Of a DNA stretch of 44,922 nt, positions 1 through 44,922 are shown piece by piece; within the stretch, counting starts at the first letter, position 1, and each line of letters opens with the position of its first letter. This DNA comes from a virus. Lineage: Duplodnaviria; Caudoviricetes. The DNA lies in IMG/VR virus record IMGVR_UViG_3300033067_000720, positions 1-44,922 of that record; one strand, written 5' to 3'. The notes under the pieces are model-generated. The model was not told the DNA's origin, did not search any database, and saw only the letters and a list, made by a program, of their open reading frames with translations. A program made the translations under genes and the position numbers.

Positions 1-47
1 GCGGACTCGATACCGGTCTTGAGTGCGACCAGTGCGGCGCTGACCTC

Positions 48-710
48 ATGCCGATCTATACGGCGTTTAAAGAATCCCTGAGCGGGGGCAACCCCGGCGA
101 ACCGAAAGCCTGCACCCCGGCTGAGGAACGCGGCATTGTGGGTGCCACTGGTGCGGGACAACCTCCCGATGGCAACCCGGAAAGCACGGGTGACAGTGCG
201 GACAGGCGCTCACCTGATGACACTACTGGACCGTCATCGCCGGACGAGAGTCACCGGCACTTTGAACGCGGCTGCTACGTCATCATGGAACTGATGCAGG
301 CGTATGAGAGGCGCGTCCGCTCGGACTGCACGACTCAGGAGCAGATCGACAAGCGCCCTTGGGAGTGCGCCGAATACATCAAGGCAGCGGAATATCTGCG
401 GAAGGTGTGGCCCCCTCACGAACCGAGCGGATGGCAGCCTATCGAAACCGCGCCGAAGGGCCGCAATGTTCTCGTGGCGTACCAGAACAAGCTAGGCAAG
501 TGGCGCATGGTCCGCGCTTGCTACTACGAGGCCGGCACTCTCATGACCGACGACAGCGTTGAAGAGCCTTACTGCGACGAGGACGGCTATGCGCATCCCG
601 GCTGGTACGAGGAATGCGAGTCGCAGGAGTACATCAACCGCACGGATGAGGAGCCGGTCTTATGGCATCCGCTGCCTGCGCTACCTCCAACGAAGGAACC
701 GACTCCATGA
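48..710 (+). CDS. Modular hypothetical protein with C-terminal DUF551-like domain; may start before position 1
   Basis: WQPIETAPK...LWHPLPALP signature of DUF551-type phage proteins. The frame is open back to position 3 (…ECDQCGADLM). Confidence 0.7.
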   Translation: MPIYTAFKESLSGGNPGEPKACTPAEERGIVGATGAGQPPDGNPESTGDSADRRSPDDTTGPSSPDESHRHFERGCYVIMELMQAYERRVRSDCTTQEQIDKRPWECAEYIKAAEYLRKVWPPHEPSGWQPIETAPKGRNVLVAYQNKLGKWRMVRACYYEAGTLMTDDSVEEPYCDEDGYAHPGWYEECESQEYINRTDEEPVLWHPLPALPPTKEPTP

Positions 711-943
711 AAACCGCCATCTATATCGAGGACGGCGTGGTTCAGCTAGTTCTGACGCCCGAGAACAAGTTTGAAAAGGACGCGCTCGTGAGCTTCGAGA
801 ACAAGCCACTGCGCACGATCATTAGGACGGGCACGTTCTACGACTGCCAGGGCGGGTGGACGCGTCACAGCAATCAGGACAACAGCCTGATCGTTCGCGC
901 TGATCTGCGTGGCTCTCAGGAAACGACAGGAGGCCAGCCGTGA
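707..943 (+). CDS. Hypothetical phage protein (78 aa)
   Basis: ATGA overlap with upstream stop; AAGGA SD; MKTAIYIEDG... Confidence 0.75.
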   Translation: MKTAIYIEDGVVQLVLTPENKFEKDALVSFENKPLRTIIRTGTFYDCQGGWTRHSNQDNSLIVRADLRGSQETTGGQP

Positions 944-1113
944 TCGACTTGGACCATGAACTTGTATTGAAGAACCCGCACCTGTGGGATGAGGCGACTC
1001 TCCAATGGGCGCTGGATCAGAAACAGGCGTGGGACGACTACGAAGAGGACGGCCCGCAGGATCTGGAAACAACGCTGGACTCCGCGCTTGAGCGCAGCCC
1101 TGTGCGTCGATGA
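940..1113 (+). CDS. Small acidic hypothetical protein (57 aa, not in ORF track)
   Basis: GTGA overlap with upstream stop; AGGAGG SD; MIDLDHELVLKNPHLWDE... Confidence 0.65.
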   Translation: MIDLDHELVLKNPHLWDEATLQWALDQKQAWDDYEEDGPQDLETTLDSALERSPVRR

Positions 1114-1117
1114 GATA

Positions 1118-1160
1118 GTTGTGCATTTAGGCGCGTTTTGCTAGATACTTCTAGTAAGGG
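1118..1160 (+). promoter_or_regulatory. Putative phage-sigma promoter P1, upstream of DNA polymerase
   Basis: GTTGTGCA-N17-AGATACTTCTAGTAAGGG; both boxes and the spacer length are identical to the copy at 39181. Confidence 0.75.
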
Positions 1161-1163
1161 AGA

Positions 1164-3152
1164 ATGAATTTGCTGCCACCGTTCCTGAATAACCTCGATC
1201 CGTATATCTATCTGGGCAACAACTACGTCGTCCTGGACTTCGAGATCGACGTGCAGGACGGGGCGTACGGGCACGCTGCGCACGCGGGCAACTCGCTCCT
1301 CCTGGCCTGCTGGAGGCTAGGCAGGGGTCATCAATTCTACAACTGGGCGCAGGGGAAGACGCAGGCTGCCTGGGCCGACGAGTTCGAGCAGCACGATCTG
1401 GAAGAGGCGATTGCGTTCGCGGACTTCGTTGTGGCACACAATGCGAAGTACGAGTTGGGCTGGCTCAAGCGCTGCGGCCTTGATCTCCGCAAGGTCCTCG
1501 TATTCGACACGAAGCTGGGAGAGTACGTGCTGATGGGGAATCTGGCCGCGGGGGACGAGTTCAATGCCCCGCGCAGTATCAGCCTGGACGCATGCTGCCG
1601 CCGTCGCGGCTGGCGTCCGAAGGACCCCGTCGTGGACATCATGATGGGGCATGGGATCAATCCTGCGAGCATGCCGCGCCCGTGGCTAGAGGGCCGGTGT
1701 CGGCAAGACGTTGAATCGACAGAACGCCTGTTCCTGGACCAGAGAGTTACGCTCTCTGCAACGACCCGCCTGCCTGTCCTCTATACACGGTGCTTGCTGA
1801 CGCCGGTCCTCGCAGAGATGGAGTTCGAGGGGATGGCGCTCGACCCTGAGCGCGTAGAAAAGGCGTACTGGGAATCCCAGGCCGAGTTCAAGGAGCTCCA
1901 GGCAGAGATGGACTCCATGACTGGGGGCATCAACTGGCGCTCTTCGAAGCAGATTGGCGAGTTCATCTACGACAAGTTGCAGTTCGACGAATTGCGCAAG
2001 CCAGGAGGGGAGCCCAAGCGCACGCCTGATGGCAAGCGCAAGACGGACCAGAAGACGATCGACGCACTACAGGCGCGGACGCCGGAGCAGAAGGCATTCG
2101 TAGCCCTGCGCAAGAAGCTTGGGAAGGTGGCTGCAGCGCTCACGAAAAATTTAGAATTTTTTCGGGGGGTATGCGTAGAACGGAATTCTGTATTCCTGGC
2201 GGAATTCCAGCAGACAAACACAGCAACGCATCGGCTCTCAAGTACCGGCGTTCCTATTACGTTCGAGCTCTTCAAGGACGAAGACGGCGAGCCACAGACC
2301 AAGTCGGTGCAGTTCCAGAACCTGCCGCGCAGGTTCAAGCGGCTGTTCCGTGCGAAGCGTGAAGGCTTCCTGATGGCAGAGCCGGACGGAGCGCAGCTGG
2401 AGTTCCGCATTGCGGGGCAACTATCCGGGGATCGGCAGATCATCTCGGACATTGCGGACCCTGACTTCGATGCGCATGTGACCAGCGGCGCTGCGATGGA
2501 GCAGAGGGACTACGCGGAGATGCTTGCGGCATATCGGGCCGGGGACAAGAAGACCGCGGAGCAGCGGCAGCAGGCCAAGTCAGAGACGTTCAAGCCCCTC
2601 TATGGCGGGAGCAGGGGGACGAAGAAGCAGGAGCGCTGGTACGAGCAGTTCAAGGCTCGCTACGAAGATCTTGCGAAGACCCAGGCTGGCTGGGTAGCCC
2701 GGGTGGTGAAGGACAAGATGCTGGTGACGGAGTGGGGCATGCGGTACTACTGGCCGCACGCCAGGATTTCCAGCAGCGGGTACGTGAATGTGACTGCAGC
2801 GGTGTACAACTACCCCGTGCAGGCGTTTGCTACCGCGGAGGTGATTCCGATTGCGATTGTTTATCTGTGGCACCTGATCGAAGAGCACGGGCTGGGGGAC
2901 AAGGTATTCTTCGTAAACACCGTGCATGACTCGCTCGCAGCGGAGGTACATCCTGATGTAGTCGACCAGTTCAGAGCGCTCGTCACGGAAGCGTTCACGC
3001 ACAGAGTCTTTGAGTATGTTCGCCAGGTGTACAAGATGGAGTTCCGCGTGCCCCTGGGCGCGGGCTTCAAGGTAGGAACGCACTTGGGCGAGGGCGAAGA
3101 AGAGAAGATCGACGTATGGCCTGATGGCCGGGAGCAGAGGAAAGCAGCATGA
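1164..3152 (+). CDS. polA: Family A DNA polymerase with N-terminal 3'-5' exonuclease
   Basis: Exonuclease motifs LDFE and HNAKYE; THRLSS; QFQNLP; motif A DGAQLEFR; motif B RQQAKSETFKPLYG; motif C TVHDS. Confidence 0.97.
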   Translation: MNLLPPFLNNLDPYIYLGNNYVVLDFEIDVQDGAYGHAAHAGNSLLLACWRLGRGHQFYNWAQGKTQAAWADEFEQHDLEEAIAFADFVVAHNAKYELGWLKRCGLDLRKVLVFDTKLGEYVLMGNLAAGDEFNAPRSISLDACCRRRGWRPKDPVVDIMMGHGINPASMPRPWLEGRCRQDVESTERLFLDQRVTLSATTRLPVLYTRCLLTPVLAEMEFEGMALDPERVEKAYWESQAEFKELQAEMDSMTGGINWRSSKQIGEFIYDKLQFDELRKPGGEPKRTPDGKRKTDQKTIDALQARTPEQKAFVALRKKLGKVAAALTKNLEFFRGVCVERNSVFLAEFQQTNTATHRLSSTGVPITFELFKDEDGEPQTKSVQFQNLPRRFKRLFRAKREGFLMAEPDGAQLEFRIAGQLSGDRQIISDIADPDFDAHVTSGAAMEQRDYAEMLAAYRAGDKKTAEQRQQAKSETFKPLYGGSRGTKKQERWYEQFKARYEDLAKTQAGWVARVVKDKMLVTEWGMRYYWPHARISSSGYVNVTAAVYNYPVQAFATAEVIPIAIVYLWHLIEEHGLGDKVFFVNTVHDSLAAEVHPDVVDQFRALVTEAFTHRVFEYVRQVYKMEFRVPLGAGFKVGTHLGEGEEEKIDVWPDGREQRKAA

Positions 3153-3304
3153 GCGACGGGGATTTCGAGGTTGTGACTCCGGAGCGCTATCGGGAATTGC
3201 TGCAGGCAGAGCGCATTTTGAATGCGCTCCGTGCTGGCGGAGTGGATAACTGGGAATACTACGACGACGCCCTTGCGGCGCTGGGAGAAGATGACGATGA
3301 GTGA
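3149..3304 (+). CDS. Small conserved phage protein (51 aa, not in ORF track)
   Basis: ATGA overlap; LNALRAGGVDNWEYYDDA matches the common phage 'GVDNW' small-protein motif. Confidence 0.75.
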   Translation: MSDGDFEVVTPERYRELLQAERILNALRAGGVDNWEYYDDALAALGEDDDE

Positions 3305-4055
3305 AGCACAGCAGTACACGGGCAAGGTCGCTCGTGTGTTCAAGAAGGAAGGCACGAACAGGCGCGGCAAGTGGTTCGCGTACTCGTTCAAGATCGAGGG
3401 GTACGACACCCTGATCCGCTTTGGGTTCGGCAAGCAGTTGCCGTTCAGCGAGGGGGATGAGATCGAGGTCTCTGCAGCGGTCACGGACGCTGCTGCAGAC
3501 GTCGCGGACTATGTCGAGGGTAGCGGTCGGGTTATCACACGCTCAGCCGCAGCGGCCTCCCCGGCTGCTCCTGCGCTGGCTCCCAAGGCAGCCCCGAAGG
3601 TAGCTGCCAAGGCCGCTACCCCGGCACCCGCTGCTGCTCCGGCTGCGCCCGCAGCCAAGAGCGGCTACCAGGCCGAGAAGGCTAACCGCGAGGCGTACTG
3701 GGAGAACAAGGAGAAGCGGGATATCGAGGAGACGGAGCCTCGTATCCGCTACCAGAACGCCCGCAGCGCAGCGATCGAGGTCATCGGCCTCTTGCTGCAG
3801 CACGATGCCCTGCCGGCGTCGGCAGCCAAGACCAAGGCAGGACAGGCCAAGCGCTTCGATGAGATCACCGCCGCCGTCGACAAGCTGACGGTGCAGTATT
3901 TCACGGACACCGGCACGCTGCGCTTGCTGGAGACCGTGGCCGACGGTCGTATCGAGGGCGCTGCGCCGGCTCCCCTGCCTCCGGATACGGAGCAGGAAGA
4001 GGAGCAGACGGAAGGCGGCGAAGGCGAGGAGACGCAGGGCGAGGAGCGCTTCTGA
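3297..4055 (+). CDS. Probable single-stranded DNA-binding protein
   Basis: Beta-rich N-terminus, Ala/Pro/Lys linker and acidic tail ending in Phe (EETQGEERF); follows DNA polymerase. Confidence 0.7.
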   Translation: MSEAQQYTGKVARVFKKEGTNRRGKWFAYSFKIEGYDTLIRFGFGKQLPFSEGDEIEVSAAVTDAAADVADYVEGSGRVITRSAAAASPAAPALAPKAAPKVAAKAATPAPAAAPAAPAAKSGYQAEKANREAYWENKEKRDIEETEPRIRYQNARSAAIEVIGLLLQHDALPASAAKTKAGQAKRFDEITAAVDKLTVQYFTDTGTLRLLETVADGRIEGAAPAPLPPDTEQEEEQTEGGEGEETQGEERF

Positions 4056-4318
4056 TGGAGCCGCAAATCGGAAAGGTCATCCACGAGACGGAGGACTTCG
4101 CAGTCGAGATCCGCGTCGGTACGTACGCGGACATGCTCTTCAAGGGACTGCCGGCATACGCCATTGTGAACAAGCGAACGGGTGTCGTGGAGGCAGAAGG
4201 CCGTGTCGAGGCCGACTGCATTCGCGCAGTGCACGAGTTCCAGGCGGGGCTGACTGAAGCTGTCGGAGATCCGACTGGCGCGCTGGCCAGGCTGAATCCT
4301 TCGACGGGCAAGCACTGA
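4055..4318 (+). CDS. Hypothetical protein
   Basis: TGATG coupling; phage-like codon usage. Confidence 0.7.
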   Translation: MEPQIGKVIHETEDFAVEIRVGTYADMLFKGLPAYAIVNKRTGVVEAEGRVEADCIRAVHEFQAGLTEAVGDPTGALARLNPSTGKH

Positions 4319-4343
4319 GTAGTAGACGGGCCTAACGGTCCTT

Positions 4344-4365
4344 GGAGCAGGGACGCTCCTCTTTT
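4344..4365 (+). terminator. Putative intrinsic terminator
   Basis: GGAGC/GCTCC stem followed by TCTTTT. Confidence 0.5.
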
Positions 4366-4377
4366 CAGGAGAATCAG

Positions 4378-4656
4378 ATGACTACAGGGCAGGATCTGAA
4401 AGCGCAGATGGAAGCAAGCATAGCGCTTGCGACCGCAACGTGGCAGTTTGAGTATGCTGAAAAGCTGCGCCAGAAGCAGAAGTTCCGTGCGTACAAGCAG
4501 CAGCATCGCCAGCTGCAGCAGGCCCACCGCCTGCTGGTGCTGGAGCACAAAGAGCTGAGGGCCAAGTACGTTAACGCGTGCTCGCATATTATGAGCCTGG
4601 AGTGCGAGCTAGGAGAGTTCGCGCAGAAGCGCAGCCACTTTCCGACGGAGGACTGA
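4378..4656 (+). CDS. Hypothetical coiled-coil protein
   Basis: AGGAG SD before ATG 4378; stop coupled to the next gene. Confidence 0.7.
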   Translation: MTTGQDLKAQMEASIALATATWQFEYAEKLRQKQKFRAYKQQHRQLQQAHRLLVLEHKELRAKYVNACSHIMSLECELGEFAQKRSHFPTED

Positions 4657-5720
4657 TGCATCTCAATGTGGACGGAGATCCGCTGATCTACCGCTGCGGC
4701 TTTGCTGCGGAGGAGCATGCGTACGACGTAACCGTGGAGGATGCGGAAGGTGTGATGCATCAGCGCCTGTTCCGTCCGCAGCCGTCACCAGACGGCAAGA
4801 GCAAGGGCAAGTCTGCGGGCGATCAGATGAAGGTGTACCTCGCAGGCCTGCCTGTCGGATCGACGCTCGTCTCGAAGGAGAAGATCGTCACGGCGGAGCC
4901 GCTGGATCACGCCTGTCAGATCCTGGGCCAGACGATGCGCAAGCTGATCGAGGAGATCCGCGAGCACGCCAAGAAGCTCGGAACCAAAGAAGAGCTGGAC
5001 GTCTCTGTGTTCCTATCGGGCGAGAACAACTATCGAAAGGAAGTTGCCACCATCAAGCCCTACAAGGGTAACCGGGACGCTGACACTCGTCCTGTACACT
5101 ACGCTGCGCTGCGCCAGTACCTTGTGAATCAGTGGGGGGCCATCCTCGTACACGATCGAGAGGCGGACGACGAGCTGAGCATCCGCGGATGGGCAGGGCT
5201 AGAGGAGGTTCGCGCAGGGCTGCGCAAGGAGCTTCCGATCATCTCCACGATCGACAAGGACCTGGACCAGGTCCCAGGGCTGCACTACGACTACGTGAAG
5301 AAGGTGTTCTATGAGATTTGGGAACATGATGCGCAGGATGCCTTCTGGCGTCAGTGTCTGTCTGGCGATGCTACTGATAATATTGGCGGTTGCTTCCGGA
5401 TTGGTAATGTCGCAGCTGAGAAAGCTGTGGCTTCGTATCATGAGGCGGGGCTAGACGATGCAGGAATCTGGAAGGCCATCGTTGATACCTACCAGCACTC
5501 AATCGACGTTCATGGCGATAAGACGGGCTATGCTGCGCTTGGAGCGGAAGCAGCTGCTCTCGAAGTGGCGCGATTGGTCTACATGCAGCGCGTGCCTGAC
5601 GAACTGTGGACTCCGCCAGGAGCCGACAGCCTGACGGTGTCGGCGTGGCGCAAGGCGAAGGCAAAGCCGAAGAAGGGGAGGAAGCCTCGTGGCAATAAGC
5701 AAACAGCGAAGGATCAGTGA
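4656..5720 (+). CDS. 5'-3' exonuclease (T7 gp6/FEN-like)
   Basis: DGDPLIY, YKGNR, EADD, TIDKDLDQVPG and GDATDNIGG motifs. Confidence 0.93.
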   Translation: MHLNVDGDPLIYRCGFAAEEHAYDVTVEDAEGVMHQRLFRPQPSPDGKSKGKSAGDQMKVYLAGLPVGSTLVSKEKIVTAEPLDHACQILGQTMRKLIEEIREHAKKLGTKEELDVSVFLSGENNYRKEVATIKPYKGNRDADTRPVHYAALRQYLVNQWGAILVHDREADDELSIRGWAGLEEVRAGLRKELPIISTIDKDLDQVPGLHYDYVKKVFYEIWEHDAQDAFWRQCLSGDATDNIGGCFRIGNVAAEKAVASYHEAGLDDAGIWKAIVDTYQHSIDVHGDKTGYAALGAEAAALEVARLVYMQRVPDELWTPPGADSLTVSAWRKAKAKPKKGRKPRGNKQTAKDQ

Positions 5721-5880
5721 TGCGATGGTTCGCGTCGAAGAGGCAGCAGTCTCTCTGACTCAGGTGGTGCGGGTGGCGATGTCCCGGCAGGAGTTCCCGT
5801 CATGGGAGCAGCGCGACCTGATGCAGAAGGCACGGCAGTATGCGTCCGAAATGAATCGACTGACGAGGGTGCGCAAGTGA
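5689..5880 (+). CDS. Hypothetical protein
   Basis: ORF bridging the exonuclease and the next gene, with GTGA coupling. Confidence 0.55.
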   Translation: MAISKQRRISDAMVRVEEAAVSLTQVVRVAMSRQEFPSWEQRDLMQKARQYASEMNRLTRVRK

Positions 5881-6731
5881 GCCGCCGCTTTCCAGAAAAG
5901 CTGGTTACAGCCTTGAGCTTTAGCGGCGGCAGGGGAAGTACGTGCCTTCTGGCAATGGTCCTGGACGGGGAAATTCCTCGCCCCAGAAACTTCATAGTGC
6001 TGAACGCGGATCCAGGTATGGAGAATACGGAAACCTATGCGATCGTGGCAGAGTACGAAGCAGAGTGCAAGCGGCACGGCATACCCTTCTTGCGGACAAG
6101 ACGTAATTTGTACGAGGAAATCCTTGCGCTAAAAAGTAGCAAGAAGACTAGGTTCGATACCCCGCCCTTGTGGACTAAAGATCCTGTTACAGGTAAACGA
6201 GGGCGGCTGCTGCAGAAGTGTACTTATGCATATAAGATCGCGCCTATGGACCGCGCTTTGCGCCTTTGGATGGATGAGACTCTTGGCGTTCCAAAGACCT
6301 CGAAAAATATAGGAACAGGAACCGTGTCGAAATGGATTGGGTTTTCAGATGATGAGTGGAGTAGAGTCAAGACTCCTCGCGTTAAATACACGGTATTCGA
6401 GTATCCGTTGATTGATAGGCGCATGAAGGACGCCGACTTGAGCGCATATTTATACAAGGCCGGTCGACGCGTACCCCCACGCTCCGTATGTAGTGGCTGC
6501 TACGCCAATGATGTTGGGTACTTTAAACAGATGTTCATAGAGAGGCCGCACAACTGGGACCAGGCGGTTGCGATTGATGACGCGATTCGTGATCTAACCC
6601 AGATAGGCGTTCGCCACGAGTGTTTTGTTAGCTCTACTCTAGTTCCTCTAAGGGTCATGGCCGCGATGAATTTTGAGAATCTGCAAGATCAGGAGTTAGT
6701 GGCCTGCCATACGGGGCATTGCTTTGTGTAA
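5877..6731 (+). CDS. PAPS-reductase/PP-loop family protein with Cys clusters
   Basis: SFSGGRGS PP-loop, ADPGME, CTxxxKIxP, IGFSxDE, YPL, RSVCSGC, C-terminal CHTGHC. Confidence 0.8.
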   Translation: MSRRFPEKLVTALSFSGGRGSTCLLAMVLDGEIPRPRNFIVLNADPGMENTETYAIVAEYEAECKRHGIPFLRTRRNLYEEILALKSSKKTRFDTPPLWTKDPVTGKRGRLLQKCTYAYKIAPMDRALRLWMDETLGVPKTSKNIGTGTVSKWIGFSDDEWSRVKTPRVKYTVFEYPLIDRRMKDADLSAYLYKAGRRVPPRSVCSGCYANDVGYFKQMFIERPHNWDQAVAIDDAIRDLTQIGVRHECFVSSTLVPLRVMAAMNFENLQDQELVACHTGHCFV

Positions 6732-6743
6732 CAGGAGAAGCGA

Positions 6744-6881
6744 GTGAGCAGGAAAGACAAGCCGATGTCTAGGTGGAATGCAGGGAATGAGCGATATTCG
6801 AAGGATCAGCTGGCGTATATCGCTCGCCGGTACCACGAGCAGCCGGGCTGGCACAAGGGAGCGAGGGTATACCGCAAATGA
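6744..6881 (+). CDS. Small basic hypothetical protein (45 aa, not in ORF track)
   Basis: AGGAG SD at 6733, GTG start, stop overlaps the HD gene ATG (ATGA). Confidence 0.55.
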   Translation: MSRKDKPMSRWNAGNERYSKDQLAYIARRYHEQPGWHKGARVYRK

Positions 6882-7471
6882 GCAGCAAGCCGTGGATCGG
6901 ATGGATCGAGACACAGAACGGGACGTTCTGTCTGGACTCCCCGGTGTTCCGTATTACGGACATCGCGCATGCCCTTGGGCAGATCGCTCGCTTCAACGGG
7001 CATGGCCGGTTCTTCTACAGCGTAGCGGAGCACAGCTGCTTGGTGGCAGCCATCATGGAAGAGCTTGACATCGGAGACCCCTTCGAGGGGCTGATGCACG
7101 ATGCTACGGAGGCGTACCTCTCGGATGTACCATCGCCCTTCAAGGCGATGCTGCCTGACTGGCATCGCATGGACGGCGTCCTCACGGAAAAGATGCGCCG
7201 GCACTTTGCGTTGCCTATCTGCATGACCGAGGAGTGCAAGGTGGCGGATACGCTGGCGCTGTTCCTGGAGGCGCACGAGCTGATGCCGAGCCGCGGACGC
7301 TTGGAGCACTGGGCCTCGCCAGAGGCCCTGGAGCTGCAGCCGCAGGCAGACTGGTTGCGCGAGGAGCGGGGCTTCGGGCTTGAGGCATGGGGACCTAACA
7401 GGTCCACTGCGGAGTTCCAGAACTTCTTCAACAAGCTCCAGGCCCGAAAGCGCCATGCCGCGAGCGCGTAA
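6878..7471 (+). CDS. HD-domain phosphohydrolase (YfbR-like 5'-deoxynucleotidase)
   Basis: DIAHAL...RFNGH...YSVAEHS...LMHDATEAYLSDVPSPFK...KVAD. Confidence 0.9.
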   Translation: MSSKPWIGWIETQNGTFCLDSPVFRITDIAHALGQIARFNGHGRFFYSVAEHSCLVAAIMEELDIGDPFEGLMHDATEAYLSDVPSPFKAMLPDWHRMDGVLTEKMRRHFALPICMTEECKVADTLALFLEAHELMPSRGRLEHWASPEALELQPQADWLREERGFGLEAWGPNRSTAEFQNFFNKLQARKRHAASA

Positions 7472-7976
7472 GAAGAAGCCGGCGTTCGGTGGAGAGCGCG
7501 TAGGCACGAAGAAGAGCGACCGCCGCTGGCGGACGCCGGACGGGGAGGAGTGGGCAAGCCGGTTCGAGGCGCAAGTCTACTACGCCCTCAAGGAGCAGGG
7601 AGTCAATGTCAGACGCTGTACCTCCGCAGATAGCATGTCTTATACGGACAGCGTCAAGCTGGGACGGTGTGCTCAGTGCGGAAGCAACGAAGTTGTTACA
7701 GACCGGAGTTATACCCCGGATCTATGTGTGTATCCCGCTGGGGTCAGGACAGACGACAATCGCCGATGCTATTTTATTGAAGCAAAGGGCTATCTACGGG
7801 CAGATCGGCGTAGGCTTCTCCGAAGTTTCGCGAAGACCGGGCCGCTTATTGATCTGCGCTTACTCTTTGAAGCCGACATCAAAGTCGGCAAAGGACGGAT
7901 CACCGACTGGTGTCGCTCCTACCTGAAGAAGCCCTGCGCTGTGTGGGACGGGAAGCTACCGGATGCTTGGAAATGA
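7455..7976 (+). CDS. Endonuclease I-like Holliday junction resolvase with Zn-ribbon insert
   Basis: SRFE...YTPD...IEAKG.L...DR PD-(D/E)xK pattern; CAQCGS insert. Confidence 0.85.
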   Translation: MPRARKKKPAFGGERVGTKKSDRRWRTPDGEEWASRFEAQVYYALKEQGVNVRRCTSADSMSYTDSVKLGRCAQCGSNEVVTDRSYTPDLCVYPAGVRTDDNRRCYFIEAKGYLRADRRRLLRSFAKTGPLIDLRLLFEADIKVGKGRITDWCRSYLKKPCAVWDGKLPDAWK

Positions 7977-8296
7977 ATTCTGAATACGAACTTGTTTACG
8001 ATCACGTAACAAAGAAAACTACATTTGGGCATCATCTGGTCCTGCCAAAGAGACGCGGATACGTAGTAGATCATATCAACGGTAACAAGAAAGACAATCG
8101 ACCAGAGAATCTACGGTATCTACGACATGCCGATAATTGCGTGCATAGGCACTCCGCTACTGCAGGAATTGATTTTATCTATAATAGATGGCGTGCACGC
8201 TACCGAAGCCGTCATCTAGGACTCTTCCTTTCTAGGGAAGAGGCACTCAATGCACGACGGGCTGCTCTACAAGCTGACGAGGAGACGTGGAGATGA
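7973..8296 (+). CDS. HNH endonuclease with AP2-like C-terminus
   Basis: VDHINGNKKDNRPENLR; RWRAR...HLGLF.SREEA; AT-rich. Confidence 0.88.
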   Translation: MNSEYELVYDHVTKKTTFGHHLVLPKRRGYVVDHINGNKKDNRPENLRYLRHADNCVHRHSATAGIDFIYNRWRARYRSRHLGLFLSREEALNARRAALQADEETWR

Positions 8297-8535
8297 ATCA
8301 GAAGAAGGCTAAGCTGCTGCGCTGGCAAGCGCGTAACGGCTATGGAGTGGATCCGCAGACGACGTACCAGATCATTCAGGTGCCAAAGAGCACGACCAAC
8401 GTACGGCGGGGCTCTTTCCCGATCGTGAAGCAGGACGGCACGACGGAGCGCGTCTGGCCGAAGACGGCGAAGCAGGCCCGGCTCAAGCCGGGGTGCGTTC
8501 GGCATCAGTACAAGCAACTCAAGAGGGCCGCATAA
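8293..8535 (+). CDS. Basic hypothetical protein
   Basis: ATGA and TAATG coupling on both sides. Confidence 0.7.
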   Translation: MNQKKAKLLRWQARNGYGVDPQTTYQIIQVPKSTTNVRRGSFPIVKQDGTTERVWPKTAKQARLKPGCVRHQYKQLKRAA

Positions 8536-8957
8536 TGACCGCTCGTAATCTACTGCCCCCTGACCCGCCTGCCGTCATCTGGAATGCTCCTGGGTACGCT
8601 GCTCACCATGATGGGCAGCCTGTGCCTGTGGCTCAGGCCCCGTCGGGGTGCGGGCTTCCCACGGACGACAAGGCCCGCAAGGCCCTGCCGCTCTGGACGT
8701 TCATGATGGCGTACTTCCCGGACGCCTGGCTCGCGGTGGCGAATGTCGCCATCGCCGGCAATGAGCAGCACAATCCTGGTGAGCCTCTGCACTGGGCGCG
8801 GGAGAAGTCCAAGGACCAGATGAACACGGCCTTCCGCCATATGTGGGATCACGGGCGCGGCGTCCAGAAGGACACCGACGGCCAGTATCACCTGGCGAAG
8901 GCTATCTGGCGTCTGTCGGCGGAGCTGCAGCTCATGATCGAGAAGGAGATCAAGTGA
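8535..8957 (+). CDS. dATP/dGTP diphosphohydrolase domain protein (DUF5664-like)
   Basis: RKALP...YFPDA..AVA.V...GNEQHNPGEPLHWAREKS....AFRH...HLAKAIWR. Confidence 0.78.
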   Translation: MTARNLLPPDPPAVIWNAPGYAAHHDGQPVPVAQAPSGCGLPTDDKARKALPLWTFMMAYFPDAWLAVANVAIAGNEQHNPGEPLHWAREKSKDQMNTAFRHMWDHGRGVQKDTDGQYHLAKAIWRLSAELQLMIEKEIK

Positions 8958-9691
8958 AGCTACTGATGCTGGACATCGAGACGGCTCCCAACCTGGCCGC
9001 GACCTGGGGGCTGTATGACCAGAACGTAGGGCTGGACCAGCTCATCGAGCCGGGCTATACCCTGTGCTGGGCGGCGAAGTGGTACGGCAGCAAGGAGATC
9101 GAGTTCGCCTCGATCATGACAGGCGAGAAGCGGATGATCCGCAGGGTGCACAAACTGCTGGATGAGGCAGACGCAGTCTGCCACTACAACGGAACCAAGT
9201 TCGACATCCCCGTACTCAACAAGGAGTTCCTGCTGCAGAAGCTGACTCCTCCGTCCCCCGTCAAGCAGGTAGACCTCCTGCGTACGGCACGCAGCAAGTT
9301 CAGGCTCGCGTCGAACAAGCTGGAGTTCGTGGCGGGGCAGCTGGGGCTGGGGGCGAAGACCAAGCACAAGGGGATGAAGCTGTGGCTGGAGTGTATGAAC
9401 CGGAAGCCGGAAGCATGGAAGACGATGGAGACGTACAACAAGCAGGACGTGGTACTGCTGGAGAAGGTGTACGACCGGCTGCTGCCGTGGATCAAGCACC
9501 ACCCGAACCGCGCAGTGATGGAGGGAGTGGAGTGCTGCCCGAAGTGCGCAGGATCGAACTACCAGGCGCGAGGTTCGTACGTGACTGGTGCCGGCGTCTA
9601 TAAGCGCTACCAGTGCCAGGACTGCGGCTCTTGGTTCCGCGGCGCTAAGCGCCGTCCTACGAGCATCCAAGAGATCAGGGAGATTGCATGA
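8954..9691 (+). CDS. DnaQ/RNase_H_2-type 3'-5' exonuclease with C-terminal Zn ribbon
   Basis: LDIET, HYNGTKFDIP, SNKL, YNKQDV; CPKC...CQDC. Confidence 0.9.
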   Translation: MKLLMLDIETAPNLAATWGLYDQNVGLDQLIEPGYTLCWAAKWYGSKEIEFASIMTGEKRMIRRVHKLLDEADAVCHYNGTKFDIPVLNKEFLLQKLTPPSPVKQVDLLRTARSKFRLASNKLEFVAGQLGLGAKTKHKGMKLWLECMNRKPEAWKTMETYNKQDVVLLEKVYDRLLPWIKHHPNRAVMEGVECCPKCAGSNYQARGSYVTGAGVYKRYQCQDCGSWFRGAKRRPTSIQEIREIA

Positions 9692-9900
9692 GCATCCGTA
9701 AGGAACCGCACGAAAAGACGGTCTTGGTAGACCTAGTACCTGCGGGGAGCAAGACAGTTGCCTATAGGGTGGGCATGTACTCGAAACGAAGTAACTGCAA
9801 GATCATCGATTACAAGATACAGTACGAGGTGAAGTATCTCGTAGAGTTTGATGACGGAACTCGCGACTGGGTTGGAGCGTATGCCGTGGAGGGTGCATGA
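9688..9900 (+). CDS. Hypothetical protein
   Basis: ATGA-coupled ORF. Confidence 0.65.
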   Translation: MSIRKEPHEKTVLVDLVPAGSKTVAYRVGMYSKRSNCKIIDYKIQYEVKYLVEFDDGTRDWVGAYAVEGA

Positions 9901-10358
9901 GCCTTGAAGGACGCGACCTGTCGGATACACAGATCCTGGACGCGACTCAGATGGAGCACGACGCCGAGAAGGCTGCCCATCGTCTTGCGATCAAGCTGCC
10001 CTCCGGGCGTACGCTATACAGCGACTACGGCCCTGCTGAGGAGTTGCGCAAGCGGCTCATCCCCTGGTGCGAGAGCGTTCGCTCTGCGATCGACTCTGAC
10101 ATCCTAGCGGAGCGCGAGGAGAAGAAGGCGCTGTCTGGCAGGGCGGAGATGGCTCCTCCTCCCCCCGAGCTAGGGGGGGCTCAGCCGGAGCTCCTGGGAG
10201 CGAAGGAGTATGCAGAGAAGCAGCTGGCGCACTTCGCTGCCGAAGAGATGCGATTGCGAGAGCAGTCCGATCGCATCATCAAGGCGCTAGGACTGGCGAT
10301 CAAGGAAGTGCAGCGCTGGGGGAAGGTGGCAGAGGCTTTGAAGGAAGATGAGCCATAA
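9897..10358 (+). CDS. Hypothetical protein
   Basis: ATGA-coupled; last large + strand gene before the convergence point. Confidence 0.7.
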   Translation: MSLEGRDLSDTQILDATQMEHDAEKAAHRLAIKLPSGRTLYSDYGPAEELRKRLIPWCESVRSAIDSDILAEREEKKALSGRAEMAPPPPELGGAQPELLGAKEYAEKQLAHFAAEEMRLREQSDRIIKALGLAIKEVQRWGKVAEALKEDEP

Positions 10359-10380
10359 AAAAGGGGCCCCTGCGGGCCCC
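10357..10380 (-). terminator. Intrinsic terminator of the late (minus) operon
   Basis: GGGGCCC-GCAG-GGGCCCC-TTTTTT on the minus strand. Confidence 0.85.
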
Positions 10381-10409
10381 AACGGGAGACGATCGAGGAG
10401 GTGATGTTA

Positions 10410-10463
10410 ATGCCCTTTCCGTACGAGCCGTTTACGCCGTCACCTTACCCAGGGACGACGTAG
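10410..10463 (+). CDS. Possible 17-aa Pro-rich micropeptide MPFPYEPFTPSPYPGTT
   Basis: GGAGGTGA SD 5 nt before ATG. Confidence 0.3.
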   Translation: MPFPYEPFTPSPYPGTT

Positions 10464-10492
10464 AGGGGAGCAGCATCCTCATAAACACTCAG

Positions 10493-10518
10493 CGCCGGCC
10501 TTGTGCCGGCGTCTTCTT
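10493..10518 (+). terminator. Putative intrinsic terminator of the plus operon
   Basis: CGCCGGC-CTTGT-GCCGGCG followed by TCTTCTT. Confidence 0.6.
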
Positions 10519-10900
10519 ATCTGCGTCTCGTGAAGTCAGATCCCTTCAGGCCATCCTTGCGGTGGCCGTAGTAGCGCCACCCTCCGATGCGTACGCCGAG
10601 CCAGTAGGCCCAGCAGGCGATCGTCACGCCTTCGGCCTGCAGCGCCTCGCGGAGCGTAGCGTCTGCCTCCGCTCTCGTCCCGAGCTGGCTGCAGTACAGC
10701 CAATCATGCAGCACCGCCGCACGGCGGCTCTTGCCATTCACATTCAGTAGCCCGCGCAGCGGAGCGGGGATGCTCGCGAGGTCCGTGACGAACCCCGCAG
10801 GCACCTCGATCTTGCGCTTACCCTCCCAGAGTAGCGGGCGCGTCAGCACCCACTCCCCAGGAGCGTCCAGAGCCTGCAGGACAAGGGGCGTCTTGAACAC
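10517..10900 (-). CDS. DUF1353 family protein
   Basis: VPAGFVTDLASIP...AAVLHDWLY...RAEADA...VRIGG. Confidence 0.9.
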   Translation of the reverse strand: MFKTPLVLQALDAPGEWVLTRPLLWEGKRKIEVPAGFVTDLASIPAPLRGLLNVNGKSRRAAVLHDWLYCSQLGTRAEADATLREALQAEGVTIACWAYWLGVRIGGWRYYGHRKDGLKGSDFTRRR

Positions 10901-10902
10901 GG

Positions 10903-11334
10903 CTAATAGAAGGCGGTAGCCTGCTCGACCCAGCCGAGCACGGCGTTCACGGTCACACGCTGCTCAGCGGAGATGATCCCAGCGCCGATCTTGGCGTCAA
11001 GCTCCGCAGTCGCTACGTCCACAACGGCCATCGCCAGGAGCATGTCGGACGGCTCCAGGCCCTTCGTCTTCAGGCGGTTGATGACCGCCGTCTTGATGTC
11101 CGCAACGGTCACGCCCTCGAAGTCGAGCATCTTCTTGGCCTGCCCCACCTCGAACGCCACTGCCGCGGCGCGAGCCGGGCGGTCCGCGAGGTCAGCACGC
11201 TCGATGTACTTCATCGTAGACGCCTGCACGATCAGCTGCACGGCGACGTTGCTCTGCCCGGACTGCATCGTAGCGCAGCCGGCAGAGAGCCCCAGCACGG
11301 CAGCCAGGATGGCTGCATAGAACTTCTTCATCAT
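10903..11334 (-). CDS. Lipoprotein in lysis cassette (possible spanin-like)
   Basis: Basic N-terminus, hydrophobic core and lipobox-like LSAGC. Confidence 0.65.
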   Translation of the reverse strand: MMKKFYAAILAAVLGLSAGCATMQSGQSNVAVQLIVQASTMKYIERADLADRPARAAAVAFEVGQAKKMLDFEGVTVADIKTAVINRLKTKGLEPSDMLLAMAVVDVATAELDAKIGAGIISAEQRVTVNAVLGWVEQATAFY

Positions 11335-11831
11335 GACATATCCTTGGTAGTCAGAGGTAGTTCAAACTCGTGGTACTGCTCTCCGACGTAGAGCGTCGGT
11401 GGAGTATAAAAACGGAACCCGCAACGGAGCAGATTCACCATAGACTGGTAGTTCTTAAGGGAGGTATATGTGATGACTCGGTTGCAGCCCTGCAGGGTCT
11501 TAGCCCATCGGACTCTAGTACGAATCATTCTGCGCTGTAGCCCCTGTCCTTCGGCCCAAGGGAAGACGGCAACGCGGGACAGGAAGACGTAACCTCTCTC
11601 TGGGCGGAAGACCGCGGAGCAGTAGCCAGCAGACGTGCCATCGTCGCTGGTCGCCACCCAGAATGTGTGATCGTCTCCAATCCACTCGTCATTAGGAAAA
11701 GACAAAGCGTTGAGGGCTCGAATCTCTTCAACATCATCAGTCTGTCTGAGGCGGATCACTTGACCCCCTCTAAGTATGCTGCGCAGGCTCGTAGCAGAGT
11801 AGGGCTGTCCTTCATAATCCCGATAGTACAA
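11331..11831 (-). CDS. GNAT-family acetyltransferase
   Basis: LSRVAVFPWAEGQGLQRRMI acetyl-CoA motif A; N..SMVNLLRCGF motif B. Confidence 0.88.
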   Translation of the reverse strand: MYYRDYEGQPYSATSLRSILRGGQVIRLRQTDDVEEIRALNALSFPNDEWIGDDHTFWVATSDDGTSAGYCSAVFRPERGYVFLSRVAVFPWAEGQGLQRRMIRTRVRWAKTLQGCNRVITYTSLKNYQSMVNLLRCGFRFYTPPTLYVGEQYHEFELPLTTKDMS

Positions 11832-11835
11832 TGCA

Positions 11836-12258
11836 TCAGCGAATTCCCTCGTGCTCCAGGCTGAAGTGCCCGCCGTCCTTGAAGCGTCCTCCCCATCTGC
11901 AGTCGGGAGCCAGCCCTTCCCAGTAGACCCCGAGGTCTTCGAACTGCGAGCCGTCTGTCAGAAGCTTCCCGTCCTTGAAGACGTTGAAGTCGACGGCTAG
12001 GCGCTTACGGTGTAGGCTCTTCGAGATGCCGCCGTGCTTGCCGTTGTTGTTGATGGCTGCGGCGAGCGCTGGGAACTGCGGCTGCAGGGAGAGGCAGAGC
12101 GCCCAGCGCTTGTCCCCTCCCAGGGCATTGATCTCCGCCTGCTCGTCGCTGCGGTACGCCTCCCCGAAGGTGAGGGCATATCCGCGGACGTTGGCTTCCC
12201 CGATCAGCTGGGCGATCAGGCGCGTGAAGCGCTGCTGCTTACGGCTGAGCGTTTCCAT
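11836..12258 (-). CDS. Endolysin, M15-family peptidase
   Basis: GEAYR...SLHRKRLAVD...WGGRFKDGGHFS. Confidence 0.92.
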   Translation of the reverse strand: METLSRKQQRFTRLIAQLIGEANVRGYALTFGEAYRSDEQAEINALGGDKRWALCLSLQPQFPALAAAINNNGKHGGISKSLHRKRLAVDFNVFKDGKLLTDGSQFEDLGVYWEGLAPDCRWGGRFKDGGHFSLEHEGIR

Positions 12259-14320
12259 TCTGCATTCCCGCCTCTTCGTTGTCGATGTTCGACATGATCC
12301 ATGCGAGCGCCTGGGCCTTGCCCTGCACGCTACGTTCTCCTGTATTAGCCAGCGTCTTGAGCGCCTGCTGCCCGGCAGAAGTGAAGAACAGCTTCTCCGC
12401 GTTCATGCCGTAGGCCATTCTGGTCACGGCACGAGTGATGAACTCTGGGCTACGGGAGACGAGGTTGATCGTCATTTCTTCAGCCCACAGCGGAGGAGCC
12501 CCCATGTGCGGCTGGTGGTTCATGATGATCGACAGGTGAGCCGCCCCCTTGAGCAAGTCATCCTTCGTCTTCCCCTGCCAGAGCGGCGAGCCCTTCAGCC
12601 CGTCGCGTCCACCGAACAGCGTATCCGAGAATGCCTTGATATCGAAGCGAGAGTCCTGCGCAGCACCAGGGCGGAACGCTGCATCAAGCGCTGTCGCGAT
12701 ACGATCACTCTGCATAGCGCGGAGGACGTCAGGAGCGCGGCGCTCCAGGATGTCAATGGCATAGCGCTGGTCCGCTGGGTTCAGCTTGTAGAACGCCGCG
12801 AGCGTAGCGCCCGGGTTGGCGAACGATTCCTCTCCGCCGAACAGGCGGTTGATGCTGTCGTTTTCCAGACGGCGCAGGGCGTCGCTCTGCTTGGCGTAGG
12901 TCTGACGCACTGCCTGCAGCTTCTCCATCGCCTGAGACGGGGCACCGATCGTGTCGAGGTCCTGCCCAAGGGCAGCGAACAGACGCCCGCGGTAGGCTTC
13001 CAGCTTGCGCTCTGCCTCTGTCAGGATAGCCGCCCCACGAGGGCGGTCCTGTCCTAGTCCGGCCATGAGCTTCTGCAGCTCCATGACACTGAGCCCGTCT
13101 TCTCGGGCAGACTTCGGCATCTGGATCCCCAGCGCCTCGAAGAGGGCTTCGTCGGCCTTGCTGCTAGCAGCCGGCTGCGGGCCGCGCCCGGCGACAGCCT
13201 GTCCTACACGATGGAACGAGTTGGGTAGATCGTCCCCCTTGATGTTGAACTCATTCCCCGCGTCGTTACGAATTGCCTCGAACTCCTGCTGGAGGTTCGT
13301 CAGGCGGAAGCGCTCGTTGTTCCCTGGAAGGGAGGCAACCTCGTTCATACCGCTCACGAACGCCTTACGGCGCTCAGTACGCATTGCCATGTCTAGCACG
13401 TCGACCGTGCGATGGGTCTTCTCTACGATCGCAGGCGAGGTAGCCGGGATGTCCCCGGCGCGAGTGGCCTGCTGAGCCATCTCATCGAAGCGAGCCGCGG
13501 CCTGGTCGGCCTGCGTAGCCATGGCTTCCTGAGCCAGCTTACCCGCAGCGCGCGCTTCATACTTCTGCAGCAAAGGGCTGCCCGTTTCCTGCCCAGGCGT
13601 ATAGCCGACAGGATCTGGAACCGCCTTGCTTCCTGTGAAGAATTGCTTGGCAGACTCCAGCACTGCTCTAGTGCGAGCTCCCTTGGCATTCTCTACAGAG
13701 CGTACGATGAAGTTGCGGAACCCGCCCCATGCTCCCGCGACTACCTGCGTCGCCAAAGGCAGCGCTGCGTTGAGGCTGGTGTTCATCAGACGATCTTCGT
13801 CGTTCTTGGCATACTGCGAAGCGCCGAATAGCGCACCAGCAGAGCTGGCGCGGAACAGGCTGCGGAAGTAGCCCACACCCTTTCCGACGGTGCTTGCCGC
13901 GCCTCCGGCAGGAATAGCCCCGGCGAGGATGTCGCCGGCCTGGCTCACGCCCTGTGCCTTGGCATCCGCAGCGGCGCGGTTCTGCGCTACGATCTCGTTG
14001 TAGCGATCGTAGTACGCCTTGGCGGAGTCCGAGAACGCAGCGGGACCGCGCAGCACGAGCTGCCCGGCTCCTTCCGGAATGGACATGGCCGTGCGCCCTA
14101 GGAGCGTAGGCCCGACCTGACCCTGTGCCTCTGCGGCACGAGTCTGGCTCTGGTACGCCTGATCCATCGTCGGAGGCTGGGCAGGGGCAGCCGCCTGCTG
14201 CGGAGCGGATTCCGCTGCGAGAGCGCTACGTACGCGCTCCATAGCAGCTGTGTCTCCCGAAGACTCAGCGCGCTTGTACGCGTCTACAAGCTGCTGCTTC
14301 TGGTCATCAGTCAGTGGCAT
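12239..14320 (-). CDS. Internal virion / DNA ejection protein
   Basis: Large helical Ala-rich protein in the podovirus ejection-gene position. Confidence 0.7.
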   Translation of the reverse strand: MPLTDDQKQQLVDAYKRAESSGDTAAMERVRSALAAESAPQQAAAPAQPPTMDQAYQSQTRAAEAQGQVGPTLLGRTAMSIPEGAGQLVLRGPAAFSDSAKAYYDRYNEIVAQNRAAADAKAQGVSQAGDILAGAIPAGGAASTVGKGVGYFRSLFRASSAGALFGASQYAKNDEDRLMNTSLNAALPLATQVVAGAWGGFRNFIVRSVENAKGARTRAVLESAKQFFTGSKAVPDPVGYTPGQETGSPLLQKYEARAAGKLAQEAMATQADQAAARFDEMAQQATRAGDIPATSPAIVEKTHRTVDVLDMAMRTERRKAFVSGMNEVASLPGNNERFRLTNLQQEFEAIRNDAGNEFNIKGDDLPNSFHRVGQAVAGRGPQPAASSKADEALFEALGIQMPKSAREDGLSVMELQKLMAGLGQDRPRGAAILTEAERKLEAYRGRLFAALGQDLDTIGAPSQAMEKLQAVRQTYAKQSDALRRLENDSINRLFGGEESFANPGATLAAFYKLNPADQRYAIDILERRAPDVLRAMQSDRIATALDAAFRPGAAQDSRFDIKAFSDTLFGGRDGLKGSPLWQGKTKDDLLKGAAHLSIIMNHQPHMGAPPLWAEEMTINLVSRSPEFITRAVTRMAYGMNAEKLFFTSAGQQALKTLANTGERSVQGKAQALAWIMSNIDNEEAGMQNGNAQP

Positions 14321-15610
14321 TTAGCGCCCCTTTAGAATTCTGTCGATCTCTGCGTCCAACGGGCTCTTGCCCGGAGACGGGCCAAAGCCCGCAGCCGGCG
14401 CTCCCTTACCCTGGATCCAGCGGGAGGCTCCCTTTTGGAACTTCGCGTCGAGCTGATCTAGTGTATTCAAGATCGGCGTAACCTGCGCAGGGTCAAGCTC
14501 CTGTCGGTACTGTAGTCCAGTGCGCAGGGCCTGGTACTTCTGTACGAGGTTGTCGTTCAGGTTGGCGAGCATAGCCGCAGGCGTCGGGTTCTCTCCGACC
14601 ATCGACTTCGCCGCCGCGAGGTCGTTGTCAGACAGACGCCCACCCGGGTCGTTGGCGCGGGCCAGGCTGTAGGCCAGCCCCACGATCAGCCCCTTGGCGC
14701 GTCCGCTGGTGATGTTGTTCTCTTCTAGCCAGGTGTCGATCGAGGCAGTCTTGCCTGTCGCATCGCGGTAGGATCCCCCTGTCGCGGCACGAGCGCCCGC
14801 CCCGAGCTCGGTCGATAGCTTGTCGAGCGCCTGAGCAGCCGAGGCCGCGTTCGTGAACGCATCCTTGTTCTGGTCCAGGACGTTTAGGATACGATCAGCA
14901 GTCGCGTACAGGCCGACAAGGCCATCCGCCTGCTTGCGCACTCCGGCCATCTCAACCTTACCGACTCCCCCCGCCGCCTTGGCTAACGCCTGCGCGACAT
15001 CGCGATCCTGCTTCAGAAGCTGGAAGTATTCGGCACGAGTGATGACCTGCTTGCCCTGGCCCTGCGCAGCCTGGAAGGCGGCAGTGGACTCAGGTGTCTG
15101 CAGGTCGAAGGCTTCGGCCTTGTTCGTCTTGGGATCATAGACGTAGGTCAGATCCCCGACGAGCGCACGGTAGCCCTGATCGCGCTTGGCGTTCTCCATG
15201 TCGATCGCGTACCTGCCCTCATCGCGAGCATCGCTCGCCAGCAGGCGGCGCTTCTGGAACTTCATGTTCGCGAGCTCTAGCAGCTTGCCGTTGATCTGGC
15301 TGGCTACTGCGGGGTTGATGTCAATGACGGCGTCACGGATCGTCTTGAGGCGACGAGTCTCCGTATCCATCGGGTCTTCCCCTTCCGCAGCCCCCTGAGC
15401 AGCCTGCTTGCTGGCATCAGCAATCGTCTGCTGCAGCTTCTGCGCATCCTGCACGTTCTTGTTGCCGAAGAGGGCGTCCGAGGTACGCCCGAAAATGGCC
15501 TGACGCACGCGATCGCGGCCGCCAGAGCCGATGGCCTGGTCGCGGATCTGGCCGATCTGGGCCAGCATCTCCTGGGGCGTTACTGCCTGAAATCCACCAA
15601 AGTCTGCCAT
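14321..15610 (-). CDS. Internal virion / ejection protein
   Basis: Position; AYSLARANDPGGRLSDND motif common in podovirus internal proteins. Confidence 0.7.
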   Translation of the reverse strand: MADFGGFQAVTPQEMLAQIGQIRDQAIGSGGRDRVRQAIFGRTSDALFGNKNVQDAQKLQQTIADASKQAAQGAAEGEDPMDTETRRLKTIRDAVIDINPAVASQINGKLLELANMKFQKRRLLASDARDEGRYAIDMENAKRDQGYRALVGDLTYVYDPKTNKAEAFDLQTPESTAAFQAAQGQGKQVITRAEYFQLLKQDRDVAQALAKAAGGVGKVEMAGVRKQADGLVGLYATADRILNVLDQNKDAFTNAASAAQALDKLSTELGAGARAATGGSYRDATGKTASIDTWLEENNITSGRAKGLIVGLAYSLARANDPGGRLSDNDLAAAKSMVGENPTPAAMLANLNDNLVQKYQALRTGLQYRQELDPAQVTPILNTLDQLDAKFQKGASRWIQGKGAPAAGFGPSPGKSPLDAEIDRILKGR

Positions 15611-15683
15611 GAGAGGCTCCCGTTAGAATCGACGAGTGACAGGGCTGAATCCGCCGCCACTTTCCAATCAATAAAAAGTCGGC

Positions 15684-16985
15684 TTATAGCGGCGGCAACC
15701 CCATTTCGGCTCTGTTCTGATTGATGATGTCAATCACAGACCTGCCCTGAATGTTGTTGGCATTCAGATAAGCCTCATACCCGTCCCGGTTGTAGTGATA
15801 GACACCGCCAGGAATTCCTACAGTGGTCCCGCTTGAATTTCCATAAGCGTCAACATTCTCAATTGGGACGCCTCCGGTATCGGTAGCTGCGTGGGCATCG
15901 TTTCTCATGCCGGCTGCCCACCTATTTAGCCCATATCCAAGGAGCGCAGGGATAGCCGCAACGCCTGCCGCACCTAAACCAGAAAGCCCCCCAGATGCTG
16001 CACCGGCAGCTACGCCAGCCCCCTCCCCAGCGATAGTACCGAGCGTAGGAGCTACCGCCCCCGTGATAGCGTCTGTAGCGCCTGTCCCGAGCCACGAGGC
16101 GAAGGCATCTCCGCCCAGAGCGCCCAGTCCGCTACCCGCGGCAGCGGTGCTTCCGCCAGAGAACAGCTGCTGTAGTAGCCCGGGCTGCCCAGAGGATCCA
16201 CCCCCGAGCAACTGCTGAAGGAGCCCCGAGGCTCCAGAGCCGGCTCCCGTCCCTCCCAGTCCTCCGGAGAGGATGCTAGCGATGGCGTCATTGCCGGCGC
16301 TGGTGTTGAAGTTCGGGTTCGAAGTCAGGGCGGCGGCGTTGCCCAGGCCGGCATTGGCGGCAGCCGTGCTGCCGATCGCCGTCTGTGCCCCGCCCAGGAA
16401 CTCATTGAGCGTCTGCTGGGAGATGTTCTGGCTTCCGCCTAGCGCACTGAGAGCCTGCTGGAGCGCACTTGTCTGCGCGGTGCGGCTCTCCTGCCCTGCG
16501 GCCAGCTGGCGCTGCAGGTCGGCCTGCTGCTGAGCCTGGGACAGCTGTCCGAGGATATTCGCCCCTCCGGTAGTTCCCAGCCGCCCGGTGTTGAACAGGC
16601 GGTTGGCGACGGAGTTGGCCTGGATGTTCTCCTGCGGCATGGCCGCATCGCGGAGGCGCTGCAGGACGGCAGCCTCTGTCGACTGCTGGGCAGTCCCGAG
16701 GGCCTGCTGGGAGACCGACTGGAAGAGCTGCTGCAGCGGAGCCATCGATCCGCTGTCGAGAGTCAGTGCGCCGTTATTGAACGACGACGTCCCTCCCTGA
16801 GCGTTGGTAGAGCCGGTAGGCCCTACGCCCTGAGCGGCGCGCGCCAGAAGCAGCTGCAGGATCTGGTTCTGCTGATTGCCCTGCGCCTGTGCCCCCTGCT
16901 GGGCGAGGACACCCCCGGCGACTGGGGCCACTGCCCCGGCCACGCTGCCGATGGTGCTAAGAAGCTGTCCCCAGTCGAATGCCAT
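15684..16985 (-). CDS. Gly/Ala/Gln-rich internal virion (pilot-like) protein
   Basis: Composition and position; RLFNTGRLG motif. Confidence 0.7.
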   Translation of the reverse strand: MAFDWGQLLSTIGSVAGAVAPVAGGVLAQQGAQAQGNQQNQILQLLLARAAQGVGPTGSTNAQGGTSSFNNGALTLDSGSMAPLQQLFQSVSQQALGTAQQSTEAAVLQRLRDAAMPQENIQANSVANRLFNTGRLGTTGGANILGQLSQAQQQADLQRQLAAGQESRTAQTSALQQALSALGGSQNISQQTLNEFLGGAQTAIGSTAAANAGLGNAAALTSNPNFNTSAGNDAIASILSGGLGGTGAGSGASGLLQQLLGGGSSGQPGLLQQLFSGGSTAAAGSGLGALGGDAFASWLGTGATDAITGAVAPTLGTIAGEGAGVAAGAASGGLSGLGAAGVAAIPALLGYGLNRWAAGMRNDAHAATDTGGVPIENVDAYGNSSGTTVGIPGGVYHYNRDGYEAYLNANNIQGRSVIDIINQNRAEMGLPPL

Positions 16986-17219
16986 TTACTTGTCCGCCTT
17001 GTTGTCGAGCTTTGCTTCGATGCGCTTCATGACGTCGCGCACCTCTAGGAGAGCATCGTGAAAGTCGTCCTTGCGCATGTAGGTCTCCGTGGCGAAGTCC
17101 TTGAACGCGGCCAGGTTGGTACGCATTTCCTTCAGGTCTTCCCACGTCGCACGGAGGATGAATCCTCCCAGAGCGCCCGCCAGGCCGATCACGATGTTGA
17201 TGATTATCTGTAGGTCCAC
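16986..17219 (-). CDS. Small membrane protein, possible holin
   Basis: N-terminal TM helix plus coiled-coil ending IEAKLD. Confidence 0.55.
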   Translation of the reverse strand: MDLQIIINIVIGLAGALGGFILRATWEDLKEMRTNLAAFKDFATETYMRKDDFHDALLEVRDVMKRIEAKLDNKADK

Positions 17220-17220
17220 G

Positions 17221-17619
17221 TTATAGAATCTCCACTACCTTGATCTCCCCAATGTCCGCAGCTGTCCACACAGGAGACCCGCCCCAGGACCACTGTGAGT
17301 ATGTGCCTGCATTGGCAAACGAAGAGCTGGAGGTTAGAAATTCCTGACGAGCTCCGTCGGCATCTTGTACCACGATCTTACTAAAGAACGACACGGGCAG
17401 CGATCCTCCCGCCAGCTGTACTACGAGAGTGAATACGGAATCACCAACGATGCCGTAAATGTCCGCACCGCGGAACTTAGTTGTGTTACCGCAGCTGCCA
17501 TAGGTTCCGCCCCAGATGCTAGCACTATTACCATACCCCCAATCGAGGTTTCCCCCCATCGCAGCGACGGTAATAAGGTACTTCTGTGCTGGTACTGCCA
17601 GCAGTTGCGCAGCGCTCAT
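17221..17619 (-). CDS. Putative tail appendage protein
   Basis: Beta-rich; TAATG-coupled to the upstream tail gene. Confidence 0.55.
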   Translation of the reverse strand: MSAAQLLAVPAQKYLITVAAMGGNLDWGYGNSASIWGGTYGSCGNTTKFRGADIYGIVGDSVFTLVVQLAGGSLPVSFFSKIVVQDADGARQEFLTSSSSFANAGTYSQWSWGGSPVWTAADIGEIKVVEIL

Positions 17620-18119
17620 CAGGTTAGTCCTACCCCAGAGATCAGCCAGCTAGTCGACGTCACCTTGACTGCGGTCGCGATGCCGTTCTGCGCCAGCGTG
17701 CGGGAGCCCGTGCTGGTCGTACCAGCGAGGGTTAAAGTGTCCGTAGTGATAGCAATAGCGATAGTAGCCGATGCCAGGTTGATAAACGTAATCGTAGTGC
17801 CGAGCGGAAACGCCACAGAGGAATTGGCCGGAATCGTGTAAGTGTCCCCAGAGCCGTCCGCTGATCCGTGAAGGATATGCTTTCCAGCGTCTGTCAGAAC
17901 GAGGGTATAGTTGCCGCTCTGCGCGTTCTGCGGAATGTTCAGGTAGCCGAGATTGCTGCTGCCGGCAGCGACGTCGGCGCTATTGGCCTTGGTGCCAATG
18001 GCAGTCGCGATTGCTGCGAACTCCGCATCGAAGTCCGCCCCCAGGACGATCTTCTCGGCGTCGCCAGAAGATAGATTGTCCTTGGCGCTGAAGTCTGTGA
18101 TCTGCGTGTAGTCACTCAT
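17619..18119 (-). CDS. Tail needle/short fibre protein
   Basis: MSDYTQITDFSAKDNL...DAEFAAIATAI N-terminus; YTLVLTDAGK fibre domain. Confidence 0.7.
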   Translation of the reverse strand: MSDYTQITDFSAKDNLSSGDAEKIVLGADFDAEFAAIATAIGTKANSADVAAGSSNLGYLNIPQNAQSGNYTLVLTDAGKHILHGSADGSGDTYTIPANSSVAFPLGTTITFINLASATIAIAITTDTLTLAGTTSTGSRTLAQNGIATAVKVTSTSWLISGVGLT

Positions 18120-19651
18120 GCGAAGTTAGCCTTGTCGTAGTACGCCGTGATGTTCTGTAGAGCGAATGGACGTCCGTCGATGTCGACGATAACCCCCATG
18201 CAGAAATACTGACCAGACCCCCAGCCTCCGGCCATCGATGTGCGCTGCGTCGAAGACCCCCCGAACTCGGCAATGCCAAACTCTGAGATGCCGTACTCCG
18301 CGTCTGTCGCGCTGTCGTAAACGAATGTCTGAGAGTAGCTAGTAGTCGAGAAGTCCCAGCGCCAGTAGAGGACGGGAGTCAGACCTCCGCCCGAGTAGGC
18401 CGTCATGCGGATGCGCTTCAGCTCCTTGTAGAAAGCGTTCTGCTCTGGCCCCAGGTCCAGGAACGGAGAGCGGAATTCGAAGCGATAGGATGCTGTATTG
18501 TCGTTGTAGCCGTCGTACTTGCCGACAAGACCCCCAGCCCATCCGAATAGCAGGTCTCCGTTGACGCGGGTAGCCATACTGTAGGGCGTGAACCCTCTCC
18601 ACAGGAAGACGCGACGAGCGCCGTTCTGGAAGGCAGCACGCATGTCGACGCAGACCGTCTTGCCCGCGTCGATCGATGACAGCAGGTAGAACCCGTTCTG
18701 GGCAGAGAACGCCGAGCGGACCTTCGTCTGGTCTACGCCAGAGTCCAGGAAGTCAGCAATCACGGCATCGCGGATGTTCTCCGTGACTGAGTAGAAGGGC
18801 TGTCCCTTCTCCACGAGCACGCGAGCTAGGGAGCGGATACCGCTCTGCGACAGGAACATCAGCTCGCCTTCCCCGATGTTGCACACCGAGTCGCGGGCTA
18901 CTGTTCCCACCCCTTCGATCGACTCTTCGACGTACAGTTCGTTGGGGTCGACGCCGAGCTCAGAGCCCTTGCCATCAGACCAGACGATGATGTGCTTGCG
19001 TCCGAATACCACGAGGCGTCCGTTGAAGGCCGCAAGAGCCACGACGATGTCTGTACCGTTGCTCCAGACGCTGCTCATGTCGATCGTACCCGCGCCGTCC
19101 GCGGTAGCGTACTTGGTCTCGTCCAGAAGGGCGCTGTAGTAGATCGTCTGTAGGTCCGATCCGACGGACCATAGGCGACCGAAGGCCGCCAGGATGGCTA
19201 CCGGGTTTGGCGGGATCGTCCCGCTGGTAGCAGAGATCGTAGCAAAATTGCCCGTAGTGCGCGAGGCCAGTCCCTCTCCGGAAGTGCAGGCAATGCACTT
19301 GCCGTTGAAGTTCGCGAACTGGTAGTTGTCGTTGGTGAACGACAGAGATCCAGTGCGGTCAGTCCAGATTGCTCCGCTGTCCGCGGATGACCATAGCTTG
19401 TCTCCGCCAGCGGCCACGAACTCCGTAGTCCCTGCTTCAACTACATGCTCCCACAACGCCTCTATCGTAGGAGAGCCGGTGATCGGGCTGCTAGTCAGCT
19501 TGCTCCATCCCTTGCGCGCAGCGATGCGTCCGGCGCTGTCGATCACGCCGTTGTCCGCCACGACGGCCCATTCAGGGCCGAGCGGGACAGACTCCTGCTG
19601 CTTGTTCAGCCCCAGGTAGCCCGGGGATGGGAAGGCGGTAGGCGTTAGCAT
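18116..19651 (-). CDS. Tail nozzle / tubular protein B (P22 gp10-like)
   Basis: GLNKQ...NGVIDSAGRIAARKGW; beta-propeller-like; follows the adaptor gene. Confidence 0.8.
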   Translation of the reverse strand: MLTPTAFPSPGYLGLNKQQESVPLGPEWAVVADNGVIDSAGRIAARKGWSKLTSSPITGSPTIEALWEHVVEAGTTEFVAAGGDKLWSSADSGAIWTDRTGSLSFTNDNYQFANFNGKCIACTSGEGLASRTTGNFATISATSGTIPPNPVAILAAFGRLWSVGSDLQTIYYSALLDETKYATADGAGTIDMSSVWSNGTDIVVALAAFNGRLVVFGRKHIIVWSDGKGSELGVDPNELYVEESIEGVGTVARDSVCNIGEGELMFLSQSGIRSLARVLVEKGQPFYSVTENIRDAVIADFLDSGVDQTKVRSAFSAQNGFYLLSSIDAGKTVCVDMRAAFQNGARRVFLWRGFTPYSMATRVNGDLLFGWAGGLVGKYDGYNDNTASYRFEFRSPFLDLGPEQNAFYKELKRIRMTAYSGGGLTPVLYWRWDFSTTSYSQTFVYDSATDAEYGISEFGIAEFGGSSTQRTSMAGGWGSGQYFCMGVIVDIDGRPFALQNITAYYDKANFA

Positions 19652-20334
19652 GGGTTAAGCTGTAGCTCAGCGTCCCCTGCTTCGCGAGTAATCAGGTCGC
19701 CAAGGGCGATGTAGGCGTTGCGTCTGATAGCCTCCGCACGGGAGCCCTGCCCGGAGCCACGTTCCTCTAATGCCAAAGCGTAGGCGAGCTGGCGGACTGG
19801 GCGCGTAGGTGCCAGTAGAACGTCTGCTGCGGCTGATAGCTCAGCCTGCGGAGTGAAGAAGCGCGCTGACATGGCATACGCTCCGTCCGGTGCCGGATAG
19901 ATGCGCAGGGTCAAACCGTCCGCGCTGCGAAGCACGGAGAATGTGTAGGGCTTCTGGTTGGAAGAGGACACGCCAGCAGCGCGCCAGGACTCCAGTGTCT
20001 CTAGGGGCACTTCGTAGAGATGAGCGTCGTTGGTCGTGTCGAAGACTAGCGGCAGCCCGTCAGCGCTGTATAGCAGCTTGGACTCCTCGTTCGTGTAGCG
20101 AGAGCCGGTAGCATCACCGCCAGAGAAGCACTCGTAGTCCGTCTGGCCGGCTACGGTAGTGAACGTCATCTCGTGACGCAGGGCCTTCCACTGCCAGGCT
20201 CCTTCTACCTCAGCCTTGGCGTCGTTGATGAATGTGCCGACTAGCGATGGGTAGTTCTGCGTGATAGCAGACGCGGCGATCGTCGACTCGCGCATGCGAG
20301 TCAGGATGCCGTTGATGAGCTGTAGATAGGTCAT
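19645..20334 (-). CDS. Head-tail adaptor / tail tubular protein A
   Basis: MTYLQLINGILTRMRE...FINDAK...W.W...YPAPDG...ALEERG. Confidence 0.82.
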   Translation of the reverse strand: MTYLQLINGILTRMRESTIAASAITQNYPSLVGTFINDAKAEVEGAWQWKALRHEMTFTTVAGQTDYECFSGGDATGSRYTNEESKLLYSADGLPLVFDTTNDAHLYEVPLETLESWRAAGVSSSNQKPYTFSVLRSADGLTLRIYPAPDGAYAMSARFFTPQAELSAAADVLLAPTRPVRQLAYALALEERGSGQGSRAEAIRRNAYIALGDLITREAGDAELQLNPC

Positions 20335-20750
20335 GCCTGAATTTCGTAGCTAAAACTGAAGAAGAAGTCTGCTGAAGCAGCAGAAGATGCAACGTACTGA
20401 AATTCTACATAGTCGCTATTCGGCACGATCGCTAGTCCCTGTGCGGTAGAAGAGCTATATCCAGAGCCCGCTGCCTTGTGCCCAGTCAACGACGTGATAG
20501 GAAGCGTTGCCTTTAACTGGGTTGCCCCAGTAGCCGTTGGGTCAATATCAACGCGCCCCCATACGTGAACGACCTTTCCGACACGCAGCCACATCCAGTT
20601 TGTCGGGAAGGCCGAGGCAACATTCAGCACGTTTGTGAGCGTTGGCGTGTAGCTTCCGGACCCAAAAGACCCGTTGCGCTCACCAGTGGTATACCCAGAA
20701 GTCGCATCGTTGCGATGGTCGTGTCGCAACAGAGAAAATCGACGTTCCAT
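20331..20750 (-). CDS. Putative virion accessory (fibre-like) protein
   Basis: AAGGAG SD before ATG 20750; GSYTPTL...RVGKVVHV...LPI pattern of fibre C-terminal domains. Confidence 0.6.
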   Translation of the reverse strand: MERRFSLLRHDHRNDATSGYTTGERNGSFGSGSYTPTLTNVLNVASAFPTNWMWLRVGKVVHVWGRVDIDPTATGATQLKATLPITSLTGHKAAGSGYSSSTAQGLAIVPNSDYVEFQYVASSAASADFFFSFSYEIQA

Positions 20751-20790
20751 ATAGGCTCCTTCGTCATGCCCCCCGCGGGGCAGAGGCATG

Positions 20791-20818
20791 AAGAAAGAGG
20801 AGGCGGCTAAGCCCCCTC
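20791..20818 (-). terminator. Terminator after major capsid gene
   Basis: GAGGGGGC-TTAGCC-GCCTCCTC-TTTCTT on the minus strand. Confidence 0.7.
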
Positions 20819-20830
20819 GATCAGTCGAGA

Positions 20831-21829
20831 TTAGCTCTCGGTAGCTGTGCTTGGCACGATGATCGGAAGAACCGAAGTCGAACGAACGGTCTTCGTTCCG
20901 TAGATCACGTCCGCAGTGAACAGGTTAGCCAGGTATTCCTGCTTGTACTGTGTCTGCGTACGTACGCCCAGCTGCTCGACGAGCACGATGGCGTCACGCT
21001 GGAACATGAGAGCCGCCTTCTGGTCGGCTGTTCCGCCAGCGTCTTCCACTGTCGGAAGCTGCGTTGTGACGTAGATGTCTACGCCGTAAACGCTTCCCAC
21101 CATTCCGTTGCGGATGCTGTTGCCAGATCCAGACTCACCAGTGAACGCCTGCTCTGTGTAGCGCGCCAGTCCCAGCATGTCCTGCTTGATGACTGTCGGG
21201 ATGACCAGCACGCGGCCAGCCATCGGAGCGTCGTTGTCGTCCAGCTTCTTGATGAGACGACGGATACCCAGGTCTGTCAGATCCGTAGCGTTACCAGCGT
21301 TGGCGCTGGCTGTAGGATCCCAGGCAGTCGACCCATCCCCGATGAACGGGTTTGTGAACGATGTGGATGTGCTGTCGATGCTTCCGTCCGTGTTTTCCAC
21401 GAGCGTCGCAGAACCGCTGTTTCCGTTCGCCAGTGCGTCCAGGATGAGGTCCTTGTCGATACGCTTCGCGATCGCGTAGCCGGCGTCGTCTGTGTAGAAC
21501 GAGCGCAGCGACTCAAGCGCCTGGACTGCAGCGATGTCTTCGATGAGACGGCTGTATTCCTTGTGCTTGTCGATCACGATTGTCAGACCGTTGTCTGTAC
21601 CGTGCTGGATCAGAGTGACCGTAGCCTGGGCAGTCTTAGTGCTCGCAGCGCCGCGGGTAGGTGTTGGGATGCGGATGGTGTCGCCCTTCTTGCCCTTGTG
21701 AGAGAGCTTGCGAACGAGTCCACCGAAAACGAGGTTCGCCTTGTAAGCAGCGACAACCTCGTCGCTCCACAGTTCAGGAACGAAGTTCTGAACTTCGGAG
21801 ACGATAACGTGATTTGTACCAAGAGCCAT
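20831..21829 (-). CDS. Major capsid protein
   Basis: FVPELWSDEV...KKGDTIRIP...YTDDAGYAIA...RTQTQYKQEYLANLFTAD.IYG; follows scaffold. Confidence 0.95.
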   Translation of the reverse strand: MALGTNHVIVSEVQNFVPELWSDEVVAAYKANLVFGGLVRKLSHKGKKGDTIRIPTPTRGAASTKTAQATVTLIQHGTDNGLTIVIDKHKEYSRLIEDIAAVQALESLRSFYTDDAGYAIAKRIDKDLILDALANGNSGSATLVENTDGSIDSTSTSFTNPFIGDGSTAWDPTASANAGNATDLTDLGIRRLIKKLDDNDAPMAGRVLVIPTVIKQDMLGLARYTEQAFTGESGSGNSIRNGMVGSVYGVDIYVTTQLPTVEDAGGTADQKAALMFQRDAIVLVEQLGVRTQTQYKQEYLANLFTADVIYGTKTVRSTSVLPIIVPSTATES

Positions 21830-21893
21830 GATTCAATCCTATGTAGTAGACGGGCCGTTTGGCCCTGATTTATGGAAACAGATTCGCGAGCAA

Positions 21894-22784
21894 TTACTTG
21901 ACGCGACCCTCCGCGTACGCCTGCATGATCTCGGCCTGGAACGCCGGGTCTGAGTAGAAATCCGGACGTGTCAGCTTGAGGTTGATGAGGTCGACGCGAC
22001 GGTAGACCTTTCCGGCCTTGCCGCTACCCCCTGCGGAGTTCGCTGGGGCGGCAGCTGAGCCAGACTCTAGCCCTACGTTTCGGGCTGCCTCGACCGTCTT
22101 GGCCGGCGCTGCAGCGGCTGCTGCGGGCCTGGCCTGAGACTTGTACTCCGTCAGGAGGTCTGCTGCGATTGCGTAATCCCCAGCGGCAGCAACCTGTGCG
22201 GCGCGTGCTCGGATCGGGGACGCCTGTACCCAGGCGTCGAACTCCGCGTTACCGACGAAGTTGGCGTAGTCTGGGTGCTTGGCGACGAACTGCTGCTCCG
22301 CCAGCTGGGCTTCCAGCTGCTGTAGCTTCTGTGCAGTCGGGCTGTTCGCAATGAGCGGGTGGCTCTTGATGACCTGGTCAAGGGTCTTCGTTGGATCACT
22401 CAATAGGTCCGTGCTGCTTACTTCCACAGGGGCTGTGGAGGGCTTAGCACTTCCGTTGGTCTGCAGATCGTCGGCACGCTTCAGATCAAGCAAACGATCG
22501 GTCAGCTTGCGCTGGGTACCGAGATCGTTGTTAGCACGCCCTAGCGCGCTCTCTGTGTTGCGGTAGACGTCGATCAGCTCTGCCAGCGTCTTGCCTCGGA
22601 GCTTCGCTGGGATCTGTTCGTCGTTCGGTACCACAACATCGAGGGATGCTGTCGTCTTCTGATTTCCCTGGGCTGGGTCAGTAGACTGGGATGCTGGCTG
22701 GGCAACAGCGCTCTTGAGGTCGTCAATGAGAGACTGTGTGTTACCAGGAAGCTGATCTGCCGTGTCGGCCAATTCAAGACTCAT
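21894..22784 (-). CDS. Capsid scaffolding protein
   Basis: IPAKLRGKT...; C-terminal EIMQAYAEGRVK; directly upstream of MCP. Confidence 0.85.
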   Translation of the reverse strand: MSLELADTADQLPGNTQSLIDDLKSAVAQPASQSTDPAQGNQKTTASLDVVVPNDEQIPAKLRGKTLAELIDVYRNTESALGRANNDLGTQRKLTDRLLDLKRADDLQTNGSAKPSTAPVEVSSTDLLSDPTKTLDQVIKSHPLIANSPTAQKLQQLEAQLAEQQFVAKHPDYANFVGNAEFDAWVQASPIRARAAQVAAAGDYAIAADLLTEYKSQARPAAAAAAPAKTVEAARNVGLESGSAAAPANSAGGSGKAGKVYRRVDLINLKLTRPDFYSDPAFQAEIMQAYAEGRVK

Positions 22785-22838
22785 AATTACTCCTTACCGT
22801 CCGTATTAGGATTGGGGCTGTGGATTTGGTGAGGATCG

Positions 22839-23123
22839 TCAATCTGCGCCAGCGGAGCGACCGTAGTCGCCGTGGTCCGCCTTGCGCTTCTCTTCGATTG
22901 CCCTCTTCTCTCGATGCAGCCTATCGAAGTGAGCCAGGCTTTCTGGGCTGGCTCCCACGGTCAGCGCGATGGCTGAGCGGTCGATACGAGGCGTCGAGAT
23001 TTGCCGGACTGCGTTCTGCCCGCACTGAGGACATGGGGCCTGATGGATGTCAGGCTGTACCATTTCCTCAAACTTATGCGCGCACTCCGAGCACACGAAA
23101 TCAAAAAACATCAACTTACTCAT
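22839..23123 (-). CDS. FmdB-like zinc-ribbon protein
   Basis: FDFVCSECAHKFE...CPQCG...RQISTP. Confidence 0.8.
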   Translation of the reverse strand: MSKLMFFDFVCSECAHKFEEMVQPDIHQAPCPQCGQNAVRQISTPRIDRSAIALTVGASPESLAHFDRLHREKRAIEEKRKADHGDYGRSAGAD

Positions 23124-23418
23124 AGCGACTTTCCGCTTCCATGACAGCCGAGTCCCTGTTCTGCAGGGCCAAGGCAGTCAGCTCGGCTTCGATCGCCTGA
23201 GGCAGATTCTGGAGTTCAGAGAACACGGCCATAGCGCCTGTCGCGAGTCGATTGACGTCCCACGAGGTAGCATGCAGAGCTCTCTGCTGTTCTACCTGTT
23301 CCCTTAACTTCAAGTATGTCAGGATGGTTTCCCACCCCTTAGAACCAAACAGCTCTTCGGCTGCTCTGGCGTTTTCCTTCTGTTCGTCTGTAAGCCAGAC
23401 GAGAATATCCTGATCCAT
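23116..23418 (-). CDS. Conserved hypothetical protein (post-portal)
   Basis: LFGSKGW motif; position. Confidence 0.7.
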   Translation of the reverse strand: MDQDILVWLTDEQKENARAAEELFGSKGWETILTYLKLREQVEQQRALHATSWDVNRLATGAMAVFSELQNLPQAIEAELTALALQNRDSAVMEAESRYE

Positions 23419-23439
23419 TTGCCCTCCCGAGGCTGCTGG

Positions 23440-25494
23440 TTAGGAACCGCTCTTAACCTCCTGCTTCTTGAGGTTGAGCTGCTGCTGCTGTAGGTCCAGT
23501 CGCTGTTGCGCGATCTTGTTCTGCTCTTCGAACTGATCCAGCTCCTCGAAGGCAATGCGTAGACGCACGTCTTCCTGGCGCTGCTTGTCGTCTTCGACGT
23601 CGGCCTTGCGCATAGCAAGCATGGCGTCTGCCATTAGCTTGCGGATCTCCGCCACCGTCTTCTGGTTGGCAAGGAGAGCCCCCTGGGCTTCCGCGAGTGC
23701 TGTCTGGAACTGCACATCGGCCAGCTCCTTCTGCTTCTGCGCCACTTCCGGAGGAGGCGGCTGGATGGCAGCCTTGATGGCCTTCTGGATGTCCCCCTTG
23801 TTGGAGACCGCCGTGTTGTCGATGATGCCCTGAGCCACCACCAGCTTCACGCCAGGGAACTCTTCAGGCATCATTCCCAGCAACTGCGTCAGCTGCATAG
23901 CCTCTACTTCGCGGGCAACAATGCCCAGCGTAGCCACCACGCGGAACTCGTAGTCCTTCGGGTAGCGGCGAGGGTCGAACTGCATGTAGCGCCAGATCGA
24001 CTTCTTGATGAGCGGCTGCATGAGGTTGCGGTCCACATTCGCGATGGCGCGCTTGGCACGCTTCACGAAGGCTCCCATCATCAGGCTGTTCGAGCTGCTG
24101 CTATTTGCGCCACTCTGGCTCTGGTTCTTGAGGGACGAAGCCGTGTCGAAGGCTCCTGTGCCCATCTGAACCATGCGCTCCATTTCCTGCGTCTGGTTGA
24201 ACGTAGAGGCTTCCAGGTTGCCGATGGAGATAGGGCGAAGAACCTCGTTAGGGTCTCCCTGCGTCAGCCATACCTTGCCCGGTCGGATATCCAGCTTGAA
24301 TCCACGAGGGATACGCCCGGAATCCACGCCCAGCATCGGTGAGCTGATGAAGCCCAGCGCGTCGATACGGGCACGTAGCTCCGCGTCAAGCGCCTTCTGC
24401 GGGTTGTAACCCTTTTCGGCTACTCCACGTCCCCAGAAGCGTCCAGGCACCTTCTCGAACTGGAACGCCACGATGCAGCGATCCTTCATGACGAACGGGT
24501 TCACCATCGCACGGAGGAGAATGCCTTCGTTCGCGATAGTGACGATGGCCTCTACCAGAGGCCCGTCCCCGTGATCCGGGCGGTCCTTAATGTCCGCCTT
24601 CAGCATTTCGTCCAGCAGAGACTGCGAATCCTGTAGCTCATTCAGCAGGTTCAGTGGAACCTTGCCGTGATACTCGACGATGTCCACTTCGTCAGAGCTG
24701 ATAGGCGTCGTAGAGACGTCAGGCGCAGCGGCATCAGCCTCTGCTCCGTTGTTCATACGCGGTCCGCCAGACAGTAGGGGAAGAGCCGAGCGCAGGTAGA
24801 TCCCGGCCTCGATCTTCTCCAGGACAGCATGCAGGGGCTTCTTGATGCGGTGAGCGCATCCCAGCATTTCCCCGATCGTGCGGCCAGCAGGATCCGGAAT
24901 GAAATCATCCGGACGGATGGACTCCACGCAGACCACTACGCGCTCTTCAGGAGAGGCTTCTAGAGCCGCAGTGCGCGGGTTGCGCACAGGCTTCTCGTAC
25001 TGGCGTACCTGTACGTCGATCTTGACGATGCCGGTCCCGAAGATGGCCGCATTGAGCACTGACTCGCTGACCGCGTCCTTGACGTTCACTGTCTCGAAAT
25101 CTTCGAGCAGCTGATCGCGGATAGCTGCAGCGTCATCCTTCTTCTCGTCGGCAATGTCGTCGACGATATCCAGCCAGACGTCCTTGCTGAATAGGCCTTC
25201 CTCGATCTCCGAGACGGTCTGTTCGATAGCCTGGGCCAGCGCGGGGGCGATCAGGCGAGAACGCTCTGACTGACGGGTCTTGTCTTCTTCAGACCACTGC
25301 CCGCGCCACATGCGCCACCATTCCTGCCAGCGGCGCTGCCATCCGTTGTTGCGATGGGTTTCCCACGGAGCAACCTTGCCCATGATCCACGACATCAACT
25401 GCGTGTCTGGTGACTTCTGAGGCACACCAGAGCCAGATACCGACTCCGGTGTGTCTACTAGGATCGAGTTGCCTTGTGTGGCGGTATAGCTCAT
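23440..25494 (-). CDS. Portal protein
   Basis: RSRLIAPAL, IFGTGIVK, FIPDP, PGRFWGRGVAEKGYNPQKALD; C-terminal coiled-coil barrel; follows terminase. Confidence 0.93.
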   Translation of the reverse strand: MSYTATQGNSILVDTPESVSGSGVPQKSPDTQLMSWIMGKVAPWETHRNNGWQRRWQEWWRMWRGQWSEEDKTRQSERSRLIAPALAQAIEQTVSEIEEGLFSKDVWLDIVDDIADEKKDDAAAIRDQLLEDFETVNVKDAVSESVLNAAIFGTGIVKIDVQVRQYEKPVRNPRTAALEASPEERVVVCVESIRPDDFIPDPAGRTIGEMLGCAHRIKKPLHAVLEKIEAGIYLRSALPLLSGGPRMNNGAEADAAAPDVSTTPISSDEVDIVEYHGKVPLNLLNELQDSQSLLDEMLKADIKDRPDHGDGPLVEAIVTIANEGILLRAMVNPFVMKDRCIVAFQFEKVPGRFWGRGVAEKGYNPQKALDAELRARIDALGFISSPMLGVDSGRIPRGFKLDIRPGKVWLTQGDPNEVLRPISIGNLEASTFNQTQEMERMVQMGTGAFDTASSLKNQSQSGANSSSSNSLMMGAFVKRAKRAIANVDRNLMQPLIKKSIWRYMQFDPRRYPKDYEFRVVATLGIVAREVEAMQLTQLLGMMPEEFPGVKLVVAQGIIDNTAVSNKGDIQKAIKAAIQPPPPEVAQKQKELADVQFQTALAEAQGALLANQKTVAEIRKLMADAMLAMRKADVEDDKQRQEDVRLRIAFEELDQFEEQNKIAQQRLDLQQQQLNLKKQEVKSGS

Positions 25495-26840
25495 TAGTAG
25501 CCTGAATCCATGTCAAGTGCTTCCCAGGTAGAGACGTCTTCATCTTCCACATAGGAGACGGAAGCCATCTGGTCCACGTAGGCGATCGTATCGATGCCGT
25601 CGTCATGCGCCAGCGGATCTGGGAAGTCCGCCACCTGGTCCAGGAACCACTGGTTCCAGTCCCCTCGAACGAGACGTACCTTTCCTCGCTCGCTGCGCCC
25701 CTGTAGCGCCCACATGATGCGATCTGTCTTTCTCTGGTTGCCGTGCGTCAAGGGCTCCACGGTAACGTAGCGGTTGAACTCCCGCATATAGTCTTCTAGA
25801 TACGGACCTACTGCGTTTAGCAGCGCCCCCTTCTCTACCCCCAGGCGGCTGCCTGGGTACTTGCTAACTGTCTTCACCAGGCGAAGCGCAGTCTCTCTCA
25901 CGTCCCAGCGCCCATGCTGCATGTCTAGGACGTCCCAGGCATCGGGGGTCACTAGCGTAGCTCCGATGACCGACTCGTCTAGACGAGAGAGCTTGTTGCC
26001 TGATTCCTTGGAGAATCCCGCCAAGTCGCAAGTGATGACGATGGATCCGCCAGCCTCGTCTGCAGGGCTCACAATGATAGGGAAGTTGTCTGGCTTGAGA
26101 ACCTTACCTCCACCGGACACGAACGACGCTTCTAGTTCCTGCTTCAGCACGTCCATAGAGACGTTGCTGTCCCGCATCATGCGCTCGACTTCCTTCTGGT
26201 TCAGGAAGACATTGTCGCTAGACTTGAAATGGAACGCCTCGTATAGAGGACGCGGCTCCTTGAGCGGATCGAACTTGTACTCCAAGGCTGTCATGAACAG
26301 CTTGTAGAAGTGGTTCTTGCCCTTGGGCGTTCCGATGAATAGGGCTTCCCCCTGCACGTCCATCAGCGCAGGACCGACGATCTCGGTCCATACGTTAGGC
26401 TTCATGTCCGCATATTCGTCCATCACCACATAGGAGAGGGCAATACCGCGGAGAGAATCCGGGTTGTCAGCACCGCGGATGTAGATGCGGCGCTTGTTTA
26501 CGAGTTCGATCCACCCGTCGTTGGTGTTCTCGTTGGCGATCAGTCCCCCGACCTTCTGGTAGCGGAGCAGCTCACGCAGCTTGGGCCACATGATTCGCTT
26601 CGCCTGGTCGAAGGTAGGCGCGATATAGTACACGCCATGCTGAGCGCTTAGCTCATATCCCTGCGCATTTTCAGTGCGCATTGCCTCGATACCCAGCATG
26701 TATGCCGCAAGGTGGGACTTGCCGAAGCGGCGACCAGCGGCACAGACCTTGAATCTGGCCTCGCTATTGAAGATAGCGGCTTGGCCCGGATGGAGGGAGA
26801 CCTCCACCTGGGTTACGCGCTGGTTCTGGTTAAGAGCCAT
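25494..26840 (-). CDS. terL: Terminase large subunit
   Basis: LHPGQ, Walker A AAGRRFGKS, Walker B VVMDE, IGTPKGKNHFY, nuclease HDDGID. Confidence 0.97.
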   Translation of the reverse strand: MALNQNQRVTQVEVSLHPGQAAIFNSEARFKVCAAGRRFGKSHLAAYMLGIEAMRTENAQGYELSAQHGVYYIAPTFDQAKRIMWPKLRELLRYQKVGGLIANENTNDGWIELVNKRRIYIRGADNPDSLRGIALSYVVMDEYADMKPNVWTEIVGPALMDVQGEALFIGTPKGKNHFYKLFMTALEYKFDPLKEPRPLYEAFHFKSSDNVFLNQKEVERMMRDSNVSMDVLKQELEASFVSGGGKVLKPDNFPIIVSPADEAGGSIVITCDLAGFSKESGNKLSRLDESVIGATLVTPDAWDVLDMQHGRWDVRETALRLVKTVSKYPGSRLGVEKGALLNAVGPYLEDYMREFNRYVTVEPLTHGNQRKTDRIMWALQGRSERGKVRLVRGDWNQWFLDQVADFPDPLAHDDGIDTIAYVDQMASVSYVEDEDVSTWEALDMDSGY

Positions 26841-26847
26841 TCAGCTC

Positions 26848-27156
26848 TTAGCTTGGGTCAACGATTCGTGCAACCAGGATACGGACCGTTGTTGACGCCA
26901 GGTTGACAGCGCCCGCAGTGTTATTCAGCAGGGTGACTGTGACCGTATCAGCTGCAGTAACTGCTCCAGTTACAACTGCGTCGACTGTGTCGACTCCGAG
27001 CGAGACTCCGAGAACCATATCACCAAGAGCCACCCCAGGAACGGTAACGTCAGAAGACGCGAACGTACCGGAGCCCGTAGCCGCGTTTGCCAGGTCGAGC
27101 GTACCCTTGTAGCGAATGACGTCCATGAAGACGCCACGAAACTGCTGGACCGACAT
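26848..27156 (-). CDS. Putative head decoration protein
   Basis: VTVPGVALGD...VTAADTVTV beta-sandwich pattern. Confidence 0.6.
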   Translation of the reverse strand: MSVQQFRGVFMDVIRYKGTLDLANAATGSGTFASSDVTVPGVALGDMVLGVSLGVDTVDAVVTGAVTAADTVTVTLLNNTAGAVNLASTTVRILVARIVDPS

Positions 27157-27323
27157 TAGTTAGCCCCCTTCGGACGTGATGTGCTCTGATTGTCGGGCTT
27201 TCCGCCCTGTCCGAGAAACGCAGGCGGCTGGTGCAGACGCCCCGAAGGAGCCTTGCCCACCACCTGTCCGCCACCCGACTGATCGGTGCGGGTCTGATTT
27301 TCCTGCTTTGCGCCTGTGCTCAT
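27156..27323 (-). CDS. 55-aa disordered hypothetical protein (not in ORF track)
   Basis: ATGA overlap with the terS stop and TAATG overlap with the next start; MSTGAKQENQTRTDQSGGG... Confidence 0.65.
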   Translation of the reverse strand: MSTGAKQENQTRTDQSGGGQVVGKAPSGRLHQPPAFLGQGGKPDNQSTSRPKGAN

Positions 27324-27715
27324 GATCCTGATACCTCTGTAAACTCTGCATCGACTGTTGCCTGCACAGGCCCTTCCTGTGCGCTCTTCTTGAAGGTCGC
27401 GTTCTTGATGACGAACACGTACTTCGTATCTCCGCCTTCTTCTTCGTCCGTAACTGCTGCCGGGCTGATAGTCTTGTCCAGGATCAGCTTGGCTGCCTTG
27501 ACGTTCCCTTCCAGCGCCAGGTCGATCATCTTATCGACAATCCTACCAATCTTGTTGGAATCGATTCTCGCTCGTACGGCAGCCTCAAGCTGTTGCTTGA
27601 GCTGAACCAGGTGGGTCTTTGTGCCCACCGCGCGCCCAGCCGGATTGCCGCTGACTCCCTTTGGAAATGTACCGTCCGGGTTGCGCGCGACTACGTCCGT
27701 TGTTTGCTCTTCCAT
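27320..27715 (-). CDS. terS: Probable terminase small subunit (DUF5681-like)
   Basis: RNPDGTFPKGVSGNPAGR...ALEGNVKAAKLILDK; TAATG-coupled start. Confidence 0.78.
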   Translation of the reverse strand: MEEQTTDVVARNPDGTFPKGVSGNPAGRAVGTKTHLVQLKQQLEAAVRARIDSNKIGRIVDKMIDLALEGNVKAAKLILDKTISPAAVTDEEEGGDTKYVFVIKNATFKKSAQEGPVQATVDAEFTEVSGS

Positions 27716-28122
27716 TAGCCTCTGCCGAACAGAACGCCGATCCACCCTCTGCGACGACCGTCTCTCTTTCTACCAGCGCCTGATACAAATGTTGCTGTAT
27801 CTGCTACGACGATAGAGAATGTGTTAGACGACGCCGACCCATCCGCGTTGGTTGCTGTGACGTATAGCCCAGTCGTTGTTCCTACGACAGTAGGCGTCCC
27901 TGATAGAACCCCGGTACCTGTATTGAACGAGAGCCCGCTAGGCAAGGAGCCCGTGAGCGCATAGCTTGTAGGGCTGTTCGAGAAGTAGGTCGCCGTATCG
28001 AGGCTAGTAATCAACACTCCCGTCGTGTATTCCTGGGTAGGAATAGTGCCTGAGAAGACGGGCGGATTGGCCCCTCCTCCTGACGAGAATAGATTTAGAA
28101 GCTGCTGTAGAGCAAGAAGCAC
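27715..28122 (-). CDS. Putative Ig (He_PIG-like) domain protein
   Basis: GSLPSGLSFNTGTGVLSGTPT...VTATNADG. Confidence 0.85.
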   Translation of the reverse strand: MLLALQQLLNLFSSGGGANPPVFSGTIPTQEYTTGVLITSLDTATYFSNSPTSYALTGSLPSGLSFNTGTGVLSGTPTVVGTTTGLYVTATNADGSASSNTFSIVVADTATFVSGAGRKRDGRRRGWIGVLFGRG

Positions 28123-28799
28123 TAGCTGACTCCCGTCAGCAATAGCCCGGTACGTGCGGCAGCGGCACCTGCCGCTGCCTTAAAAGAAATTCCATGTGTC
28201 AGCCATCTTGCGGTCGCGCCCAAAGTCCATGACAGGCTAACTGACGCAGCACCAGGCGCAGTTGATGTATCTGCAGCGTCCGAGCCGCCGCTCCATGCTT
28301 CGTTTTCGATGCGGGATGTTTGCCCCCCGCCTGCCGTTACTGTGGCCGAAGGGTAGAAGCCACGCATCGAACCGACGACCAGCTCATTCGCCGCCGAGGT
28401 GATACTATTGGCGACTGGGTTCGTATCGTTGCCCTGCGACTCGACATCCGTTCCGACCGGAGTCGTCTGATCGACGCCGTTGAGCGAAACAACCTGAATC
28501 GCACACTCATCGACCGCCGCGCTGAACGTAACCGCATACGCCACCGAGGACGTAGAGGGCGCAAGGATGTAGTAGGTATTCATGAACCTGCTGCCATCCG
28601 CGTGCGATTGCGTGGACGTAGTGACAACGCCAGTGCTTGAGCCGTTCACGGTGACACCCGTCACTGTCTGACCAGCAGCGCCGTACCAAGATACGGTAAT
28701 CTTTGCGGCTCTATTGCTACCAGTAGAGGCAAGGTTTACCGACAGGCTTGAGACGCCTGCTCCGGTTGCTGCTGCTGCTGTATCGTATGCGACGGCCAT
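28122..28799 (-). CDS. Beta-rich virion accessory protein
   Basis: Ser/Thr/Ala-rich; LNGVDQTTPV; coupled to neighbours. Confidence 0.65.
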   Translation of the reverse strand: MAVAYDTAAAATGAGVSSLSVNLASTGSNRAAKITVSWYGAAGQTVTGVTVNGSSTGVVTTSTQSHADGSRFMNTYYILAPSTSSVAYAVTFSAAVDECAIQVVSLNGVDQTTPVGTDVESQGNDTNPVANSITSAANELVVGSMRGFYPSATVTAGGGQTSRIENEAWSGGSDAADTSTAPGAASVSLSWTLGATARWLTHGISFKAAAGAAAARTGLLLTGVS

Positions 28800-29884
28800 T
28801 AGCCTTGTCCTACCCTAGTGTAGCTAGTGCCATTCCCATACCAGAGATACTTCCCGGTTAGGTTGATTCCGTAAGGGATAAAAATGCTCACCTGCCCAGA
28901 TGACCAAGACGTGTGAGGACAATCAAACATCTGACGGGACGCGGCGAGCGTCGATGCGTCAGTGATGAAAAAGCGCTTCCACGCATTTGCGCCTGTCTGA
29001 AAAAGGAAATCCTTGACCAGATAGAACGTGGCCTTGGGAAGCGCAGCCCCTCGGTGCTGGTAGTACCCAAGGAAGTACATCTGGTTCCATGCAGCAGTAA
29101 CACCGCTGGAAAGCCACGCAGTCCGCAGGCCCGTTGAGGAATCCTGATACCGCTGGCTCGCATGGCAGGACTGGTGGAACGCATCGAACAGCGCGCCGAC
29201 TGATGCCGTCGTGTGCGGCTTGAATCCAGTCGAGCGAAACCCTTGGACGTTCGGGACGTTGTATCCGCCGTTGTACGGATCGTTTCCCGTATAGGCGTTG
29301 TCCGTGCCGCCGCCGCCCCATGAGATCGCCGTATCGCTTCCCGCGTTCGATCCTGTCCCGCGGTCCATGATGAGCAGGAGATCGTGGCCGGTTCCATCGA
29401 CCAATCCGCCGCGAGTCACCCAGATGCTCTTTTCGTTGAAGTCGGCCATCGATGCGCCAACTGCAGGGCCGTCCGTATAAACCTGATACGACACATAGAA
29501 CGTGTCGAAATCAGAAAGGCCACTCAGGTTAGACTGCCGCCAAGACCCATCTCCAACCGCCGCCAGCGACGTGGTGAGTAGGTTCATCCATGTATCGCCG
29601 TCCGGTCCGGTCTCATACGTCGGCGGGCTTGAGCCGGTGTTGGTGTCAGTCATCTGACTGAACGCACCAATCTGCTGTGTCGTTGGAACAGCGGCCCCTA
29701 CAGTCCCGCCCCTGAAGTTGCCGTAGACGGCAATATTCGGCCCGGTCCCTAGATCAGCCGCGCCGCGGTTGAATGTGAACGTCTGCCCGTTGGTGAATGA
29801 GCCAGATCCAGCGGACCAGCCTGAGTCGAAAGTGAACGAGTTCCCCCCAGAGACAGCCGAACTTCTGAGTACCAGTCTCCCCAT
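28799..29884 (-). CDS. Putative receptor/carbohydrate-binding virion protein
   Basis: Aromatic, Gly/Ser/Thr-rich beta protein within the accessory module. Confidence 0.5.
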   Translation of the reverse strand: MGRLVLRSSAVSGGNSFTFDSGWSAGSGSFTNGQTFTFNRGAADLGTGPNIAVYGNFRGGTVGAAVPTTQQIGAFSQMTDTNTGSSPPTYETGPDGDTWMNLLTTSLAAVGDGSWRQSNLSGLSDFDTFYVSYQVYTDGPAVGASMADFNEKSIWVTRGGLVDGTGHDLLLIMDRGTGSNAGSDTAISWGGGGTDNAYTGNDPYNGGYNVPNVQGFRSTGFKPHTTASVGALFDAFHQSCHASQRYQDSSTGLRTAWLSSGVTAAWNQMYFLGYYQHRGAALPKATFYLVKDFLFQTGANAWKRFFITDASTLAASRQMFDCPHTSWSSGQVSIFIPYGINLTGKYLWYGNGTSYTRVGQG

Positions 29885-31710
29885 TACTTGTAGCCGATTC
29901 CGATAACGTGTTCGCTGGCCGACACCGCCCCAGTGTCAGAGTTAGCAGCGCCCGTAGTCAGAGCCCACGCGATACCTGTCGTGAACTCGATACCAGGACC
30001 GAAGCTTAGAGCAATACCAGCTCCGGCTGTATTTCCTGGAATAGGAAGCACGAGGACTGGCGTGTCAGTACCTACCGTAGGAGCGGTGGCCTTGTTATAG
30101 AGCTTCAGGTAGCGCATCGCCGCGTTTACGTTGCTAGCGGTAATGAACCCGACCTGTCCGGCAGATCCCTTAAGGCTGGTTGCGTTAGTGCTGGCCGCGG
30201 ATACTGTGTGGCTAGGAGTCCAGCCACCTGCCGTGTGAGCGTACTGAGCAGTAACCTGCTTGCGGTCAAGCGTCATACGGCCAATACCGATGTCGCCTTC
30301 GTCCACCGAGTCGGTAGCTGTCTCGTCTGCTAGGAAGCCAGTAGGACTGACGCGCGACGTCGCTACTGTGAAAGCCGAGTCGTCCGCTAGCTCGTTTGTG
30401 TTTCTGACATATAGAGAACCGACAGAGTCCGAAGTGAACGGGACGTAGTCGCCGGTAGCGCTAGCAAGCGTAGCCTGGGTGTCCTGACGTACAGCCAGGA
30501 CCATCACACCTGTGTCACCGGAAGCGTGGGCAGCGTCTTCCGCCTTGCCCAGGTGAGCCGCCGACGTTCCCGGAGTTACAGATGTGCCAATGGTAGCTAG
30601 GTTGGTAACAGTAGCTAGGGTCTGCGCGGCGGCTAGGTTTACCGTACCAATGACCTTGGTAGTTTCCGCTGCAAGCGTGACCGTCTGTGCAGCAGTAGAG
30701 TCTAGGGCTACCCAAAGAGCGCCCCTCGCGTTAGTCCGGCCCTGAGTATAGTCGCCATCGACCGGAGTTAGTGTTGCTAGTGCATCGTCGCGTACAAGTA
30801 GGGCCAGAGTCCCTGTGTCCGTTGCGCCGGCTGCCGTGTCGACGGCGTACTGAGTCCCGCCTCCGCCACCGGAGACACGAAGAGAGCCGTCGGACGTTAC
30901 GCTAAGCGCAGCGAAATCGCCGTCTGCTGATACCCCGCTAGAAGCGGAGTCTCGGCGAACGGCAAGCATCATGATGCCTTCTTCCCCGCCTGCCGCTGCT
31001 GAATCTTCTGCGATGCCAGCAACTCCGCCAGAAGCTACCGCGACACGAACAGCGCCTCCTGTAGTCAGCGACAATGCGCCTGCATTACCGTTTGTGAGCG
31101 TAGGAGCGGACGTTTCGACAACGCCGGCAACCGGAGTTACAGATGTCGTAGCGCGAGTAAAGGCGGCAGCATCGGTTAGGGCTGTTCCGCCCGAACTAGA
31201 GCCTGCCTTAATGTTGACCTTCAGGTAGCCGTTGGCGTCAACCTGCAATGCAGAATAGTCCCCTGTGGCGCTGACCGATGAGGCGTCTGCGTCCTGGCGC
31301 ACCGCAAGAGCTAGAACACCGGTATCACCAGATACGTGAGCAGCATCTTCTGCCTTTCCTAGATTGGTCGCTCCTGTTCCAGGAACTACGCTAGTTACGT
31401 CGACGTCTCCGATGTCAACACCGGAGTTGGCCGCAAGCTTTCCGATAGCGTTTGTACCGGCAGGAAGAGCCGTGCCAACGTCTACAGTTAGGGATCCTCC
31501 GTTGTCATCTACAGACAGGACGCCAGTCGAATCACTCGCGACCGTAACGCGCAACGCTCCGGCTTCTGTACCGCCGCCAGAGGCCGCGTCTGCAGCAGAT
31601 CCGTCCGCACCGACGCTCAGCTTTACACGCTGATACTTGACTCCAGCGATGTCATCACTGGCGATGACGTCGCCACCAGAGCCAGCATTCAGGGTTGTGT
31701 TATCGGCCAT
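29884..31710 (-). CDS. Repeat-containing fibre-like structural protein (608 aa)
   Basis: ~48-aa internal repeats, e.g. GKAEDAAHxSGDTGVxxLAVRQD...GDY twice, plus degenerate copies. Confidence 0.7.
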   Translation of the reverse strand: MADNTTLNAGSGGDVIASDDIAGVKYQRVKLSVGADGSAADAASGGGTEAGALRVTVASDSTGVLSVDDNGGSLTVDVGTALPAGTNAIGKLAANSGVDIGDVDVTSVVPGTGATNLGKAEDAAHVSGDTGVLALAVRQDADASSVSATGDYSALQVDANGYLKVNIKAGSSSGGTALTDAAAFTRATTSVTPVAGVVETSAPTLTNGNAGALSLTTGGAVRVAVASGGVAGIAEDSAAAGGEEGIMMLAVRRDSASSGVSADGDFAALSVTSDGSLRVSGGGGGTQYAVDTAAGATDTGTLALLVRDDALATLTPVDGDYTQGRTNARGALWVALDSTAAQTVTLAAETTKVIGTVNLAAAQTLATVTNLATIGTSVTPGTSAAHLGKAEDAAHASGDTGVMVLAVRQDTQATLASATGDYVPFTSDSVGSLYVRNTNELADDSAFTVATSRVSPTGFLADETATDSVDEGDIGIGRMTLDRKQVTAQYAHTAGGWTPSHTVSAASTNATSLKGSAGQVGFITASNVNAAMRYLKLYNKATAPTVGTDTPVLVLPIPGNTAGAGIALSFGPGIEFTTGIAWALTTGAANSDTGAVSASEHVIGIGYK

Positions 31711-31747
31711 TTAGCGGTTCCTTGAGAGAAGAGGGGGATTGCGGCAG

Positions 31748-32113
31748 TTAGACTGCAACGATCGATTCGATCTGCACCGCGACGTCAGCGGAGCCGACGC
31801 GCAATGTGCGGAAATAGTCGTACGGATTTCCGTTGCCATCCAAAGGCACTGGCATGACCTTCTCCCCGCCAGGGAACAGGATGCTGGTAGTAGCGGCGGA
31901 GGCTGCTGCCATGCCTGTGTTGCCGAAGCGAAGCCAGATGGCGTCTGTGGCACGGACTTCGATTACTGCTGCTCCTGCAGGAAGCGCGGCTTCTGCAGCC
32001 GACGTAGCAGCCGCTGTGTTGTTGACGCGCGTTCCTGATCCGTAGACCAGTGGCATCGGTGCGCCGTTTGGGTAGTGAACAACCTTCGTCAGCTTGGACT
32101 GGCCTACTGGCAT
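31748..32113 (-). CDS. Hypothetical structural protein
   Basis: AGGA SD; first CDS after the tRNA array. Confidence 0.7.
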   Translation of the reverse strand: MPVGQSKLTKVVHYPNGAPMPLVYGSGTRVNNTAAATSAAEAALPAGAAVIEVRATDAIWLRFGNTGMAAASAATTSILFPGGEKVMPVPLDGNGNPYDYFRTLRVGSADVAVQIESIVAV

Positions 32114-32135
32114 GAGTTTTCCTGGAGGAGGGAGA

Positions 32136-32209
32136 TGGATGAGAGAGAAGGACTCGGACCTTCATCGCCGGGGTCAAAGGCCGGCATCCTGCCGTTAGAC
32201 GATCTCTCA
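32136..32209 (-). tRNA. tRNA-Gln(TTG)
   Basis: Cloverleaf; loop CTTTGAC; encoded CCA. Confidence 0.88.
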
Positions 32210-32215
32210 AGAATG

Positions 32216-32290
32216 TGGCTCCATCACTACGAATCGAACGTAGCTCGCAACCGTTAACAGCGGTGTCGCACGCCTTGTGCGTTTGATGGA
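32216..32290 (-). tRNA. tRNA-Asn(GTT)
   Basis: Loop CTGTTAA; T-loop TTCGATT; GCCA end. Confidence 0.92.
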
Positions 32291-32323
32291 ACATTCGTAA
32301 ATGTTCGCCAACGCGAACATGAA

Positions 32324-32399
32324 TGGTAGCGGGACTCGGAGTTGCACCGAGATTACCGGGTTATGAGCCCAGCTAGGAGCCTTTCCCTACCTGCCCGCT
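32324..32399 (-). tRNA. tRNA-Met(CAT), initiator-like
   Basis: GGG-CTCATAA-CCC anticodon arm; ACCA end. Confidence 0.85.
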
Positions 32400-32405
32400 A
32401 TTGAG

Positions 32406-32476
32406 TGGTACTCGATCACCGAATCGAACGGTGCCCTGCTGCCTTGTAAGAGCTGCATCCGCCCAGCGGATCGAGC
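32406..32476 (-). tRNA. tRNA-Val(TAC) with minimal D-arm
   Basis: 7-bp acceptor, loop CTTACAA, canonical T-arm, ACCA; D region reduced to CCGC-TGG-GCGG. Confidence 0.7.
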
Positions 32477-32563
32477 ATTAATCGGAGGAGTTGTACCGAC
32501 TGAGCGCTGATCCTCGTCTAATCGGTACAGTTGCGGAGAATAGAGAGTCTAATCTCCGCAGAT

Positions 32564-32651
32564 TGGCGGAAGGTTGTGAACTCGAATCACATGCCCCAGA
32601 GGGCACAGTTCGTTTAGCAAACGGCTGCCAGCCCTGCCGGCGTAACCTTCC
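32564..32651 (-). tRNA. tRNA-Ser(GCT)
   Basis: Loop TTGCTAA; long variable arm; GCCA. Confidence 0.9.
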
Positions 32652-32656
32652 ATGAT

Positions 32657-32730
32657 TGGAGCGGAATGGGAGAATCAAACTCCCTTTGGCTGCTTGGAAG
32701 GCAGCTGCACAATCAATATGCCAATCCCGC
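32657..32730 (-). tRNA. tRNA-Gly(TCC)
   Basis: GCGG...CCGC-TCCA acceptor; loop CTTCCAA. Confidence 0.92.
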
Positions 32731-32735
32731 GTGTG

Positions 32736-32812
32736 TGGTGCTCTCTGACTCGATTTGCACGGTCCATCTCCCGCTTACAAGGCGGGCGCATCGCTATCAA
32801 TGCTTAAAGAGC
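32736..32812 (-). tRNA. tRNA-Thr(TGT)
   Basis: CCCGC-CTTGTAA-GCGGG; ACCA; T-stem has a bulge. Confidence 0.85.
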
Positions 32813-32818
32813 ATGAAA

Positions 32819-32902
32819 TGGTACCCTGCCCAGGATTTGCACCCGGACGCCTCTCGGCGCTGCGTTCTAAGCGCAGTGTGTCTGCTGTTCCACCAGCAGG
32901 GT
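32819..32902 (-). tRNA. tRNA-Leu(TAG)
   Basis: CTGCG-CTTAGAA-CGCAG; variable arm; ACCA. Confidence 0.92.
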
Positions 32903-32910
32903 ATATTCGG

Positions 32911-32951
32911 GCCACCGTTTTGTTTATCGTCGGACGGGGCGAGGAACCGAC
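32911..32951 (-). ncRNA. preQ1-I-like pseudoknot element
   Basis: GTCGG-TTCCTCGCCCCGT-CCGAC-GATAAACAAAACGGTGGC: 5-bp P1, GGUUC junction, A-rich tail. Confidence 0.45.
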
Positions 32952-32966
32952 AGCTCTCAAGTTGTA

Positions 32967-33044
32967 TGGTACGGACTCCCGGGGTCGAACCGGGAAGCGC
33001 GGGGGTTTGAGCCCCGCAGGTTTGCCTATTTCCGTCAAGTCCGT
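32967..33044 (-). tRNA. tRNA-Leu(CAA) with short variable loop
   Basis: GCGGGG-CTCAAAC-CCCCGC; T-loop TTCGACC; ACCA. Confidence 0.85.
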
Positions 33045-33045
33045 A

Positions 33046-33073
33046 TGGACACGCACCACGGAGTCAAACCGTA
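33046..33073 (-). pseudogene. tRNA 3' remnant (T-arm, 3' acceptor strand, CCA)
   Basis: TACGG-TTTGACT-CCGTG-GTGCGTG-T-CCA with no 5' half. Confidence 0.6.
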
Positions 33074-33075
33074 TT

Positions 33076-33163
33076 TGGCGGAAGGATAGTCGAATCGAAC
33101 GCTATGCCCGTAGGACACGATCTGTTTTCAAGACAGTCCTGGACCCAGTCCAGTTAACCTTCC
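33076..33163 (-). tRNA. tRNA-Ser(TGA)
   Basis: Loop CTTGAAA; long variable arm; GCCA. Confidence 0.9.
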
Positions 33164-33209
33164 AAAAGGAGCAAGCTCCACTTGCGACGGTCGAGCCGTC
33201 GCGGCGAGA

Positions 33210-33283
33210 TGGTTGGCCTCCAGGGAATCGCACCCCGATCTCTGAGTTCAGAGCTCAACGTCTTGCTGTTAGACGAGAGGCCG
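33210..33283 (-). tRNA. tRNA-Gln(CTG)
   Basis: TGAG-CTCTGAA-CTCA; ACCA. Confidence 0.88.
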
Positions 33284-33298
33284 ATAGACGGGCGATTG

Positions 33299-33694
33299 TT
33301 AGATCGCCCTGTAATTCAGTTCCGGGACTGTGACGTCGCTGACGCCCCATCCCCGCTTGTTTGCGTACACCTTCCCTTCGGAGAAGTACGTCTGCAGCTG
33401 CTCAAGCGAAGAGACCAGGGTCCCGCCAGCGCCTTGCTCCATCTGGCGAGACGAAACTACAACAGGAACCTGTTCAATACCTAGCTGCTCCGCAGCCCAG
33501 AGGCGATTGTTGCCTCTCATGACCGAAAACCGCGAATCCTCGTGACCCCAGACTACCAAAGGCGTGTGTATGCCGTTCTCGGCAATGTCCTTCAGGAAGG
33601 GCGCGTGCCACGCTTGTCGTTGGATCGGATGTCCGCTGAGCAAGACCCGCGGGAATCTCTCGAAGTGAAACAGAAAGTAAGGCAGCTCTCGCAT
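33299..33694 (-). CDS. ParB/sulfiredoxin N-terminal-domain protein
   Basis: DIAENGIHTPLVV...VMRGNNRLWAAEQLGIEQVPVVV. Confidence 0.82.
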   Translation of the reverse strand: MRELPYFLFHFERFPRVLLSGHPIQRQAWHAPFLKDIAENGIHTPLVVWGHEDSRFSVMRGNNRLWAAEQLGIEQVPVVVSSRQMEQGAGGTLVSSLEQLQTYFSEGKVYANKRGWGVSDVTVPELNYRAI

Positions 33695-33725
33695 AGGCTA
33701 CAGGAGTGCTCCAATGAGGAAGCGG

Positions 33726-34094
33726 TCAACTCCGACCATCATCAGCGAGGGCTGTCTTAGCATCTGGCATCCCGTTACGGGCTTCATCACAAGCCCGTCT
33801 ATGAGTACGCTCTCGGTGGCAGTTGGCGCACACGAGATCGCACTTAGCTATCTCTTCCAGGATTGTCGCAACACTCCAGTGGGACTGGGCAACCCTAGCT
33901 AGGTTCTTCGTCTTTACCCCTCTTACGTGGTCAAAGTCCATCACGTACGGAGGATAAGACACCCCACAATCTGTACAGGGGAGGGCTTTTAGGCTGGTGA
34001 TTAGAGCCTTATTACGCGCCCGTCGGTCTTCCCATACCTGCGGGTTCTTTGCAGACCAGGCGCGATGGTAAGCCCGCCGAGCGTCTGCTGACAT
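33726..34094 (-). CDS. HNH endonuclease
   Basis: PCTDCG...MDFDHVRG...KCDLVCANCHRERT; start moved to MSADARR because the upstream part of the ORF overlaps tRNA-Trp. Confidence 0.88.
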   Translation of the reverse strand: MSADARRAYHRAWSAKNPQVWEDRRARNKALITSLKALPCTDCGVSYPPYVMDFDHVRGVKTKNLARVAQSHWSVATILEEIAKCDLVCANCHRERTHRRACDEARNGMPDAKTALADDGRS

Positions 34095-34102
34095 CGCCAA
34101 GC

Positions 34103-34173
34103 TGGCACCTCGTAATGGAATCGAACCACTATCAGCGGACTTTGGAGATCCATGTCCGGCCACCGGACGAGGC
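34103..34173 (-). tRNA. tRNA-Trp(CCA) with minimal D-arm
   Basis: Acceptor GCCTCGT/ACGAGGT; loop CTCCAAA; T-loop TTCGATT; GCCA; D region CCGG-TGG-CCGG. Confidence 0.75.
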
Positions 34174-34181
34174 ACTATCCT

Positions 34182-34256
34182 TGGGGTGAGGCGTAGGACT
34201 CGAACCTACTCCGCAGGGGTCACATCCCAACGTGCTGCCGTTAACACCAGCCCCAC
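34182..34256 (-). tRNA. tRNA-His(GTG)
   Basis: Loop ATGTGAC; C73 discriminator; CCA. Confidence 0.9.
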
Positions 34257-34262
34257 AGAAAT

Positions 34263-34416
34263 TGGTGCAGAGGGAAGGATTTGAACCTCCACGGACGACG
34301 CAACCTTTGGTTGCTAGTTGCGCCTGAAGGCGCTTCCTAGCCGACCTGCGGGGTATAGGCTGATTGTTAGATCAGCCGGCTGCAGCCGCGTGCCCTTCCT
34401 AGTGGGCGTCCTCTAC
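34263..34416 (-). ncRNA. 154-nt tRNA-like RNA with enlarged middle domain
   Basis: Acceptor GTAGAGG/CCTCTGC-A-CCA; D-arm GCCC-ACTAGGAA-GGGC; T-arm GGAGG-TTCAAAT-CCTTC; ~100-nt multi-hairpin insert. Confidence 0.7.
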
Positions 34417-34698
34417 GTTCGGTCTGCGGCATGACTTCGTCTGCCGCGGGATTCAATGCGTGCTTCCGCGTATCGCGGGATTCTGACTCTTCGCAGGAGA
34501 CCGCAGTCGACTGCGATCGGGTTCCTGGCTCTTCGCAGCGTGCTGGAAGCGAAAGCTGCGATTCCTGGTTCCCCCTCTAAGAGCGACTGAGGACTTCCTT
34601 AACGGAAGTCCGAAGGAGCGAGAGCGGATCGGCTTCCTTTGGCTTCGCCAGAAGCCGAAGAGGCTCAACCCCCCCAAACCCCCCCTTTTTACGAGGCT

Positions 34699-34739
34699 CT
34701 TACTAGAAGTGTCTTGCATTTTCTGGTCGTTGTCACAAG
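34699..34739 (-). promoter_or_regulatory. Putative phage-sigma promoter P3 (tRNA/late operon)
   Basis: CTTGTGAC-N17-AGACACTTCTAGTAAG on the minus strand; same spacing as P1 and P2. Confidence 0.7.
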
Positions 34740-35107
34740 AATTTCACCGGCAAAAGCGGAGATCCTTGATTTCCTTGCGAATATAGTTTTGCAAAGATTT
34801 GTCAATGATGCGAGTCATTCTCATTTAGCCCTAGTCACGGGCCCTCCGGGCCCAGGTAGCCGTCCTTCGAGCGGACTAGGAGCCAGTAGAGCGCTCTGGC
34901 CTTCGAGGAGCAGGCCCCCAGCAGAACAGCGAACCTGAATCGTTAAAGTTTTCTTAACGATCCGATATTTGGGCTCTTTTTCCCTGGGCAGAGGAGCGCC
35001 TGCTAATTTCCTGAAGCGGACGGTCTTCGAGCGCACCGTTTTGGGGCAGGAATCGCTCTTTTTTCTCGTACGAGACGGCGGGTGTCCACGTTTACGTATC
35101 CCCAGGC

Positions 35108-35121
35108 CCGGGGTACCCCGG
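35108..35121. repeat. 14-bp perfect palindrome in the non-coding late/early boundary
   Basis: CCGGGGTACCCCGG. Confidence 0.6.
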
Positions 35122-35606
35122 TCCTCGCAGGCTGCGCGCCGCTGCGCGGCGCCGCTCGCATGCGTGCTCTCGTGCTGCCCGGCTGTCCGCTGGCCGTGCG
35201 TCGCGGTAGGATCCCATGCGTGTGCGCTACCGCGCAGCGGCCATGCGCTAGGTAGGGCAGGGAGGCAGGGGGGCTATGCCCGGCGAATCCTCGGACCGCG
35301 TGAGCCTACGGACTCGGGCCCGGCACTACCCGCTTGCGTCTAGTCCGCTCCCGCTCTCGCCTAGCCTGTCGGATGCGCTCAGCGTAGCGCATGCGCTGCC
35401 ACCATAGCAGCGCGCTTGCGTCCCTCCTATCCCCGTCCAGCATGCTTGCCAGTGTCGGCGTCATGGCACGTATAGCAGAATCAGGCCCGATAGCGTGCCC
35501 AGTCCGCACCAGAAATAGAACCATGCCGGCTCACGCCAGTCTGCCCATATTCCCCAGAAGGAAAGCAGCGCGCTAAGCGCTGCCATCCCGTTCAGCGCTG
35601 CGGCGC

Positions 35607-35843
35607 TCATGATTCGCACGCATCGCGGCCCGCATCCGTGATGATGCCGGCCCGTGTGATGTATCCCAGTTCAATCAGGCGCGCGGCTGCGCGGCCATAG
35701 CTGCCTTGCAGCTGCCATGCCATGCCGGAGGCTATCAGCTGCGCGAAGAGTTCAATCGTGGCGCTTGCGTCCAGTTCGCCGTTCTCGTACGCCACCAGCT
35801 GCCCGATGTCGGGCATTGTGGCACGCTGTGGTTCAGTGTTCAT
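35607..35843 (-). CDS. Conserved small phage early protein
   Basis: AGGAG SD; AYENGEL...LFAQLI.SG.AWQLQGSYGR.A..LIE.G motif. Confidence 0.8.
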   Translation of the reverse strand: MNTEPQRATMPDIGQLVAYENGELDASATIELFAQLIASGMAWQLQGSYGRAAARLIELGYITRAGIITDAGRDACES

Positions 35844-35985
35844 ATCGTCTCGCTCCTGCTTTGAATGATGGAAAAGCAACCAGACCATTCGGCATAGGTG
35901 CGCTGATCTGCAATCCGCAGCACGCACCAGCGTCCGTTGACTTCGCGGGCGACACATATTGTGCCCCTAGGCCAATTCCAGCCAA

Positions 35986-36162
35986 TCATGCTCTATTGCT
36001 CCTCATTAGGCGCAGAGTATCAGCTGCGCGCTTTTTTAAAGCGCACTCGCTATGAATAGGGAAAAGCCGCGTATAGTCTGCGGCATTCCCACCGTACTTG
36101 TCTGCCCGCTCCTTGGCACTAGGCACCAAAACAACAGGCAGCCCACAAAGACGACAATTCAT
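35986..36162 (-). CDS. Small Cys/His-containing early protein
   Basis: MNCRLCG.PVVLVPSA.ERA.KYGG...H..C. Confidence 0.7.
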   Translation of the reverse strand: MNCRLCGLPVVLVPSAKERADKYGGNAADYTRLFPIHSECALKKRAADTLRLMRSNRA

Positions 36163-36172
36163 GAGCCGTGCT

Positions 36173-36319
36173 CTACTTGACGCGACGGAAACGGAAGGCC
36201 AGCGACCATTGTGCCGCGTATGCGTCCACACTGTTTCGCGGATCATATCCGCGTGATGCGGCTGCCTTCATGATGCGCTTGATTTGCTGGACATTGTTCC
36301 GTGACTTATCGGTGTTCAT
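36173..36319 (-). CDS. 48-aa early protein (not in ORF track)
   Basis: TAGGAG SD; MNTDKSRNNVQQIKRIMKAAASRGYDP...; first gene after the leftward promoter. Confidence 0.6.
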   Translation of the reverse strand: MNTDKSRNNVQQIKRIMKAAASRGYDPRNSVDAYAAQWSLAFRFRRVK

Positions 36320-36360
36320 TGCTAAAGACTCCTAGACGCTGCTTGTTGATCGACGGACCT

Positions 36361-36389
36361 AGTATCGGCCATGCCGCTACGGATTGCAA
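36361..36389 (-). promoter_or_regulatory. Leftward host sigma70-type early promoter
   Basis: TTGCAA-N17-GATACT on the minus strand. Confidence 0.6.
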
Positions 36390-36423
36390 GAGCGTTTAGG
36401 CATAAGCATATAGCCAAATGGAA

Positions 36424-36451
36424 TTGACAAGGATGTCCGGGATGCTATGCT
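36424..36451 (+). promoter_or_regulatory. Rightward host sigma70-type early promoter
   Basis: TTGACA-N16-TATGCT with extended -10 TG. Confidence 0.75.
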
Positions 36452-36485
36452 TGCCTTCGTTCAATCACTTCTAGGAGTCAAGACA

Positions 36486-36917
36486 ATGCGTAACTTCCAT
36501 CCCTCTAACCAAGCACAGCTGGTACTGCTATCCGCGTATCGCCCGGATCGCTCGCTGAAGGAGAATGGCGACGCATCGTATGCGCTGGCCGAGCAATTGC
36601 GCGGCGCCAATCTCGGCTTCGAAGTCTGCCGGGGGTTCTGGGAAGGCAAAGAGGAGCAATCCTTTTGTGTCTACCTTGGGGAATCCGGCATTGCCGGCGA
36701 CATCTATGCGGGCATCGAATCCCTTGCGCGCCAATTCCATCAGGACGCAATCCTGCACGTCGATTCACAAGGCCTTGTCTATCTCGATTGGCTGCAGGAT
36801 ACGCGCGATGAGCTGATTGGCGTTTGGCGCGAACTGCCGGAAGGTGCAGAGCTCCCGCAAGGATACACGGTATTCCCTGACGGACGGACATTCTACGCGG
36901 CGCCTATTGGCGCCTAG
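36486..36917 (+). CDS. S-adenosylmethionine lyase (T3 SAMase-like)
   Basis: Matches T3 SAMase motifs as recalled from memory: LSAYR~VSAFR, EEQS~EEKT, HQDAIL~EQDCVL, GVWRELPEGA~GSFQEVPKGA; first early gene. Confidence 0.8.
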   Translation: MRNFHPSNQAQLVLLSAYRPDRSLKENGDASYALAEQLRGANLGFEVCRGFWEGKEEQSFCVYLGESGIAGDIYAGIESLARQFHQDAILHVDSQGLVYLDWLQDTRDELIGVWRELPEGAELPQGYTVFPDGRTFYAAPIGA

Positions 36918-36986
36918 TGGCATGGCTGCAAGGAGTGTGCCCACGGCGCTCCTTGTGGCGATTCCATTGGCCTAGGATATACTGCC

Positions 36987-37199
36987 ATGATGTATCAAGA
37001 ATGCCAGATTGAGGTACGGCTTACGCTGTCCGTTGATGCACGCTTGACACGCGGCGCTATTATTGACGCTGTGTGTGCGCTGTTGCGCGAGAAGCTGGAG
37101 CGGCAGGCCTACGCGGAAGGAGCGCCGATCAATGAGGTGCACGCGCGGGCGCTTGTCGGCACGCTCAAGGAAGAGGCGCAGATTTACGGTAATCTTTAA
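36987..37199 (+). CDS. Hypothetical early protein
   Basis: AGGA SD; ORF in the early operon. Confidence 0.6.
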   Translation: MMYQECQIEVRLTLSVDARLTRGAIIDAVCALLREKLERQAYAEGAPINEVHARALVGTLKEEAQIYGNL

Positions 37200-37264
37200 C
37201 GCAGACGTGCCTACGGCCCGTTTGGCATGCATCATCGCCACACTATTCGAGAGGAGCCTACGCC

Positions 37265-37597
37265 ATGCGCAAGATTGACCGAGATATGATCGCCGCCATC
37301 CGTGCCGGCAAGAATCGCACACTCGGGAATACATACGTCAACCCCATTGTCGGCGGGGTCGAGGTGCACCTGCACGGGAATCATATTGCCACGATCACGG
37401 ACTACGGCATGCGCTTCACGCTGGCCGGCTGGCCTACGCCTACCACGCGATCGCGTATCACTGCACTATTGCAGACTTTCATTCACGCCAATGCCCGCGT
37501 CTATCAGACTGCCGGCCTACAGTATGTTACCGTGCCCGAAGGGCCGAACGGCTGGCAGCAGCGGGCCATTTCGCCTACGGAATGGGTGCAAGCATGA
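37265..37597 (+). CDS. Conserved phage early protein
   Basis: MRKID..M..AI...V.LHGNHIA...AGWPTPTTRSRITALL. Confidence 0.8.
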   Translation: MRKIDRDMIAAIRAGKNRTLGNTYVNPIVGGVEVHLHGNHIATITDYGMRFTLAGWPTPTTRSRITALLQTFIHANARVYQTAGLQYVTVPEGPNGWQQRAISPTEWVQA

Positions 37598-37863
37598 AAC
37601 AACTTACAGACTTTTCTATAGCTGCCGAAGAGATGCTGGCAGCGTACGGTAATTGCGGAAGCCCGCGCCAGCAAGAAGCTGCAAATGCCCTGGCGCAATG
37701 CATACGGGTGATGAATGCTTATCGTGCGACTCCGGCAATAATACATGCCGCGAATGAAATCTATGCCAGCGATGACATAGAACTGGACGATGACGCCACT
37801 ACATCCCCAGCCGAGGACGGTTCCGGATGTTGGGTTTCGGCTTGGGTTTGGGTGCCTTCATGA
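37594..37863 (+). CDS. Hypothetical early protein
   Basis: ATGA coupling; C-terminal G.WVSAWVWV motif. Confidence 0.7.
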   Translation: MKQLTDFSIAAEEMLAAYGNCGSPRQQEAANALAQCIRVMNAYRATPAIIHAANEIYASDDIELDDDATTSPAEDGSGCWVSAWVWVPS

Positions 37864-38108
37864 GCTCGGATACCGCCCACATTGCGCCCTTTCTGTCCCT
37901 TGTCGGGGCGCGCAAGGTGCGCATCTCGGCTGATGGAGTGGCCGTATTCAATGCCTATTGGCCGTGCTCCAAGCTGCGGCCTACGCGCGCCTACTGGTTC
38001 GAGTTCGATGACGACGGCAATCTCGTCGACACTGACGTCCCCGAGCACGACGACGGACCAGAAGCGGCAGCACTGTCGGCGGATTGTCTGGAGTGGCTCG
38101 AATCATGA
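37860..38108 (+). CDS. Hypothetical early protein
   Basis: ATGA coupling; WPCSKL...WFEFDDDGNLVD. Confidence 0.7.
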   Translation: MSSDTAHIAPFLSLVGARKVRISADGVAVFNAYWPCSKLRPTRAYWFEFDDDGNLVDTDVPEHDDGPEAAALSADCLEWLES

Positions 38109-38500
38109 TGCAATCGGATGCCCTATACACCGCGCTGCAGGGTCTCGCCGGCAATGCCAAGAAGCTCGCCGGCGATGACTGGGAATCGCTCTTGCATGAT
38201 GCCTACATCAAGGCACGCGAGACTAAGAGCGTTCCTGACAAGCTGGGGCCGTGGCTCAATCGCATGCTACATACGCTGTACTGGGATAGCATCCGCTGGA
38301 TGCATCGTGGGCATGCCCAGTACGGGCAGAGGTTCATACAGCTCGAAGAGCCTACGCAATGCGAGTCTCGCGAGCCATTCCAGCTGACGCCTACAGAAGC
38401 GGAAGCGTTCGTGCTGCAGCTCGAAGAGCACCGCGCTGCCTACGGATCCGATTTGTCTGATATGCTCCCCCTCTCACTTGCCGAACGGAGACGCCGATGA
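38105..38500 (+). CDS. ECF-sigma region-2-like protein without a clear region 4
   Basis: DWESLLHDAYIKA...LGPWLNRMLHTLYWDSIR resembles the ECF sigma2 consensus D.EDL.Q..F.KA...WL......N...D..R. Confidence 0.55.
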   Translation: MMQSDALYTALQGLAGNAKKLAGDDWESLLHDAYIKARETKSVPDKLGPWLNRMLHTLYWDSIRWMHRGHAQYGQRFIQLEEPTQCESREPFQLTPTEAEAFVLQLEEHRAAYGSDLSDMLPLSLAERRRR

Positions 38501-39204
38501 AAACCACCCCAATTACCAACGATGCCGCCAAGGAACTGCGCTACAAGGCGCTCTATGGCAACAAGGCAGCACGAGACCAACTCTGGGTTGCTGCCTACGC
38601 GACGGTTTCGATGGTCGCCGGGCGGCTGCGCCGGGACGGCCTACTGACCTCCGTGGCATTGGACGACGAGGACCTGATACAAGAAGGCATCCTTGCCGCA
38701 GGCAGGGCGCTCGACAAGTGGGATCCGGAGAAGGGGGCATTCTCCACCTGGGTCACGCATAGGGCCGCAGGGGCGATGCTTACGTATGCCGCCAAGGTGG
38801 CCAAGGGCGGCCTCACGGGCCGCCACGAACGCGCCGTACTGGTCGACATGGACGAAGCCGTGGGGGAGGAGGAGGGCTACAGCGACGGAGATCGCCCGGG
38901 AGAGACGCAAGGCGCGGCCTATACGCTCGGGGATACACTAGCGGAGGACGAGGATCCGGAGATTGCAGAATCGCAGAAGATCAAGGACGTTGCCGGCCTG
39001 ATCGGCCTACTTGAGGGCGGAGAAGCCTACCGTGCTATTTGCCTGTACTTCGGGGTTGGCGCCAAGTTCGAGCATACGTTCAGGGAGATCGCCGACGTTC
39101 TCAACCTGGGCTCGCATGAGGCGGCGCGCCGGCTGGTAGCGGAGGCGATCGACACGATCCGCGTGCGCTCCCGCTCGAAAGTTGTGCAACTGAGGAGGAA
39201 GTGA
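38497..39204 (+). CDS. RNA polymerase sigma-70 family factor
   Basis: Region 2 EDLIQEGILAAGRALDKWDPEKGAFSTW; region 4 LYFG...HTFREIADVLNLGSHEAARRL. Confidence 0.9.
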   Translation: MKTTPITNDAAKELRYKALYGNKAARDQLWVAAYATVSMVAGRLRRDGLLTSVALDDEDLIQEGILAAGRALDKWDPEKGAFSTWVTHRAAGAMLTYAAKVAKGGLTGRHERAVLVDMDEAVGEEEGYSDGDRPGETQGAAYTLGDTLAEDEDPEIAESQKIKDVAGLIGLLEGGEAYRAICLYFGVGAKFEHTFREIADVLNLGSHEAARRLVAEAIDTIRVRSRSKVVQLRRK

Positions 39205-39223
39205 CAGATACTTCTAGTAAGGG
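39181..39223 (+). promoter_or_regulatory. Putative phage-sigma promoter P2, overlapping the sigma gene 3' end
   Basis: GTTGTGCA-N17-AGATACTTCTAGTAAGGG. Confidence 0.75.
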
Positions 39224-39554
39224 CGGATGATTCCGTCCACGGTACTCCCCACCGCAAGCAGTGTGCGCTACGTGTCGCAGCCGGGAAGAGAAGCACGGAA
39301 CGAGTCCACCCCCTGTGAGGGCCGGGGGGCTGTCAGTACCAGTGTACCCTGGGAGAACAGCAAAGCGGGTAAACGGACCCAAGAGAGCCGCTGTAGGCGG
39401 CTCTTGAGAGGGAGTGTCGGACTGCCAAGGAATGGCGAACCGATCCGCATGAGAGCATGGACTCGGGAGAAGGTGCGAAGAGTTAGACAGGCAGAGGGTC
39501 CTTAAGGCCCTCTATGATCGGCTATTGCCTACCGAAAGGTAGAGGAGTTCTAGG

Positions 39555-39905
39555 ATGAAGAAGGCAATTCGTGACGCATGGGTGCAGAGCCTCCGCAGCG
39601 GGCTGTACCCGCAGATTCAAGGGCAGCTGTGCCGCAAGGAGAATGGCGGGCTGGGATTCTGCGTGCTGGGCGTGCTGGCGGATGTCGCGGACCCGACGGC
39701 CTGGGGGGCTCCTCCGGAGCACGAGGGCGGTACTCGGTATTTCGCAGGGGCACACAGCGGAGCATTGCCGAGCTATCTTATGTTGGAGGTAGGGCTGCCA
39801 GAAGAAGCAGAGCGCACGCTCGTCGCTCTTAACGATAAGGAAGGCAAGACCTTCCCCGAGATCGCCGCCTGGATCGAGCAGAATATCCCGGCAGAGGCTG
39901 CGTGA
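39555..39905 (+). CDS. Conserved hypothetical phage protein
   Basis: W..SLRSG.Y.Q..G.L...FCVLGVL...LNDKEGKTFPEIAAWIE. Confidence 0.8.
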   Translation: MKKAIRDAWVQSLRSGLYPQIQGQLCRKENGGLGFCVLGVLADVADPTAWGAPPEHEGGTRYFAGAHSGALPSYLMLEVGLPEEAERTLVALNDKEGKTFPEIAAWIEQNIPAEAA

Positions 39906-40117
39906 TGGCAGAGCGGCATGAGCTGTTCGAGGAGCTGGACGCCTGGGACCCGCGATGGAGGGAACACTATCCCTCCGTCCGGACTGCTGCCGGCGCAGCA
40001 GGGCTCGTGCATCTCTTCGTAGCCTACCGGGCTACGCCGGCAGGACAAGAGTACGAGCGGCTGCTGCGGGGCGTGCCAGACGCCTACAGCGCGATTCAGG
40101 AGATCAAGAATGGATGA
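39905..40117 (+). CDS. Hypothetical protein
   Basis: TGATG coupling. Confidence 0.65.
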   Translation: MAERHELFEELDAWDPRWREHYPSVRTAAGAAGLVHLFVAYRATPAGQEYERLLRGVPDAYSAIQEIKNG

Positions 40118-40721
40118 TGGGACGTCATACCAGGATCGCCTTAGAAAAGAGGATTGGGAAGTAAAGCCCTGTCCTCTTGCGGAGGCCCAGGCGCTTGTGC
40201 GGCTCTACCATTATGCCCGTGGAGGCAGTAATACAGCAGTATATACACACGGGCTCTATCACAAGGGAGAGGGGGCTCTTTATGGAGTGGTCTGGTGGCT
40301 TCCACCCACAAGAGTTGCCTGTGAGTCCGTAGACACAGCGCGATGGAAGCAGGTCTTGTCGCTGACTAGAATGGTAGTAAGCCCTAGATGCCCAAAAAAT
40401 GCGTGTTCATTTCTGCTGGCTAGGAGTGTGGCTCTGATCAAAAAAGAGCGTCGATTTGTGGCTCTCGTAACGTACGCGGACGAGTCTCAGGGGCACACTG
40501 GGGGAGTCTATAAGGCGGCTGGCTGGCACTATGTAGGACGGACGGGACCGTACCCAAGGTGGCTTGACTCGCAAGGAAAGCAAGTATCCCCAAAGGCCAC
40601 AAAGAACAGGACTAAGGCGGAGATGGAGGCCCTAGGGCATCGCCTGGTGGGTAGATTTCATAAGCACAAGTATGTCCTGATTTTAGAACCGAAAAAGCAG
40701 GGAGTCCAGAATGACCAGTGA
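40110..40721 (+). CDS. Mom-family DNA modification protein (GNAT fold)
   Basis: HY...LSLTRMVV...KNACSFLL...TYADESQGHTGGVYKAAGWHYVG. Confidence 0.8.
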   Translation: MDDGTSYQDRLRKEDWEVKPCPLAEAQALVRLYHYARGGSNTAVYTHGLYHKGEGALYGVVWWLPPTRVACESVDTARWKQVLSLTRMVVSPRCPKNACSFLLARSVALIKKERRFVALVTYADESQGHTGGVYKAAGWHYVGRTGPYPRWLDSQGKQVSPKATKNRTKAEMEALGHRLVGRFHKHKYVLILEPKKQGVQNDQ

Positions 40722-41514
40722 CGAGAGCCTGATCCTGATGGAGGCGAGCTTCCTGTCCATCGGGCAGTCCGTACGCACCGTATGCCCAATGTGTGGGGGT
40801 GGGAATAAGCATGAGCGTACGTTCTCCGTGTCGCGCACGCCAGAAGGCGTGGTGTACAACTGCCACCGAGGCTCCTGTGATACGAAGGGCTTCCTGCCTA
40901 CCGCAGGGGCTCTCGTGCATGCGCCGGCAAAGCCTACGCCGCAGCGCGCCTACGAGGGGGCGCTCCACGGGCTCACGGAGGAGGATCTTGCATTCTTCCT
41001 GGAGCGCTACGAGATCACGCCCCCTATCGGCTGGTACCGCAACGATTATGACGAGTACGTGCTGAGCATCCACAATCCGATCGGCTATACTCGCGGCTAC
41101 AACGTGCGGCAGCCGTGGCCGGGAGCCCCGATAAAGGGGCGCCCGGACAAGCCGAAGTCGCGCGTATGGATGCACGCCAGCGGCCCGGTGCAGAGCTTCC
41201 ATAACTTCGGCTGTGCGAATGACGTCGTCGTGCTGGTCGAGGATCAGTTGAGCGCCGTCAAGGCGCAGGCAGCCGGCATCGGCGCTGTGGCACTGATGGG
41301 GACGCACCTGAGCGCGGACAAGGTGCGCGAGATCGCCATGCTACGCCCCAAGGAGGTCATCATTGCGCTCGACGCGGATGCGACAGGGCTGGCGTTCAAG
41401 CACGCTCGCGAGTGGGGCATGGCCTTCAACAAGACACGGGTGGCTGTCCTGGAGCGCGATCTCAAGGACTGCAACATGGATGAAATTTCGTATATTTTGG
41501 GGGTGGAGCGATGA
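40711..41514 (+). CDS. DNA primase (Zn finger plus TOPRIM)
   Basis: CPMCGG...YNCHRGSC; LVEDQLSA; ALMGT; ALDADA. Confidence 0.92.
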   Translation: MTSDESLILMEASFLSIGQSVRTVCPMCGGGNKHERTFSVSRTPEGVVYNCHRGSCDTKGFLPTAGALVHAPAKPTPQRAYEGALHGLTEEDLAFFLERYEITPPIGWYRNDYDEYVLSIHNPIGYTRGYNVRQPWPGAPIKGRPDKPKSRVWMHASGPVQSFHNFGCANDVVVLVEDQLSAVKAQAAGIGAVALMGTHLSADKVREIAMLRPKEVIIALDADATGLAFKHAREWGMAFNKTRVAVLERDLKDCNMDEISYILGVER

Positions 41515-41645
41515 TTGCCTGGATCAAGCGCTGGCTGCGAAGCAGGCCAGCGCATGTCATCACTGGATGGAACCCCCGCGCCGCGTCCAAGCACGCTGTA
41601 TGGTATCGCGACACACGCACACCAAGGACATCGAATGCACGATAG
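41511..41645 (+). CDS. 44-aa hypothetical protein (not in ORF track)
   Basis: ATGA overlap with the primase stop; GGAG SD; MIAWIKRWLRSR... Confidence 0.5.
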   Translation: MIAWIKRWLRSRPAHVITGWNPRAASKHAVWYRDTRTPRTSNAR

Positions 41646-42870
41646 CGCTGTACTAACCGCCTGCATGGCCTCTCGCGGGGCCTATGCCCGCGTTGCTCCG
41701 CACATGCACGACGGGGACTTCACTCCGACGGCTGCTTTCTGGTGGAAGCTGGTGGGGGAGTGGTACGACCGCGATCCGCAGGCCCAGTCCGTCGACAAGT
41801 CTCTGCTTGCCGGCATGGGCAAGCGGCGCATCACCAATCCGAAGCATGAGGAGACATTGCTTGGCTATCTTCGCGATCTTGATACTGGGGTTTCTGTTGA
41901 AAACGTGGTTCAAGACGCTCTAGAGCTCAAGCGCTTCAACAAGGGCATGGAGCTTGCGTCCGCGATCGGCTCCCAGGCCCCTGCAGAGAAGCAACGCAAG
42001 CTGCTGGAGGAATTCCAGGACCTTTTGGGGGCCACCAGCCTGCAGTCCCTGAAAGGGGAGTGGGAGGAGGCGGTCGACTGGGCGGATCTAGACTCTGTCG
42101 TCGGCCAGGCCAAGCGTATCCCGTTCAGCATCAAGACGCTGACAGAGCGCACGAACGGCGGAGCGCTGCCGGGGCACAGCATCCTGATCTACGGCAGGCC
42201 CGAGGTTGGCAAGAGCCTCCTGGCGCTTGAGATGACCGCAGGCATGCTCTGGCAGAAGCAGCGCGTGCTCTACATCGGCAACGAGGATTCGATTCATGTA
42301 CTCAAGAAGCGCATGCTTGTACGACTCTCCGGTAAGACAGAAACAGAGATTGACTCGTCGCCTAAGCTCAGGGGACTGGCGGTTGAAACCGCTAGACAAA
42401 AGGCAGATGGTAGGTTGCGGATGCTGCATCTGCATCGCGGCACTGCGGCAGATGTGGAACACGCGATTCATGATTTTGAACCGCAAGTATTGGTACTCGA
42501 CCAGATTAGGAACCTACAAGCGCACACAGCTGAAGGGAAGACTACGCAACGGCTCGAACAGGTGGCCTCTGATGTACGTTACTTGCTCGCGCGGTATTCC
42601 CTCATCGGCATCTCCGTCACCCAAGCGAATGATCGCTCTGAAGGATACAAGCAGAAGCCGCCCATCTGGCTATCCCTAGCGGACATCGATAGCAGCCGTA
42701 CTGGGCTGCCGGCGCAGATGGATCTGATCGTAGGTGTAGGCGCAGATGAGAACATGATGCAGCGTAACCAGCGGGCGCTGTCTCTGCCGAAGAACAAGCT
42801 GTCCTCTGCGCAGAATGCGCATGAGGGATTCATCGTCGAGTACGACATCGAACACGGGAGGGTCAAGTAA
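41635..42870 (+). CDS. DnaB-like replicative helicase
   Basis: Walker A GRPEVGKS, YIGNED, LVLDQ, VTQA; AAGGA SD before MHDSAV. Confidence 0.93.
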   Translation: MHDSAVLTACMASRGAYARVAPHMHDGDFTPTAAFWWKLVGEWYDRDPQAQSVDKSLLAGMGKRRITNPKHEETLLGYLRDLDTGVSVENVVQDALELKRFNKGMELASAIGSQAPAEKQRKLLEEFQDLLGATSLQSLKGEWEEAVDWADLDSVVGQAKRIPFSIKTLTERTNGGALPGHSILIYGRPEVGKSLLALEMTAGMLWQKQRVLYIGNEDSIHVLKKRMLVRLSGKTETEIDSSPKLRGLAVETARQKADGRLRMLHLHRGTAADVEHAIHDFEPQVLVLDQIRNLQAHTAEGKTTQRLEQVASDVRYLLARYSLIGISVTQANDRSEGYKQKPPIWLSLADIDSSRTGLPAQMDLIVGVGADENMMQRNQRALSLPKNKLSSAQNAHEGFIVEYDIEHGRVK

Positions 42871-43139
42871 TGGCAATGCAGCAGATGACGAAGAAGAAGG
42901 CCGTAGAGATCGTGGACCAGATCCTCAAGGCCAGGAAGCTGTACGGAGCGCACGCCAAGGTTTCGTACAACATGAGCGATGTGACAGCAGCCCTGGCGCT
43001 GCTACATGAGGAGGGCTCGATCGCGCTGACTCCTGAGCAGGAAGATTTGACGAAGGCGCACCGCCAGTACGCTGCGCTGAATGCCCGCTTCTCGAAGCTG
43101 CAGAAGGCGTACGACGAACTCAAGGGAGCGCAGGCATGA
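42870..43139 (+). CDS. Hypothetical protein
   Basis: TAATG coupling. Confidence 0.7.
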   Translation: MAMQQMTKKKAVEIVDQILKARKLYGAHAKVSYNMSDVTAALALLHEEGSIALTPEQEDLTKAHRQYAALNARFSKLQKAYDELKGAQA

Positions 43140-43387
43140 GCGGCCTTCTCTGCTGCCTGTACGTCTTCACGGAACTGGCGCTCTACGTCCCGCACGACAA
43201 TCCTACGCCCTGGGATCGTCCTACTGCTACCAATCCCTATGCAAGTATTGGCATAGGCTGGGAGAAGGAGCTAAGTCGAGGGGCGTTCTACGTGCAGTTG
43301 AAGCATACGAGCGGCGTGCGGATTGGGGACCAGGGGGATGATGCTCTGCTGGCCGGAGGCCGGCTGTATTTTGGAGAGCGATTATGA
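43136..43387 (+). CDS. Small beta-strand protein, possibly membrane-associated
   Basis: ATGA coupling; amphipathic beta strands. Confidence 0.6.
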   Translation: MSGLLCCLYVFTELALYVPHDNPTPWDRPTATNPYASIGIGWEKELSRGAFYVQLKHTSGVRIGDQGDDALLAGGRLYFGERL

Positions 43388-43707
43388 GCGACCGGACCCA
43401 AGATGAGGTTGTCACCCTTGAGGAGCTGCGGGCTGCGGCTGAGGCAATACCAAGAGTGCAGCCGAATATACGAACCTACATGGACCGTTGGGCCAATGTG
43501 CAGGTTGTCGCACACGAGCAAGAGCGGTCTGCAAGGGAGGACTTTGCCACTGCTGATAGAGCCTACCAGCGCGCCCGCGCCGAGTTCTGGCGGCTGGCGT
43601 ATCTGTGGAGAGGGGCCGAAGTGTCGCTCTACTACAGGGGTGACATCACGGATCACGACATCTCTGACGCAGAGGCCATCATCGCCGAAGTCGAGGCACG
43701 AACATGA
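43384..43707 (+). CDS. Hypothetical protein
   Basis: ATGA coupling. Confidence 0.7.
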   Translation: MSDRTQDEVVTLEELRAAAEAIPRVQPNIRTYMDRWANVQVVAHEQERSAREDFATADRAYQRARAEFWRLAYLWRGAEVSLYYRGDITDHDISDAEAIIAEVEART

Positions 43708-43898
43708 GCAACCTGACCACAAAGAAGATGGCCCGCCTAGCCGTGATCGTTAGCGACTTCGGGGCGGCCGCAAATGTCGGCGGATCGGTAGAGACAAAGG
43801 TCCGCGTCTTTGATGTCCCGCAAGAAATAAAGGACTACATAGACGCGAGCCGGCACCAGTGGTCAACCGTTTCTCTTGCGGTCGAGGACGAATCATGA
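43704..43898 (+). CDS. Hypothetical protein
   Basis: ATGA coupling. Confidence 0.65.
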   Translation: MSNLTTKKMARLAVIVSDFGAAANVGGSVETKVRVFDVPQEIKDYIDASRHQWSTVSLAVEDES

Positions 43899-44092
43899 GC
43901 GACCTGACATCGAACGACCGCGCCACAAAAGCTGTTACCTGCGAAAGCATCAAGCGCGGATCTGGGTTGCGTTGCCATCGCCCTGCAAAGTGGCTAACCC
44001 CGCTGCATCGCTTCGCGTGTTTCCAATTCAAAGTCTGCGGCCAACACAAAGCCAGATATGAAACCGCCATACATAGATGCAAGCCGCTATGA
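43895..44092 (+). CDS. Small Cys-rich hypothetical protein
   Basis: ATGA coupling; C...C...CxxH. Confidence 0.6.
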   Translation: MSDLTSNDRATKAVTCESIKRGSGLRCHRPAKWLTPLHRFACFQFKVCGQHKARYETAIHRCKPL

Positions 44093-44649
44093 CTAGCGAC
44101 CTGACATCGAAGGAGCAATTCACCCGCTGGCTGTGCAGTGAGATGCCAGCCGGGAGCGTGATCGGCAATCCCGCATGGTGGGCGAAGCGCGTATGGGATC
44201 GCGTTCATGGAACCCCTCCAGAGGCGAACGGGATCAAGCCCGTTGCCATCGTGGTCGAGCAGCTTGACGACAACGAGGCGCGTGTCCGCTGGATATTCAA
44301 CCCGGTGCCGGAGGGTCAAGAGTTGCAGTGGGATCATGGACCGCCTCACGAACCGTCACCGGCAGAGGCGAGAGAGATTCCCACAGTTCGCCGTTGGAAC
44401 GCCAAATATCCCGGCATTTCCATGCTTGAACACAACGGGGATTTGGTTCGCAGCGGATTCGGTCCCTACGTTCTCGCTGAGGATTACGACCGGCTATCGC
44501 GGATGCTGGCCGCCATAGAGAAGGCACGCGCTATAGAGCGCAAGGCGCGGCAGCGGCTTCAAACTGAATTGCTGGCACTTTGTACCCAGCACGTTGGCGG
44601 CGAGTTAGACCCCGATGTGGACCCTGCCGGGAATAGTCACCATGAGTGA
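44089..44649 (+). CDS. Modular hypothetical protein
   Basis: ATGA coupling; several short domains. Confidence 0.65.
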   Translation: MTSDLTSKEQFTRWLCSEMPAGSVIGNPAWWAKRVWDRVHGTPPEANGIKPVAIVVEQLDDNEARVRWIFNPVPEGQELQWDHGPPHEPSPAEAREIPTVRRWNAKYPGISMLEHNGDLVRSGFGPYVLAEDYDRLSRMLAAIEKARAIERKARQRLQTELLALCTQHVGGELDPDVDPAGNSHHE

Positions 44650-44922
44650 GCAAAAAGCACGAACCGTAAACCATAGCGAAGCAATGGTCATTGCACGGGC
44701 GAAAAGCACAGGGGCAGGACGGCGGCTAGTTGGAGGTGAGTGGCTGTTCAGCCATGACGAGCTTGTGCGTTTCCATGACCTACTGATCGCTACAGGCATG
44801 AGTGAAGCGGCGACGTTGTGCGAAGGCGAGGCTGGTGACTTCCGCCGCATGGCAAAGGGCGCGCCTAACCCGATGTACGACCATAAGGCAGATACAGCCT
44901 ATGACCTTGCGGCACTGATCCG
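44642..44922 (+). CDS. Hypothetical protein, truncated by the window end
   Basis: MSEQKART... frame open to the last base. Confidence 0.6.
   Translation, partial: MSEQKARTVNHSEAMVIARAKSTGAGRRLVGGEWLFSHDELVRFHDLLIATGMSEAATLCEGEAGDFRRMAKGAPNPMYDHKADTAYDLAALI

Follow-up and report, generated by a model that had tools for sequence, protein, structure and literature searches.

At the head of the phage tRNA array lies a 154-nt element that is, judged from its sequence, a class II tRNA-Tyr(GUA) gene carrying two insertions, one of 27 nt in the anticodon loop and one of 41 nt in the variable arm. The window in which it was found, a stretch of 44,922 bases, is one whole virus record; an earlier note on this DNA gave no strand, and the present analysis sets the element on the minus strand. 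The explanation that we favour, with slightly better than even confidence, is that the two insertions are short hairpins, likely generated by fold-back (template-switch) copying, and that the RNA likely folds and is trimmed like a tRNA without reading a codon. Part of the region 33900-34900 is held by 20 public runs from 15 studies, six of which were compared as contigs; runs are given by X numbers below. The element is composed as follows:

34416-34263, minus strand: the 154-nt element, first tRNA-shaped unit of the phage tRNA array
34383..34416, minus strand: 5' part of tRNA-Tyr, i.e. the 5' strands of the acceptor (G1) and anticodon stems with the D arm between them, followed by C32, U33 and G34 (from the fold and a D-arm design as in related tRNA-Tyr; the X17 match resumes at 34383)
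34356..34382, minus strand: insert 1, 27 nt, anticodon loop (absent from X17 contig 17 and X5 contig 11; present in X2, X15 and X16)
34337..34355, minus strand: native U35 and A36, C37 (non-canonical) and C38, then the 3' strand of the anticodon stem and the 5' portion of the long variable arm (17 of 18 letters as in the X17 joint, by eye)
34296..34336, minus strand: insert 2, 41 nt, variable arm, with a boundary that may slide by 1 (skipped exactly in X16, joint 34295-34337; absent from X17 and X5 contig 11; present in X2 and X15)
34263..34295, minus strand: end of the variable arm, T arm (34274-34290), acceptor 3' strand, A73 and encoded CCA (from the fold; the motif finds ordinary tRNA-Tyr)

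The outer frame is that of a tRNA. The acceptor, D and T arms and the ACCA end read from the sequence in the earlier note are all present as a 7-bp acceptor, a 4-bp D stem, a 5-bp T stem with canonical T loop and A73-CCA, and the element is likewise confirmed as the first tRNA-shaped unit of the array. Its fold of −68.4 kcal/mol is better than that of 200 out of 200 dinucleotide shuffles (z = −4.6), with pair probabilities of ~1.0 for the acceptor and D stems and of 0.6-0.8 for the T stem. Measured against the tRNA-Tyr identity elements given in PMC9976931, the frame of a functional tRNA-Tyr is complete (7-bp acceptor, D arm, 5-bp T arm, A73, CCA and G1-C72), whereas the 7-nt loop with G34, U35, A36 and a purine at position 37 is broken by 27 nt and would contain C37 once these were excised. 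ARAGORN at its defaults and Rfam make no tRNA call on the full element; removal of both inserts by their coordinates leaves an 86-nt gene that ARAGORN calls tRNA-Tyr(GTA). For insert 1, enumeration of the registers places it best between G34 and U35, while the 37/38 register costs one extra base change. Two other assignments were tried and rejected. A tRNA-Leu(CAG) with a 56-nt intron, obtained from ARAGORN with introns and a relaxed score, was dismissed because the same setting yields 79 calls genome-wide, and a Cys reading with the loop CU GCA G was dropped, as position 73 is A rather than U and the relatives are Tyr.

The interior had been taken for a single multibranched domain in place of the anticodon and variable arms. 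Instead, both native arms persist, each split by an insertion. Among the four hairpins proposed for this part, GGCTGAT/ATCAGCC and GCGCC/GGCGC are borne out with probabilities near 1.0, while CGGC/GCCG and CAACC/GGTTG reach only ~0.17 because they compete with a cross-pairing at 0.82; the loop closed by CGGC/GCCG, given as TGCAA, is actually TGCA. Insert 1 forms a hairpin of 7 bp with a 6-nt loop at 34358-34377, and insert 2 folds into two hairpins at 34320-34333 (5 bp, TTCA loop) and 34300-34314 (6 bp, AAA loop).

Several known kinds of structured RNA were considered. The P3-P7 core of a group I intron needs about 200 nt; the inserts measure 27 and 41 nt and Rfam scans gave no match, in line with the earlier dismissal of such an intron. 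The earlier dismissal of a tmRNA also stands, since the element has A3-U70 rather than G3.U70, possesses a D stem and receives no tmRNA call. T4 and T5 encode stable non-tRNA RNAs in their tRNA clusters; for similarity to such RNAs, a blastn search of the element against 50,697 phage records returned only 26-nt matches at the 3' end. In Rfam, the database in which the earlier note wished to see the element checked, no family matches at gathering score, and with E up to 10 the sole overlap is a weak sX4 match (20.9 bits versus a cut-off of 70). An allo-tRNA was rejected as well: this type has an 8/4 or 9/3 acceptor branch according to PMC5389517, and the element has 7/5 acceptor and T stems.

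The insert boundaries and the polymorphism between strains follow from the public contigs. A contig of run X17 (1123 nt, depth 56.6) carries an identical tRNA-His and skips 34297-34382, with 18 letters in between. Read on the minus strand, these 18 letters, of which 17 equal window letters 34338-34355, give an ordinary anticodon loop with GUA and A37 and a short class II variable arm, so that the corresponding locus of X17 encodes a plain tRNA-Tyr of 86 nt. Upstream of it, the 716 aligned nt of flank contain 95 differing letters and 36 gaps. A second uninserted tRNA-Tyr with the same variable arm is found on a 9953-nt contig of the DNA run X5. Both inserts are present in X2 (0 differences) and X15 (1 difference) over the compared stretch. 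X2, a public DNA run from a study other than the best holder's, matches 34182-34430 letter for letter, which rules out an assembly artefact, and X15 combines both inserts with the flank variants that X17 shows upstream. In at least three studies the allele with both inserts is near-identical, and it stands on two flank haplotypes about 13% apart. An intermediate form occurs on an X16 contig (462 nt, depth 3.9) that keeps insert 1 and skips the 41 nt of insert 2 exactly.

Further inserts concern the next gene of the array, which is intact in the window:

34182..34256, minus strand: tRNA-His(GUG), next gene after the element (ARAGORN)

On the X16 contig, this tRNA-His bears a 26-nt hairpin insert between positions 37 and 38 as well as a 38-nt double-hairpin insert in the T loop, with unchanged exons in both cases. 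Moreover, X2 and X16 share a 19-nt hairpin with an 8-nt duplication directly after the 3' end of tRNA-His, one arm of which can pair with this tRNA's own CCA. Contig 10 of X5 (151 nt, depth 2.8) shows the hairpin loop of insert 1 exactly inverted and differs in the first insert base. Contigs of such low depth may contain errors; the one-insert allele and the His inserts come from the single X16 contig, the inverted loop from a single X5 contig. X15 to X17 are labelled RNA-Seq and were rated probably DNA or uncertain, X16 being rated probably DNA; the uninserted and doubly inserted forms also occur in DNA runs, the one-insert form in X16 only. X20, the one run on record as RNA, contains tRNA-His exactly and has no cover over the element in this contig-level comparison. 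The two insertions vary between close strains and are probably young.

These alleles bear directly on the earlier proposal that the element may belong to an undescribed class of tRNA-like non-coding RNA. An old, conserved class with a multibranched domain of its own would fit the stable fold, the intact tRNA frame and the lack of an Rfam family. Its supposed domain, which consists of Tyr arms and two strain-variable insertions, is however absent or partial in close strains and absent from all distant relatives found, and the uninserted alleles have already largely refuted this reading; we regard it as very improbable. A scan of metagenome contigs with a variable-arm/T-arm motif gave 10 loci, all of them ordinary tRNA-Tyr(GUA) genes of 85-87 nt. 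Two related array types, L003 and L016, linked via their terminase genes, start with a plain tRNA-Tyr, in L016 as the first gene and in L003 as the second after tRNA-His. No other Tyr gene was detected in the window by ARAGORN (default and relaxed) or Rfam. Exact-pattern scans with the 3' end of the element in viral contigs and with its 5' part in metagenome contigs yielded 0 matches each, in collections from which records very close to the window may be missing. In GTDB genomes, the variable-arm/T-arm motif also had 0 matches, hence no host is inferred. The single match to the inserted-allele pattern in viral contigs was rejected as a chance match in a coding region. No second lineage with the interior of the element was found in the phage records, viral contigs, metagenome contigs, plasmids or genomes searched, and the inserts gave only chance matches, with no shared sequence family, among public phages, plasmids, viral contigs and genomes.

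The array as a whole runs on the minus strand from 34416 to 32136. ARAGORN at its defaults finds eight tRNA genes. Five more (Trp, two Ser, Thr and Asn) come from relaxed settings and from Rfam, which makes 13 besides the element. With 14 units versus more than 25 in L003, the array of the window appears to be shrinking. Three of its tRNAs, Trp (34103-34173), Ser(UGA) (33077-33163) and Val (32406-32476), have a D arm formed by a perfect 6-bp hairpin with a 3-nt UGG loop, and the Val tRNA of L003 has a similarly short D arm. At 33047-33074, the window holds an orphan tRNA 3' half consisting of T arm, acceptor 3' strand and CCA that resembles the ends of the Cys tRNAs of L003 and L016. Tandem or unusual units were also noted elsewhere: the arrays of L003 (5137-5229), L016 (7187-7280) and L247 (3102-3197) each contain a tRNA-shaped gene of 93-96 nt that combines the anticodon UAU with a long variable arm and is assigned to Ile by ARAGORN, and in L016 two tRNA-shaped units with normal acceptor and T arms and odd interiors (4761-4930) directly follow the first tRNA-Tyr. 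The stretch 34420-34720, upstream of the element, is a leader rich in hairpins that also contains short repeats and from which X17 has diverged by about 13%. A search of 31700-35600 detected no sigma-70-like promoter; the phage encodes its own sigma factor (38497-39204). A ParB-like gene (33299-33694) is embedded in the array, and neither its product nor a 121-aa protein has relatives in viral contigs. The other phage genes include a family A polymerase, primase, helicase, the sigma factor, terminase, portal and capsid. A SAM lyase (36447-36917), a Mom-like DNA modification protein (40110-40721) and a dATP/dGTP diphosphohydrolase domain (8493-8957) are encoded as well, suggesting anti-restriction and base modification functions. 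Relatives of the terminase and portal lie between N gaps at 7509-12645 of locus L242, on a MAG chromosome labelled Candidatus Eiseniibacteriota; this locus contains no tRNA array, may be misbinned and was not used as host evidence.

Conceivably, the hairpins could be tiny protein-spliced introns that are cut from the RNA, with the ends rejoined to give a working tRNA-Tyr. The four inserts within tRNAs cost no native base, the His exons of X16 are unchanged, one His insert sits at the canonical 37/38 position, and the 41-nt skip came from a run labelled RNA-Seq. Furthermore, Lak megaphages carry unexplained tRNA introns, one of them in tRNA-Tyr (PMC6784885, Table S6). Set against this, the X16 contig with the skip also has flank and extra inserts, and its run was rated probably DNA. 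An archaeal-type tRNA intron is marked by a bulge-helix-bulge at the two splice sites; with a 4-bp central helix and both closing pairs, this motif was complete in 0 of 14 registers. RNA ligase, splicing endonuclease and reverse transcriptase were not found among the scanned phage ORFs (overlapping sets of 30 and 44 against PHROGs and 27 against Pfam), many of which have no family. The only cut that restores GUA, after G34, leaves C37, as opposed to the A37 present in all 12 related Tyr genes and in all 13 other tRNAs of the window. Excision at 37/38 would place a Cys anticodon, GCA, on an A73 body, and its middle base differs in X5; PMC9976931 states that Cys identity requires U73. The inserts also share neither ends nor sequence. 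Given that the searches revealed neither a bulge-helix-bulge nor an Rfam match nor a splicing enzyme, and that removal of insert 1 leaves the abnormal C37, splicing is unlikely, to the extent that we would give it only about one chance in eight.

Selection for a different role, namely that of a decoy or inhibitor, is doubtful as well, if a shade less so. Here, the inserts would have been retained for the ability of the RNA to bind defence nucleases that cut tRNA-Tyr (or to bind TyrRS/LeuRS or EF-Tu) without serving as a normal substrate. The unchanged recurrence of the allele in several studies would fit, and such a role is attractive because Septu and retron-Eco7 are described as cutting the Tyr variable loop. 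Yet an anticodon-changed phage tRNA-Tyr no longer rescued the phage from retron-Eco7 in the experiments of PMC11555353, the plain gene is retained in close relatives, and tRNA-His has been struck, too, by different hairpins. The inserts display no covariation, and a clasp between the two was rejected, since their cross-pairing is matched by 26% of shuffles.

A third possibility involves the neighbourhood of the element, where a nuclease gene starts 170 nt downstream behind a further tRNA gene:

34103..34173, minus strand: tRNA-Trp(CCA), within the 408-nt block 33773-34180
33726..34094, minus strand: free-standing zinc-finger HNH endonuclease gene, 122 aa (PHROGs HNH, E 4e-25; conserved CxxC, DH and CxNCH)

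The HNH family comprises 1698 proteins and occurs in 172 phage records; the gene is absent from the four related records searched, three of which are near complete. In the main X17 contig, the 408-nt block of Trp and HNH is replaced by 68 other letters, and fragments of the HNH gene from other runs show 0-1 differing letters against 9-13% divergence in their flanks, the pattern that a cassette of recent spread would leave. The inserts could be a homing shield or hitch-hiker that disrupts the DNA target of the adjacent HNH nuclease (or of another tRNA-gene nuclease) and travels with it during mixed infections, in the manner of MobA and the insert in T4 gene 60. The proximity of the gene, the joint lack of block and inserts in the main X17 contig, the low divergence of the HNH pieces and the presence of the same inserts on two flank haplotypes all speak for such a scenario. 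HNH homologues directly follow a tRNA gene in four of four loci inspected, three of which were chosen for a tRNA under the match. There are precedents: SegB cuts within T-even tRNA genes at a T-loop-like motif (PMC13096335, PMC2988022), and the gene 60 insert is reported to block MobA cutting (10.1101/2022.08.31.505936). However, the X2 and X16 contigs possess inserts but continue after tRNA-His with sequence other than Trp-HNH. The linkage of HNH and inserts is seen in the window and in no other contig. Insert-bearing tRNA bodies occur in 0 of 7 other arrays checked, four of which have the HNH family, and there is no evident way to restore function, unlike in gene 60. We place homing marginally above splicing and below the decoy role, all three being improbable. 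Breaks made by the HNH nuclease could still trigger or favour the inserts.

With respect to their origin, fold-back copying is the likeliest source of the hairpins, at roughly even chances. Template switching during replication is described to create hairpins and invert loops (PMC8794818), and the inverted loop of insert 1 in X5 contig 10 would be its clearest sign. Several of the inserts resemble copies of neighbouring DNA. Insert 1 begins with the reverse complement of the preceding 6 nt, and insert 2 contains the reverse complement of a 6-mer spanning its junction; a reverse-complement match near the junction has P = 0.14 and 0.15 in a local-template test, respectively, each weak alone. The His T-loop insert combines, by eye, a 7-nt reverse-complement copy of adjacent DNA with a 7-nt direct copy of the His D arm (P = 0.04 from a match by eye and a computed null, weak alone), and the 37/38 insert of tRNA-His has no local reverse-complement match. 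Since three further, unrelated hairpin inserts lie in or just after tRNA-His, the insertion process is not specific to Tyr. The core of insert 1 is found once more in the array:

33290-33309, minus strand: second hairpin with the 12-nt core of insert 1 and a different, fully paired stem, overlapping the stop codon of the ParB-like gene, which directly precedes tRNA-Gln(CUG)

The stop codon lies in the loop of this hairpin. Random 27-mers give a match of 12 nt or longer in 0.6% of cases against the 2.4-kb array and in 14% genome-wide. A REP-like or mobile hairpin family was rejected, as it needs many copies and the window has two copies of one core; database searches gave seven viral matches, all in one coding context, and five scattered genome matches at chance level.

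According to the favoured explanation, the anticodon-loop insert would have arrived first and ended decoding, an order taken from one low-depth contig, and the variable-arm insert would have followed. Insert 1 is the probable disabling insert, because a variable-arm insert alone is tolerated in E. coli tRNA-Tyr even in translation (PMC5397188) and because the native anticodon stem has a pairing probability of 0 in the one- and two-insert alleles, with the Tyr determinants G34 and U35 separated. Neither insert touches the acceptor, D or T arm, and processing of the array precursor is therefore expected to release the transcript much as it would an engineered tRNA scaffold; such scaffolds, with the anticodon arm exchanged, were expressed and processed in E. 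coli (PMC3753655). Excision of the element would let the downstream tRNAs mature, which would make the allele nearly neutral, and the predicted product is a stable, non-decoding tRNA-shaped RNA. The element is hence likely a tRNA that lost its decoding ability recently, not the representative of a new RNA class, and probably has no selected new function. Other decay remnants in the array fit a reading as decay.

Some observations do not sit easily with this explanation. None of the four inserts inside tRNAs deletes a native base or falls within a stem strand (P about 0.09), a placement that fits better with selection or a dedicated insertion process than with sloppy repair. Furthermore, a neutral pseudogene can account for a near-identical allele across studies and on two haplotypes only if it is young and recombines. 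Finally, tRNA genes are otherwise strongly conserved in the phage lineage, and loss of Tyr decoding should therefore carry a cost. A more far-reaching reading, to which we assign about one chance in four, is an active process that places hairpins of 19-41 nt precisely into tRNA loops (anticodon, variable and T) without deletion, the products being kept because they work. They would then be tRNA introns of the smallest size or, alternatively, tRNA-Tyr decoys that resist the nucleases of Septu- or retron-type defences; the intron variant needs a cut-and-rejoin activity in the bacterial host. Around the array, hairpins with a C-RNR-G triloop are overrepresented (on the minus strand, 5 of 11), a post hoc finding that is not repeated in G002 or G003.

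Taken together, the element is an interrupted phage tRNA gene, a variant of something known. In the literature that was searched, largely open-access, no description came up of hairpin insertions of 19-41 nt that vary between strains in the loops of phage tRNAs. Alleles with zero, one and two inserts circulate in wastewater and river samples, which shows how few steps can lead from an ordinary phage tRNA gene to a tRNA look-alike. This natural series offers a test of whether insertions in phage tRNAs, such as the Lak introns, are spliced, decoys, blocks to homing nucleases or scars. It is also a warning that close strains should be compared before long tRNA-shaped phage RNAs are named new classes.

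Among known systems, the closest is the bacterial and phage class II tRNA-Tyr(GUA) (RF00005; the subtype of L246-L255), with which the element shares G1-C72, A73, the D-arm design, the variable/T-arm sequence and the position at the array head; it differs by the anticodon loop split by 27 nt, the variable arm extended by 41 nt and C37. Engineered tRNA scaffolds and the V-loop Spinach tRNA-Tyr (PMC3753655, PMC5397188) also combine foreign hairpins in the anticodon or variable arm with an intact acceptor/D/T frame, whereas the present element is natural and would be kept from decoding by its anticodon insert; among the constructs of PMC5397188, fusions to the T loop proved unstable. The T4 gene 60 insert of 50 nt with MobA, and SegB in the tRNA region of T4 and T6 (10.1101/2022.08.31.505936, PMC2988022, PMC13096335), provide parallels of a short structured insert near a free-standing nuclease and of a nuclease that lies beside or cuts tRNA genes, respectively. 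In contrast to gene 60, the present inserts are mutually unrelated, also occur without an adjacent HNH gene and have no known rescue of gene function. Mitochondrial repetitive or double hairpin elements (PMC2800124) are likewise short, G+C-rich single or double hairpins with a patchy distribution among close relatives in tolerant gene parts, and they are reported there as not removed from transcripts; they form many-copy repeat families, while the present inserts share only one 12-nt core, found twice. Finally, the “enigmatic” tRNA introns of Lak megaphages (PMC6784885) are anticodon-loop inserts in phage tRNA genes, including tRNA-Tyr(GTA), and, as far as that account describes them, are like these inserts present or absent among related genomes, identical where common and mostly without an Rfam match. 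The Lak introns measure 79-114 nt, are A+T-rich, lie 3' of the anticodon and in one case are tRNA-like, whereas the inserts described here are G+C-rich perfect hairpins of 19-41 nt that also occupy the variable arm, the T loop and the site after CCA, with position 37 altered.
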